Origin: an uncultured Chloroflexia bacterium
GTDB taxonomy: Bacteria > Chloroflexota > Anaerolineae > Anaerolineales > Anaerolineaceae
DNA: 32,000 nucleotides
Reading direction: 5' to 3'
Assembly (NCBI GenBank): GCA_963704755.1
Contig: OY969938.1
Location: 2,340,001 to 2,372,000, forward strand
Below are positions 1 through 32,000 of the stretch, piece by piece; within the stretch, counting starts at the first letter, position 1, and the number at the start of each line of letters is the position of its first letter. Position numbers and translations under genes: made by a program. The notes under the pieces were generated by a model. The model worked only from the letters and a program-made list of their open reading frames with translations, ran no database searches and was not told where the DNA came from.

Positions 1-3000
1 ATTTGTGCAAATCGGTCAATTAACACCCGCGAGTTTGTTCCGGCGTTCGCCAGGGATTTCGCCAGCTCATCCAGCCAGGCCAGCAATTCTGGCGCCTGTC
101 CGCTACCCGCCAGCAAAACGGGTACCTTGCCAGGCAAGTTTCCTTCGCTTATCAATTTGCGCAGGGTCGTGATCTGGCGTAAGGCCGCCGCGACATGCGT
201 TTGAATTTGGCCAAGCTTCGGATTGGCAGGTAAATCAGCGGCCAGAGCGGTAATTCCAGAAGAAAATTGAGACTCGCGGAACCCCGCGGGGAGATTCGCG
301 AACAGGGGGATCCAGGGTACCAGTTCGCCGATCGTGCGTTGGATGGCGATGTGATGCCTTTCGACCTGGGCGGTGACTTCTTGCAACTTACCAAGTGTCT
401 TCAGATCAAAAGCGGATTGGCCTACTTCCACGAGGTCCATCAAACGGCGGGATAAATCTTGCCAGAACGGCCCACTGACTTTCAAAAAGAATGGGTACCA
501 GCGATCGGTTTGGTAATGCATGGACACAATTTCGGCGCGGATCGCGGCGATACTCTGGTTTATTTCCTTGACCTGTTGGTCGAACTCGGCTTTACGCATC
601 TCCGTCAAAGCCTCGGTCAGGTTGGAAAGCGTATCGAGGTAACCTTGCCAAAGGTCCCAGCGGAATATCGGCTCACCCGGCATGTTCTTACAGCCCTGGG
701 CAATGACAATAAAACTGGCAGCCAGGTTGCCGCTATCCACGGTGGAAATATAGCACGGGTGGAGCGACTGAAGCGTGAGGGTATCGTACCAATTCAGAAA
801 ATGCCCGCGGTAACGTTCCAGCCGGCTTAACGTGTCGAGGGTTGTAGCCAGGCGCGTCGCCAGCCCAAGCTGATCCAGGTAACCCAGGTCGTAAGCGGCC
901 AGGGTTGAGGTGAGCAGCAGGCCAATATTGGTCGGTGAGGTGCGATGGGCAATCGTTTCTACCGGCAACTCCTGGTAATGATCGGGCGGAAGCCAGTGAT
1001 CTTCCGGGCCGACAAACCTTTCGAAAAAGCCCCAGGTTCGCCGGGTGATCTGACGCAAATGGATCACCTGCTCGTCATTCAACGGCAGCGTACGTTCGAC
1101 AATCGGTCGATTGATCCACCATACGATTAACGGAGAAACCACCCATAACAGCAGCACCGGTGAGGCGTCGCTCAACGCGGATATCACTGCACTCCTGGAC
1201 AGACCCGGAGCAAGCCATAATCCTGCGGCAAGAATCACTGCCAGCAGAGTCGATATAGCCATTTTTTGCCAGGCATTATTCCGGCGCTTTTGTAAGTTAA
1301 AAACCTGGGTAGTCTGGGCCGCAGTGGTCCACTGTAAAAGGTTCCGGTGGCTGATAAACAAGCGATAAAGTGTGGTCAGACCGGCGTCTATGGAGATATA
1401 GGCGTCATAGGGCAGAAAAGCAATCATCATCAGCCAGCGCAGCAGGTTCCAGCCCAAGGGATGAAAAGCAAGACCGGGAAATTCGCCGGCCAGGATTTGT
1501 TGTGCGCTGCGTGCCATACCGGTGAGCACGGGAATTCCGAGGGAGATCAGAACAACTGCCGCCCACAGCCCGGAACGGCTGGGCAAAAAAATCAACCCAA
1601 AAACGAAGGCCAGCAAAAGCGCGGGCGCGAGCATTGCCCGGCGCAGGTTGTCGAAAATCTTCCAACGGTCGATTGCCGTAAACACCGCCCCTTGCTTTTT
1701 GGATTGGAACAACCAGGGCAAAAGCTGCCAATCTCCGCGGATCCAACGCCGCTGGCGTTGGCCCTGGATGAAATAATTCTGCGGATACTCTTCGATCATG
1801 GTGATATCGGTCACCAACCCGGCACGGCCCATCAGACCTTCCAGAAGGTCATGGCTGAGAACGGTATTTTCCGGGATGCGCTTATCTACACTGCGCTCGA
1901 AGGCGTCCACGTCGTAAATCCCTTTGCCAACGTAGCTTCCTTCACCAAATAAGTCCTGGTATGCATCCGAGACGGCAAGCGTGTAAAGGTCCAGCCCGGC
2001 ATCGCCGGCAAAGATTCGGGTGAACCAGGAATGATTGGCGCTTTTAGGGAGAATCTCCATGCGAGGCTGCAGAACGGTATACCCGGAAACGACTTCTCCG
2101 GTTAAGTCATCGAATACAGCCTGGTTAAGCGGATGAGCCAGTGTGCCGGCCAAACGACAGGCCGCCCCACGCGGCAAAATGGTGTCAGTATCCAGGGTTA
2201 TGACGAACCGTATCCCGCTCAGCGGGCCGTCTTTGGCTTTCAAATCGCCGGTCAGGGTAATAAAGGACAGGTTTGTCCCGCCGCGTAGGAGCTGGTTTAG
2301 CTCATGCAGCTTACCGCGCTTCCGTTCCCAACCTATCCACATCCCCTCCCGTGGGTTCCATAAACGCTTGCGATGAAGAAAGAAGAAGAGCCTGGCGCTT
2401 TGCTCGCCCACATCTTCTACCGGTTTGCTTTCAGGAATATCGCCGGGATCTCCGCCTTCTGCATGGCGCCCGTATTTTGCGTTCAAGGCCTCGATCGCTC
2501 TCTTGGTATATTGAAGCAGCTCTTCATCTTCGGGCAATGATTCGCTGTTTGCGTCGCGGAAATCGGTCAACAAAGCAAACAGCAGCCCGGGTTCAGGGTT
2601 GCGAAGATATTGCAGTTCGAGCTGGTGAGCGAGGGAATCGATTTCCTCACGACTGGTAATCATCGCCGGGATCACCACCAGGGTATGGAAAAGATCAGGG
2701 ATTTCGCCCTTGAAATCAAGCTTGGGCAGAACACGCGGCCGGATCACCAGCGTGATCAGCCAGTTGACCAGGCTGGTCGCCACGGTCAACACCGCAATCA
2801 GTATTGCCGCGGCCAGCAAGAAAGCAGCAATCCATTGGATCGAAGTTCCCCCAATATTTCGAGCGATATCCCAGGGAGAGAGACCGGATAACGATGAGCC
2901 TACCCGAAACAATTTCGGCAGGCGTGCTGCAATGGAAAAAGATAAGGTGATCAGGAGGGTTAGTAACAGAATACTGGAGAGATAAAGGGCATTGGCCTTC

Positions 3001-4163
3001 TGGAATACCCAACGTTTAAGGGCCGTTTTTGCGTCCGGCCGGTAACCAATTTGCTGTTCCAGTTTGTCCCGGCCTTTTCCGAGCAGGTACTCGCCCACAT
3101 GCCTGGCGCGGTCCGTTACTACAGGCTCGGGAAGGATTCCGTGTCCATCCGGCCCGCCGGGTGCGTTCAATCCCCTCGCCAGGCCGGCGGCTGCGCCGCC
3201 CGGTAAAACGGGGGGTTGATCCGCCGGAACTGCTTGAGCCAGTTCCAGAGCGATCCCGGCCAACTCGCTCTCATCCCGGCCGGTGGCAAGCGAAAGCGCT
3301 TCGATTTCTTTGCGGTACAGATCGCGGGTCTCGAAGTCCATCTGGGGGTATATTCCAGCCGGGTCCTCTCGCAGAGTCCGTTCCAGGGGACTTACCGATT
3401 CGAAGAAATCGCTCCAATTTTGTTCGGAGATGGACCTCAAGCTGAGGATGATATTGGCAACGCTGTTATTGCCGGCGGTCTCTCCCGAAGCTGTTTCCCA
3501 GGCCGGTAAAGGGTTTCCTACACTCGGTAAGTTTGGGACCTCCGCCGGCAAATTGGGCGGATCGGGCGGATGAATTAAAGGAACCAGGGCATGCGCCAGG
3601 AATTCGACCAGGCTATACCGCAAAAAGATCGGTAAAGCCCACAACTCACCCGTCGTCAGCGGAACGGATTTCTGAAATTGGATCAGGACGGTTTGTAATT
3701 CGATGGGATCTAATAAAAGCTGTTGATCCGCGAGGACCGCCCGTGCAATGGCATAAATGCGCGGAAAATACTTCAGCGGGCCGCCGGTTAGCTTGGGTAA
3801 CTGCTGATAATAGTCGAGGGGTAAGTCTTCTTCGATTTGCTGAAGAGCCTGGCGGATAATGTAATAATTATCCAGCATCCACTCGGAGGCATAGCTGAGC
3901 GAGACTTTCTCGCGCGAGGTTTTATTGATGTAGCGATACGCCTCGGCCAGCCAGGATCCAAATAATGCCAGATCACGTCCAGGTAAGTCACGCCCGGTCA
4001 GATTAGCATTAAAAGCCCGTCCCGATTTACTCCGGCCGGCATTCTGGTAATTTTTTTCCAGGGCGTTTACAAGTTCCAGGACCTTGTCTGTTTTGGAAAC
4101 GGGAATTTTTAGGGGAGAAACGACTTCTTGTTCCCGTATTGGGTTGGTGTGGTCCTCCAGCAT
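1..4163 (-). CDS. Cyclic beta-1,2-glucan synthase-like processive glycosyltransferase (NdvB/ChvB/Cgs type), N-terminal ~1387 codons; 3' end lies beyond the left edge
   Basis: Absent from the ORF track because it has no stop in the window. Hand translation from ATG 4163..4161 gives one unbroken frame, and every listed minus ORF in 1-4233 lies in one of the other two frames. Motifs read: RFVITLDTDTILPRGAA, VLQPRMEILP, GQRQRRWIRGDWQLLPW (D,D,D + QxxRW signature). There are several hydrophobic helices, e.g. LYLSSILLLTLLITLSF and IQWIAAFLLAAAILIAVLTVA. Confidence 0.8.
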   Translation of the reverse strand, partial: MLEDHTNPIREQEVVSPLKIPVSKTDKVLELVNALEKNYQNAGRSKSGRAFNANLTGRDLPGRDLALFGSWLAEAYRYINKTSREKVSLSYASEWMLDNYYIIRQALQQIEEDLPLDYYQQLPKLTGGPLKYFPRIYAIARAVLADQQLLLDPIELQTVLIQFQKSVPLTTGELWALPIFLRYSLVEFLAHALVPLIHPPDPPNLPAEVPNLPSVGNPLPAWETASGETAGNNSVANIILSLRSISEQNWSDFFESVSPLERTLREDPAGIYPQMDFETRDLYRKEIEALSLATGRDESELAGIALELAQAVPADQPPVLPGGAAAGLARGLNAPGGPDGHGILPEPVVTDRARHVGEYLLGKGRDKLEQQIGYRPDAKTALKRWVFQKANALYLSSILLLTLLITLSFSIAARLPKLFRVGSSLSGLSPWDIARNIGGTSIQWIAAFLLAAAILIAVLTVATSLVNWLITLVIRPRVLPKLDFKGEIPDLFHTLVVIPAMITSREEIDSLAHQLELQYLRNPEPGLLFALLTDFRDANSESLPEDEELLQYTKRAIEALNAKYGRHAEGGDPGDIPESKPVEDVGEQSARLFFFLHRKRLWNPREGMWIGWERKRGKLHELNQLLRGGTNLSFITLTGDLKAKDGPLSGIRFVITLDTDTILPRGAACRLAGTLAHPLNQAVFDDLTGEVVSGYTVLQPRMEILPKSANHSWFTRIFAGDAGLDLYTLAVSDAYQDLFGEGSYVGKGIYDVDAFERSVDKRIPENTVLSHDLLEGLMGRAGLVTDITMIEEYPQNYFIQGQRQRRWIRGDWQLLPWLFQSKKQGAVFTAIDRWKIFDNLRRAMLAPALLLAFVFGLIFLPSRSGLWAAVVLISLGIPVLTGMARSAQQILAGEFPGLAFHPLGWNLLRWLMMIAFLPYDAYISIDAGLTTLYRLFISHRNLLQWTTAAQTTQVFNLQKRRNNAWQKMAISTLLAVILAAGLWLAPGLSRSAVISALSDASPVLLLWVVSPLIVWWINRPIVERTLPLNDEQVIHLRQITRRTWGFFERFVGPEDHWLPPDHYQELPVETIAHRTSPTNIGLLLTSTLAAYDLGYLDQLGLATRLATTLDTLSRLERYRGHFLNWYDTLTLQSLHPCYISTVDSGNLAASFIVIAQGCKNMPGEPIFRWDLWQGYLDTLSNLTEALTEMRKAEFDQQVKEINQSIAAIRAEIVSMHYQTDRWYPFFLKVSGPFWQDLSRRLMDLVEVGQSAFDLKTLGKLQEVTAQVERHHIAIQRTIGELVPWIPLFANLPAGFRESQFSSGITALAADLPANPKLGQIQTHVAAALRQITTLRKLISEGNLPGKVPVLLAGSGQAPELLAWLDELAKSLANAGTNSRVLIDRFAQ

Positions 4164-4165
4164 GC

Positions 4166-5248
4166 TTAGCGTCCCCCGGATTTTTCGGCGGCAATACCCG
4201 CAGCGGTTGGCTGGACATGGGTTCGCGATACATCCTGAATGATCAGGACGGGTTTTGTGCCATGCTCAATAAAATTGCGAGCGACGCTTCCGTAAGGCCA
4301 GGTCGATTGCCCGGTATATCCATGCGCGCTCATGAGAATCAGGTCGATATTTTCCTGGTCGGCTAAATCCTGAACGGCGGTAGTGATATTGCTGCTCTCA
4401 ACCACGCGGATCTCACATTCCACAGGCAGGTGAAGTTTCATCCCATCCAAGTAGGCTTGCACCGCCTTGCGACTTACCTGTAACAACTGGTCAGATAGTT
4501 TTCTGATCTCGGCCGGATATGGCGCCGGTATGGGAATTTCCGGAGGGGAGATCACTGCCGCGAGGAACAGCTTCGGCTCTTGGGCAACACTGGCAGGCTC
4601 AGTCGCGAAGTCCTCTATTCCAGGCAGAGCTTTCTCGCTGGCGGACTGCAACTTGGTTTCTCCCTGCGCCAGCACGATACCAGCCGAAAGGGCACTTTCG
4701 GCCCGGCGCGAACTATCGATCGGCAGGAGAATGCGGCTGTAGCGAATCTCGGCGCCTTCCGTTTCGGGCTGGTTATAGGCGCGGACGATGAGCACAGGCA
4801 GGTAGATCATGTCGATTACCTTTTGGGTGACACTGCTGACGTTCCAGCGACTCAATCCGCCTGATCCATGCGTACTGATAATGAGCAGGTCAATATTTTC
4901 GACGTGAGCGAAGTTGACGATGTTTTCAGCCGTTTTCCCCTCGCGGATGGAATATTCTACGGTGACCTTCTTTTCATCGCTATCTTGCTCCCCGGTGTCC
5001 ACATTAAGATTATTGAGGTCTTCCCGAAGCTGTGTCGCGATTCCACGCAAATACAAATCTGCCTCTGCTTTATGAATTTGCCAGCTCAACGGATCTACAG
5101 AATTAGGGTTATCGTGGTAAGCAGAAGGGTCGAGAACTTGTAACAGGAAAATGGTTGATCCAAAGATTTGCGCAAACAATTTAGCGTGCGGGAGTGCCCG
5201 CTCTGCAAGTGTTGAGCCATCCAAAGGGACCAGAATGCGGTTAAACAT
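4166..5248 (-). CDS. Tandem universal stress protein (two UspA domains)
   Basis: 360-aa ORF. It has two repeats of the Usp pattern: MFNRILVPLDGS...LLIISTHGSGGLSRW..SVTQKV and RILLPIDSS...LILMSAHGYTG..WPYGSVARNF. GGAG lies 9 nt before ATG 5248. The TAA stop at 4168..4166 is 2 nt from the next gene's ATG. Confidence 0.85.
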   Translation of the reverse strand: MFNRILVPLDGSTLAERALPHAKLFAQIFGSTIFLLQVLDPSAYHDNPNSVDPLSWQIHKAEADLYLRGIATQLREDLNNLNVDTGEQDSDEKKVTVEYSIREGKTAENIVNFAHVENIDLLIISTHGSGGLSRWNVSSVTQKVIDMIYLPVLIVRAYNQPETEGAEIRYSRILLPIDSSRRAESALSAGIVLAQGETKLQSASEKALPGIEDFATEPASVAQEPKLFLAAVISPPEIPIPAPYPAEIRKLSDQLLQVSRKAVQAYLDGMKLHLPVECEIRVVESSNITTAVQDLADQENIDLILMSAHGYTGQSTWPYGSVARNFIEHGTKPVLIIQDVSRTHVQPTAAGIAAEKSGGR

Positions 5249-5491
5249 AAAAATTACTCCGTTCTAAATGAATGCGAGTAAGGGAGAAGATATACCGGTG
5301 CCATTTATTTACCGCGCGAGATAGCCAAGGCGCAGCCCGTCATAGGACGACTTTTCCCGTAAGCCGGGCCATTCGACCACTCCTTTTCGCAAAACTCCCT
5401 CTGGATCATCTTACGAAAAAAGGGCTACCTATGTCCCTACAAAACCCTATAAAAAATCTATTAAATGTTGTAACTCCGCGAGCTTGGCATG

Positions 5492-5544
5492 AACATTTTG
5501 GGATATTTTGGTGGGCTCCGCCCACCAAAACATCCCAAAATGTT
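5492..5544. repeat. Long intergenic hairpin, family copy A (25-bp arms, 1 mismatch, loop TCC)
   Basis: AACATTTTGGGATATTTTGGTGGGC-TCC-GCCCACCAAAACATCCCAAAATGTT. Flanking GTAACTCCGCGAGC (5' side) and TGAAAATGGTTTAC (3' side) resemble the family's outer repeats. Confidence 0.8.
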
Positions 5545-6096
5545 TTATGGAGCCCTATGAAAATGGTTTACTTCATTCGCACAGAATACGCCGTCCTGGC
5601 CGAACTTGCTCGTCACCCGCATGCAACGGTCAGGCAGGATGAACCGATTCCCCTGGCCTGGGCCGGCCGCGCAAAATGCCGGGGACAATCAGCAGCCGGA
5701 TCGAAACCGGTCGGGCATGGGGTATATCTTCCAGTCAAGACTGGTCACCAATCGGATCAGCCCGGTCCAATGGATGAAAACCCCGTATTTCTTGCCCACA
5801 CCTGAGTTATCGTAAATTTGTTTAGGTATTTTATAGATTATCACAAGGACGTAGATAGGTCCTGCCCTGTATGATAGAGGTTAGGAATTTAAAACGATAC
5901 CAACCCAACCAATCGCCTGGTTTATGGATATAACACAACCGCCTGGCCTGACAGGTAAAAAAAGCCAAAATTTGGGCTGCTTGCGGAAACTTCGCCAGGA
6001 CGGTTGATCAATTACGAAGATAGGATGATTCCGGATTTCAAATAAACCCGGAATCATATGACCATTTCTTCACTGAACAAAAAGGAGCTGAATTTT

Positions 6097-6623
6097 ATGC
6101 CACGGAGCACATTCTATGTAAATGAAAAAGTACAGGTTAGCTTCCAGCCTAACATTGGCCTGGATGCTTCTGCCCGCCATTCTGTTGTGGAAATTTTTAA
6201 CATTATCCTGGCGGATGAATCCGTATTATTGTTAAAACCCATCGCGCGGAAGAGCATCCGGGAGGAATCGTTGTTCCTGATCTGAAATCCATTTACAAGG
6301 CACAATGTATCCAAATCGATCAAATCCTCCTGGAGGTTCTGGAACGAATAAACATAATGGGTGGTTCACCCATTCACAATCACGGTGAATTAATCGATAC
6401 GGCTCGATTATATGCAAGCCCGGATGTCCAACCCAGCGCCACGGCTATTCTCGCTGACCACGAGGCCTTCATCCGCTATTTGCGCGAGGACGCTCAGAAA
6501 TGTTCTGAAGTGTATGAGGACCAGGTTAGTTTCTCACAGCTTGTCGGCCTCATGCGAGAACACGAAAAAATGGCCTGGACGCTGCGTCCCTACATCGAGC
6601 CGGGGCTGGTTGGCGACGATTAA
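6097..6623 (+). pseudogene. Dps/ferritin-like protein, reading frame broken by a 1-nt deficit near 6234-6240 (A4 run)
   Basis: ATG 6097 follows AAAGGAG (6081-6087). ORF 6058..6285 ends ...LADESVLLLK then stops. The frame of ORF 6357..6623 is open from 6219 and continues KTHRAEEHPGG..DL..IDQILLEVLERINIMGGSP...LADHEAFIRYLRED...MREHEKMAWTLRPYIE, which is colinear with Dps. Total length 6058..6623 is 3n+2. Confidence 0.6.
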
Positions 6624-6730
6624 CGATCGGCACTAAAAAAGTTCAACCTTGGTTTCGAAGTTTTGTTATATGAGCTATTATTTCTGAATTTATCCACCCG
6701 TTTGAAGATCGTCCAGAAAAGGAGTAAAAC

Positions 6731-6940
6731 ATGGGACGCAAAGGTGTAAGTAAACGCAAGCCAAAGCAAGCCAGATCGAATTCGTCACCCAGCTCGGATG
6801 CCACAGGGAGTGCGTCTTCCGTTATGAGGGCAGTGGAAAGTCAACCGGCCAATTTGCCCGGTGCCGGCAAGGATGTCACGTCCGGCCATAGCAATGGTAA
6901 ACCCTCCTCGGATCGGAAGAAAAATCCAAAGAGGGGTTAA
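6731..6940 (+). CDS. Small basic, Ser/Lys-rich hypothetical protein (69 aa)
   Basis: ATG is preceded by AAAAGGAG with good spacing. The sequence is low-complexity and hydrophilic, I recognise no family, and it sits among stress genes. Confidence 0.45.
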   Translation: MGRKGVSKRKPKQARSNSSPSSDATGSASSVMRAVESQPANLPGAGKDVTSGHSNGKPSSDRKKNPKRG

Positions 6941-7028
6941 ACCTTCCGATAAAAATCAGAGATACAAGTATTCAAATCGTACCATTGCTGATCTTCAACT
7001 CAGCTAATGTTTCAGGTAAAACAAATTG

Positions 7029-7140
7029 TAACGGCTCAGTCTAACGGGTAAGAACCCCGAATTTGAGATGTTTGTGGCAGCTTCGCTGCCACAAACATCT
7101 CAAATTCGGGAACTTCTCGCCCAGGCTTGAGTAGGGAAGA
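7029..7140. repeat. Intergenic palindromic element, family copy B (perfect 26-bp hairpin 7056-7110, loop TTC, with outer repeat-like flanks)
   Basis: CCCGAATTTGAGATGTTTGTGGCAGC-TTC-GCTGCCACAAACATCTCAAATTCGGG. Flanks are GTAACGGCTCAGTC and GGCTTGAGTAGGG. The 3' flank GGGAACTT... is shared with copy E. Confidence 0.8.
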
Positions 7141-7156
7141 CAAATAAAGGATTATT

Positions 7157-7429
7157 ATGGGCTTACTATCATGGATCGTTGTAGGTTTGATTGCCGGCTG
7201 GTTGGCCGGGCAGGTCATGAAGGGGGGCGGTTATGGCCTGATTGGAGATATCGTCGTTGGCGTGATTGGCGGGTTGCTGGGTGGTTGGATCGCAACCTCA
7301 TTGCTCCATATTAGCGAAGGTGTGAATGGCATTAACCTGGAATCGATCCTGGTGGCCTTTGCTGGGGCAGTGATCCTGCTCGTTCTTTTGCGCTTGTTGA
7401 GTGGCGGAAGGCGAAGAGTTCTGCGCTAA
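7157..7429 (+). CDS. GlsB/YeaQ/YmgE family (transglycosylase-associated) small membrane stress protein
   Basis: 90 aa reading MGLLSWIVVGLIAGWLAG....GLIGDIVVGVIGGLLGGWI, the typical Gly-zipper three-helix pattern. AAGGA lies 7 nt upstream of the ATG. Confidence 0.8.
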   Translation: MGLLSWIVVGLIAGWLAGQVMKGGGYGLIGDIVVGVIGGLLGGWIATSLLHISEGVNGINLESILVAFAGAVILLVLLRLLSGGRRRVLR

Positions 7430-7499
7430 GGGTTAACATGCCTCCAAAGTCGCGGCGGTATGATCACCTGGCCACGCGTCTCCATTAGGTCTTAACACG

Positions 7500-7550
7500 A
7501 ATCCACGAAACGCATATGTATATAGTGTGTTTTTCGTGGATTTTTCTTTA
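7500..7550 (+). terminator. Rho-independent terminator candidate after the glsB-like gene
   Basis: AATCCACGAAA (7500-7510) pairs with TTTCGTGGATT (7532-7542) and is extendable by AAACGCA/TGTGTTT with one G-U pair. It is followed by TTTCTTT. Confidence 0.6.
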
Positions 7551-7840
7551 AACAACCTTCTTCAAGAGAATTCTCAGACGGCGATAATATAGAGATATTT
7601 TATAGAGCCTGTCCGGGACGTGGACCCTTTCAGATACGATAGGATTAAATGATCTCTATCAAGAGACTCTATCCGGGGTACGGATTCTTCGAGGTGTTTT
7701 TAAAAATCGTACCAGTTCATTCTCGTGACAGCAGCACTCGCCAACACCTATTTTTCAACAACTTTTGCCTTACGGCTAAAAAAAATCTGCTTATCAGTGT
7801 TTAGGCATTTACATTCGCCATTACCCCCCGGTTAACTATT

Positions 7841-7880
7841 GTAAGGGGAGCGGCGGAGACTCGAGCGCCGCTCCCCTTAC
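7841..7880 (-). terminator. Strong hairpin downstream of the DAO-family gene (end of the fixCX-etfBA-dao unit)
   Basis: GTAAGGGGAGCGGCG-gagactcgag-CGCCGCTCCCCTTAC, a perfect 15-bp stem 19 nt after the stop. The T-tract is weak (AATAGTT on minus). Confidence 0.55.
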
Positions 7881-7898
7881 ATAAAGGAAGTCCCGGAA

Positions 7899-9104
7899 TC
7901 AGTGAATGTCGATGTCGGGTTTGGCAATCAGGCGGCCATTGGCGTCGTACTGGAGCTTCGAAAGGCGAGAAAGCGGCAGCCGGTCCAGATACCAGGACCT
8001 TTCACCGGTCATGACAAAAGCCGCCACGTCGCGCCCGATGGTCGGGGCTTCGATGACCCCGTTACCGCCCGCACCGGCAGCCAGGACGTAGCCTTCAACC
8101 GGGGTGGGGCCGAGCACGGGCAGGAAGTCCGGCGGCTCGGCGCGGTAGCCGACCCATTCGTTGACGACCGCTGAATTGAGCAGGCGGGGGTAGACCTCCA
8201 TCAATTGCTCGGTGAGAAAATCCCAGAAGTAGGCATCTGTGCCACCGGTCATAGGCAGTTGGTCCGGGTCCCAGAAGCCGGCATGCATGGGGTCGTTCAG
8301 GTCCATGCTCTGGTGCGACTTGCAAATAAAGACGTTGCTCTTATCCTTGCGGGCATAGAAACGCGGGTACTTGAGCACCGGGAAGGGATAGCCAAGCTCT
8401 CCGGTCGGCTCGAGGATAAATACCTCGGCTTTGGTGTGCCAGATCGGCAGATCGATGCCCACCAGTTTGGCGACGTTGCGTGCCCAGGGGCCGGAGGCAT
8501 CGACGACCACGTCAAAGTCGAAGTGACCCTTGCTCGTCTCGACCCCGGTGACCTTTCCATCCCGGACGCAAATATCTTCGACCCGGGTACCGATGTGGAT
8601 GGTAACGCCCCGCTCGCGGGCAAGCCTGGCAATGGTGTTGGCGGTCATGGTGGCGTCGAAGAAACCGTCGTCCGGGCACCAGCCCGCGCCGAGGACACCG
8701 TCCAGGTTGAGGTCAGGGATAATGGCGTGGATCTTTTCCGGGTCGGTCCAATATTCGGCCTGATAGCCGGAGGCTATGGTCAGCGCCACGGCCTGCTTGA
8801 CGTAGCCCTGATACTGCTCGTAGGGGCAAATGGTCAGCGTGCCGGTCTTCTCGAAGCCGGTCGAGCCGGGCATCTGCTTTTCCAAACCGGTGTAGAATTT
8901 GAAGCCGAACAAACGTACGGACCAGAACTCGTGGGAAACCGAATTGTCGATCAGGCAGAAAGTCGCCGCCGATTTGGCCGTAGTACCGGAACCGATGCTG
9001 TTTTTTTCGAACAAGGTGACTTCTGCATCCGGGTATTGGCTGAGGAAATAGGCCGTGGTGGTGCCGATGATGCCACCGCCGATAATGCCGATGCGTTTTT
9101 TCAT
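7899..9104 (-). CDS. DAO-family FAD-dependent oxidoreductase (sarcosine/glycine/D-amino-acid dehydrogenase-like)
   Basis: Start chosen at the internal ATG 9104 (MKKRIGIIGGGIIGTTTAYFL, a GxGxxG dinucleotide fold), preceded by GAAGGAGAAGAAAAT. The track's 493-aa version adds an Arg-rich extension that overlaps etfA in another frame. Confidence 0.8.
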   Translation of the reverse strand: MKKRIGIIGGGIIGTTTAYFLSQYPDAEVTLFEKNSIGSGTTAKSAATFCLIDNSVSHEFWSVRLFGFKFYTGLEKQMPGSTGFEKTGTLTICPYEQYQGYVKQAVALTIASGYQAEYWTDPEKIHAIIPDLNLDGVLGAGWCPDDGFFDATMTANTIARLARERGVTIHIGTRVEDICVRDGKVTGVETSKGHFDFDVVVDASGPWARNVAKLVGIDLPIWHTKAEVFILEPTGELGYPFPVLKYPRFYARKDKSNVFICKSHQSMDLNDPMHAGFWDPDQLPMTGGTDAYFWDFLTEQLMEVYPRLLNSAVVNEWVGYRAEPPDFLPVLGPTPVEGYVLAAGAGGNGVIEAPTIGRDVAAFVMTGERSWYLDRLPLSRLSKLQYDANGRLIAKPDIDIH

Positions 9105-9124
9105 ATTTTCTTCTCCTTCGATAT

Positions 9125-10096
9125 TTACGCCGCCCGGGCAGGCTTGACGCCGCGCGCGCGGATGCGCTCGGCCAGGGCAGGCAGGAATTCGTACAGATCG
9201 GCGACGACGCCGTAATCGGCCTGGTTGAAAATAGCCGCGCCTTCGTCGTTGTTGACTGCGGCGATGATTTGCGAGTTGCGAATGCCGACGATGTGTTGAA
9301 TAGCGCCCGAAACACCCAGGCACAGGCACAACTCGGGTTTCACCTTCTTGCCCGAAAGCCCCAACCAATCCGGGAACCAATCGCGGTCGGAGGAAACCGG
9401 GCGGGAGCAGCCCACCTGGCCGTCCAGCAGGCCGGCGATCGTTTCAACCAGGGCCAGGTCTTCGCGCTGCCTGACCCCCTGGCCGACGTCGAGCACAATA
9501 TGCGCATTTTCCAGGTTGAAACCACCGGTCGCCTTGGCGCGCGAGCCGGTCACCGTGACCCTGGCCTGCGGCTCCGCCAGCGCCAGCGTGACCTGGCTGC
9601 CAGCCCTGCCCGCATCTTGCAGCGGGGCAAAAACGCCCGCCGCGGCGGTGATGACGGCCAAACCGGGCCTGAACTGGTAAGTCGTCAACCCGCTGCCGGC
9701 ATAGAGCATGCAGCCGGCCGTGAGCGACCTGGTAGCGGGGTCGATCTCGAAGCGCAATGCCCAGGGCGCGTAAGCCGCGTCCAGGCGCTCCGCCAGAACT
9801 GCCGCGGCTTCCAGGCCGGGTTTGGTAGCGCCCAGCAGGATCAGCGCCGGCTGCATCTGTTGCGCAACCTCGGCCAGCAAGGCGACCAGGCCCTCGGGGC
9901 TTTCGGCGGCCGCGGCCGGGATGGGATAGACCACGTCCGCGCCGGTATCCCCCAGGGAAGCGGCCGCCGGATCGCCATCGAAGACCACCGCGGCCACCTG
10001 CCAGTCCAGCGCATCGGCTTGCTGGCGGGCCTGGCCCAGCAGCTCGCGGCGGAGCGCGTCTTTTTCAGAAAAGACCAGAATAGTATTGGCAGTCAT
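9125..10096 (-). CDS. etfA: Electron transfer flavoprotein alpha subunit (EtfA/FixB)
   Basis: 323 aa. The C-terminal FAD domain reads LGLSGKKVKPELCLCLGVSGAIQHIVGIRNSQIIAAVNNDEGAAIFNQADYGVVADL. RBS AAAGGAGA lies inside the end of etfB. Confidence 0.85.
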   Translation of the reverse strand: MTANTILVFSEKDALRRELLGQARQQADALDWQVAAVVFDGDPAAASLGDTGADVVYPIPAAAAESPEGLVALLAEVAQQMQPALILLGATKPGLEAAAVLAERLDAAYAPWALRFEIDPATRSLTAGCMLYAGSGLTTYQFRPGLAVITAAAGVFAPLQDAGRAGSQVTLALAEPQARVTVTGSRAKATGGFNLENAHIVLDVGQGVRQREDLALVETIAGLLDGQVGCSRPVSSDRDWFPDWLGLSGKKVKPELCLCLGVSGAIQHIVGIRNSQIIAAVNNDEGAAIFNQADYGVVADLYEFLPALAERIRARGVKPARAA

Positions 10097-10099
10097 AGG

Positions 10100-10897
10100 T
10101 TACGCGTCTCCTTTCAAAATGCCATCCGCGAGCAGGGCATCGATCAGACCGTCGGCAAGCTCCGCCGGGTTTTGGCCTTTGAACATCTGTCGCTTGCGCT
10201 GAACGACGATCCCTTTTTGCTGTGTAGAGACCAAGCGGCTGCCTTTCGATAGATCTTCCGGGGAGAGCCCAAGATCATTGCTCAGCGACCACACGTTCAC
10301 CGGTTTTTTCTTGGCCTTGATCGCATCCATCAGCGTGATGCGGCGGGGCGGGAAGGCCTCTTCTGCCACGCTGACCAGCGCCGGCAGCGCCACCTGTACC
10401 GATTGGATGGTCTCGTCCAGATCGCGCTCAGCCTGTAACCCATCGCCGTTTAGGGTTAGCTGGCGCGCGTAGGAGACCAGCGGCAGGCCCAGGCGCTGCG
10501 CCAATCGCGGGCCTACCTGGTAGCTATAACCATCGTCGCTGGCAAAGCCGGCCAGCAGCAGGTCAGCCGGCCCAAGCTTCTGCGCCGCGGCTTCCAGGAT
10601 GCGCACGGCAACGCCGGGTTCGGCCTGACCGCCAAAGGGGTCCTCGATCAGCACCACTTCATCGGCGCCCATCGCCAGCACATCTTTGAAGCTCTCTTTC
10701 GCGGAAATTGGCCCCAGGCAGACGGCGGTCAGCGTACCGCCCACAGCTTCTTTGAGCCGCACGCCCGCTTCGATGACGTTCTTGTCGATATTGCCGACTT
10801 TCTCCGGCACGCCTTCGATGCGCAGTTGTTCCGTCGCCGCATCGACTTTGATCTCGGCAACATCCATTGAAATTTTGATAAAAGCCAGGATCTTCAA
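10100..10897 (-). CDS. etfB: Electron transfer flavoprotein beta subunit (EtfB/FixA)
   Basis: 265 aa beginning (M)KILAFIKISMDVAEIKVD... TTG start with AAGGAGA 8 nt upstream. Length and N-terminus are typical of EtfB. Confidence 0.85.
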   Translation of the reverse strand: MKILAFIKISMDVAEIKVDAATEQLRIEGVPEKVGNIDKNVIEAGVRLKEAVGGTLTAVCLGPISAKESFKDVLAMGADEVVLIEDPFGGQAEPGVAVRILEAAAQKLGPADLLLAGFASDDGYSYQVGPRLAQRLGLPLVSYARQLTLNGDGLQAERDLDETIQSVQVALPALVSVAEEAFPPRRITLMDAIKAKKKPVNVWSLSNDLGLSPEDLSKGSRLVSTQQKGIVVQRKRQMFKGQNPAELADGLIDALLADGILKGDA

Positions 10898-10909
10898 TAA
10901 AATTTCTCC

Positions 10910-11206
10910 TTATCCATAGCGGAACTGGATGCCAAACCCACCCTGGGGGTTGCGCCAGGTGATGCCGCCCTGCCCGCCCATTTCACAGGAGATCACGCAG
11001 GTGCCGCATTCCAGGCAGTTTTCGTAACGAACCGCCACGTGTTCATCGATCCAGGTATAGACCCCCGCCGGGCAGACCGTCAGGCAGGGGCGCAGCGCGC
11101 AGACTTTACAGCGTTCCTGATCGACCTGGATGTGGCTTTGCTCTTCATCGATCTGGTACCGGTCCAGCCCAAGGCGGGCATCCAGGCTGAGATTTTTCGG
11201 GCTCAT
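10910..11206 (-). CDS. fixX: FixX-type ferredoxin-like protein
   Basis: 98 aa with CKVCALRPCLTVCPAGVY....CLECGTCVISC and the C-terminal ...WRNPQGGFGIQFRYG. Its ATG overlaps the fixC stop as ATGA (11203-11206). Confidence 0.85.
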   Translation of the reverse strand: MSPKNLSLDARLGLDRYQIDEEQSHIQVDQERCKVCALRPCLTVCPAGVYTWIDEHVAVRYENCLECGTCVISCEMGGQGGITWRNPQGGFGIQFRYG

Positions 11207-12492
11207 AATGCCATCCCTCGCGAAATTTGAACCAGGTCTTTCAACAAGGTCAACATGGAGACCTTCCCGGCCATCTCCTGGCGCAGCGCGCCATAGGCTT
11301 TCGATCCAGGCTCATTGGTGGGAGAGAACATGCGCTCCATCACACCGCAGGCCAGGTCGGGGTAGAGGCCGAACAGGCGCTCGTTCTCTAGCAGCGGATA
11401 CGCGTCTTTGAAGGTCACCCAATCCTTGTAAATCGAGGTTTGCTGGAGCAAGTCGGCGTAGCCGGCCAGGTCGGCGGCCAAATAGCTGCCCTTCTCGCGC
11501 GCAGCCAGGATCGCCTTCGCCGCGGCAGCCGCCGAGACGATGGCAAAATCCATCCCACGCAGAGTCACCACGTTGTTCAACACCAGCCGGGCCGCGCTGC
11601 CTGCCACGACGTACCCATCCCCGAATAACAGCGGGGTCAAATGTACGCCGCCGCGATGGACGGTCTGGGCCGAGTATTCCACTACCTCGCCGCCTTCGAC
11701 CAGGCGCGCTACCAGCGGGTGGGCTTTGAACGCGTCCAGCAGGGCATGCGGTTGGACCTTGCTCTTGTAGATCGAATTGATCTTGGCCACCACCCCGAGC
11801 GAAAGCGAAGCTTTGTTGGTGTAGAGGAACCCACCGCCCTCGATCCCCAAGGTGTGCCCGACCAGGGTGTACGCCATCCCGGTCTGCGGCGTGCACTGGA
11901 AACGCTCCTGGATGGTGCTTTCCGGCAGGGCAATCACCTCTTTCACCCCTAGCGAGACGTCGTGCGGCTGGGGGGCGTTGCTCAACCCGGCCTGGCGCAA
12001 CAGCAGCCCGCGCGTGCCTTCGGCGACCACCACCACGTCCGCCAGAATCTCATCCGGCCCGGCCTGGATGCCAACCACCCGGCCGTTCTCCATCTTGAGC
12101 GCATCCACCGTCACGCCGGTGATGACCGATGCCCCGGCGTCTTCGGCCTGCCCGGCCAGCCAGGGGTCGAAGGTGGCCCGCAGCACGCTGAAGGCGTTGT
12201 AGGGCGGTTTGGCCGAATCTCCGCTGCGGAAGTCCAGCGCCACAGAGGAATTTTCGCCCAGCATGACGATTTGGTGATTGGTGATGGCCCGCTCGACCGG
12301 TGCGCTGTTCCAGAACTCCGGGAAGATTTCGTTTACCGTCTGCGAGTAGATCAGCCCACCGGAGACGTTCTTGCTGCCCGCGTTCTCCCCGCGCTCGACC
12401 AGCAAGACGTTCATCCCGGCCCGGGCCAGGAGCGTCCCGGCCGTTGCGCCCGCCGGCCCTGCCCCGATGATGATTGCGTCAAATTTTTCCAT
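11203..12492 (-). CDS. fixC: FixC-type ETF:quinone oxidoreductase-like flavoprotein
   Basis: Begins MEKFDAIIIGAGPAGATAG. ATG 12492 has GAGG upstream and is preferred over the track's TTG at 12507. About 430 aa, followed directly by fixX. Confidence 0.85.
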   Translation of the reverse strand: MEKFDAIIIGAGPAGATAGTLLARAGMNVLLVERGENAGSKNVSGGLIYSQTVNEIFPEFWNSAPVERAITNHQIVMLGENSSVALDFRSGDSAKPPYNAFSVLRATFDPWLAGQAEDAGASVITGVTVDALKMENGRVVGIQAGPDEILADVVVVAEGTRGLLLRQAGLSNAPQPHDVSLGVKEVIALPESTIQERFQCTPQTGMAYTLVGHTLGIEGGGFLYTNKASLSLGVVAKINSIYKSKVQPHALLDAFKAHPLVARLVEGGEVVEYSAQTVHRGGVHLTPLLFGDGYVVAGSAARLVLNNVVTLRGMDFAIVSAAAAAKAILAAREKGSYLAADLAGYADLLQQTSIYKDWVTFKDAYPLLENERLFGLYPDLACGVMERMFSPTNEPGSKAYGALRQEMAGKVSMLTLLKDLVQISRGMAL

Positions 12493-12554
12493 CCCAACCT
12501 CGCTCAATGAATGTTATCCACAGCAGAAAAAAGAAGGGTACTTCTAATGGATTT

Positions 12555-12609
12555 CCCGGATTTTGGGTGTATGGGCGGGCTTCGCCCGCCCATACACCCA
12601 AAATCCGGG
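12555..12609. repeat. Long intergenic hairpin, family copy C (perfect 26-bp arms, loop TTC)
   Basis: CCCGGATTTTGGGTGTATGGGCGGGC-TTC-GCCCGCCCATACACCCAAAATCCGGG. By eye it is about 70% identical to copy B arm-for-arm, with every change compensated in the other arm. Confidence 0.8.
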
Positions 12610-12648
12610 TATTTTCCCGTTAAAAACGGGAGGTCCAAAAATTCTATC

Positions 12649-12678
12649 GAGATGCCCGGTTTATTGGCTGGGCATCTC
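12649..12678 (-). terminator. Terminator candidate after the YgeW-like carbamoyltransferase gene
   Basis: GAGATGCCC...GGGCATCTC forms a 9-bp stem. On the minus strand it is followed by GATAGAATTTTTGG. Confidence 0.5.
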
Positions 12679-12697
12679 AATCTTTGTTACCGGTAAA

Positions 12698-13752
12698 TCA
12701 AGGGATAATGCAGGCCATCACACCCTTCTGGGCGTGCAGGCGGTTCTCCGCCTCGTGCCAGCAGGTGAGGCCGGCTTTGCCATCCAGGACGGCGTCGGAG
12801 ACCTCGGCGTTGCGCTCGCAGGGCAGGCAGTGCATATACCCGGCGGTCGGTTTGGCCATAGCCATGCGTTTCTCGTCGGCAATCCAGTTCTTGTACTTGG
12901 CGAACAGCTTGACCATCTCGTCCAACTGCGGTTCCTGGTGGTGACAGGCGGGAGCATATCGAGGCAGACGTAGTTCTTGGCATAGATCATGTCGGCATCC
13001 ACGAAAGCGTCGTCGAGGTTTTCGGAAACGGTGTAGGACCCGCCGTACAGCTCGCAGTTGGCCTTGATCGCGGCTTCGATTTCGGGGTCGATGCGCATTT
13101 CCGGCGGGCGCGAGAAGACGATGTCCGCGCCGTACAGGCTCGAGACGTACATGAAATCGTGGTGCGGGGCGATGGGTTTCTTGGGGGAGGAGCCCCAGGT
13201 CCAGGCGACGCCGATCTTGCGGCCCTTGAAGGAATAGCCGAAGCTCTCGCGCAGGGTCATCAGGTCTGCCATTCCCTGGCAGGGGTGATCCTTGTTGTCT
13301 TCCATGTTGATAATCGGCTTTTGCGACCATTTGGCGAACTCGCGGATGATCTTACCGCTTTTCTCGTAATCCCAATTGACCTTGTCGCCTAGAATACGGA
13401 TGGCGATGGCGTCGCCCATGGAGGAGAGCACGCGGGCCATATCGGAGATGCGCTCGGAGCCATAGCCAATGTCTTCGCCTTCCAGGGTAGGCAGGCGCGA
13501 GCCTTCGGGCTGCAGGAAATGGGCGTGGCCGCCGAACTGGAAGATGCCGGCCTCGAAGCTGTTGCGGGTGCGCAGGCTGGCGTTGAAGAACATCATGAAC
13601 AGGGTGCGCAGGGTCAGGACGTCGTCGTGGCGGCGGCGCATGGTGAAATCGGCCTTGAACTGCAGGCCCAGGTCGAGCATGGTGTCGATTTCCTCACGGG
13701 TAAAATCGCGTAAGCTGATGAAATCTCGGCCTTTCAAACCTTCGGTAATCAT
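12698..13752 (-). pseudogene. Carbamoyltransferase of the knotted YgeW/AOTCase/SOTCase-like type, frame broken by a 1-nt deficit near 12946-12953
   Basis: ORF 12718..13752 carries FFNASLRTRNSFEAG (S-x-R-T-R) and [10 protein letters not shown] (HPxQ), then turns to nonsense after ...[21 protein letters not shown] 12698..13330 in the next frame supplies the expected C-terminus ...[20 protein letters not shown]...[13 protein letters not shown]...[15 protein letters not shown] (HCLP motif). Length is 1055 nt, i.e. 3n+2. Confidence 0.75.
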
Positions 13753-13852
13753 ATGAGTATTGTTCCTTTCAGGTATTGTTGAAGCAAATTTGATTGGATC
13801 GGGGGTCAGGACAAGCGCCAGCGGGTCCAGTCATTCTCAAAATTGGGTCATC

Positions 13853-13870
13853 CCCGCCCGGACGGGCGGG
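13853..13870 (-). terminator. GC-rich hairpin after the KARI-like gene (terminator or attenuator candidate)
   Basis: CCCGCCC-GGAC-GGGCGGG lies 9 nt after the stop. On the minus strand it is followed by GATGACCCAATTTTGAG. Confidence 0.4.
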
Positions 13871-13878
13871 AGGTTTCC

Positions 13879-14871
13879 TTATTCTTCACTGCCGCCAAAA
13901 AGCTCGCGCCATTCCTGCCCGACCGTCTCCATGATGGACCGGGCCTCCGTGCGGCGCATACGGTACAGGTGCGGCATACCCAGCTTCCATTCTTCCATCC
14001 AGCGCGCGGCGAAATCACCGTGCTCGGTCTCTTGCAGGATCTTCTCGATCTCGGCGGTATCGATCACCCGCGGGCCGGCAGTGCGCACGGCAAACTCGCA
14101 AGTGCGGCTGCTGCGCGCGGAGATGTAGCCTTCGATGCCCACCTGGTCCATCACATCCACCACCGAGCGCAGCGAGCGGATGGCCTTGGCGTAGGCAAAG
14201 TGAGGCGGGTAACCGTGGGCGACCATGGCCTCGAAGACGGCGCGCATCAGGGCGATCGCCCCGCCGTAGAGCGCCTGCTCCTCGAAGTTATCGCCTTCCG
14301 TTTCCTGCTGGAAGTCGACTTCCACCACACCCACCCGCGTGCTGCCCACAGCCCTGGCCATGGCCAGCACGATCTCTTTGGCGTCGCCGGTCACGTCCTG
14401 TTCAACGGCAATCGCGCCGTAGACGCCCGAGCCTTGCAGGTACTTCTCGCGCACCAGGTGACCGGGCGAGTTGGGCACGAACAGCACCACATTGACGTCC
14501 CTGGGCGGCAGGATTGCCCCGTACAGTACGTTGAAACCGTGCGCAAAGCTGAGCGTGCTGCCCGGCTTCAGGTTGGGGCGGATTTCGGCCGCGTAGATTT
14601 CCGGCTGGGCCGGGTCGGACAGCAGCACGTGGACAATATCCGCGGCGCGAGTAGCCTCCGCGAAAGACATGACCTCGAAACCGTCCGCCACAGCTTTATC
14701 CCAGCCCGGGTGAAGGTCGCGCGGTCCGGAGCCGACGATCACCTTCAAACCGCTGTCGCGCATGCACTGCGCCTGCGGGCCGCCTTGAATGCCGTAGCCC
14801 AAGATGGCGATCGTTTTGTCCTTCAGTACGTCCAAACGGGCGTCTTCATCACGATAAACCTGGTTCAACAT
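13879..14871 (-). CDS. Ketol-acid reductoisomerase-like (class I KARI fold), divergent paralogue
   Basis: 330 aa, colinear with class I IlvC: KTIAILGYGIQGGPQAQ..., FAHGFNV, PNSPGHLVR, DFQQETEGDNFEEQALYGG. AGAGG RBS is present. Several family-invariant positions look substituted (see findings). Confidence 0.7.
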   Translation of the reverse strand: MLNQVYRDEDARLDVLKDKTIAILGYGIQGGPQAQCMRDSGLKVIVGSGPRDLHPGWDKAVADGFEVMSFAEATRAADIVHVLLSDPAQPEIYAAEIRPNLKPGSTLSFAHGFNVLYGAILPPRDVNVVLFVPNSPGHLVREKYLQGSGVYGAIAVEQDVTGDAKEIVLAMARAVGSTRVGVVEVDFQQETEGDNFEEQALYGGAIALMRAVFEAMVAHGYPPHFAYAKAIRSLRSVVDVMDQVGIEGYISARSSRTCEFAVRTAGPRVIDTAEIEKILQETEHGDFAARWMEEWKLGMPHLYRMRRTEARSIMETVGQEWRELFGGSEE

Positions 14872-14916
14872 TCCATACCTCTTTCTGCGTACAACCGACT
14901 GGTGATCACTGCGCCT

Positions 14917-15690
14917 TTACTCCAAGGAAGTTTTCTGCAACTGCCCGGAGCGGATCTCCAGGATTTCATTGCGCACCTGCTGGATGTGGGCCTGCATGGC
15001 ATCCGCCGCGGCTCCCGCATCGTGCGCTTCCAATGCCGCCAGGATGGCGCGGTGCTCGCCGGCCATCTTCACTGCCCGCCGGCCCAGGTACAGCATGGCC
15101 TGGTTGCTTTCACCAAAGGCCGGGATGAGGTGGCTGATGATTTCGTGGGCAATGTCATTGCCGCTCGAAGCGCTCACCGCCAGGTGAAACTGTGCGTCCA
15201 GCCTGGCCAGCGCTGCGAACCCGGAAGCCGGGTCTCCATCCAACTGCGGGTTGAGGCTATCCTGCCGGTCCAGGATGGCGCGCAGCTCATCCAGGGCAGC
15301 CGGGGTAATCACTTTCGCCGCCAACGACGCGGCCAGCATCTCAATCGATTCACGTACCTCGATGACCTGCTCGAGGGTCTCTTCACGCTCGGCCAGCCAA
15401 TGCAGCAGCTCTCCCTTACGGTCCTCTCGTACAGGCCGCGCAGAGATGAATGCTCCGGAGCCGCGGCGGATCTCGATCTGCCCCTCGGCTTCCAACACCC
15501 GCAGGGCTTCGCGGACCGAAGAGCGGCTGACGCCCAACTGGCGAGACAGCTCCTGTTCGGGGGGTAGTTTCTCGCCCACCGCCAGCGTGCCACTCGAGAT
15601 AAGTTCGCGAATTTGCTCAACCGCCTGTTCGAAAATCCGAACCGGGGCCAGTCTTTGCAGTTTTTGGATAGTTTCGCTGGATGAATCCAT
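14917..15690 (-). CDS. GntR-family transcriptional regulator, FadR subfamily (FCD effector domain)
   Basis: 257 aa with the winged-HTH pattern GEKLPPEQELSRQLGVSRSSVREALRVLEAEGQIEIRRGSGAFI, followed by an all-helical C-terminal domain. Confidence 0.85.
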   Translation of the reverse strand: MDSSSETIQKLQRLAPVRIFEQAVEQIRELISSGTLAVGEKLPPEQELSRQLGVSRSSVREALRVLEAEGQIEIRRGSGAFISARPVREDRKGELLHWLAEREETLEQVIEVRESIEMLAASLAAKVITPAALDELRAILDRQDSLNPQLDGDPASGFAALARLDAQFHLAVSASSGNDIAHEIISHLIPAFGESNQAMLYLGRRAVKMAGEHRAILAALEAHDAGAAADAMQAHIQQVRNEILEIRSGQLQKTSLE

Positions 15691-15740
15691 GATGATGATT
15701 GAAATGACGATCAGGTTGTCAGGTAGTCAGACAGATTTTT

Positions 15741-15754
15741 GGAAAAATTTTTCC
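15741..15754. promoter_or_regulatory. Perfect 14-bp palindrome GGAAAAATTTTTCC upstream of the FadR-type gntR gene; candidate operator, or the T-tract of the adjacent terminator
   Basis: Self-complementary over all 14 nt. It lies 51-64 nt upstream of ATG 15690 and directly downstream (minus strand) of the 15755-15782 hairpin. Confidence 0.3.
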
Positions 15755-15782
15755 CTGGGTTGGCCGTATGCGGCCAACCCAG
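15755..15782 (-). terminator. Terminator candidate after allE
   Basis: CTGGGTTGGCCG-TATG-CGGCCAACCCAG is a perfect 12-bp stem 14 nt after the stop. On the minus strand it is followed by GGAAAAATTTTTCCAAAAATC. Confidence 0.6.
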
Positions 15783-15795
15783 CGACAGAATTCGT

Positions 15796-16587
15796 TTACA
15801 TCCGGCTCGGATCGGTATAATCTCGGTTGACGTCCTTGTAGAGCAGGTAAGCCGACTTATCCCAACCGGTAGCGTAAAAGAACTGCGGGCAGAAAGGCGC
15901 CATATAGATAAAGTCATCCTTGCGGGTTTCGAGGAAATCGCCGTTCAGCCAATATACGCCGCGCCCGGCCAGCATATAGAGACCGTGCTCCATGATATGC
16001 GTCTCGACGTCGGAGAAATAGACACCCGGGTCGAAGACCTGCAGGTTGATGCCCATATCGAAGGCCAGGTCCTCGTAGGGGGTCAGGTGCTGCTCCATGT
16101 AGGTGTCGACCGGGTTGGCCACCACCTCAGATTCGTGGGACACAATCGGCTCAGGGATGGCAATCCCCTGCGTCTCGACGTAGCGCCGGCGGATCCACAC
16201 CAGGCGGGCATCCGCAGCGGTCGAATTCGTCATCTGGAACGGCCGCGAAGGTGGCAGCCAGCAGAAGCTGCCGCGCTCAAAAGTGTGCTTTTTTCCATCC
16301 AGCTCGAACTGCAAACCACCGTCCAAGACATATAAGAAATGTTCCCAGGATTTGTTCAAAGGCCGGGAAGTACCCCCGCCGGGCTGAACGACCAGCTCAT
16401 ACTGCACGAAACGCGCGCCAAGCTGCGGGGTCGCCAGCACCTGGGCCGCCGTATCCTTAAACCCAGGCAGGTAGCTGAACACCCGGTTAGACACCGGCAG
16501 GAGCGCATATATCCCCGGCTTGTTGATAGCCCGGCAGCGGGAGGTGATATCCGCATCATCGACGACCAGCATTTTTTCTTGTTTCAT
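15796..16587 (-). CDS. allE: (S)-ureidoglycine aminohydrolase (bicupin, AllE/YlbA type)
   Basis: 263 aa. IRRRYVETQG and ETHIMEHGLYMLAGRGVYWLNGDF...YIYMAP match my memory of E. coli AllE ([30 protein letters not shown]). GGAGAAG RBS is present. Confidence 0.75.
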   Translation of the reverse strand: MKQEKMLVVDDADITSRCRAINKPGIYALLPVSNRVFSYLPGFKDTAAQVLATPQLGARFVQYELVVQPGGGTSRPLNKSWEHFLYVLDGGLQFELDGKKHTFERGSFCWLPPSRPFQMTNSTAADARLVWIRRRYVETQGIAIPEPIVSHESEVVANPVDTYMEQHLTPYEDLAFDMGINLQVFDPGVYFSDVETHIMEHGLYMLAGRGVYWLNGDFLETRKDDFIYMAPFCPQFFYATGWDKSAYLLYKDVNRDYTDPSRM

Positions 16588-16632
16588 TTCACTTCTCCAT
16601 TGATCTTCCCGGCAAACCGGGGTTGACGCCCA

Positions 16633-18006
16633 TCAGAACCGGTAGGGATAGCTGCGCTTCAACAGCCGTCCAAAGCCGGGCTGGACTTTGATCTCGCTAT
16701 CCTGGTACACGGTGACACCCCGTACCAGAGTGCGCTCCACCTGCCCCTTGAAAGTGCAGCCCACGTAAGCGCTGTGCTTGTTCTTGTACAGCAGTTGATT
16801 CACAGAGAGCGCCCACTCTTTCTCCAGGTCAACCACCACCAGGTCGGCGTCCGCCCCGGGCAGGATGTCGCCCTTCTGTGGGTACAGCCCAAAGAGACGG
16901 GCCGGGTTGGCCGAAAGCAGCCGCACCAGCGTGGTCAGCGCAACGCCGCGCTCGTGGTAACCGGCAGTGAGCAACGCCGGCAGCATCTGTTGAATGCCGG
17001 AAATCCCGCCCCAGGCCTTCCAGATATCGTCCATGCCGGGGGCTTTCTCTTCCCAGGTGCAAGGGGAATGGTCCGAACCGATCGTGTCCACCAGGCCCGC
17101 CTTGACGCAGTCCCACATGTCCTCGACCGTCTCGCGCGAGCGGATCGGCGGTGCACACTTGGCGGCCGGGCCGATGCGCTCGAAATCCTGGTGATCGAAG
17201 AACAGGTAGTGCGGGCAGGTCTCAGCGGTCACGTGCACGCCGTCCGCCTTGTATTCCGCCACCGTCTCCAGCCCTTCCGGGATAGAGACATGCACAATGT
17301 GCAGGTTGCCGCAGGTCACGCCTGCCCAGTAGCAGGCGCGCCGCACCGCTTCGAGCTCCGCTTCCGGCGGGCGCGATTCGTACCAGCTCGCCCGGTCGGT
17401 GCGCCCTGCGGCGCGTAACTGCCTGCCCAGGTAGGCGGTGACGTCCTCGTTCTCGGCGTGCAGCCCGATCAGGTTACCGAGATCACCCGTCTTCAGCAAG
17501 CCGGCATAAATCAGGTCGTCCTTCAAACGCTCGAAATCCACACCGCTGTTGCTCATGAAGGCTTTGAAGCCGATCACGCCCTCGGCATTCATCCCGTCCA
17601 GCTCGTCCAGGTTGTTATCCACCAGGCCGCCCCATTGGGCGTAGTCCACCACCGCCTCCGAGCGCACAACCTCGCGTTTGGTGGCGAGCAGATCCTTGGT
17701 GATGGTGGGCGGGGTGGCATTGAGCGGCATCTCCAGCACACTGGTCACGCCCCCCGCCGCGGCGGCCATACTGCCGGTGCGGTAGCCTTCCCATTGGTCG
17801 CGGCCCGGCTGGTTGAAGTGCGCATGACCGTCCACGATCCCCGGCAGGAGCAGCTTTCCACCCAGGTCGACGACTTCGCGAGCATCCACCTGGATATCGT
17901 TTGACATTATTTCAGCAATCTTGCCATCCTGGACGACCACGCCGCCCGGGAAAACCGCCGATTCGGTCACGACCAATGCGTTTTTGAGATAAAGATCTGC
18001 GCTCAT
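16633..18006 (-). CDS. allB: Allantoinase (cyclic amidohydrolase, AllB type)
   Basis: 457 aa with DGHAHFNQPGRDQWEGYRTGSMAAAAGGVTSVLEMPLN, GFKAFM, GLHAEN, HIVHVS, GSDHSPC and KAWGGISGIQ. These closely parallel remembered E. coli AllB motifs (EPGRSHWEGYETG..GGITTMIEMPLN; KAWGGIAGLQ). Confidence 0.8.
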   Translation of the reverse strand: MSADLYLKNALVVTESAVFPGGVVVQDGKIAEIMSNDIQVDAREVVDLGGKLLLPGIVDGHAHFNQPGRDQWEGYRTGSMAAAAGGVTSVLEMPLNATPPTITKDLLATKREVVRSEAVVDYAQWGGLVDNNLDELDGMNAEGVIGFKAFMSNSGVDFERLKDDLIYAGLLKTGDLGNLIGLHAENEDVTAYLGRQLRAAGRTDRASWYESRPPEAELEAVRRACYWAGVTCGNLHIVHVSIPEGLETVAEYKADGVHVTAETCPHYLFFDHQDFERIGPAAKCAPPIRSRETVEDMWDCVKAGLVDTIGSDHSPCTWEEKAPGMDDIWKAWGGISGIQQMLPALLTAGYHERGVALTTLVRLLSANPARLFGLYPQKGDILPGADADLVVVDLEKEWALSVNQLLYKNKHSAYVGCTFKGQVERTLVRGVTVYQDSEIKVQPGFGRLLKRSYPYRF

Positions 18007-18029
18007 ACCTGGGCCTTCTAAGAAAAGTT

Positions 18030-18096
18030 GTACCTGCTCAACCGGACGGGCAAAAAAAAAACCTGGGGCTTTTTACCCGACGCCTGAGCAGGTACG
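18030..18096. repeat. Family copy D: outer inverted repeats only (GTACCTGCTCA / TGAGCAGGTAC), enclosing an A10 tract
   Basis: The 11-bp perfect inverted repeat resembles the outer repeats of copies E and F (GTAACTACTCA / TGAGTAGTTAC). It lies between the arcC stop and the allB start. Confidence 0.55.
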
Positions 18097-18106
18097 AAAA
18101 GTCGAT

Positions 18107-19054
18107 TTATGGCACGATCCAGGTGCCCGTCTCGCCGATTAACGCACGGGAGATGTTTTCCGGGTTGGTAATGAGAGCCTGCTTGCCACCGGCTTCCATA
18201 AAGCGCAGGATGGCCTGGACCTTGGGCAGCATGGAACCCTTGGCGAAGTGGCCCTCCGCCATGTACTGGCGAGCCTCAGCCACCGTCATGCGGTCCAGCC
18301 ATTTTTGGTCAGGCTTATTGAAGTTGATGGCCACCTTTTCGACCGCGGTGGAGATGACGAACAGGTCGGCATGGATCAGGTTGGCCAGCACCGAGGAACC
18401 GAAATCCTTGTCGATGACTGCCTCGACCCCGGTTAGGTCGCCGTTCTCCAGCTCGACCACCGGGATGCCGCCGCCGCCCACACCCACCACAGTAAACCCA
18501 CCCTGGATCAGGCATTGGATGGCCGGCGCTTCCACGATTTTGATCGGGATGGGAGAGGCCACCACTCGCCGCCAGCCGCGGCCGGCATCTTCTACCACTA
18601 CCCAGCCATCTTCCGACTGGCGCTTCCTGGCCTCGGCCTCGCTCATGAACGAGCCAATCGGCTTGGTCGGGTTCTGGAAGGCCTTGTCGCTGCGGTCTAC
18701 GATGGTCTGGGTGACCACCGCCGCGACCGGCTTCTGGATCCCGCGCAGGCGGAACTCGTTGTTCAAAGCCTGCTCGAACATGTAACCAATCGAGCCCTGG
18801 CTGTCTGCACCGCAGTAATCCAGGGGCACTTCATGCAGCTCTTTCTGCGAGAGCTCTGAGCGGCGCAGGATGAACCCGACCTGCGGACCGTTGCCATGCG
18901 TCACGACCACGTCCCAACCCTGCTGGATCATGTCCGCGATGTGGTGCATCGATTCGCACGCCGCCGCATACTGGTCCCTGATCGTCTTGTGCTGTCCATC
19001 TTTGATCAACGAATTGCCGCCGACGGCAACTACTGCTACACCTTTACTGGTCAT
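18107..19054 (-). CDS. arcC: Carbamate kinase
   Basis: Begins MTSKGVAVVAVGGNSL...VVTHGNGPQVG, with ...GGGIPV... later. ATG 19054 (AAAGGA 10 nt upstream) is preferred over the track's TTG at 19063. Confidence 0.85.
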   Translation of the reverse strand: MTSKGVAVVAVGGNSLIKDGQHKTIRDQYAAACESMHHIADMIQQGWDVVVTHGNGPQVGFILRRSELSQKELHEVPLDYCGADSQGSIGYMFEQALNNEFRLRGIQKPVAAVVTQTIVDRSDKAFQNPTKPIGSFMSEAEARKRQSEDGWVVVEDAGRGWRRVVASPIPIKIVEAPAIQCLIQGGFTVVGVGGGGIPVVELENGDLTGVEAVIDKDFGSSVLANLIHADLFVISTAVEKVAINFNKPDQKWLDRMTVAEARQYMAEGHFAKGSMLPKVQAILRFMEAGGKQALITNPENISRALIGETGTWIVP

Positions 19055-19098
19055 TCTGATCAATCCTTTAATGGTTTAGTTTGAGCCGGGCGCGGCGA

Positions 19099-20101
19099 TC
19101 AGACGCCCAGAATACTGGCGACCAGCGCCATGCGAATGGATACCGAATAAGCGATCGCCTCGAAATAGAGCTGGTGAGGGGTGTTGTCGATGCGTAGGTC
19201 CATCTCGCCGGCCCGGCGCGGCAGGGTATGGGTGATGTAAATCGTGCGGTTCTCGTCCTCGTGCACCTTCTTGAGGGTGTCGTAGCGCACATAGTAGTTA
19301 TCCATCACCTTCTTGAAGGCCTCCGCCTCAGGACCTTTCGGCGCGCTGCAGCCGGGCAGATAGACCATGTCCATACCCGCGACCAGCTCGTTGAAGCTAT
19401 CCTGGGTCAGGTCGAACTCCTCAGTGACGTTATCGCCGAAGCGGGATAGTATTTCCATTACCTCGGCCGGCGTGCGGCGCGACTTCTGCGTCGCCAGGGT
19501 CACTTTGGCGCCTAGACGGGCCAGCCCCTGGGCCATCGAATGCCCGGTGCGGGCCTCGACCAGGTCAGCGCTGGCCACGCACACCTTCAGGCCTTCGATC
19601 TTGCCGTAGGTACGATAGAGTGTGTACAGGTCGAGCAGGGCCTGGGTCGGGTGCTCCCAGTGGCCCCAGCCGGCGTTGATGACAGAAGCTTCCGAGCAGG
19701 GTACGGCTTCGCGCACTTCCACGTCGTTCGGGTGGCGAATCACAATCAGGTTGGCGTACTTCGAGACCACCCGCAGCATGTCCGCCAGGCTCTCCTCTTT
19801 GGCCGCCGAGGAGGTGACCATCGGATTGGCTTCACTGATCACCGCACCGCCCAGGCGCTGCATGGCGGTCTCGAAGCTCATGCGCGTGCGGGTGCTGGGC
19901 TGGAAGAAGAGGGTGGACATGACGTTGCCGGTCACGAGCTCGATGCGCGAGCGGTTCCAGGGTTCCAATAAGCGGCCAAGTTCGAACAGGGCGTAAATCT
20001 GTGCATCCGATAGATCATTGATCGAGTGCAGGCTGTGGCCTTCAAAATCGATTTCACGGACGATAGATCGGATCGATTTTAATTTTGCTTGCGTTTTCCA
20101 T
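19099..20101 (-). CDS. ATCase-fold carbamoyltransferase paralogue; ATG and first ~9 codons are out of frame with the body (1 extra nt near 20070-20085)
   Basis: The body carries FFQPSTRTRMSFE (STRTR), HWEHPTQALLD (HPxQ) and ITHTLPRR (HxLP). The frame stays open and family-like upstream of the track's TTG 19968 (..GHSLHSINDLSDAQIYALFELGRLLEP) but holds no ATG/GTG/TTG. An ATG at 20101 with AGGAGA 5 nt upstream lies in the adjacent frame and stops after 15 codons. The span is 1003 nt, i.e. 3n+1. Confidence 0.75.
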
Positions 20102-20159
20102 GCGTTCTCCTGGGTGAAAGGAAATTTGAGTTCAATGAATTCGAGCCGTTCTGTTCGAA

Positions 20160-21680
20160 TCAGCCCTTGCAGGCGCCGTTGACCCAGCGGTTCATGCCCA
20201 CGTCGCGCGCCGCGGCGCGCAGGTACATCTCACGGTAATAGGGCTCGAGCTGGCTGGCGGCGGCAGCGTTCTTGTCCAACTCCAGCTTGTAGGACTGCAT
20301 CAATTCGCGCGCCTCAGCTTTGATCGCCTCTTCATCGACGGTCAGGATGCGCCCGTCCTCGACCACGACCTGGCCGGCGACCATGGTCATGCGCACCGAG
20401 CTGCCGTTTTCGCAGTACACCAACTGGCGGTAGATATCGTTCAGCGGGGTAAATGCCAGGGTGTTCAGGTCCAGCAGGATCAGGTCGGCCTCATAACCCG
20501 GGGCAAGCACGCCCACCCGGCCCTCGTTGCGCATGGCGTGCGCTCCCCCGCGGGTCAGCGCCCAGAGGATCTCCGGTGCTTTGGGCCAGATGCGATAATC
20601 CGGGTTCGTGATGGAATGGATCAGGCCGGCCACCTTGCCGACCCCCCACATATTGGCCGTATCGTCGGTGCAGCCCTCGTCACTGCCCATGCAGAGCGGG
20701 ATGCCATGATCGCGCATGCGGCGCCAGGTCATCACCCCGCTGCCCAGGCGCAGGTTGCAGAGTGGGTTATGGGCGATCGAGCAGCCGGCCTCGGCGATCA
20801 GGTCCACGTCCTCGTCGTCCACCCAGATGGCATGGATGATCATCATGCGCTCGTCGAGCAACCCCAGGTCATGCACGTACTTGACCAGCGACTTGCCGTA
20901 TTTCTCCTCGCCCAAGACCCGTTGGAGCTTGGTCTCGAGAATGTGCACGTCGAAGGGCAGGTCGTACTGCTTGCTGAGGTCGGAAAGCGCCGCGAAGTAA
21001 TCGACTGTGACGCGTTGCGGAGCCGAAACGGACACGGCCGCGCAGACCCGTCCTTCATAGGACTTGTGCCACTTCGTGAGCAGGTACTTGTAACAATCCA
21101 GCAGCTCGTCCTTTTTGTTGAGCGGCGCCACTTCCATCTGCTTGCGTAAATTTTCGGGCAGGATCTCTTTGAGGAAGGGGTATTTATCGTATTCGACCAC
21201 GTTGGGCTGGTCGATGGTCGCCGCCACACGGATGCCGCTGTCGGCGTAGGATTGCATCAGGCCATCGATCGCGTCCGGGGTGGGATAGGGGACATAAAAC
21301 GCGTCGTCATGCACGGCGGTGACACCCAGTTTGAGCATTTCGATGTTGCTCAGCATGGTCCGCACGTAGTTCAGGCGGTAATCCGGCGGGTTTTCGCTGA
21401 GCGGGGGCACCTCGTACAGCATGAAAATTTCCAGGGGCAGGTTATCCAGGGCGCCTTTGCTGAAATTTCCGGGTGAGTGGATGTGTCCGTTGACCAGGCC
21501 GGGCATGGCCAGCTTGCCGGAGGCGTCGATGACCCGCAGCGCTTCCCCGCTTTCCGGAACCGGAATGTCTTTACCGACCGCCACGATCCGGGTACCCTGG
21601 ACGAGGATATCCCCACACTCGATCTCGGTCATCTGGTCATCCATGGTCAGGATGCGTGCATTTTTTATCAAGGTTGCCAT
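20160..21680 (-). CDS. Amidohydrolase-superfamily deaminase/hydrolase (TRZ/ATZ, SsnA, cytosine- or guanine-deaminase-like)
   Basis: 506 aa with PGLVNGHIHSP (HxH), FDVHILET (HxxE), IIHAIW and MGSDEG. GGAG RBS is present. Substrate cannot be assigned from sequence alone. Confidence 0.75.
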   Translation of the reverse strand: MATLIKNARILTMDDQMTEIECGDILVQGTRIVAVGKDIPVPESGEALRVIDASGKLAMPGLVNGHIHSPGNFSKGALDNLPLEIFMLYEVPPLSENPPDYRLNYVRTMLSNIEMLKLGVTAVHDDAFYVPYPTPDAIDGLMQSYADSGIRVAATIDQPNVVEYDKYPFLKEILPENLRKQMEVAPLNKKDELLDCYKYLLTKWHKSYEGRVCAAVSVSAPQRVTVDYFAALSDLSKQYDLPFDVHILETKLQRVLGEEKYGKSLVKYVHDLGLLDERMMIIHAIWVDDEDVDLIAEAGCSIAHNPLCNLRLGSGVMTWRRMRDHGIPLCMGSDEGCTDDTANMWGVGKVAGLIHSITNPDYRIWPKAPEILWALTRGGAHAMRNEGRVGVLAPGYEADLILLDLNTLAFTPLNDIYRQLVYCENGSSVRMTMVAGQVVVEDGRILTVDEEAIKAEARELMQSYKLELDKNAAAASQLEPYYREMYLRAAARDVGMNRWVNGACKG

Positions 21681-21708
21681 TATTAATCTCCAATAATCGA
21701 GCAGCTAC

Positions 21709-22455
21709 TCAATCGCGGTACGGCCGGCTAAAAATTGGGAGCAGGCCGGGCAGCTCGACCCGTTTTGGCTGCAGGTAAGCTCGTTTTTTGCTGGTGTGCA
21801 GGCCGTAACTGCCGAGGCCTTCCATCAGTTTCAGGGCAGCCACGACACCATCCACCACCGGCACGCCCAGCTCGGCTTCCAGTTGCTTGTCCATGCCGGA
21901 CATGCCCGCACAGCCCAGGCAAATCACTTCGGCGCCATCCTTCTCGATGGCATCTTGCGAAGATTTGAGGATGACCTGGTAGGTCTCCGTGGGGCTGAGG
22001 GCTTCCAGCGCCAGCACGGGAAGGCGGGTGGAGCGCACGGAGGCGCAGCGATCGGCCACCCCAAAATGGCGGACCGCGTCCCACAGCAGCGGCTCCCAGG
22101 CCTCATCGGTGGTCACAATGCTGAACTTGTGGCCCACCATGCAGGCGAAATACACGGACGCTTCGCAAATGCCAATCGCCGGCTTATCCGAAATTTCACG
22201 CAGCGCGTAGACCGTGGGGTGGTCGCTGACGCAGGCGATCACGAAGGCATCGTACTTGTCCATCTGGCTGATCGCCAGTTCCAGGGTAGGGGTGGCGCTC
22301 ATCAATTCGTCGTAGATGCACTCGATCGAGCGCGGCCCGGCGCTTGGATTGCAGGCTAGCGCCTGCGTCGCCGGCGCGGCATATCGATCGATCGTCTCCT
22401 GCAGCCGGCGGGTGAATTCTTCTGTAGTGTTGGGGTTGATAAAGAGGATACGCAT
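21709..22455 (-). CDS. Asp/Glu/hydantoin racemase-family protein (hydantoin or allantoin racemase-like)
   Basis: 248 aa beginning MRILFINPNTT, with two Cys-containing segments (AFVIACVSDH; VICLGCAGMSG) as expected for two-base racemases of this family. Confidence 0.75.
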   Translation of the reverse strand: MRILFINPNTTEEFTRRLQETIDRYAAPATQALACNPSAGPRSIECIYDELMSATPTLELAISQMDKYDAFVIACVSDHPTVYALREISDKPAIGICEASVYFACMVGHKFSIVTTDEAWEPLLWDAVRHFGVADRCASVRSTRLPVLALEALSPTETYQVILKSSQDAIEKDGAEVICLGCAGMSGMDKQLEAELGVPVVDGVVAALKLMEGLGSYGLHTSKKRAYLQPKRVELPGLLPIFSRPYRD

Positions 22456-22497
22456 AACTTTTTCCTGTTCGTCAGGCTGCGAATGAAGCGCCTGTTC

Positions 22498-23277
22498 TCA
22501 AATTCCGAACTCTTTCTCGATGACCCGTACAATCCCTTCGGTGACCGCATCCAGAATGCGCTCGCCCTTTTCTTTGCTGGCGCGGGTAGCCTTCCAGAAG
22601 ACGCCAGATTCTGGCGCGCCATCCTTTGGAGTGGGCAACACGTCGTAATCGAAGGGCTGGGGCGGCCTGCCGTCCACGATGAGATCCTCATGTACCAGCT
22701 CCGGATAGGCTGCCAGCATGGCGGAGGTTTCCCAGATCGCGGCATGCTCTACTGCCCAGCCGGGGAAATCCGCGCCAAACAGGTCTTCCATCAGGCCCGG
22801 CTGGGTGCTGACGCCCAGGCCGTTGGGGTTGTCGATCTTGACGATCTTCAGGTCGTCCCCACAGCCGCAGGCGCGCACGGCTTCGTCCACCCCTTCGAAC
22901 ACGAAGGGCACGTTTTCCAGGTGCCAGTCCAGGACGACGATGCGCCGCCAACCCTGCTGGATGAACTGGCCGACGATCTCTGACACCATGCTGATGACCG
23001 TCGCGCCTTTCAGGCCGATGCTGCCGGGAAAATACGGTCCCCCGCCGGCGCGCAGGAGCGATTTATAGCCATATGTGCAGCCCGGGGCGACCACACCGTT
23101 CACCCGCCTGGCAACCCGCTCGGCAATCGCCAGGGGCAGGTAAAAGTCCACCCCGGTGGGCAGGTGCGGTCCGTGCTGCTCGACGGACCCAACCACAAAC
23201 AGCAGCACGCGTTGATCGATTGCGGCCTGCTTCAATTCAGGCCAGGTCATTTTCAGCCATAAGACATTTGACGGCAT
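22498..23277 (-). CDS. Creatininase-family metal amidohydrolase (creatinine amidohydrolase / formamide hydrolase-like)
   Basis: Carries VGSVEQHGPHLPTGVD.., a family signature. ATG 23277 (GGGAG 8 nt upstream) is preferred. The track's TTG 23301 would overlap the upstream stop as TTGA. Confidence 0.75.
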   Translation of the reverse strand: MPSNVLWLKMTWPELKQAAIDQRVLLFVVGSVEQHGPHLPTGVDFYLPLAIAERVARRVNGVVAPGCTYGYKSLLRAGGGPYFPGSIGLKGATVISMVSEIVGQFIQQGWRRIVVLDWHLENVPFVFEGVDEAVRACGCGDDLKIVKIDNPNGLGVSTQPGLMEDLFGADFPGWAVEHAAIWETSAMLAAYPELVHEDLIVDGRPPQPFDYDVLPTPKDGAPESGVFWKATRASKEKGERILDAVTEGIVRVIEKEFGI

Positions 23278-23297
23278 CGAATTGCTCCCTTGTTCTT

Positions 23298-24674
23298 TCA
23301 ATCAAGCCGGGCGAAAACTGGGTTCGGATCCCGGCGAATAAATTTTCCATCTCCCGGCCGGCCGAGCACCCTGCCCCGCTCGGCGGCAATCTGTCCGCGC
23401 AGGATGGTGTAGAGCACCCGCCCTGCCAGCGTTTTGCCCTCATACGGGATCCAGCCGCATGAGGTATTCATCTCCGCAGCGTGGAGTGTATGGCTTTCGG
23501 AAAGGCTTACCACGGTGAAATCCGCATCCGCCCCGACCTGGATCGCGCCTTTGCGCGGGTACAGCCCGTAGATTTGGGCGGGCATTTCAGCCGTCAGTGC
23601 CGCCAGGCGGGCCAGCGAGATCCAGCCCTTTGCCGCAGCGTTGAGCATCAACGGAATGAAGGTTTCCGCTTCCGGGATGCCAATATGGACCTTCAAAATG
23701 TCGGCCTCATCGGCCTTTTTCAACTGCGGGTCGATCGGGCCGGGGTCGGAGCCCATCAGGTCGATACTGCCCTGTGCGAGCTGCTGCCAGAGCGCGTCCA
23801 CGCGCTGCCGGTCATGGATAGGCGGGGCGTAGACCACCCAGGGCCCCTGAGCTTGCAGGTCGGAGTGGTCCAGGTACAAGTTGTGCGGGCAGGTCTCCAC
23901 CCAGACGTCCACTCCCTCCCGGCGCGCCTGGTGAACCATCGCTACGCCTTCGGGAATGGTGGTGTGTAGAATGACGGCGCGCGCGCCGGTTCCGCGCAGA
24001 AGGAAAAGCGCGCGGTGGATCGCTTCCGCTTCGGCTTCCGGCGTGTGCCATTCGACAAACGCCATGGGGTCTGTACGCCGGGCAGCGGCCAGCCGGCGGT
24101 AATTGGCGCGCAGCATGGCCTCGTTCTCGGCGTGCAGCATCACCGTCCCGCCGAAGCTGCCAATCTTGCGGAAGGCGGCGAGCAACTGGCCGTCGTCCAG
24201 GCCGTTGACCCTGGTCCCCGATTCGCACATGAAAATCTTGAAGGCCGTGGCGCCGGCTTCCCACAGCGCCGGGAGCTGGTCCAGGTTCTGATCGCTCACC
24301 CCGGCGTGCAGGGCGAAATCGGTGTAGGCGGTCGCTTCTCCCAGGACCCGTTTTTGCTCAAAAACGTTTACATCCAAAACCTCGGGCGGGCTAAGCGGTT
24401 GGTCGATGATGGTGGTGACCCCACCCGCAAGCGACGCGCGTGTGCCATCTTTAAAGTCCGGGCCGGCCAGCATACCCGGCTCCCACAGGTGCTGGTGCGG
24501 GTCGATGCAGCCCGGCAGGATGTGACAGCCGGCGAGCGAAAGCCGCTCTCGGGCAGGGCGGCCGGCCAGGCTGCCGGCAATGCTGGCGATTTTCCCATCC
24601 CTGACACCGATATCTGCCCGGTACTCGCCGCGCGGGATGACCACGATCCCATCCTGAAGAATCAGATCGAACAT
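23298..24674 (-). CDS. Cyclic amidohydrolase (dihydroorotase/hydantoinase/dihydropyrimidinase-like), second copy in the cluster
   Basis: 458 aa. All metal-ligand positions look present: CIDPHQH (HxH), AFKIFM (Lys), MLHAEN, VILHTT, GSDPGP (Asp). Confidence 0.75.
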   Translation of the reverse strand: MFDLILQDGIVVIPRGEYRADIGVRDGKIASIAGSLAGRPARERLSLAGCHILPGCIDPHQHLWEPGMLAGPDFKDGTRASLAGGVTTIIDQPLSPPEVLDVNVFEQKRVLGEATAYTDFALHAGVSDQNLDQLPALWEAGATAFKIFMCESGTRVNGLDDGQLLAAFRKIGSFGGTVMLHAENEAMLRANYRRLAAARRTDPMAFVEWHTPEAEAEAIHRALFLLRGTGARAVILHTTIPEGVAMVHQARREGVDVWVETCPHNLYLDHSDLQAQGPWVVYAPPIHDRQRVDALWQQLAQGSIDLMGSDPGPIDPQLKKADEADILKVHIGIPEAETFIPLMLNAAAKGWISLARLAALTAEMPAQIYGLYPRKGAIQVGADADFTVVSLSESHTLHAAEMNTSCGWIPYEGKTLAGRVLYTILRGQIAAERGRVLGRPGDGKFIRRDPNPVFARLD

Positions 24675-24748
24675 ACGATAAATACTTTCTAAATGCGAGA
24701 ATGCCGGCTGGCGAGAATTTGCCTTTCCGCCCGGCCGGAACTAATAGG

Positions 24749-25687
24749 TCAACCGCCGCTGGTCTGGACCTGGGCCTCCAATGCGCCCAACCGCTCCCGG
24801 GCTTTGGAAGCCGGGATGGTGAACATGTGATTCAGCCCAAAATCCTGGACGGCGAACGAAGCCGAGACCGCCCCCGCCAGGCCGGCCCGTACCAGGTCTC
24901 CGCTGCGCACGTACATGGCCATAAAACCGCCGCAGAAGGTATCGCCTGCGCCGGTCGTATCCAGGGTGTTCGCCGGGTAGATCGGAATCCTGTGAAAGCT
25001 ATCCAGGCGCGCATCGTAGATCAGGCAGCCTTCCTGGCCCAGCTTGATGACCACCGCGCTGGGACCGTATCCGGCGAACTGGCGGCAGGCCTTTGCAAAA
25101 TCGCGGTGGCCGAGCAGCAGGAAGACTTCCTCCTGGCTGGGCATAAAAATATCGACGTGTTTGAGCAGGTCCAGGATGCGCTGCTCGTTACCGGGGATAT
25201 ACTCTTCCTGCGGGTCGAGGGCGAGTGTGCCGCGCTCCCGCAGCGCCGGCGCGAGGGCTTCCTGCGCAGCCAGGTCCATGGCCAGCACCAGGAAAGCGCG
25301 CGCAGCGAGATAATCTTCCGGGATATCGGACATCCGTGGAGAGAGCTCGAAGAAATCGCCGCCATTGCTCAACATGACCCAGGTGCGCTGGTTGTTGTTG
25401 GCGTAGGTCACCCGGTAATGGACCCCAGGGATCGAGCGCCGGGGCAGGCCGCGCGTTTCCAGACTGGAGCGGTTGAGACTGGCGAGGTTTTCCTCGGGGT
25501 AATCCGCGCCGACCGGGGCCACAAAGCGCACCGAATCAGACCACCAATGCGCACCCAGGGTGGCGTAGATGGTATCTCCCCCGAAACAATTCAAGCAAGT
25601 CGTTCCATCCGGGAGGACCACGTCGTCGATGGAAAGATTACCGAGGCAAACTAGGTCAAATGGCATAATCAACAGGCTCCGATCCAA
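24749..25687 (-). CDS. PfkB-family (ribokinase-like) sugar/nucleoside kinase
   Basis: N-terminus reads FDLVCLGNLSIDDV, and the C-terminal anion-hole motif DTTGAGDTFCGGF is present. The start is either TTG 25687 or, perhaps more likely, ATG 25666 (GGAG upstream). Confidence 0.8.
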   Translation of the reverse strand: MDRSLLIMPFDLVCLGNLSIDDVVLPDGTTCLNCFGGDTIYATLGAHWWSDSVRFVAPVGADYPEENLASLNRSSLETRGLPRRSIPGVHYRVTYANNNQRTWVMLSNGGDFFELSPRMSDIPEDYLAARAFLVLAMDLAAQEALAPALRERGTLALDPQEEYIPGNEQRILDLLKHVDIFMPSQEEVFLLLGHRDFAKACRQFAGYGPSAVVIKLGQEGCLIYDARLDSFHRIPIYPANTLDTTGAGDTFCGGFMAMYVRSGDLVRAGLAGAVSASFAVQDFGLNHMFTIPASKARERLGALEAQVQTSGG

Positions 25688-25693
25688 TAACCT

Positions 25694-26539
25694 TTATTCC
25701 AGCTTCATTTCATCCCGGGCGGCATCCTCGGGCTCTTCGTACCAGGGCATCGATTTCCCGACCAGGGAACGCAGCTTCCAGCCGGTCGTTTTTGGCGCTG
25801 CTGCCATACGCTCGCCCAGCTCGGCCAGCCTCGCGTTGACCACCTTCGCCTCCGGTTCCGGCACTTCCAGTATTTTCAACAGCTGGGGGATTTTCTCCAG
25901 GTTCGTGGTCACGGTGGTGTAAAAGCCCCAATCCTGGCTGGTGATTTCCAGGATGCGCCGCAGGTTGACCGTTTCCAGATCGGTATCCCCAAGCGGGTGC
26001 TCGATCAAAATAGCGGCGATATCTTTGACGTCTTTGGGGTTGATCGAGTGGATTTGCAGCTTGGTCAGGAGCAGCTCTGCCAGAGGGATGGTGCGCGGGT
26101 CCTGCTGCAGGCGGTCGCGGTTGAACTTGATGTCGTGGCACATGTGGAATTCATTGATGAAAATATCGATGTACCAATCTGCGGTCGAACTGTCGAAGAT
26201 CATGCGTTTCGCGCCCTGCAGGGCATTGAAGCGGGCATTTGCGGTGAAACCGATCGATTCGAAAAAGGTGCGCATGCGGCAGTCGTCCGGGGAGGCGGTC
26301 ACGAAATCCAGATCGCCATACGTGCGCGCCAGGCAGGGCAGAACCGAGGCGGTCGGACTGTGCATGTGAACGGCCATCCCACCGATCACGCGTAAAAGCA
26401 CTTTCTGTTCATCCGCTGCCTTCAGAATACGTTCACATTCCGCTCGCATGTTGACCATTGCTGCTCCATTCGTAGCTAACTCAGGGTAGACCAGCGCCCC
26501 ACCTGCGCCCAATGAACTCAAACTCAATTGCGAGGGCAT
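25694..26539 (-). CDS. Nucleotidyltransferase-fold protein of unknown function
   Basis: 281 aa. VIGGMAVHMH...YGDLDFV fits the G[GS]-x(n)-D-x-D pattern of the pol-beta NTase fold. The ATG overlaps the upstream stop as ATGA (26537-26541). The family call is tentative. Confidence 0.5.
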   Translation of the reverse strand: MPSQLSLSSLGAGGALVYPELATNGAAMVNMRAECERILKAADEQKVLLRVIGGMAVHMHSPTASVLPCLARTYGDLDFVTASPDDCRMRTFFESIGFTANARFNALQGAKRMIFDSSTADWYIDIFINEFHMCHDIKFNRDRLQQDPRTIPLAELLLTKLQIHSINPKDVKDIAAILIEHPLGDTDLETVNLRRILEITSQDWGFYTTVTTNLEKIPQLLKILEVPEPEAKVVNARLAELGERMAAAPKTTGWKLRSLVGKSMPWYEEPEDAARDEMKLE

Positions 26540-27498
26540 CAGCCCGAAACGCTTTGATAATTCACGTATTTCGCCTGCTTATCGACATTGAAGATCAAGA
26601 TAATCCCGCGTAAAACGCCCTGAGCGTATTCACTGCCGTGATTGAAGATCAGTGTATTGCCGATCTTGTCCTTGCCGGGGCATTCATGCACGTGCCCGTG
26701 GATGCCCACCAGGGGCTGGTACTTCTCGATGATGGTGCGTACGGCCTTGGAGCCCACGTTCTGGAAAGGGTCCCCATTGAAACCCGAGACCATGCGCATG
26801 TCTTTGGTCAGGTTCGGGGCGACGTCCAGCTTGGTGCCGTACGGCGGGGCGTGGAAAGAGAAGATGCATTTCTTGGGGTCTGGAACCAGCGCGACCAGCC
26901 CTTCCAGCTTCTCGAGCAGCTTATCCTCGGCCATCTCGCGAGGTGTGTCCCAGGGAGTGGGGTTGGTCCAGCCACAGGTGAGCATGTCGATCTTCTCGTG
27001 AACGGCCACGCACTGGTCTTCGGGGTTGATCACACCCGGACGGGACTGCATGACCGCATCTATGGCGAAGGGGTCATCGTTACCGGCGGAGATGTAATAC
27101 ACAGTGCCATCCTTGCGGTGTGATTCTTCCATGCGGTCCATCCAGGATGCCATGCGCTCGACGATCAGGCCGTCAACCAGTTGCTCGCTGCGGACGGGGT
27201 CGGCGTGCAGCGCAGCTACTTCATCCGCATCGGTGATGTAGGTATAGAAGCCAGAATTGTCGATCAATCCGATCATGTGCTTGAGATCGGCTTCGGTCTC
27301 CAGGGTGCGTTGTTCGCCGCCAAATTCGCAGGTATAACCTGAGCCGGATTTCAGGATGGGGACCATCCCCTTACCGACCAGGTCGCCCGCCATGATCACC
27401 GCGTTCACGCCGTAAAATTTGCCGGCCTTCAATGCCTTTCCAAAGGTGAGCTCAGAGCCATGCAAGTCGCCGGTAAAGTAACCTTTCCAAAAAGCCAT
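26539..27498 (-). CDS. Calcineurin-like metallophosphoesterase
   Basis: Start at ATG 27498 (MAFWKGYFTGDLHGSE), with GGAG upstream. Motifs GDLHG, MAGDLVGKG, SAGNDD, FHAPP and GHVHE are present. The track's 414-aa version adds a non-protein-like extension overlapping the permease 3' end. Confidence 0.8.
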   Translation of the reverse strand: MAFWKGYFTGDLHGSELTFGKALKAGKFYGVNAVIMAGDLVGKGMVPILKSGSGYTCEFGGEQRTLETEADLKHMIGLIDNSGFYTYITDADEVAALHADPVRSEQLVDGLIVERMASWMDRMEESHRKDGTVYYISAGNDDPFAIDAVMQSRPGVINPEDQCVAVHEKIDMLTCGWTNPTPWDTPREMAEDKLLEKLEGLVALVPDPKKCIFSFHAPPYGTKLDVAPNLTKDMRMVSGFNGDPFQNVGSKAVRTIIEKYQPLVGIHGHVHECPGKDKIGNTLIFNHGSEYAQGVLRGIILIFNVDKQAKYVNYQSVSG

Positions 27499-27622
27499 TC
27501 GGGTTCCACTCCAATCTGATGATGAGGCCAGGTACCGCCAGAAAGTAATTGGGTAAGCACCTGGCCTCGATTTCGAACTGATTATTCGATAAAGAACGAT
27601 ATTACAGCAGAATGGCGCGCTT

Positions 27623-29251
27623 CTATTCCGGCGGGATCTCTTTGTAGGCCAGGTCGACGTTGATGCCCTTAGAATTCTGGTAAGCGCGGTAAGCGTAGAA
27701 GTAGATGACCGGTACGATGATCGTGACGGCCACCGCAACCAGCGAAAGGGTGGTGTTGGCGCCGAAGACCGGGTAGAAGCCAAAGTAGAAGCCCATCACA
27801 CCGATGAACAGGACCGAAATCACACCGGTAATCGCGACCAGCGGGATCCCAAAGACCTTGCGGGCGCTCGTCTGGCTCTGCCAAAGCTTTGGAAATTTGA
27901 ACGGGAAAACGATGGCTGCCACGGACAGCACCATGTAACCGAAAATCTGCGCCATCATCGAGCTGAGCAGCGAGGCGGATTGCCACACCAGGATCACCAC
28001 GATGGCGATCAGGCCCATAATTACCGTGAAGATAATGGCCTTGACCGGGGTGTGGGTCTTTTCGCTGACTTCACCCATGGCTTCCGGAGCCATGCGGTCG
28101 AAGGAGTAAGCCAGCATGCTGCGGGTGATGAAGGCGATGATGTTCGGGGTGCCGTTGGTAGCCCACAGGATGTAGGCCAATCCGAGTAATGCCGCTATGG
28201 GGGTGGAACGGGCGATCACGTTGACCATGAAGTTAAAATCAGGTGTCACCGCGAGACCAGAGACGCCCCCGTTGAAATACAGGTAACCCAGGGAGTTCAA
28301 GAACTCGAGGCCGATGAACTTTTGCACCAGGATGGCCAGCAGGGCAACGATACCGCCATTGGCCAGGGTAGCGGTCACCATGGCAGTGAACTGGGTCGAG
28401 CGGGCTTTCTTGACCTCGCCGCCGATCTGCGGGGAGCCGTTGAAGTAACCCACAATCCAGAAGGCCATCGGCATCAGGGCCAGGGTGGCGCCCAGGTTGA
28501 AGGGGGAATTGGGATTGAAACCGGCCGCCTTGGCCGCGTCGATCACGCCCTGGTAAGATGGGGCACCCATGCCGGCGACGATTGCATTCCAGTTGGCCTG
28601 GAAATTACTGCCGCCAAAGAGCAAGACCAGGATGGAGACCAGCACCGACAAGACACAAATGGAGACGGTGATCTTCATGTACAGGAAGTAGTTCTTGATG
28701 CCACTGATGTGCAGCCAGGCAAACAAGATCTGAAGGACAATCGCCACGGTTACCACGAACCAGGTATTGGTTACCTGCCCGGCCCATGTGATGAGGGTCT
28801 GGCTGTGGGTAAGGGTGCCCAAGAGTTGCAGCGTACCGGGGAGGGCAAAATTCACCATCGCCCAGGCGTTAAACGCCATCCAGAAGAAGTTCCAGATGAC
28901 CTGCTGCCCGCTCAGGATGAAACCCCAGACCGGGCCCAGGACGCGGGAGGTAAATACGTAATCCGCGCCTGAACGGGGAAATGCGCCAGCAGCGATCGAG
29001 TAGTTATACGCAGTTGACAGGGCTACAAAAAGTGTGCAAATGACAACTGCCCACAGGATGCTTGCGCCGGGAAGCTGGGCCCCCCACAGGAATAATAACG
29101 CAACACCCACGCCGATGTTCATCCCGGAGCTGTTCAGGACGATGGCATCCAATACGGATACATCTCGGACCAGGCCGGTAGCTTTCCGGAGGAACATGGC
29201 TTCAGCTTCTGGCTTTGGGGGTGCTTTGACTCTTGACGCTGCTTGGGTCAT
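27623..29251 (-). CDS. APC-superfamily amino acid/polyamine-type permease
   Basis: 542 aa with about 12 hydrophobic segments. AAGGAG lies 7 nt upstream of the ATG. Confidence 0.8.
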   Translation of the reverse strand: MTQAASRVKAPPKPEAEAMFLRKATGLVRDVSVLDAIVLNSSGMNIGVGVALLFLWGAQLPGASILWAVVICTLFVALSTAYNYSIAAGAFPRSGADYVFTSRVLGPVWGFILSGQQVIWNFFWMAFNAWAMVNFALPGTLQLLGTLTHSQTLITWAGQVTNTWFVVTVAIVLQILFAWLHISGIKNYFLYMKITVSICVLSVLVSILVLLFGGSNFQANWNAIVAGMGAPSYQGVIDAAKAAGFNPNSPFNLGATLALMPMAFWIVGYFNGSPQIGGEVKKARSTQFTAMVTATLANGGIVALLAILVQKFIGLEFLNSLGYLYFNGGVSGLAVTPDFNFMVNVIARSTPIAALLGLAYILWATNGTPNIIAFITRSMLAYSFDRMAPEAMGEVSEKTHTPVKAIIFTVIMGLIAIVVILVWQSASLLSSMMAQIFGYMVLSVAAIVFPFKFPKLWQSQTSARKVFGIPLVAITGVISVLFIGVMGFYFGFYPVFGANTTLSLVAVAVTIIVPVIYFYAYRAYQNSKGINVDLAYKEIPPE

Positions 29252-29340
29252 TTCTTACTCCTTTTCGAAGAAAATAAAGATAGGATCCAACAGGCTGTAC
29301 GCAGGAAATCTCTGCGTCGCGCCTGAATTGACCAAGCCAG

Positions 29341-30132
29341 TTAGGATACCGATAAGGTGTTGAGTTCTCCAGTTGTTTCACTTTTGAAGCTGTCGAATTG
29401 AAAGCTAAACAAAGACCCGGGGTAAACCACTCTGGAATATTCCAGCGGGGTGCCGCTCCGATCCAGGGAAACGCCAAGGATTTGAAAAAGCACCGTGCCG
29501 CGCGGCGTATTCAGCAGTCGAGATTCATATTCGTCGGCATAGATAATTTCGATCGTATTGTGCGAAGAGGTCAAATGGATATTGCACTCTTGCGCCAGGA
29601 ATTCGTACCAGGACCCCCCATCAAATTTAAGCAGCATGCTTTCGCTGCATTTCTTGAGTGAAATATGCGACATCAGCAGGTTCAGCGGTTCACCGTTAGC
29701 ATAAGCCACCCGCTCGAGCAGCAGGGTTTTTTCAGACCGCTCAAGATCAAGCTGCTCGGCCACATCTTCCGGCGCTGTGACGATGGATTTATTCACAATC
29801 CGGACCTCGACCTCGATGCCTGCTTTTTTCATGCCCGCGTGATAACTCTGCAAAACATCCAATGGCTTCACAATTTTGCGCGGGGCGACGAAGCTGCCAC
29901 GACCTTGTAAAGTGTGGATCAACCCTTGCCGGCTGAGATTATTGAGCGTTTGGCGGACGACAAACCGGCTGACATTGAAGCCGCTAATCAACTCATTTTC
30001 AGAGGGGAGTTGATCACCGGCTTTGAGACGCCCATCACGAATCACACCGGCTAATACATCACTTAATTGCTGGTGGAGAGGGACCGGGCTATGCCGGTCG
30101 AGAGGTTTATCAGACCATCCTTTGAGTTCCAA
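29341..30132 (-). CDS. GntR-family transcriptional regulator, HutC subfamily (UTRA effector domain)
   Basis: 263 aa reading QLPSENELISGFNVSRFVVRQTLNNLSRQGLIHTLQGRGSFVA, then a UTRA-like C-terminus. TTG start has GGAGGAAG 8 nt upstream. GC is lower than in neighbouring genes. Confidence 0.85.
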   Translation of the reverse strand: MELKGWSDKPLDRHSPVPLHQQLSDVLAGVIRDGRLKAGDQLPSENELISGFNVSRFVVRQTLNNLSRQGLIHTLQGRGSFVAPRKIVKPLDVLQSYHAGMKKAGIEVEVRIVNKSIVTAPEDVAEQLDLERSEKTLLLERVAYANGEPLNLLMSHISLKKCSESMLLKFDGGSWYEFLAQECNIHLTSSHNTIEIIYADEYESRLLNTPRGTVLFQILGVSLDRSGTPLEYSRVVYPGSLFSFQFDSFKSETTGELNTLSVS

Positions 30133-30173
30133 GGGTATCTTCCTCCGTAATTAAGATGAGTGTGTCTGGTTGG

Positions 30174-30202
30174 TTGACAAGCGGATTGGCAAACACTATA
30201 AT
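30174..30202 (+). promoter_or_regulatory. Consensus sigma70-type promoter directed toward the btpA-like gene
   Basis: TTGACA (30174-30179), a 17-nt spacer, then TATAAT (30197-30202). An exact match to both hexamers with optimal spacing. Confidence 0.7.
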
Positions 30203-30206
30203 CACG

Positions 30207-30222
30207 TTACCTTATACGGTTA
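30207..30222. promoter_or_regulatory. Imperfect 16-bp palindrome between the two -10 boxes; candidate GntR/HutC operator
   Basis: TTACCTTATACGGTTA has 12 of 16 positions self-complementary (T-ACC-TATA-GGT-A). It covers the predicted start sites of both promoters. Confidence 0.35.
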
Positions 30223-30235
30223 TCATGACAAGTTC

Positions 30236-30264
30236 ATTTTAGCAAGGTGAACACAAATTGTCAA
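30236..30264 (-). promoter_or_regulatory. Near-consensus sigma70-type promoter directed toward the HutC-type gntR gene and the catabolic cluster
   Basis: On the minus strand: TTGACA (30264..30259), a 17-nt spacer, then TAAAAT (30241..30236). Confidence 0.65.
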
Positions 30265-30304
30265 TACACTCGTAAAATTGGTCAGCAAGTTCTTATGTGG
30301 TTTT

Positions 30305-30414
30305 GTAACTACTCAACCAAACTGGAAGAGCTGCGAATTTGAGGGGTTTGCCGGGGCGAAGCCCGGCAAACCCCTCAAATTCGGGAACTTTTTAGCAGGA
30401 GCCTGAGTGGTTAT
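30305..30414. repeat. Family copy E (perfect 22-bp hairpin 30334-30383, loop GCGAAG, flanked by GTAACTACTCAACC and GCCTGAGTGGTTAT)
   Basis: CGAATTTGAGGGGTTTGCCGGG-GCGAAG-CCCGGCAAACCCCTCAAATTCG. It shares CGAATTTGAG....CTCAAATTCGGGAACTT with copy B. Confidence 0.8.
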
Positions 30415-30435
30415 GAGATTTTTCTTTTACAAAAT

Positions 30436-30537
30436 ATAACCACTCAGCTACCATGCAGGAACCGGGTGTTATTTATTGTTTTTATGTGCTAACAATAAAT
30501 AACACCCATACCTTCTAAACCTGGCTGAGTAGTTACT
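30436..30537. repeat. Family copy F (AT-rich perfect 17-bp hairpin 30464-30507, flanked by ATAACCACTCAGC and GCTGAGTAGTTAC)
   Basis: GGGTGTTATTTATTGTT-tttatgtgct-AACAATAAATAACACCC. The layout matches copy E: outer repeat, ~15-nt spacer, hairpin, ~16-nt spacer, outer repeat. Confidence 0.7.
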
Positions 30538-30566
30538 ACAAAATAATTTATTGAGGAGCATTACCC

Positions 30567-31358
30567 TTGGTCCAATCCATGAACATTTTTGACGTACACC
30601 CCCTGGTGATCGCCGCCCTTCACCTGCCCGAATTAGGAACAGGCCATAAACCGGTTTCAATGGCATGGCTCGAAGATTACGTGCTCAAAAACCTGGCCGT
30701 CTTTGTGGAAGGCGGCGTGCCGGCCGTGATCTTACAAGAGGAAACCCTGACGACCGGTCCGTTGCGCCCCGAAAATATCGCTATCATGACCGCCCTGGCG
30801 CGCATGGCCCGGCAACAATTCCCCGAGCTGCAGTTGGGTATCATCGTCCAGGCCCACGATCCGCTGGCACCGCTGGCGATTGCGCACGCCAGTGGCGCCA
30901 GCTTTGTACGTATTAAAGTTTTCGTGGGCGCAATGCTCAAAGCGGAAGGGATCCAGCAGGGTTGTGGAGCGGCAGCGCGCGATTACCGCGCCTTGCTGGG
31001 ACGGGAAGACATCCAGATCCTGGCGGACGTGCACGACCGCACCGGCTACTCGCTCACTGCTGAGCCGACGGATGTGGCAGCCGAATGGGCGGCCCGCCAC
31101 GGCGCCGACGGGTTGGTCCTCACCGGATACAGCTACGCAGAATCCCTGCACTATCTCGAAACCGTGCGTAAAACGGGCCTTGGCAAACCTCTGCTGATGG
31201 GCGGAGGAGCAGACGAGACCAACGTGGCCGAGGTGCTGAATTATGCCGATGGGGTCGTGGTCAGCAGCGCGTTAAAACGCAAGCAGGTCGCACCGGACGA
31301 TCTGATCCAGTGGGATCAAGAAGCCATCCAGCGCTTCATGGCAGCGGCTCACGCTTAA
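30567..31358 (+). CDS. BtpA/SgcQ-family TIM-barrel protein
   Basis: 263 aa with ...LVIAALHLPELG....NLAVFVEGGVPAVILQEE...ASGASFVRIKVFVGAM...DGLVLTG.., as in the BtpA family. TTG start has GAGGAG 8 nt upstream. Confidence 0.65.
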   Translation: MVQSMNIFDVHPLVIAALHLPELGTGHKPVSMAWLEDYVLKNLAVFVEGGVPAVILQEETLTTGPLRPENIAIMTALARMARQQFPELQLGIIVQAHDPLAPLAIAHASGASFVRIKVFVGAMLKAEGIQQGCGAAARDYRALLGREDIQILADVHDRTGYSLTAEPTDVAAEWAARHGADGLVLTGYSYAESLHYLETVRKTGLGKPLLMGGGADETNVAEVLNYADGVVVSSALKRKQVAPDDLIQWDQEAIQRFMAAAHA

Positions 31359-31394
31359 ACTGCCGATAGTCTTCTCAAGATCAGTGCCGGCAAT

Positions 31395-32000
31395 TTATCG
31401 CGTGAAATCTCTGGGTGCACTGTAGAGCGCGACGATATTTTCCAGCGGCGCGTCGGCCTGAAGCTGGTGGGCCGTCGCGCAAATATAGCCCCCGCCTGCG
31501 CCCAGGATCCGAATCCGCTCGGCGACTTCCTGGCGAACATCCTCGGGCGAGCCCGTCACCATGGTCTGCTGCAGGTCGATCCCGCCGTGAAAGGCGATCC
31601 GCTCCCCGTAATCCGCTTTGATCCGAGCCATGTCCATGCCGGCCGCACGCGGCTGGAGCGGGTTGAGCACGTCGATGCCCATATCCTGCACCAGCGAACC
31701 GATCAGCGGGACGACCGCACCGCAAGAGTGGTACATAATTTTTAGCCCGTGCGATTTAATGGCCTGGTTCAAGCGCTGGTGGCGGGGTAGGATGTACTTC
31801 CGCCACATCTTCGCGGACATCAACAAACTGTTCTGGATGGCCACGTCATCGAAGGTGTAGGCCAGGTCGATGCATCCCGGCGCAGCGTCCATCAACCGGT
31901 GGACGCTCTCGATCATCAGGTCGGTGTAACCATCCATGATCGCGCAGGGAATGTCCGGCCGTTCGATCAGGTCGAGCAGGAAACGCTCCAGCCCATACAG
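31395..32000 (-). CDS. Uroporphyrinogen-decarboxylase (URO-D) family protein, C-terminal ~200 codons; 5' end lies beyond the right edge
   Basis: The frame is open to position 32000 (..LYGLERFLLDLIERPDIPCAIMDGYTD..). It then reads ..IMYHSCGAVVPLIGSLVQDMGIDVLNPLQP...IAFHGGID..., typical of the UroD/MtaA-like fold. TAA stop at 31397..31395. Confidence 0.7.
   Translation of the reverse strand: MYGLERFLLDLIERPDIPCAIMDGYTDLMIESVHRLMDAAPGCIDLAYTFDDVAIQNSLLMSAKMWRKYILPRHQRLNQAIKSHGLKIMYHSCGAVVPLIGSLVQDMGIDVLNPLQPRAAGMDMARIKADYGERIAFHGGIDLQQTMVTGSPEDVRQEVAERIRILGAGGGYICATAHQLQADAPLENIVALYSAPRDFTR

Follow-up and report, generated by a model that had tools for sequence, protein, structure and literature searches.

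The question raised by this locus is how allantoin could be broken down by a cluster that combines allantoin genes with carbamate kinase and two different transcarbamoylases, termed TC1 and TC2. Among the scanned open reading frames (ORFs) of positions 4166-31358 of the window, i.e., the whole 32,000-nucleotide stretch analysed, no domain match was found for M20 AllC, Ldh_2-type AllD, FdrA/YlbE/YlbF, xanthine dehydrogenase or YgeX/YgeY, bearing out these absences as reported in a first-pass annotation of this DNA. The analysis supports the view of the island as a ureide-catabolic unit centred on carbamoyl phosphate.

Gene content and extent of the island

Every gene of the island is encoded on the minus strand. 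Each gene listed in the first-pass annotation was recovered on that single strand, at or close to the coordinates given there, and its family calls held against curated models, Pfam and the closest solved structures, apart from a YgeW label treated below. The left edge placed at 12698 was revised; the genes there are real, but the conserved unit reaches further, to 7899. A frameshift in each of the two transcarbamoylase genes had been missed. Because both genes are frameshifted, the pathway is inactive in the source genome, unless the frameshifts are assembly errors.

The allantoin genes comprise allantoinase AllB (16633..18006; TIGR03178, 509 bits vs. a cutoff of 358), the bicupin (S)-ureidoglycine aminohydrolase, UGlyAH (15796..16587; TIGR03214, 257 vs. 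200), and an allantoin racemase-like protein of the Asp/Glu/hydantoin racemase family (21709..22455; Pfam E-value 6e-59), whose closest solved relative is the allantoin racemase 5lfd (E-value 1e-44) and which is present in 17 of the 46 related loci described below. Carbamate kinase (18107..19063) exceeded the cutoffs of TIGR00746 (386 vs. 358) and NF009007 (419 vs. 266). Genes for urate oxidation are absent from the island. A transcriptional regulator with GntR and FCD domains lies within the cluster (14917..15690); it occupies the same site in two related loci (L012, L026) and is found immediately upstream of TC2 in a third (L050).

TC1, a predicted ureidoglycine carbamoyltransferase

TC1 (19099..20101) starts with an ATG at 20101, with AGGAGA upstream, and shifts frame after codon 8 owing to a single surplus base within 20076-20080, which leaves 19099-19968 as the longest uninterrupted ORF. 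Intact relatives of TC1 and TC2 are 333 and 350 aa long, respectively. TC1 shares 68% identity with the assayed ureidoglycine carbamoyltransferase (UGTCase) Rxyl_2847 (Q1AS69) of Rubrobacter xylanophilus and 50% with a UGTCase-group member of C. ljungdahlii, vs. 33-35% with true aspartate transcarbamoylases (ATCases). It contains the motifs STRT, HPTQ, HTLP and GCS, and thus the diagnostic H(T/S)LP and GX[SC] motifs, together with the proposed substrate residues; HTLPR and GCSAPKG are kept in 27 of 28 orthologues from related loci. The ATCase motifs RxQ and HPxP are missing, and the score stayed below all curated NCBIfam cutoffs for ATCase, OTCase and AOTCase.

The R. xylanophilus route consists of allantoinase (Rxyl_2845), UGTCase (Rxyl_2847) and carbamate kinase (Rxyl_2848) (Barba et al. 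2013, PMC4016543), with UGTCase phosphorolysing allantoate to ureidoglycine and carbamoyl phosphate in place of AllC (PMC4016543; PMC4581275). TC1 likewise lies beside carbamate kinase and allantoinase, and identity, motifs and neighbours alike predict it to be a UGTCase that takes the place of AllC, with phosphorolysis yielding ATP. Since UGTCase cleaves allantoate, this relationship would account for the step that had seemed to be missing. The claim that no described pathway has this combination of genes was too broad, as a core with UGTCase replacing AllC was published in 2013 (PMC4016543; review PMC4581275); allantoinase, the ATCase-like transcarbamoylase and carbamate kinase, assayed in that study, are the part already known. 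The Rubrobacter cluster also holds uricase, HIU hydrolase, OHCU decarboxylase, an asparaginase-like gene and glyoxylate-to-glycerate genes, and lists no second transcarbamoylase, DAO/ETF/FixCX set or KARI paralogue, whereas the present island has a cupin ureidoglycine aminohydrolase.

TC2, a knotted transcarbamoylase

TC2 (12698..13752; OTCace_N and OTCace domains) is a knotted, AOTCase-like transcarbamoylase that stayed under every NCBIfam cutoff, in keeping with the earlier expectation that at least one transcarbamoylase would fall outside the assigned specificities. A two-piece tblastn match and comparison with the DNA of relatives located a frame switch at about 12934-12936, most simply explained by two extra bases; it is the other frame that encodes HCLP and the C-terminal end.

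The closest solved structure was Xanthomonas AOTCase (E-value 1e-53). Compared with the X. campestris enzyme (PDB 3kzc and others), TC2 keeps the carbamoyl phosphate site (SxRT, HPxQ, HCLP, R112, R322), the proline-rich loop characteristic of the knotted fold and, according to the residue map, the E144/K252 pair seen in knotted transcarbamoylases. The AOTCase specificity residues Glu92, Asn185 and Lys302 are, however, not present: E92 is replaced by Ser with a three-residue deletion in the 80s loop, N185 by Lys and K302 by Glu, W77 is changed to Leu, and an invariant RLPTLEGED loop is found. Moreover, AOTCase serves arginine biosynthesis, while the context of TC2 is catabolic.

Of the label "YgeW/AOTCase-like" given previously, the second half is right and the first is wrong; assignment to the YgeW type was rejected at 95 bits vs. 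a cutoff of 453. YgeW and YqeA belong to the 2,8-dioxopurine pathway that operates in gut anaerobes (bioRxiv 10.1101/2025.04.24.650524), where, as proposed here, a knotted catabolic transcarbamoylase removes one ureido group from a diureido acid and carbamate kinase forms ATP. A YgeY-like M20 hydrolase likewise recurs in relatives of the present island. TC2 differs in length (350 vs. 396 aa) and is not accompanied by Xdh, YgfK, SsnA, HyuA or YgeX; its substrate must differ from that of YgeW. In the knotted clade, all members characterised so far (AOTCase, SOTCase and, most recently, YgeW) have an sp3 primary amine as the acceptor or the leaving group (PMC4581275; bioRxiv 10.1101/2025.04.24.650524). 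Judged from gene context, the substrate of TC2 could be N-carbamoylglycine, ureidoglycolate or oxalurate.

Two strong hairpins occupy the gap between TC2 and fixC (12559..12678), one a 20-bp perfect palindrome (12559-12605) and the other with a 13-bp stem (12649-12678); they may represent a terminator or operon boundary.

The redox module

A block of genes for DAO, EtfA, EtfB, FixX and FixC spans 7899-12507. The DAO-family FAD oxidoreductase (7899..9104; Pfam DAO, E-value 1e-58) resembles sarcosine, dimethylglycine and glycine oxidases; the solved structures nearest to it are dimethylglycine dehydrogenase, sarcosine oxidase beta and glycine oxidase, each of which oxidises glycine or an N-substituted glycine. 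Its gene is invariably linked to TC2 among related loci. In order of coordinates it is followed by EtfA (FixB; 9125..10096; Pfam ETF and ETF_alpha), whose position is conserved among related loci, and EtfB (FixA; 10100..10897; Pfam ETF). The latter is nearest to bifurcating ETFs, as its top five solved relatives (CarD, 4kpu, 7koe, 5ol2 and LctB) are all bifurcating or confurcating and non-bifurcating ETFs rank lower. A FixX-type ferredoxin-like protein (10910..11206; 4Fe-4S and Fer4_ETF_QO domains) and a FixC-type ETF-quinone oxidoreductase (11203..12492) complete the block; FixC scored 385 and 360 bits on the NCBIfam YdiS/FixC subfamily models, both below cutoff, and is closest to FixC of Thermotoga EtfABCX (7koe_C, E-value 2e-70). 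The presence of FixCX suggests quinone-directed electron flow, which is no less compatible with an oxidation than with a reduction.

A flavoprotein, either DAO-fold or acyl-CoA-dehydrogenase-type, joined to EtfAB and a FixCX-type quinone reductase is familiar from dimethylglycine/sarcosine dehydrogenase with ETF/ETF-QO, from EtfABCX/FixABCX and from Bcd-, CarC- and LctD-EtfAB; unlike in those systems, the partner here is a stand-alone DAO domain of 383-401 aa next to a transcarbamoylase.

The KARI-like NAD(P)-dependent oxidoreductase (13879..14871; KARI_N and KARI_C; TIGR00465, 292 vs. a cutoff of 226) has lost two Mg-ligand glutamates, the canonical AYFEtxxEL being changed to AYAKaiRSL (E to K, E to S). 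The altered motif was recovered in 21 of 27 cluster-linked copies examined (60-79% identical), the pattern search returning nothing in the other six. TC2, the sarcosine/glycine-oxidase-like flavoprotein, bifurcating-type EtfAB with FixCX and this KARI paralogue make up the remainder of the island, which appears to be undescribed.

Conservation in related genomes

Of 46 species loci, drawn from Chloroflexota, Actinomycetota, Armatimonadota and Spirochaetota, most show the order TC1-CK-AllB-UGlyAH-KARI-TC2-FixCX-EtfBA-DAO-racemase again; 25 loci have full flanks. Recurrence in dozens of species rules out chance juxtaposition. The full-flank loci contain TC1 in 19 cases, UGlyAH in 21, DAO in 20, ETF in 19, the KARI-like gene in 17 and FixC in 16. 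TC2 leads to DAO, directly or past FixCX-EtfBA, in 31 of 32 loci with DAO detected, and appears to belong to a conserved module lacking a described function. Both the KARI-like gene and the DAO/ETF module, named early on as candidate substitutes for missing steps, lie within this conserved core. TC2 homologues of 64-68% identity stand without other island genes in six loci (L040-L045).

Genes for the glycine cleavage system (gcvT, gcvH, gcvPA and gcvPB, all above cutoffs) follow co-directionally, or are embedded, in 11 loci, lying between TC2 and a carbamate kinase in one of them (L034); none occur in the window. Among the loci compared, this linkage is confined to Chloroflexota and could stem partly from shared ancestry. 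One locus (L038) has TC1, TC2 and DAO/ETF, with aminohydrolase and KARI not within reach. In a locus from Spirochaetota (L048), TC2, carbamate kinase, Etf and DAO are accompanied by a TRAP transporter, and a source of ureidoglycolate is absent. Deaminases, CodA-like or with the CDA fold, are also found repeatedly among relatives.

Proposed pathway and alternatives

With slightly better than even confidence in the reading as a whole, we take the island to be one of the clusters, common among Anaerolineae, that catabolise allantoin with conservation of energy; both ureido groups of allantoin would be converted to carbamoyl phosphate and the C2 unit to glycine. [quoted passage not shown] The roles of the second-module enzymes are predicted from gene context: TC2, the flavoprotein/EtfAB/FixCX set and the degenerate KARI would process the remaining ureido-C2 unit, so that the second carbamoyl group, too, would be recovered in carbamoyl phosphate. 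Most likely, ureidoglycolate would be reduced to N-carbamoylglycine, and phosphorolysis by TC2 would give glycine and carbamoyl phosphate; in related genomes, glycine would pass to the adjacent glycine cleavage system. If true, allantoin would potentially yield two carbamoyl phosphates. A single reduction needs one oxidoreductase, yet DAO/ETF and the KARI-like protein are both conserved, and the proposed model accounts for only one. The arginine and agmatine deiminase pathways, with catabolic OTCase or PTCase and carbamate kinase, also convert a ureido compound and phosphate to an amine and carbamoyl phosphate, and hence ATP, but employ other substrates and transcarbamoylase clades, whereas two transcarbamoylases would serve one pathway here.

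Oxidation of ureidoglycolate or ureidoglycine to oxalurate by the KARI-like dehydrogenase and/or DAO, with electrons passing via ETF/FixCX to quinone and TC2 phosphorolysing oxalurate to oxamate and carbamoyl phosphate, is unlikely. An oxamate branch with an enzyme of the transcarbamoylase fold was the idea of the first-pass annotation. It would mirror E. coli and Streptococcus allantoicus, where AllD, the oxamate transcarbamoylase (OXTCase) AllFGH and carbamate kinase AllK operate (PMC11326118, PMC9843812) and with which the island shares AllB- and AllE-type steps and the route from an allantoin ureido group via carbamoyl phosphate to ATP; the annotation had correctly named FdrA/YlbE/YlbF as the E. 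coli OXTCase (PMC11326118). The homology of FixC to ETF-quinone oxidoreductase would agree with an oxidation, KARI enzymes carry out redox chemistry on 2-hydroxy/2-oxo acids, and OXTCase genes are not known from outside the enterobacteria. Oxamate is, however, an amide, while all characterised enzymes of the fold use an amine; an unrelated three-subunit enzyme does this job in E. coli, and YgeW did not show OXTCase activity. DAO relatives attack C-N bonds of glycine derivatives, the gcv linkage would be left unexplained, and just one oxidoreductase would again be required. The systems also differ in that AllC, AllD and AllFGH homologues are absent from the ORFs of 4166-31358, the carbamoyl phosphate-forming enzymes of the island have the classical transcarbamoylase fold, and the E. 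coli/S. allantoicus route yields one carbamoyl phosphate per allantoin instead of potentially two.

Quite unlikely is that TC2 cleaves (S)-ureidoglycolate or ureidoglycine directly, giving carbamoyl phosphate and unstable hydroxyglycine or iminoacetate, which the flavoprotein would reduce to glycine with electrons from EtfAB, or which would decay to glyoxylate and ammonia, the KARI-like protein reducing glyoxylate. The tight TC2-DAO adjacency would suit direct transfer of an unstable product, glycine oxidases, which are among the DAO relatives, form iminoacetate, a glycine product agrees with the gcv linkage, and L038 manages without aminohydrolase or KARI within reach. Action of a transcarbamoylase on a carbinolamide is, however, without precedent, and L048, with its TRAP transporter and no ureidoglycolate source, suggests a stable imported N-carbamoyl acid.

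The stand-alone module of L048 would also suit a separate, co-located pathway, in which TC2/DAO/ETF phosphorolyse N-carbamoylsarcosine (from creatinine via N-methylhydantoin) or another N-carbamoyl amino acid and oxidise the freed amino acid in the ETF-linked manner of sarcosine/dimethylglycine dehydrogenase. We regard this as very unlikely. The window does encode an equivalog-level creatininase, a hydantoinase-like hydrolase and a deaminase-type amidohydrolase, relatives have the CodA-like and CDA-fold deaminases, and DAO resembles dehydrogenases that donate electrons to ETF and ETF-QO; but creatinine-type genes occur in at most two of the 46 loci, and TC2 is accompanied by TC1 in 19 and by UGlyAH in 21 of the 25 full-flank loci, in fixed order.

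That both transcarbamoylases are biosynthetic PyrB/ArgF paralogues placed beside ureide genes by chance, as public annotations of aspartate, ornithine or N-acetylornithine carbamoyltransferases might imply and as the first-pass annotation had named as counter-evidence to its proposal, is almost certainly wrong, being contradicted by scores that fall short of every curated cutoff for ATCase, OTCase and AOTCase, by the missing RxQ, HPxP and AOTCase residues, and by fixed synteny with catabolic genes and carbamate kinase across phyla.

Accessory and upstream genes

Three further amidohydrolase genes had been put forward as substitutes for missing steps, but are accessory, recurring in no more than two of the 46 loci. 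The TRZ/ATZ-family amidohydrolase or deaminase (20160..21680; Amidohydro_1 and Amidohydro_3; below cutoff for all NCBIfam models) has close orthologues only in L030 and L037, and the creatininase-family amidohydrolase (22498..23301; TIGR04448, 263 vs. 235) recurs in L037 only. The same holds for the second cyclic amidohydrolase (23298..24674; 48% identity), an allantoinase/hydantoinase/dihydropyrimidinase-like protein scoring 335 vs. 358 on TIGR03178 and 293 vs. 393 on the D-hydantoinase model. These enzymes may feed creatinine- or hydantoin-type rings to the TC2/flavoprotein pair.

Upstream, genes for a PfkB kinase, a 281-aa protein, a metallophosphoesterase, an APC-family permease and a GntR/HutC regulator (24749..30132, minus strand) may be part of the island. 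The PfkB gene recurs in L026, and the permease, phosphoesterase and 281-aa protein recur next to a second TC2 copy in L016.

Gene content of the ureide island

The genes of the island were found on the minus strand in an unbroken run from about position 30132 down to 7899. Profile searches with curated cutoffs, together with the closest solved structures, bore out the family calls of the first-pass annotation. Allantoinase (AllB; 16633-18006, minus strand) matched TIGR03178 with 509 bits (cutoff 358), (S)-ureidoglycine aminohydrolase, a cupin (15796-16587, minus), matched TIGR03214 with 257 bits (cutoff 200) and carbamate kinase (18107-19063, minus) matched TIGR00746 with 386 bits (cutoff 358). 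For the Asp/Glu/hydantoin racemase (21709-22455, minus), the best solved relative was the allantoin racemase 5lfd (E 1e-44). A creatininase-family protein (22498-23301, minus) exceeded the cutoff of TIGR04448 (263 versus 235), and a second amidohydrolase, allantoinase/hydantoinase-like (23298-24674, minus), stayed under all cutoffs. Profile searches further identified a TRZ/ATZ amidohydrolase (20160-21680), a KARI-like gene (13879-14871), a GntR/FCD regulator (14917-15690) and a block from 7899 to 12507 encoding a sarcosine/glycine-oxidase-like flavoprotein (DAO), EtfA, EtfB, FixX and FixC, all on the minus strand.

As stated in the first-pass annotation, the domains of AllC (M20), AllD (Ldh_2) and AllFGH (FdrA/YlbE/YlbF) were absent from the window ORFs scanned, as were those of xanthine dehydrogenase and YgeX/YgeY. 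An Rfam search of the window gave no match. The 190-nt gap between the gene of the second transcarbamoylase and fixC contains a perfect palindrome with a 20-bp stem (12559-12605) and a 13-bp hairpin (12649-12678); these hairpins may act as a terminator, an attenuator or a repeat element splitting the island into two transcription units.

The first transcarbamoylase is an ortholog of ureidoglycine carbamoyltransferase

The "pseudo-ATCase" Rxyl_2847 of Rubrobacter xylanophilus, whose gene lies between those of allantoinase and carbamate kinase, splits allantoate with arsenate or phosphate to ureidoglycine and carbamoyl phosphate and stands in for allantoate amidohydrolase (Barba et al., PMC4016543). 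The sequence of this ureidoglycine carbamoyltransferase (UGTCase; Q1AS69) was taken from the supplementary alignment of that study. Over 311 residues, the ATCase-like transcarbamoylase of the island (TC1; 19099-20101, minus strand) was 68% identical to Q1AS69; identity was 50% to D8GTE4, the UGTCase-group protein from Clostridium ljungdahlii, 28% to the Nocardioides pseudo-ATCase and 33-35% to three genuine ATCases, placing TC1 nearer to the assayed UGTCase than to the genuine ATCases.

With motifs defined as in Table 1 of PMC4016543, TC1 contains the carbamoyl-phosphate motifs STRT and HPTQ (as FFQPSTRTR and EHPTQ), THTLPR in place of HP[LG]P of the ATCases and PGCSAPKG (GX[SC]) in place of RxQ of the ATCases. 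TC1 also contains the proposed ureidoglycine-binding residues, in ARTGHS, GCSAPKG and HTLP. Q1AS69 is labelled "HTLP" in the published tree (PMC4016543), and H(T/S)LP was named characteristic of UGTCase in a 2015 review (PMC4581275); an assignment of HTLP to the Nocardioides subgroup was rejected on the basis of the tree labels and this review. Both UGTCase motifs, H(T/S)LP and GX[SC], occurred together in 27 of 28 TC1 orthologs of related loci. The order TC1, carbamate kinase, AllB seen in the window was kept in most of these loci. Assignment of TC1 as the aspartate carbamoyltransferase PyrB was rejected, given a TIGR00670 score of 211 against a cutoff of 237, GCS in place of RxQ and HTLP in place of HPxP.

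Judged by these sequence comparisons, TC1 is an ortholog of the characterised UGTCase, and phosphorolysis of allantoate is its predicted reaction. With this assignment the puzzle of the "missing AllC" is gone, its answer having already been published.

The second transcarbamoylase is of the predicted knotted type

The second transcarbamoylase (TC2; 12698-13752, minus strand) had been labelled YgeW/AOTCase-like, and the YgeW part of this label did not hold: scores were 95 against a cutoff of 453 for NF005538 and 90 against 500 for TIGR03316, and TC2 relatives comprise 350 amino acids versus about 396 for the YgeW type. YgeW itself cleaves 2,3-diureidopropanoate (bioRxiv 10.1101/2025.04.24.650524). 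TC2 was likewise rejected as AOTCase (NF003384, 239 against 288), OTCase (194 against 281) and PTCase (181 against 500).

Xanthomonas AOTCase was the best solved relative (E 1e-53), and TC2 residues were mapped by alignment onto its numbering. The carbamoyl-phosphate site was kept (S-x-R-T, R112, HPxQ, HCLP and R322), as was the Glu144/Lys252 pair common to knotted transcarbamoylases (E151 and K259 in TC2), and the proline-rich loop was present. The residues determining AOTCase specificity, as defined in PMC4581275, were altered: Trp77 to L87, Glu92 to S99 with a three-residue deletion, Asn185 to K192 and Lys302 to E317. The 80s loop, RLPTLEGED, was invariant among close relatives of TC2. For an AlphaFold2 model built from 10 aligned sequences (72-91% identity), the mean pLDDT was 52.8. 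From its sequence, TC2 is a predicted knotted transcarbamoylase that no described specificity fits.

Conservation across related loci

Each transcarbamoylase was represented by more than 120 clusters at an identity of at least 71%, most of them named as Anaerolineae. On a Bellilinea contig, the genes of racemase, TC1, allantoinase, cupin, KARI-like protein, Trx9, TC2, FixC, FixX, EtfB, EtfA, DAO and carbamate kinase run in one direction. When one genome per species was scanned, 80 loci were obtained; 46 of them encoded a TC2 relative of at least 60% identity, and 25 of these 46 had full flanks. The 46 loci belong to Anaerolineae, Ardenticatenales, Promineifilaceae, Acidimicrobiia, Thermoleophilia, Armatimonadota, Spirochaetota and one Promethearchaeota bin.

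Mapping of the window proteins onto these loci gave the archetypal order TC1-carbamate kinase-AllB-(M20)-ureidoglycine aminohydrolase-KARI-(Trx9)-TC2-FixC-FixX-EtfB-EtfA-DAO-racemase. Among the 25 full-flank loci, ureidoglycine aminohydrolase was present in 21, DAO in 20, TC1 and ETF (EtfA plus EtfB) in 19 each, the KARI-like gene in 17, FixC in 16, AllB in 14 and carbamate kinase in 13. Three genes are accessory and were seen in at most two loci (L030, L037), namely those of creatininase, the second cyclic amidohydrolase and TRZ/ATZ hydrolase. The DAO gene followed that of TC2 in 31 of the 32 loci with a detected DAO, either directly, mostly at a distance of 80-130 nt, or behind FixCX-EtfBA or EtfBA. 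It was always accompanied by the KARI paralogue or ETF (both in 15 loci, ETF only in five, KARI only in four). The first-pass annotation had considered a chance juxtaposition, to be recognised by a gene order not conserved in relatives; the order was kept in the related loci, and the island is thus a real unit.

The 46 loci contain 368 unassigned ORFs. Clustering of these and annotation of the recurrent families revealed a Liv-type ABC transporter, a cytosine-deaminase-like amidohydrolase in 13 loci and a CDA-fold deaminase in seven. An ArgE/DapE/YgeY-like M20 deacylase, absent from the window, was encoded between AllB and ureidoglycine aminohydrolase in 15 loci (within L006-L035; 6819-8087 in L013) and might provide hydrolysis as another way of handling one ureido group. 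Genes for glycine cleavage (gcvT, gcvH, gcvPA and gcvPB), all over curated cutoffs, were co-directional and shortly downstream of the cluster in 11 loci; they lie between TC2 and a carbamate kinase in L034, and gcvT directly follows TC2 in L029. Of the 20 loci in which DAO is present and the sequence extends 3 kb or more past the last core gene, eight contain glycine cleavage genes; the window contains none.

Several loci depart from the archetype. In a Spirochaetota genome (L048, 9995-16143), seven genes form a minimal module that stands by itself and lacks TC1, allantoinase, cupin and KARI. They encode, in order, TC2 (61% identical), carbamate kinase, a nitroreductase, EtfB, an EtfA that carries a ferredoxin domain at its N-terminus, DAO and a TRAP transporter; nitroreductase, ferredoxin domain and transporter were recognised by eye. 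In L045 (6338-9437), where TC1 is absent, a TC2 homolog (64%) lies beside an isochorismatase-family hydrolase, a polysaccharide-deacetylase protein, an AtuA-like and an adenine-deaminase-like protein; the polysaccharide-deacetylase family includes the PuuE-type allantoinase. A distant TC2-like clade, 44-48% identical, was present in L051-L084 (e.g., L057 and L080) from Eisenbacteria, Caldisericota and Heimdall/Hodarchaeota. It adjoins carbamate kinase in 22 of 34 loci and, in L057, XdhC, a xanthine-dehydrogenase FAD subunit and adenine deaminase, as judged by eye; it looks like another catabolic transcarbamoylase family in purine contexts.

The redox module

The closest solved relatives of DAO were dimethylglycine dehydrogenase, the sarcosine oxidase beta subunit and glycine oxidase, all of which oxidise a C-N bond of glycine or of N-substituted glycines. 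EtfB was closest to the bifurcating/confurcating CarD, 4kpu, 7koe, 5ol2 and LctB, and FixC to that of Thermotoga EtfABCX. All four genes for EtfAB, FixC and FixX are present, with FixC scoring under the subfamily cutoffs.

The KARI paralogue passed the IlvC model TIGR00465 (292 versus 226). The isomeroreductase reaction of IlvC needs four acidic Mg2+ ligands (D, E, E, E), and two of these glutamates are replaced by Lys and Ser in the paralogue (AYFExxxEL to AYAKxIRSL). Of 27 cluster-linked copies examined, 21 showed the K/S change; for the remaining six, the pattern search gave no match. Because of these replacements, a role as acetolactate isomeroreductase is unlikely, and the paralogue is probably a plain NAD(P)-linked oxidoreductase of a 2-hydroxy/2-oxo acid or an imine.

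Proposed pathway and alternatives

By homology to characterised enzymes, racemase and AllB would convert allantoin to allantoate, from which TC1 would release (S)-ureidoglycine and carbamoyl phosphate. The cupin would convert ureidoglycine to (S)-ureidoglycolate and ammonia, and carbamate kinase would use carbamoyl phosphate and ADP to form ATP. The second ureido group would be released as carbamoyl phosphate by TC2.

As its substrate we favour N-carbamoylglycine, with glycine as the product. Characterised knotted transcarbamoylases such as YgeW use sp3 primary amines, and DAO, the obligatory partner of TC2, is similar to enzymes that act on N-substituted glycines. If N-carbamoylglycine is oxidised at the C-N bond and then hydrated, exactly ureidoglycolate results; the reverse reaction would join both halves of the pathway. 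High-potential reductions of this kind are typically driven by bifurcating-type Etf systems. The linkage of glycine cleavage genes to the cluster argues for glycine as the product, and the accessory creatinine/hydantoin-type genes of the window would feed N-carbamoylsarcosine or N-carbamoylglycine to TC2 and DAO. The glycine route has three weak points, namely that one reductase suffices and two oxidoreductases are conserved, that FixCX fits electron flow to quinone, i.e., an oxidative step, and that the glycine cleavage linkage is confined to Chloroflexota.

One alternative is an oxalurate/oxamate branch, with TC2 as an oxamate transcarbamoylase (OXTCase) of transcarbamoylase fold; another is direct phosphorolysis of ureidoglycolate by TC2. 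A third is a separate N-carbamoylsarcosine pathway. On transcarbamoylases of N-carbamoylglycine or N-carbamoylsarcosine, the literature searched contained nothing relevant.

Returning to the glycine route, its full form is a tentative proposal that we consider rather unlikely to be right in every part. The island would encode a fermentation of allantoin to glycine with two substrate-level phosphorylations, widespread in Anaerolineae of sediments and digesters, in which TC2 would be an N-carbamoylglycine (hydantoate)/glycine carbamoyltransferase, perhaps also accepting N-carbamoylsarcosine, and DAO with bifurcating-type EtfAB, with or without FixCX, would constitute a new flavin-based electron-bifurcating ureidoglycolate reductase.

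Relation to known systems

Ureides such as allantoin rank among the main nitrogen-rich compounds that plants and animals produce. To our knowledge, energy gain from ureides by strict anaerobes outside the enterobacteria is poorly known. The first half of the island pathway equals the Rubrobacter UGTCase route of 2013. Its energetic logic, in which a ureido compound and phosphate give carbamoyl phosphate and then ATP, recurs in the pathways of arginine deiminase and agmatine deiminase, in the YgeW/YqeA step of 2,8-dioxopurine degradation and in the oxamate branch of E. coli with AllD, AllFGH and AllK (PMC11326118). In the literature searched, no description was found of a second transcarbamoylase of the TC2 clade, of its fixed coupling to DAO/Etf/FixCX and a degenerate KARI or of a link of the TC2 cluster to glycine cleavage, and there was nothing relevant on a KARI/ureidoglycolate link or on allantoin metabolism of Anaerolineae.

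The island is real and conserved, and one half of it is explained by the literature. The cluster shows that the UGTCase route of 2013, which has drawn little notice, is widespread in Chloroflexota and Actinomycetota and is usually accompanied by a second transcarbamoylase of no described specificity, wired to a flavoprotein/ETF system and in many cases also to glycine cleavage. Should the second module function in the proposed way, the transcarbamoylase family would gain a new substrate specificity, a possible new electron-bifurcating enzyme would be recognised and a pathway with two ATP per allantoin would be defined. Thousands of database entries that now bear the names aspartate, ornithine or N-acetylornithine carbamoyltransferase or ketol-acid reductoisomerase would then be corrected as well.

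Frameshifts in the transcarbamoylase genes

Neither TC1 nor TC2 is an intact ORF in the window. TC1 starts with ATG at 20101, preceded by AGGAGA, and reads MENASKIK before a stop, with the protein body in the next frame; its relatives begin with MEN..KIK(S/T)IRS.V and comprise 333 amino acids. A single extra base at 20076-20080 explains the frame change, which leaves TC1 without an intact coding sequence. TC2 aligned to its Bellilinea ortholog in two pieces, with residues 1-271 encoded at 13752-12940 and residues 273-350 at 12934-12701 in a different frame; comparison with the DNA of relatives suggests two extra bases (ACC ACC A[GG]AA CCG). Truncated products of 289 and 344 amino acids, both from a single contig, were present as such in the public protein collection, so the shifts belong to the deposited genome. 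Programmed frameshifting at both sites was rejected; a slippery motif was not seen and the relatives are intact.

A Dps/ferritin-like gene (6058-6623, plus strand) is also split over two frames, with the switch near TTAAAACCC at about 6240-6290. This third frameshift hints at assembly indel errors or further pseudogenes. No such interruption affects the 1399-aa frame at 3-4199 or some 20 further genes; a supposed accumulation of frameshifts in 1-4100 was rejected, this being a single long open frame running off the window. With three indels per 32 kb, assembly error is a plausible cause, and it is notable that two of the three fall in the two transcarbamoylases. The pathway may be inactive in this genome through both of these frameshifts.

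Flanking regions

An APC-family permease, a metallophosphoesterase and a 281-aa protein (25694-29251 in the window) recur together in "Chloroflexi bacterium RBG_16_57_11" (L016, 4397-8073), where the trio adjoins a second TC2 copy; this suggests a further TC2-linked function. The 281-aa protein had no Pfam or NCBIfam match.

At the left end, the stop-free frame at 3-4199 (minus strand) leaves the window and contains hydrophobic stretches; with no Pfam match at 1e-5, it is a very large protein without a recognised family. A 360-aa protein (4166-5248, minus) with weak, sub-threshold matches to universal stress proteins adjoins the low-GC border of the island on its downstream side. Between 5000 and 8000, the GC content is 46-48% versus about 60% elsewhere and ORFs are sparse, and this stretch marks the downstream edge of the island. 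A repeat search of 1-8000 returned two hairpins only, at 5492-5544 and, with 26-nt arms, at 7056-7110, and a small GlsB/YeaQ-like membrane protein was recognised by eye at 7157-7429.

Follow-up and report, generated by a model that had tools for sequence, protein, structure and literature searches.

Gene content of the array

The 32,000-nucleotide stretch of Anaerolineae (Chloroflexota) DNA analysed here (the window) carries a gene array of about 22 kb on one strand, in the middle of which lie four genes (20160-24674, minus strand) separated by gaps of 20, 42 and 28 nt. Families were assigned with Pfam and with NCBIfam/TIGR profiles and their equivalog cut-offs, solved relatives were taken from PDB matches, and every open reading frame of 240 aa or more in the interval 7.8-30.2 kb was assigned, the remaining long frames and fragments being scanned as well. 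TRZ506 (20160-21680, 506 aa) is a TRZ/ATZ-type amidohydrolase (PF01979, 3e-37) whose translation shows HxH, HxxE, His and Asp motifs. All NCBIfam equivalogs score far under their cut-offs on it (5'-deoxyadenosine deaminase, 234 versus 522; 8-oxoguanine deaminase, 198 versus 532; SsnA, 165 versus 444), and 8-oxoguanine deaminases are among its best PDB matches (about 1e-40); the protein is probably a deaminase or deiminase. The neighbouring Asp/Glu/hydantoin racemase (21709-22455, 248 aa; PF01177, 5.6e-59) finds its best PDB matches in the allantoin racemases 5lfd (1e-44) and Klebsiella HpxA (3qvj, 2e-39), aligns with both over its full length and carries the Cys motifs VIAC and LGCxG; by sequence, it is allantoin-racemase-like.

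The third gene encodes a creatininase-clade metal hydrolase (PF02633, 9.4e-52) that runs from 22498 to an ATG at 23277 (259 aa), as called in an independent contig, or to a TTG at 23301 (267 aa). It scores 263.1 on TIGR04448, above the cut-off of 235, is 40% identical to Pseudomonas putida creatininase and keeps the metal ligands and His178. Pocket positions 119, 121, 153-155 and 175 are changed, constantly so across 108 homologues, and the P. putida residues that we take to contact creatinine (Y121, W154, D155 and S78) are replaced by L, P, N and A in the window. The fourth, hydL458 (23298-24674, 458 aa; PF01979), is a hydantoinase/allantoinase-like cyclic amidohydrolase with HxH, carboxylated-Lys (AFKIF), His, His and Asp motifs. 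It falls below the TIGR03178 allantoinase cut-off (334.6 versus 357.85), matches L-hydantoinase 1gkr best in the PDB (1e-81), followed by allantoinases, and shares 35% identity with the window's true allantoinase.

Downstream on the same strand lie TC1, an ATCase-like "pseudo-ATCase" transcarbamoylase (19099-20101; PF02729 and PF00185), 58 nt from TRZ506, and, 35 nt further, carbamate kinase (CK; 18107-19063; TIGR00746, 386.4 versus 358.25; PRK12352, 419 versus 266). The inventory of the initial annotation was thus accurate for the four genes, their families and spacing, and for TC1 and CK directly downstream, but it missed the allantoinase (16633-18006; TIGR03178, 508.7 versus 357.85), an (S)-ureidoglycine aminohydrolase-type bicupin (15796-16587; TIGR03214, 257 versus 200) with an ExHxxxH...Q metal motif, a KARI-like oxidoreductase (13879-14871; PF07991 and PF01450; TIGR00465, 292 versus 226) that matches PDB KARIs at 1e-90, and TC2, an AOTCase/OTCase-like transcarbamoylase (12698-13752; motifs SLRT, HPCQ and HCLP). 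A GntR/FCD regulator (14917-15690; PF00392 and PF07729) sits inside this core, by a weak promoter-like site at 15722-15695. The electron-transfer block described earlier is real and spans 7899-12507, comprising, by NCBIfam and Pfam, FixC (11203-12507), FixX (10910-11206), ETF-beta (10100-10897), ETF-alpha (9125-10096) and a DAO-family flavoenzyme (7899-9104), for which the PDB gives dimethylglycine dehydrogenase 4pab (4e-31) and SoxB-like proteins as best matches.

Upstream of hydL458, family matches on the minus strand identify a PfkB kinase (24749-25687), a metallophosphoesterase-like protein (26539-27483) and a GntR/UTRA regulator (29341-30132), together with a 281-aa protein (25694-26539) and a permease (27623-29251) that is of the APC type, as first proposed (PF13520). 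Divergent sigma-70-like promoters (30174-30264; 12/12 and 11/12 consensus matches) separate the regulator from a BtpA family gene on the plus strand (30567-31358). The array, probably one long operon, is co-directional, neighbouring genes being -4 to 190 nt apart; a consensus promoter precedes the GntR/UTRA gene, and strong hairpins occur only after TC2.

Distribution of the four genes in related loci

The window was compared with related loci, each sampled over flanks of about 10 kb per side. About 10 Anaerolineae-type MAGs share, at 60-80% identity, the gene order TC1-(CK)-allantoinase-cupin-KARI-TC2-FixCX-ETF-DAO; most of them have no creatininase or hydL458 orthologue within about 10 kb of it. 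In the core loci, allantoinase orthologues are 61-73% identical, a cupin homologue (40-66%) lies at most about 3 kb from TC1 in every locus adequately flanked on both sides except L038, a KARI-like gene stands between cupin and TC2 also in L002, L005, L015, L016, L019 and L020, and the FixCX/ETF/DAO block is kept with the core in L002/L013, L015, L016 and L018-20. In at least 10 related loci the racemase (60-68% identity), and often TRZ506 (68-82%), travels with the core of allantoinase, aminohydrolase, two transcarbamoylases and CK, and racemase orthologues in the same identity range adjoin TC1 or the allantoinase at loci whose sampled flanks hold no creatininase. In L019, L037 and L038, TRZ506 orthologues are found with the ureide core or with its ABC transporter, TC1 and CK being present in L019 and L038; in L037, an Ardenticatenaceae MAG whose sampled flanks hold no creatininase, the gene accompanies the racemase, an orthologue of the allantoinase and that ABC transporter. 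TRZ506 orthologues also stand beside creatininase in L009, L027 and L028.

The hydL458 orthologues (54-62% identity) adjoin creatininase orthologues in L007, L008, L009 and L036, and the two are linked with each other and with AH2a/AH2b, BtpA, GntR/UTRA and APC permease genes in L007, L008, L009, L028-30 and L036. Two Amidohydro_2 genes, with or without a SIS gene, precede the creatininase in nearly all other loci, and the upstream block adjoins creatininase orthologues at 56-81% identity in L007/L015 and L008. Judged from this synteny, the four genes, which had been taken for one module, straddle two: the racemase is a core component and TRZ506 a frequent, core-associated putative deaminase, while the creatininase homologue and hydL458 form an accessory pair, usually found with two Amidohydro_2 proteins, with or without SIS, and with the permease/kinase block. 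Since the transcarbamoylases and DAO/ETF are kept in relatives without creatininase in their flanks, their primary substrates are presumably the core (allantoin-type) intermediates rather than N-carbamoylsarcosine or sarcosine.

A proposed ureide pathway and alternative roles for the accessory genes

Three independent allantoin-specific signals lie near TC1 and CK, namely the allantoinase, the ureidoglycine aminohydrolase and the allantoin-racemase-like racemase, and we give a little better than an even chance to the reading that the conserved heart of the array serves an anaerobic fermentation of ureides of the allantoin type, in which energy is kept via carbamoyl phosphate. The racemase would interconvert R- and S-allantoin, the allantoinase would open the hydantoin ring to allantoate, TC1 would phosphorolyse one ureido group to give ureidoglycine and carbamoyl phosphate, and the cupin would deaminate ureidoglycine to ureidoglycolate; oxidation of the latter by the KARI-like enzyme or by DAO/ETF/FixCX would give oxalurate, which TC2 would phosphorolyse to oxamate and carbamoyl phosphate, and CK would convert each carbamoyl phosphate to ATP, NH3 and CO2. 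The KARI-like enzyme is thus a candidate ureidoglycolate dehydrogenase and TC2 a candidate oxamate transcarbamoylase, roles that we infer, as we do those of TC1 and the DAO-family enzyme and all substrates named. Two transcarbamoylases fit a diureide substrate. Weighing against the ureide reading, the KARI-like protein scores as a genuine IlvC, a simple allantoin scheme gives DAO/ETF no explained role, and neither an allantoin source nor a dedicated allantoin transporter is visible in the window. A phosphorylated or sugar-linked substrate, for which the scheme has no place, is hinted at by the PfkB, SIS, BtpA and metallophosphoesterase genes. The accessory pair would, most plausibly, allow more kinds of cyclic amidines and (imino)hydantoins to be turned into N-carbamoyl compounds for the core, a putative flux into its transcarbamoylases.

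The initial annotation had instead considered a route from creatinine to sarcosine, with DAO/ETF oxidising the sarcosine. Here the creatininase homologue would interconvert creatine and creatinine, TRZ506 would form 1-methylhydantoin by deaminating creatinine, hydL458 would open that ring without ATP and so produce N-carbamoylsarcosine, and its phosphorolysis by a transcarbamoylase with CK would release sarcosine and ATP; glycocyamidine could in the same manner be taken to glycine by way of hydantoin and hydantoate. All three accessory enzymes are thereby given a chemically sensible step, the creatininase homologue passes its profile with all catalytic residues kept, the three genes occur together in at least four genomes, often abutting TC1 and CK, the nearest solved relatives of the DAO-family enzyme are ETF-linked dimethylglycine dehydrogenase and SoxB-type enzymes, and creatinine and allantoin are found together in urine and wastewater. 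We nevertheless consider this route unlikely: TC1, TC2, CK and DAO/ETF are conserved where the sampled loci show no creatininase or hydL458, TRZ506 occurs without creatininase in the sampled flanks of L019, L037 and L038, and the creatinine pocket differs systematically, clade-wide, from that of the Pseudomonas enzyme. 1-Methylhydantoin is achiral, which leaves the racemase without a role, and the two Amidohydro_2 genes (with or without SIS) go unused. The known enzymes of the creatinine deaminase route (CodA-type deaminase, ATP-dependent N-methylhydantoinase and isochorismatase-type carbamoylsarcosine amidase) are absent from the window; to our knowledge, creatinine deaminases are CodA-type rather than of the TRZ506 subfamily, and we know of no transcarbamoylase for an N-methylated (secondary-amine) carbamoyl compound.

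It is likewise improbable, in our view, that the two blocks have no metabolic link, so that creatininase, hydL458, Amidohydro_2, SIS, PfkB, BtpA and APC permease would make up a pathway of their own, acting on a phosphorylated or sugar-linked lactam and merely neighbouring the ureide core in a catabolic island. The two stand side by side in no fewer than five independent genomes or contigs (the window, L007/L015, L009, L027/28 and L034), and no predicted terminator or promoter was found between them in the window, where gaps are 20-74 nt. On the other hand, the window has one regulator upstream (GntR/UTRA) and another, of a different type (GntR/FCD), within the core, the creatininase block of L008 lies several kilobases from the core, and the sampled contig of L036 shows no core gene. 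A creatininase homologue in L035 (45% identity) keeps company with a GH35 glycosidase, an APC permease, a metallophosphoesterase-like gene, a LacI-type regulator and a transketolase, and the creatininase family includes IolN, a sugar-ring hydrolase.

Lower still is the chance that we give to a guanidino-acid deiminase route, in which the creatininase homologue would open the ring of a cyclic guanidine lactam, leaving a guanidino acid such as creatine or guanidinoacetate, TRZ506 would deiminate this acid to the ureido compound, much as HutF acts on amidines, and TC1 with CK would yield ATP from the carbamoyl group. Such a route would parallel the arginine deiminase and agmatine deiminase pathways, and it draws on the direct adjacency of creatininase and TRZ506 in L009, L027 and L028, the linkage of TRZ506 to TC1 and CK in L019 and L038, and the weak similarity of TRZ506 to formimidoylglutamate deiminases, with the HxxE deaminase motif kept. 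However, it makes hydL458 superfluous, TRZ506 in L037 sits with racemase and allantoinase and no transcarbamoylase within 10 kb, and we know of no TRZ/ATZ enzyme that deiminates an acyclic guanidino acid. Very improbable is a conversion to allantoin or allantoate, for the core, of imino analogues such as 5-guanidinohydantoin or iminoallantoin (derived from oxidised guanine) or other 5-substituted 2-iminohydantoins, with TRZ506 as deiminase, the creatininase homologue as 2-iminohydantoin ring hydrolase and hydL458 as second hydantoinase. The presence of 8-oxoguanine deaminases among the best solved relatives of TRZ506, its linkage to racemase and allantoinase orthologues, the chirality of the substrates at C5 (a role for the racemase), the altered creatininase pocket, suggestive of a substituted creatinine-like ring, and a review's speculation that cyclic-urea enzymes adapt to guanidinohydantoins (PMC12623156) would agree with it, but the argument is purely one of chemical analogy, no abundant environmental supply of such compounds is known, their origin is oxidative, at odds with presumed anaerobes, and PfkB, SIS and Amidohydro_2 are left without a role.

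The two transcarbamoylases and known phosphorolytic systems

Both transcarbamoylases of the favoured ureide pathway are interrupted in the present assembly by single-base homopolymer indels. The TC1 frame is broken by one extra A in the run 20077-20080, and an intact TC1 of 333 aa is encoded in the independent contig L001; TC2 is frameshifted at the GG run 12934-12935, the window DNA aligning in two frames (73% and 72% identity) with the 350-aa orthologue of L002 by tblastn. TC1 carries the motifs STRT, HPTQ, ARTGHS, LPGCS (replacing RxQ) and HTLP (replacing HPLP). Because it scores under the TIGR00670 cut-off (211 versus 237) and shows the RxQ-to-GCS and HPLP-to-HTLP changes, which are invariant in 120/120 homologues, TC1 is not an ATCase. 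The best PDB match of TC2 is AOTCase 3kzc (6e-57), with YgeW 3q98 at 8e-29.

The proposal that a transcarbamoylase and CK replace the carbamoylase step fits this context, the long reading frames and fragments of the window encoding no CN_hydrolase or M20 protein, as the initial annotation had observed. Yet three relatives (L016, L019 and L020) hold an M20 ArgE/YgeY-like deacylase inside the core, and one decarbamoylation may be hydrolytic there. Phosphorolytic decarbamoylation is likely in the window, but it is not new, having precedents in UGTCase, oxamate transcarbamoylase (OXTCase) and YgeW: ureidoglycine carbamoyltransferase (UGTCase) was demonstrated in 2013 (PMC4016543), the YgeW transcarbamoylase was characterised in 2025 (bioRxiv 10.1101/2025.05.19.654654), and anaerobic allantoin degradation classically ends in the phosphorolysis of oxalurate together with CK (PMC11326118). 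TC2 is unrelated to AllFGH, the only identified OXTCase. The motifs of TC1 are those of Barba's "pseudo-ATCase subgroup 2" (H[ST]LP, GX[SC]), whereas the proven UGTCase belongs to subgroup 1 (HPLA, AIA), and no HPLA/AIA protein occurs among the 82 near-full-length relatives of TC1 (285-365 aa) within the 150 closest 50%-identity representatives; its assignment to allantoate therefore draws on genomic context rather than on orthology with the known enzyme.

Layout and signals of the array

The four genes that the initial annotation had grouped into a ring-opening module are present as tightly spaced minus-strand open reading frames of the families it named, in the order hydL458 (a binuclear cyclic amidohydrolase of 458 aa; 23298-24674, PF01979), a creatininase homologue (259 aa counted from the ATG, which is also the start annotated in an independent contig; 22498-23277, TIGR04448 and PF02633), a racemase of the Asp/Glu/hydantoin type (248 aa; 21709-22455, PF01177) and TRZ506 (a TRZ/ATZ-type amidohydrolase of 506 aa whose equivalog scores all lie below cut-off; 20160-21680), with intergenic gaps of 20, 42 and 28 nt. 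A transcarbamoylase and a carbamate kinase follow immediately downstream, also as described: the ATCase-like transcarbamoylase TC1 (19099-20101) lies 58 nt past the four genes, and carbamate kinase (CK; 18107-19063; TIGR00746, 386 against a cut-off of 358) 35 nt further. These are followed, 100 nt after CK, by an allantoinase (16633-18006; TIGR03178, 508.7 against 357.85), an (S)-ureidoglycine aminohydrolase-type bicupin (the cupin; 15796-16587; TIGR03214, 257 against 200), a GntR/FCD regulator, a KARI-like oxidoreductase and, as the last of the five genes directly 3′ of CK, the AOTCase-like transcarbamoylase TC2 (12698-13752). Downstream of TC2 lie FixC, FixX, ETF-beta, ETF-alpha and a DAO-family flavoenzyme. 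On the other side of the four genes, upstream and on the same strand, are a PfkB kinase, a 281-aa protein, a metallophosphoesterase-like protein, an APC permease and a GntR/UTRA regulator, beyond which a BtpA-family gene is divergently oriented. No CN_hydrolase or M20 protein is found among the window ORFs, in agreement with the reported lack of a carbamoylase.

The four genes thus sit at the middle of a co-directional array of about 22 kb with gaps of −4 to 190 nt. The divergent intergenic region at 30174-30264 contains a back-to-back pair matching the sigma-70 consensus at 12/12 and 11/12 positions: a plus-strand promoter toward BtpA (TTGACA-17-TATAAT) and a minus-strand promoter toward the GntR/UTRA gene and the long array (TTGACA-17-TAAAAT, with an extended −10 TG). 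Strong hairpins occur along the array solely after TC2, at 12559-12605 (a 20-bp perfect stem) and 12649-12678 (13 bp); both are terminator-like and sit within the 190-nt TC2/FixC gap. Since this gap holds the only strong terminator-like structure in the array, it suggests that the genes from FixC to DAO form a separate transcription unit.

Rfam and tRNA scans of the window returned no matches. Two long perfect or near-perfect hairpins at 7056-7110 and 5492-5544 (26-nt and 25-nt arms, 3-nt loops) fall in an AT-richer region upstream of the DAO gene. Positions 1-4100 (about 4.1 kb, roughly 55% GC, no Rfam or tRNA match) contain ORF fragments without significant Pfam match, none longer than 201 aa, and may represent degraded or frameshifted genes or be truly non-coding. 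Beside BtpA, 31395-32000 encodes the C-terminal part of a URO-D/MtaA-like protein (uroporphyrinogen decarboxylase family), cut by the window end.

Two neighboring modules in related loci

We fetched 37 related loci from other genomes and contigs (numbered up to L038) and scored every window protein against them by tblastn. The scan of genome contigs with TC1 yielded only 14 loci and that of metagenomes with the creatininase homologue only nine; co-occurrence as described here is based on about 25 independent loci and carries no statistic. Homologues of TC1, the creatininase and TRZ506 belong overwhelmingly to MAGs of Anaerolineae and other Chloroflexota. About ten genomes share a core of TC1-(CK)-allantoinase-cupin-KARI-TC2-FixC-FixX-ETF-DAO at 60-80% identity (L002-5, L013-16, L018-20); ahead of it there is usually a racemase orthologue (60-66%) together with a large ABC transporter. 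Relatives of Bellilinea or Brevefilum are among the carriers of this core. A cupin homologue lies no more than about 3 kb from TC1 in every locus with enough two-sided flank, except L038. In most core loci, a creatininase or hydL458 orthologue is absent within about 10 kb.

TRZ506 is associated with the core more than with the creatininase. Its orthologue stands upstream of TC1-CK-allantoinase-cupin-KARI-TC2 in L019, about 9 kb from TC1 and CK in L038, and, in an Ardenticatenaceae MAG (L037), in a core-type ABC transporter operon between the racemase (68%) and allantoinase (62%) orthologues, where no creatininase was found within 10 kb. Racemase orthologues (60-68% identity) likewise adjoin TC1 or the allantoinase in L002-5, L013, L015, L020 and L037. 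The creatininase and hydL genes, for their part, travel together, typically in the order hydL-(SIS)-Amidohydro_2-Amidohydro_2-creatininase (L007, L008, L009, L028-30); the two Amidohydro_2 genes are missing, unusually, from the window and the near-identical L001. In L007 and L008, the typical set directly adjoins a block of BtpA, GntR-UTRA, APC permease, metallophosphoesterase, an unknown protein and PfkB, as upstream in the window. This synteny indicates that the four-gene "module" straddles a boundary, with hydL458 and the creatininase belonging to one module and the racemase and TRZ506 to the other, so that the genes and their spacing stand while the single unit proposed for them does not. 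The two modules are nonetheless repeatedly neighbors: the window, L007/L015, L009, L027/28 and L034 give at least five independent genomes or contigs in which core-side and creatininase-side blocks abut.

The lack of a carbamoylase turned out to be lineage-specific, since three homologous clusters (L016, L019 and L020) contain an M20 ArgE/DapE/YgeY-like deacylase. It lies inside the core (TIGR01910, 269 against 218), occupying the allantoinase position in the Brevefilum locus L016 (11266-12513) and standing between allantoinase and cupin in L019 (~13625) and L020 (~12467); this gene is a possible hydrolytic decarbamoylase variant.

Several other features of the relatives deserve mention. Several genomes have, ahead of TC1 or the hydL gene, a conserved triad that the window lacks (L005 7312-9827; L007 ~17267-19739; L009 4437-6874; L016 7261-9766): a carbamate-kinase-like paralogue scoring under the CK cut-offs, a ~250-aa unknown protein and an OmpR-type response regulator, perhaps forming a sensing or regulatory unit. 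Downstream of TC2 in L005, positions 16643-21002 encode a racemase, a nitroreductase, a CodA-type cytosine/creatinine-deaminase-like amidohydrolase (254 against 438 bits), a GcvT-like protein and a CN_hydrolase, a set that looks more like the classical creatinine/hydantoin-to-sarcosine branch than anything in the window. The core ABC transporter (L002 1-9054; L037 3841-14918) comprises two permease/ATPase sets and a substrate-binding protein of 780-803 aa that merges Liv-type (Peripla_BP_5/6) and ribose-type (Peripla_BP_4/1) domains; the TRZ/ATZ gene of L037 stands between the ABC permease genes. Most relatives carry a ~395-aa GlmS-C-terminal/FrlB-like SIS protein and two ~250-aa Amidohydro_2 proteins between the hydL gene and the creatininase (L007 7288-10004; L008 7291-9993). 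Together with PfkB, the APC permease and GntR/UTRA, these recall a fructosamine (frl) operon layout, at superfamily level only: the PfkB kinase was rejected as an FrlD orthologue (41 bits against a cut-off of 247) and the SIS protein as an FrlB orthologue (40 against 430). A creatininase homologue of 45% identity (L035) has sugar-related surroundings, its neighbors being a GH35 glycosidase, a transketolase, a LacI-type regulator, an APC permease and a metallophosphoesterase-like gene.

Candidate functions of the encoded enzymes

Both transcarbamoylase ORFs are interrupted in the window by single-base homopolymer indels, at 20077-20080 (TC1) and 12934-12935 (TC2). At the former, the window reads AAAA and the independent, ~100% identical short-read contig L001 reads AAA; there, the N-terminal 159 residues of TC1 run uninterrupted to the contig end behind an AGGAGA ribosome-binding site, and intact 333-aa TC1 homologues are common. 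The TC2 frame shift falls on a GG run, and both halves match the intact 350-aa L002 orthologue at 72-73%. We rejected the frameshifts as evidence of pseudogenes, given that the TC1 indel lies in an A-run and is absent from the near-identical contig, and that the TC2 indel lies in a G-run. They suggest homopolymer errors of long-read assembly, which for TC2 we only infer, and automated gene calls would truncate both genes as a result; P0006, the product on record from the window's contig, is only 289 aa long.

On sequence grounds, TC1 is not an ATCase. In the alignment with its closest solved relative, the P. abyssi ATCase (3e-58), STRT, HPTQ and the R of GRTVHS are retained, while GCS stands in place of the aspartate-binding RxQ and HTLP in place of HPLP. 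HPTQ, HTLPRR and ARTGHS are invariant in all 120 close homologues, and STRT in 119 of the 120. A housekeeping PyrB/ATCase was rejected on these motifs and on a TIGR00670 score of 211.1 against a cut-off of 236.95. Among the pseudo-ATCases defined by Barba et al. 2013, subgroup 1 comprises the ureidoglycine carbamoyltransferase (UGTCase), represented by Rubrobacter xylanophilus Rxyl_2847, and subgroup 2 (Nocardioides JS614 type) was described in Nocardioides only, beside a YgeW-like transcarbamoylase, xdhABC and hyuA (PMC4016543). Orthology of TC1 to the proven UGTCase was rejected, as it carries HTLP and GCS instead of HPLA and AIA/AIS/SIA. HPLA/AIA proteins were likewise absent among the 82 near-full-length sequences (285-365 aa) within the 150 closest 50%-identity representatives; TC1 therefore falls outside the proven UGTCase family. 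Its STRT, HPTQ, HTLP (H[ST]LP) and GCS (GX[SC]) motifs instead follow the subgroup-2 pattern, and a transcarbamoylase of the AOTCase/YgeW group, which accompanies that subgroup, is present as TC2 some 5 kb away in the same array. An exhaustive search of 1.84 billion representatives found the signature PG[CS]x plus H[STP]LP common to only about seven full-length clusters, beyond which the next relatives are ordinary ATCases of at most 39% identity. As with UGTCase genes (PMC4016543), CK and allantoinase genes are adjacent to TC1, and it is this gene context that makes it a candidate for a UGTCase-like activity.

TC2 carries the motifs SLRT, HPCQ and HCLP and is closest to N-acetylornithine transcarbamoylase (6e-57), then to OTCases, with YgeW at 8e-29. 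The only oxamate transcarbamoylase (OXTCase) identified so far is AllFGH (PMC11326118), whose fold is unrelated to that of TC2, and no FdrA-, YlbE- or YlbF-like ORF, as expected for AllF/AllG/AllH homologues, is present among the window's annotated genes. Because TC2 has the classical fold, any OXTCase role of this protein would be non-orthologous to AllFGH.

TRZ506 reached no equivalog cut-off, scoring 233.9 against 522 for 5′-deoxyadenosine deaminase, 198.2 against 532 for 8-oxoguanine deaminase, 164.8 against 444 for SsnA, 105 against 375 for guanine deaminase and 103 against 362 for HutF. Assignments as SsnA, guanine deaminase or 8-oxoguanine deaminase were rejected, every score being well under its cut-off; 8-oxoguanine deaminases are among its best solved relatives. 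The translation retains HxH, HxxE, His and Asp motifs (GHIH, HILE, IHAIW and GSDEG), in keeping with the metal-binding and catalytic motifs general to deaminases of the amidohydrolase superfamily. Its linkage to racemase, allantoinase and transporter genes suggests that TRZ506 makes or processes a hydantoin or ureide near the allantoin stage. The racemase matched no NCBIfam model; its best solved relatives are allantoin racemases, with similarity over the full length (5lfd, 1.3e-44; Klebsiella HpxA 3qvj, 2.2e-39), and its catalytic-Cys motifs VIAC(V/F) and (C)LGC(A/G)GM align with those of HpxA. hydL458 scores 334.6 with the allantoinase model TIGR03178, just below the cut-off of 357.85; among solved structures it is closest to the ATP-independent L-hydantoinase 1gkr (1e-81) and then to allantoinases, and it is 35% identical to the window's allantoinase. 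This better-scoring paralogue (508.7), 5 kb away, led us to reject hydL458 as the allantoinase of the array.

The creatininase homologue exceeds the equivalog cut-off of TIGR04448 (263.1 bits against 235; PF02633, 9.4e-52) and is 40% identical to P. putida creatininase. In P. putida numbering, the metal ligands E34, H36, D45, H120 and E122 and the catalytic H178 are all kept; across 108 homologues, E34, H36, H120, E122 and H178 are invariant and D45 is present in 107. In the crystallographic literature on the P. putida enzyme, the creatinine-contacting pocket comprises Y121, W154, D155, W174 and S78, and of these residues W174 alone is retained. G119 is replaced by W (W in 105/108 homologues), Y121 by L (L in 89), W154 by P (P in 89) and D155 by N (N in 86), and Y153 is replaced by N, D175 by A and S78 by A (A or S at this position), the differences being consistent across the clade. 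The Pseudomonas pattern is kept only in two archaeal matches, at 41% identity. With the catalytic residues conserved and the pocket changed clade-wide, we take the protein to be a creatininase-clade hydrolase acting on lactams or cyclic amidines, whose substrate may be creatinine or a relative. An exact look-up of its sequence from a TTG start returned no record; the ATG-start form and the racemase are both on record.

A proposed ureide fermentation and its relation to known systems

Taken together, the best-supported reading of the array is an allantoin-type ureide fermentation, with all substrate assignments inferred from family, motifs and synteny. The racemase would supply the allantoinase with the correct enantiomer for conversion to allantoate, TC1 would phosphorolyze one ureido group, and CK would generate ATP. 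The cupin would then deaminate ureidoglycine, the KARI-like enzyme, or DAO with ETF/FixCX, would yield oxalurate, and TC2 would phosphorolyze oxalurate for a second ATP. Most plausibly, the creatininase and hydL458 would funnel more cyclic amidines and hydantoins into N-carbamoyl compounds. The funnel scheme does not account for the usual partners of this pair (two Amidohydro_2 proteins, SIS, PfkB, BtpA and metallophosphoesterase), and the pair may instead serve a pathway of its own whose substrate is phosphorylated or sugar-linked.

It is tempting to extend the ureide fermentation to one of N-heterocycles from urine and soil that needs no oxygen and yields ATP, in which both allantoate ureido groups would leave by phosphorolysis; pseudo-ATCase subgroup 2 would have evolved independently as a second allantoate/ureidoglycine carbamoyltransferase, and the AOTCase-like TC2 would be an oxamate transcarbamoylase of classical fold, an activity hitherto assigned to the unrelated AllFGH alone; and the creatininase-clade, TRZ/ATZ and hydantoinase-like enzymes would extend the route to creatinine-type 2-amino-imidazolones or guanidino-lactams. 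This last extension would amount to an anaerobic creatinine route without ATP-dependent N-methylhydantoinase or carbamoylsarcosine amidase. That all of this holds jointly is improbable.

A route along the lines of the initial annotation, from creatinine via N-methylhydantoin and N-carbamoylsarcosine to sarcosine, with transcarbamoylase and CK at the decarbamoylation step, is chemically tidy and draws some support from the similarity of DAO to ETF-linked dimethylglycine dehydrogenase and SoxB enzymes; we consider it unlikely, however, because conservation of the transcarbamoylases, CK and DAO/ETF extends to relatives without creatininase in the sampled loci, TRZ506 too occurs without creatininase in the sampled flanks, N-methylhydantoin is achiral and would leave the racemase without a role, the creatininase pocket is altered, and the known enzymes of the creatinine-deaminase route are all absent, the window ORFs containing no domains of CodA-type creatinine deaminase, HyuA/HyuB N-methylhydantoinase or isochorismatase-type N-carbamoylsarcosine amidase.

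In digesters, sediments and soils, few fermenters are as abundant, or as little cultivated, as the Anaerolineae. A widely conserved operon giving ATP from allantoin-type ureides, at up to two carbamoyl phosphates per molecule, would define an energy and nitrogen niche for them. The cluster further supplies candidate proteins with which to test what pseudo-ATCase subgroup 2 does and whether an oxamate transcarbamoylase can have the classical fold, and its creatininase-clade, TRZ/ATZ and hydantoinase-like enzymes, with their clade-specific pocket, mark an uncharacterized substrate class that may include creatinine-like rings, which are major urinary nitrogen compounds. Searches of the literature combining carbamoylsarcosine and CK, creatininase and allantoin racemase, creatinine deaminase, imidazolone and formiminoglycine, or Anaerolineae and allantoin brought up no account of this cluster. 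The principle highlighted by the initial annotation, phosphorolysis instead of a carbamoylase, is already established in the arginine and agmatine deiminase, oxalurate, allantoate and YgeW systems. As ureido-compound phosphorolysis for energy is known, what the cluster adds is no new concept but a variant with its own enzymes: a pseudo-ATCase clade, uncharacterized so far, alongside an AOTCase-like enzyme; redox partners in the form of a KARI-like enzyme and FixCX/ETF/DAO; and an accessory set of uncharacterized ring hydrolases.

Among known systems, the Rubrobacter xylanophilus UGTCase route uses allantoate phosphorolysis in place of allantoate amidohydrolase (PMC4016543). The Anaerolineae cluster differs in the motifs of its transcarbamoylase (HTLP and GCS, the subgroup-2 pattern, against HPLA and AIA), adds the cupin, the KARI-like enzyme, a second transcarbamoylase and FixCX/ETF/DAO, and lacks the Rubrobacter genes for uricase, HIU hydrolase and OHCU decarboxylase. 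The anaerobic oxamate branch of allantoin degradation in E. coli and Streptococcus allantoicus employs AllB, AllC, AllE, AllD, AllFGH and AllK (PMC11326118, PMC9843812), and oxalurate phosphorolysis provides energy in both organisms (PMC11326118). The proposed chemistry is alike at its start, from allantoinase through ureidoglycine aminohydrolase to oxalurate, and at its end, where oxalurate yields oxamate and carbamoyl phosphate and, via catabolic CK, ATP. The enzymes differ: in the window, TC1 is proposed instead of AllC (M20), the KARI-like enzyme or DAO/ETF instead of the AllD (Ldh_2) dehydrogenase, and the classical-fold TC2 as a candidate instead of AllFGH, none of which has a homologue there.

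The reductive uric-acid (2,8-dioxopurine) pathway, with SsnA, HyuA, YgeW, YgeY, YgeX and YqeA (bioRxiv 10.1101/2025.05.19.654654; PMC12990295), resembles the array in directing a TRZ/ATZ-superfamily hydrolase, a hydantoinase, a catabolic transcarbamoylase and CK at a diureide; 2,3-diureidopropionate phosphorolysis via YgeW has been known since 2025, SsnA being the TRZ/ATZ ring opener and HyuA the hydantoinase (bioRxiv 10.1101/2025.05.19.654654). In contrast, TRZ506 is not SsnA (165 bits against 444), TC2 is nearer AOTCase than YgeW (6e-57 against 8e-29), XdhD, YgfK, YgeX and YgeY are absent from the window, and the cupin and allantoinase point to allantoate rather than 2,3-diureidopropionate. 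With creatinine catabolism, the window shares a creatininase-clade enzyme (40% identity, catalytic residues intact) with deaminase-type and hydantoinase-type amidohydrolases nearby; it differs in the pocket residues of that enzyme, in its usual partners, two Amidohydro_2 proteins, and in lacking creatinase, CodA-type deaminase, HyuA/HyuB-type N-methylhydantoinase and isochorismatase-type amidase. Classical hydantoin utilization likewise combines a hydantoinase-like enzyme and a hydantoin-racemase-family racemase in one operon; the window, however, has no N-carbamoyl-amino-acid amidohydrolase (CN_hydrolase or M20), and its racemase groups with allantoin racemases and is by synteny a member of the allantoinase core. 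Finally, the arginine and agmatine deiminase pathways also draw energy from ureido phosphorolysis by a catabolic transcarbamoylase and CK; their substrates differ, the window lacks a deiminase of the guanidino-group-modifying superfamily, and it contains two transcarbamoylases of different subfamilies.
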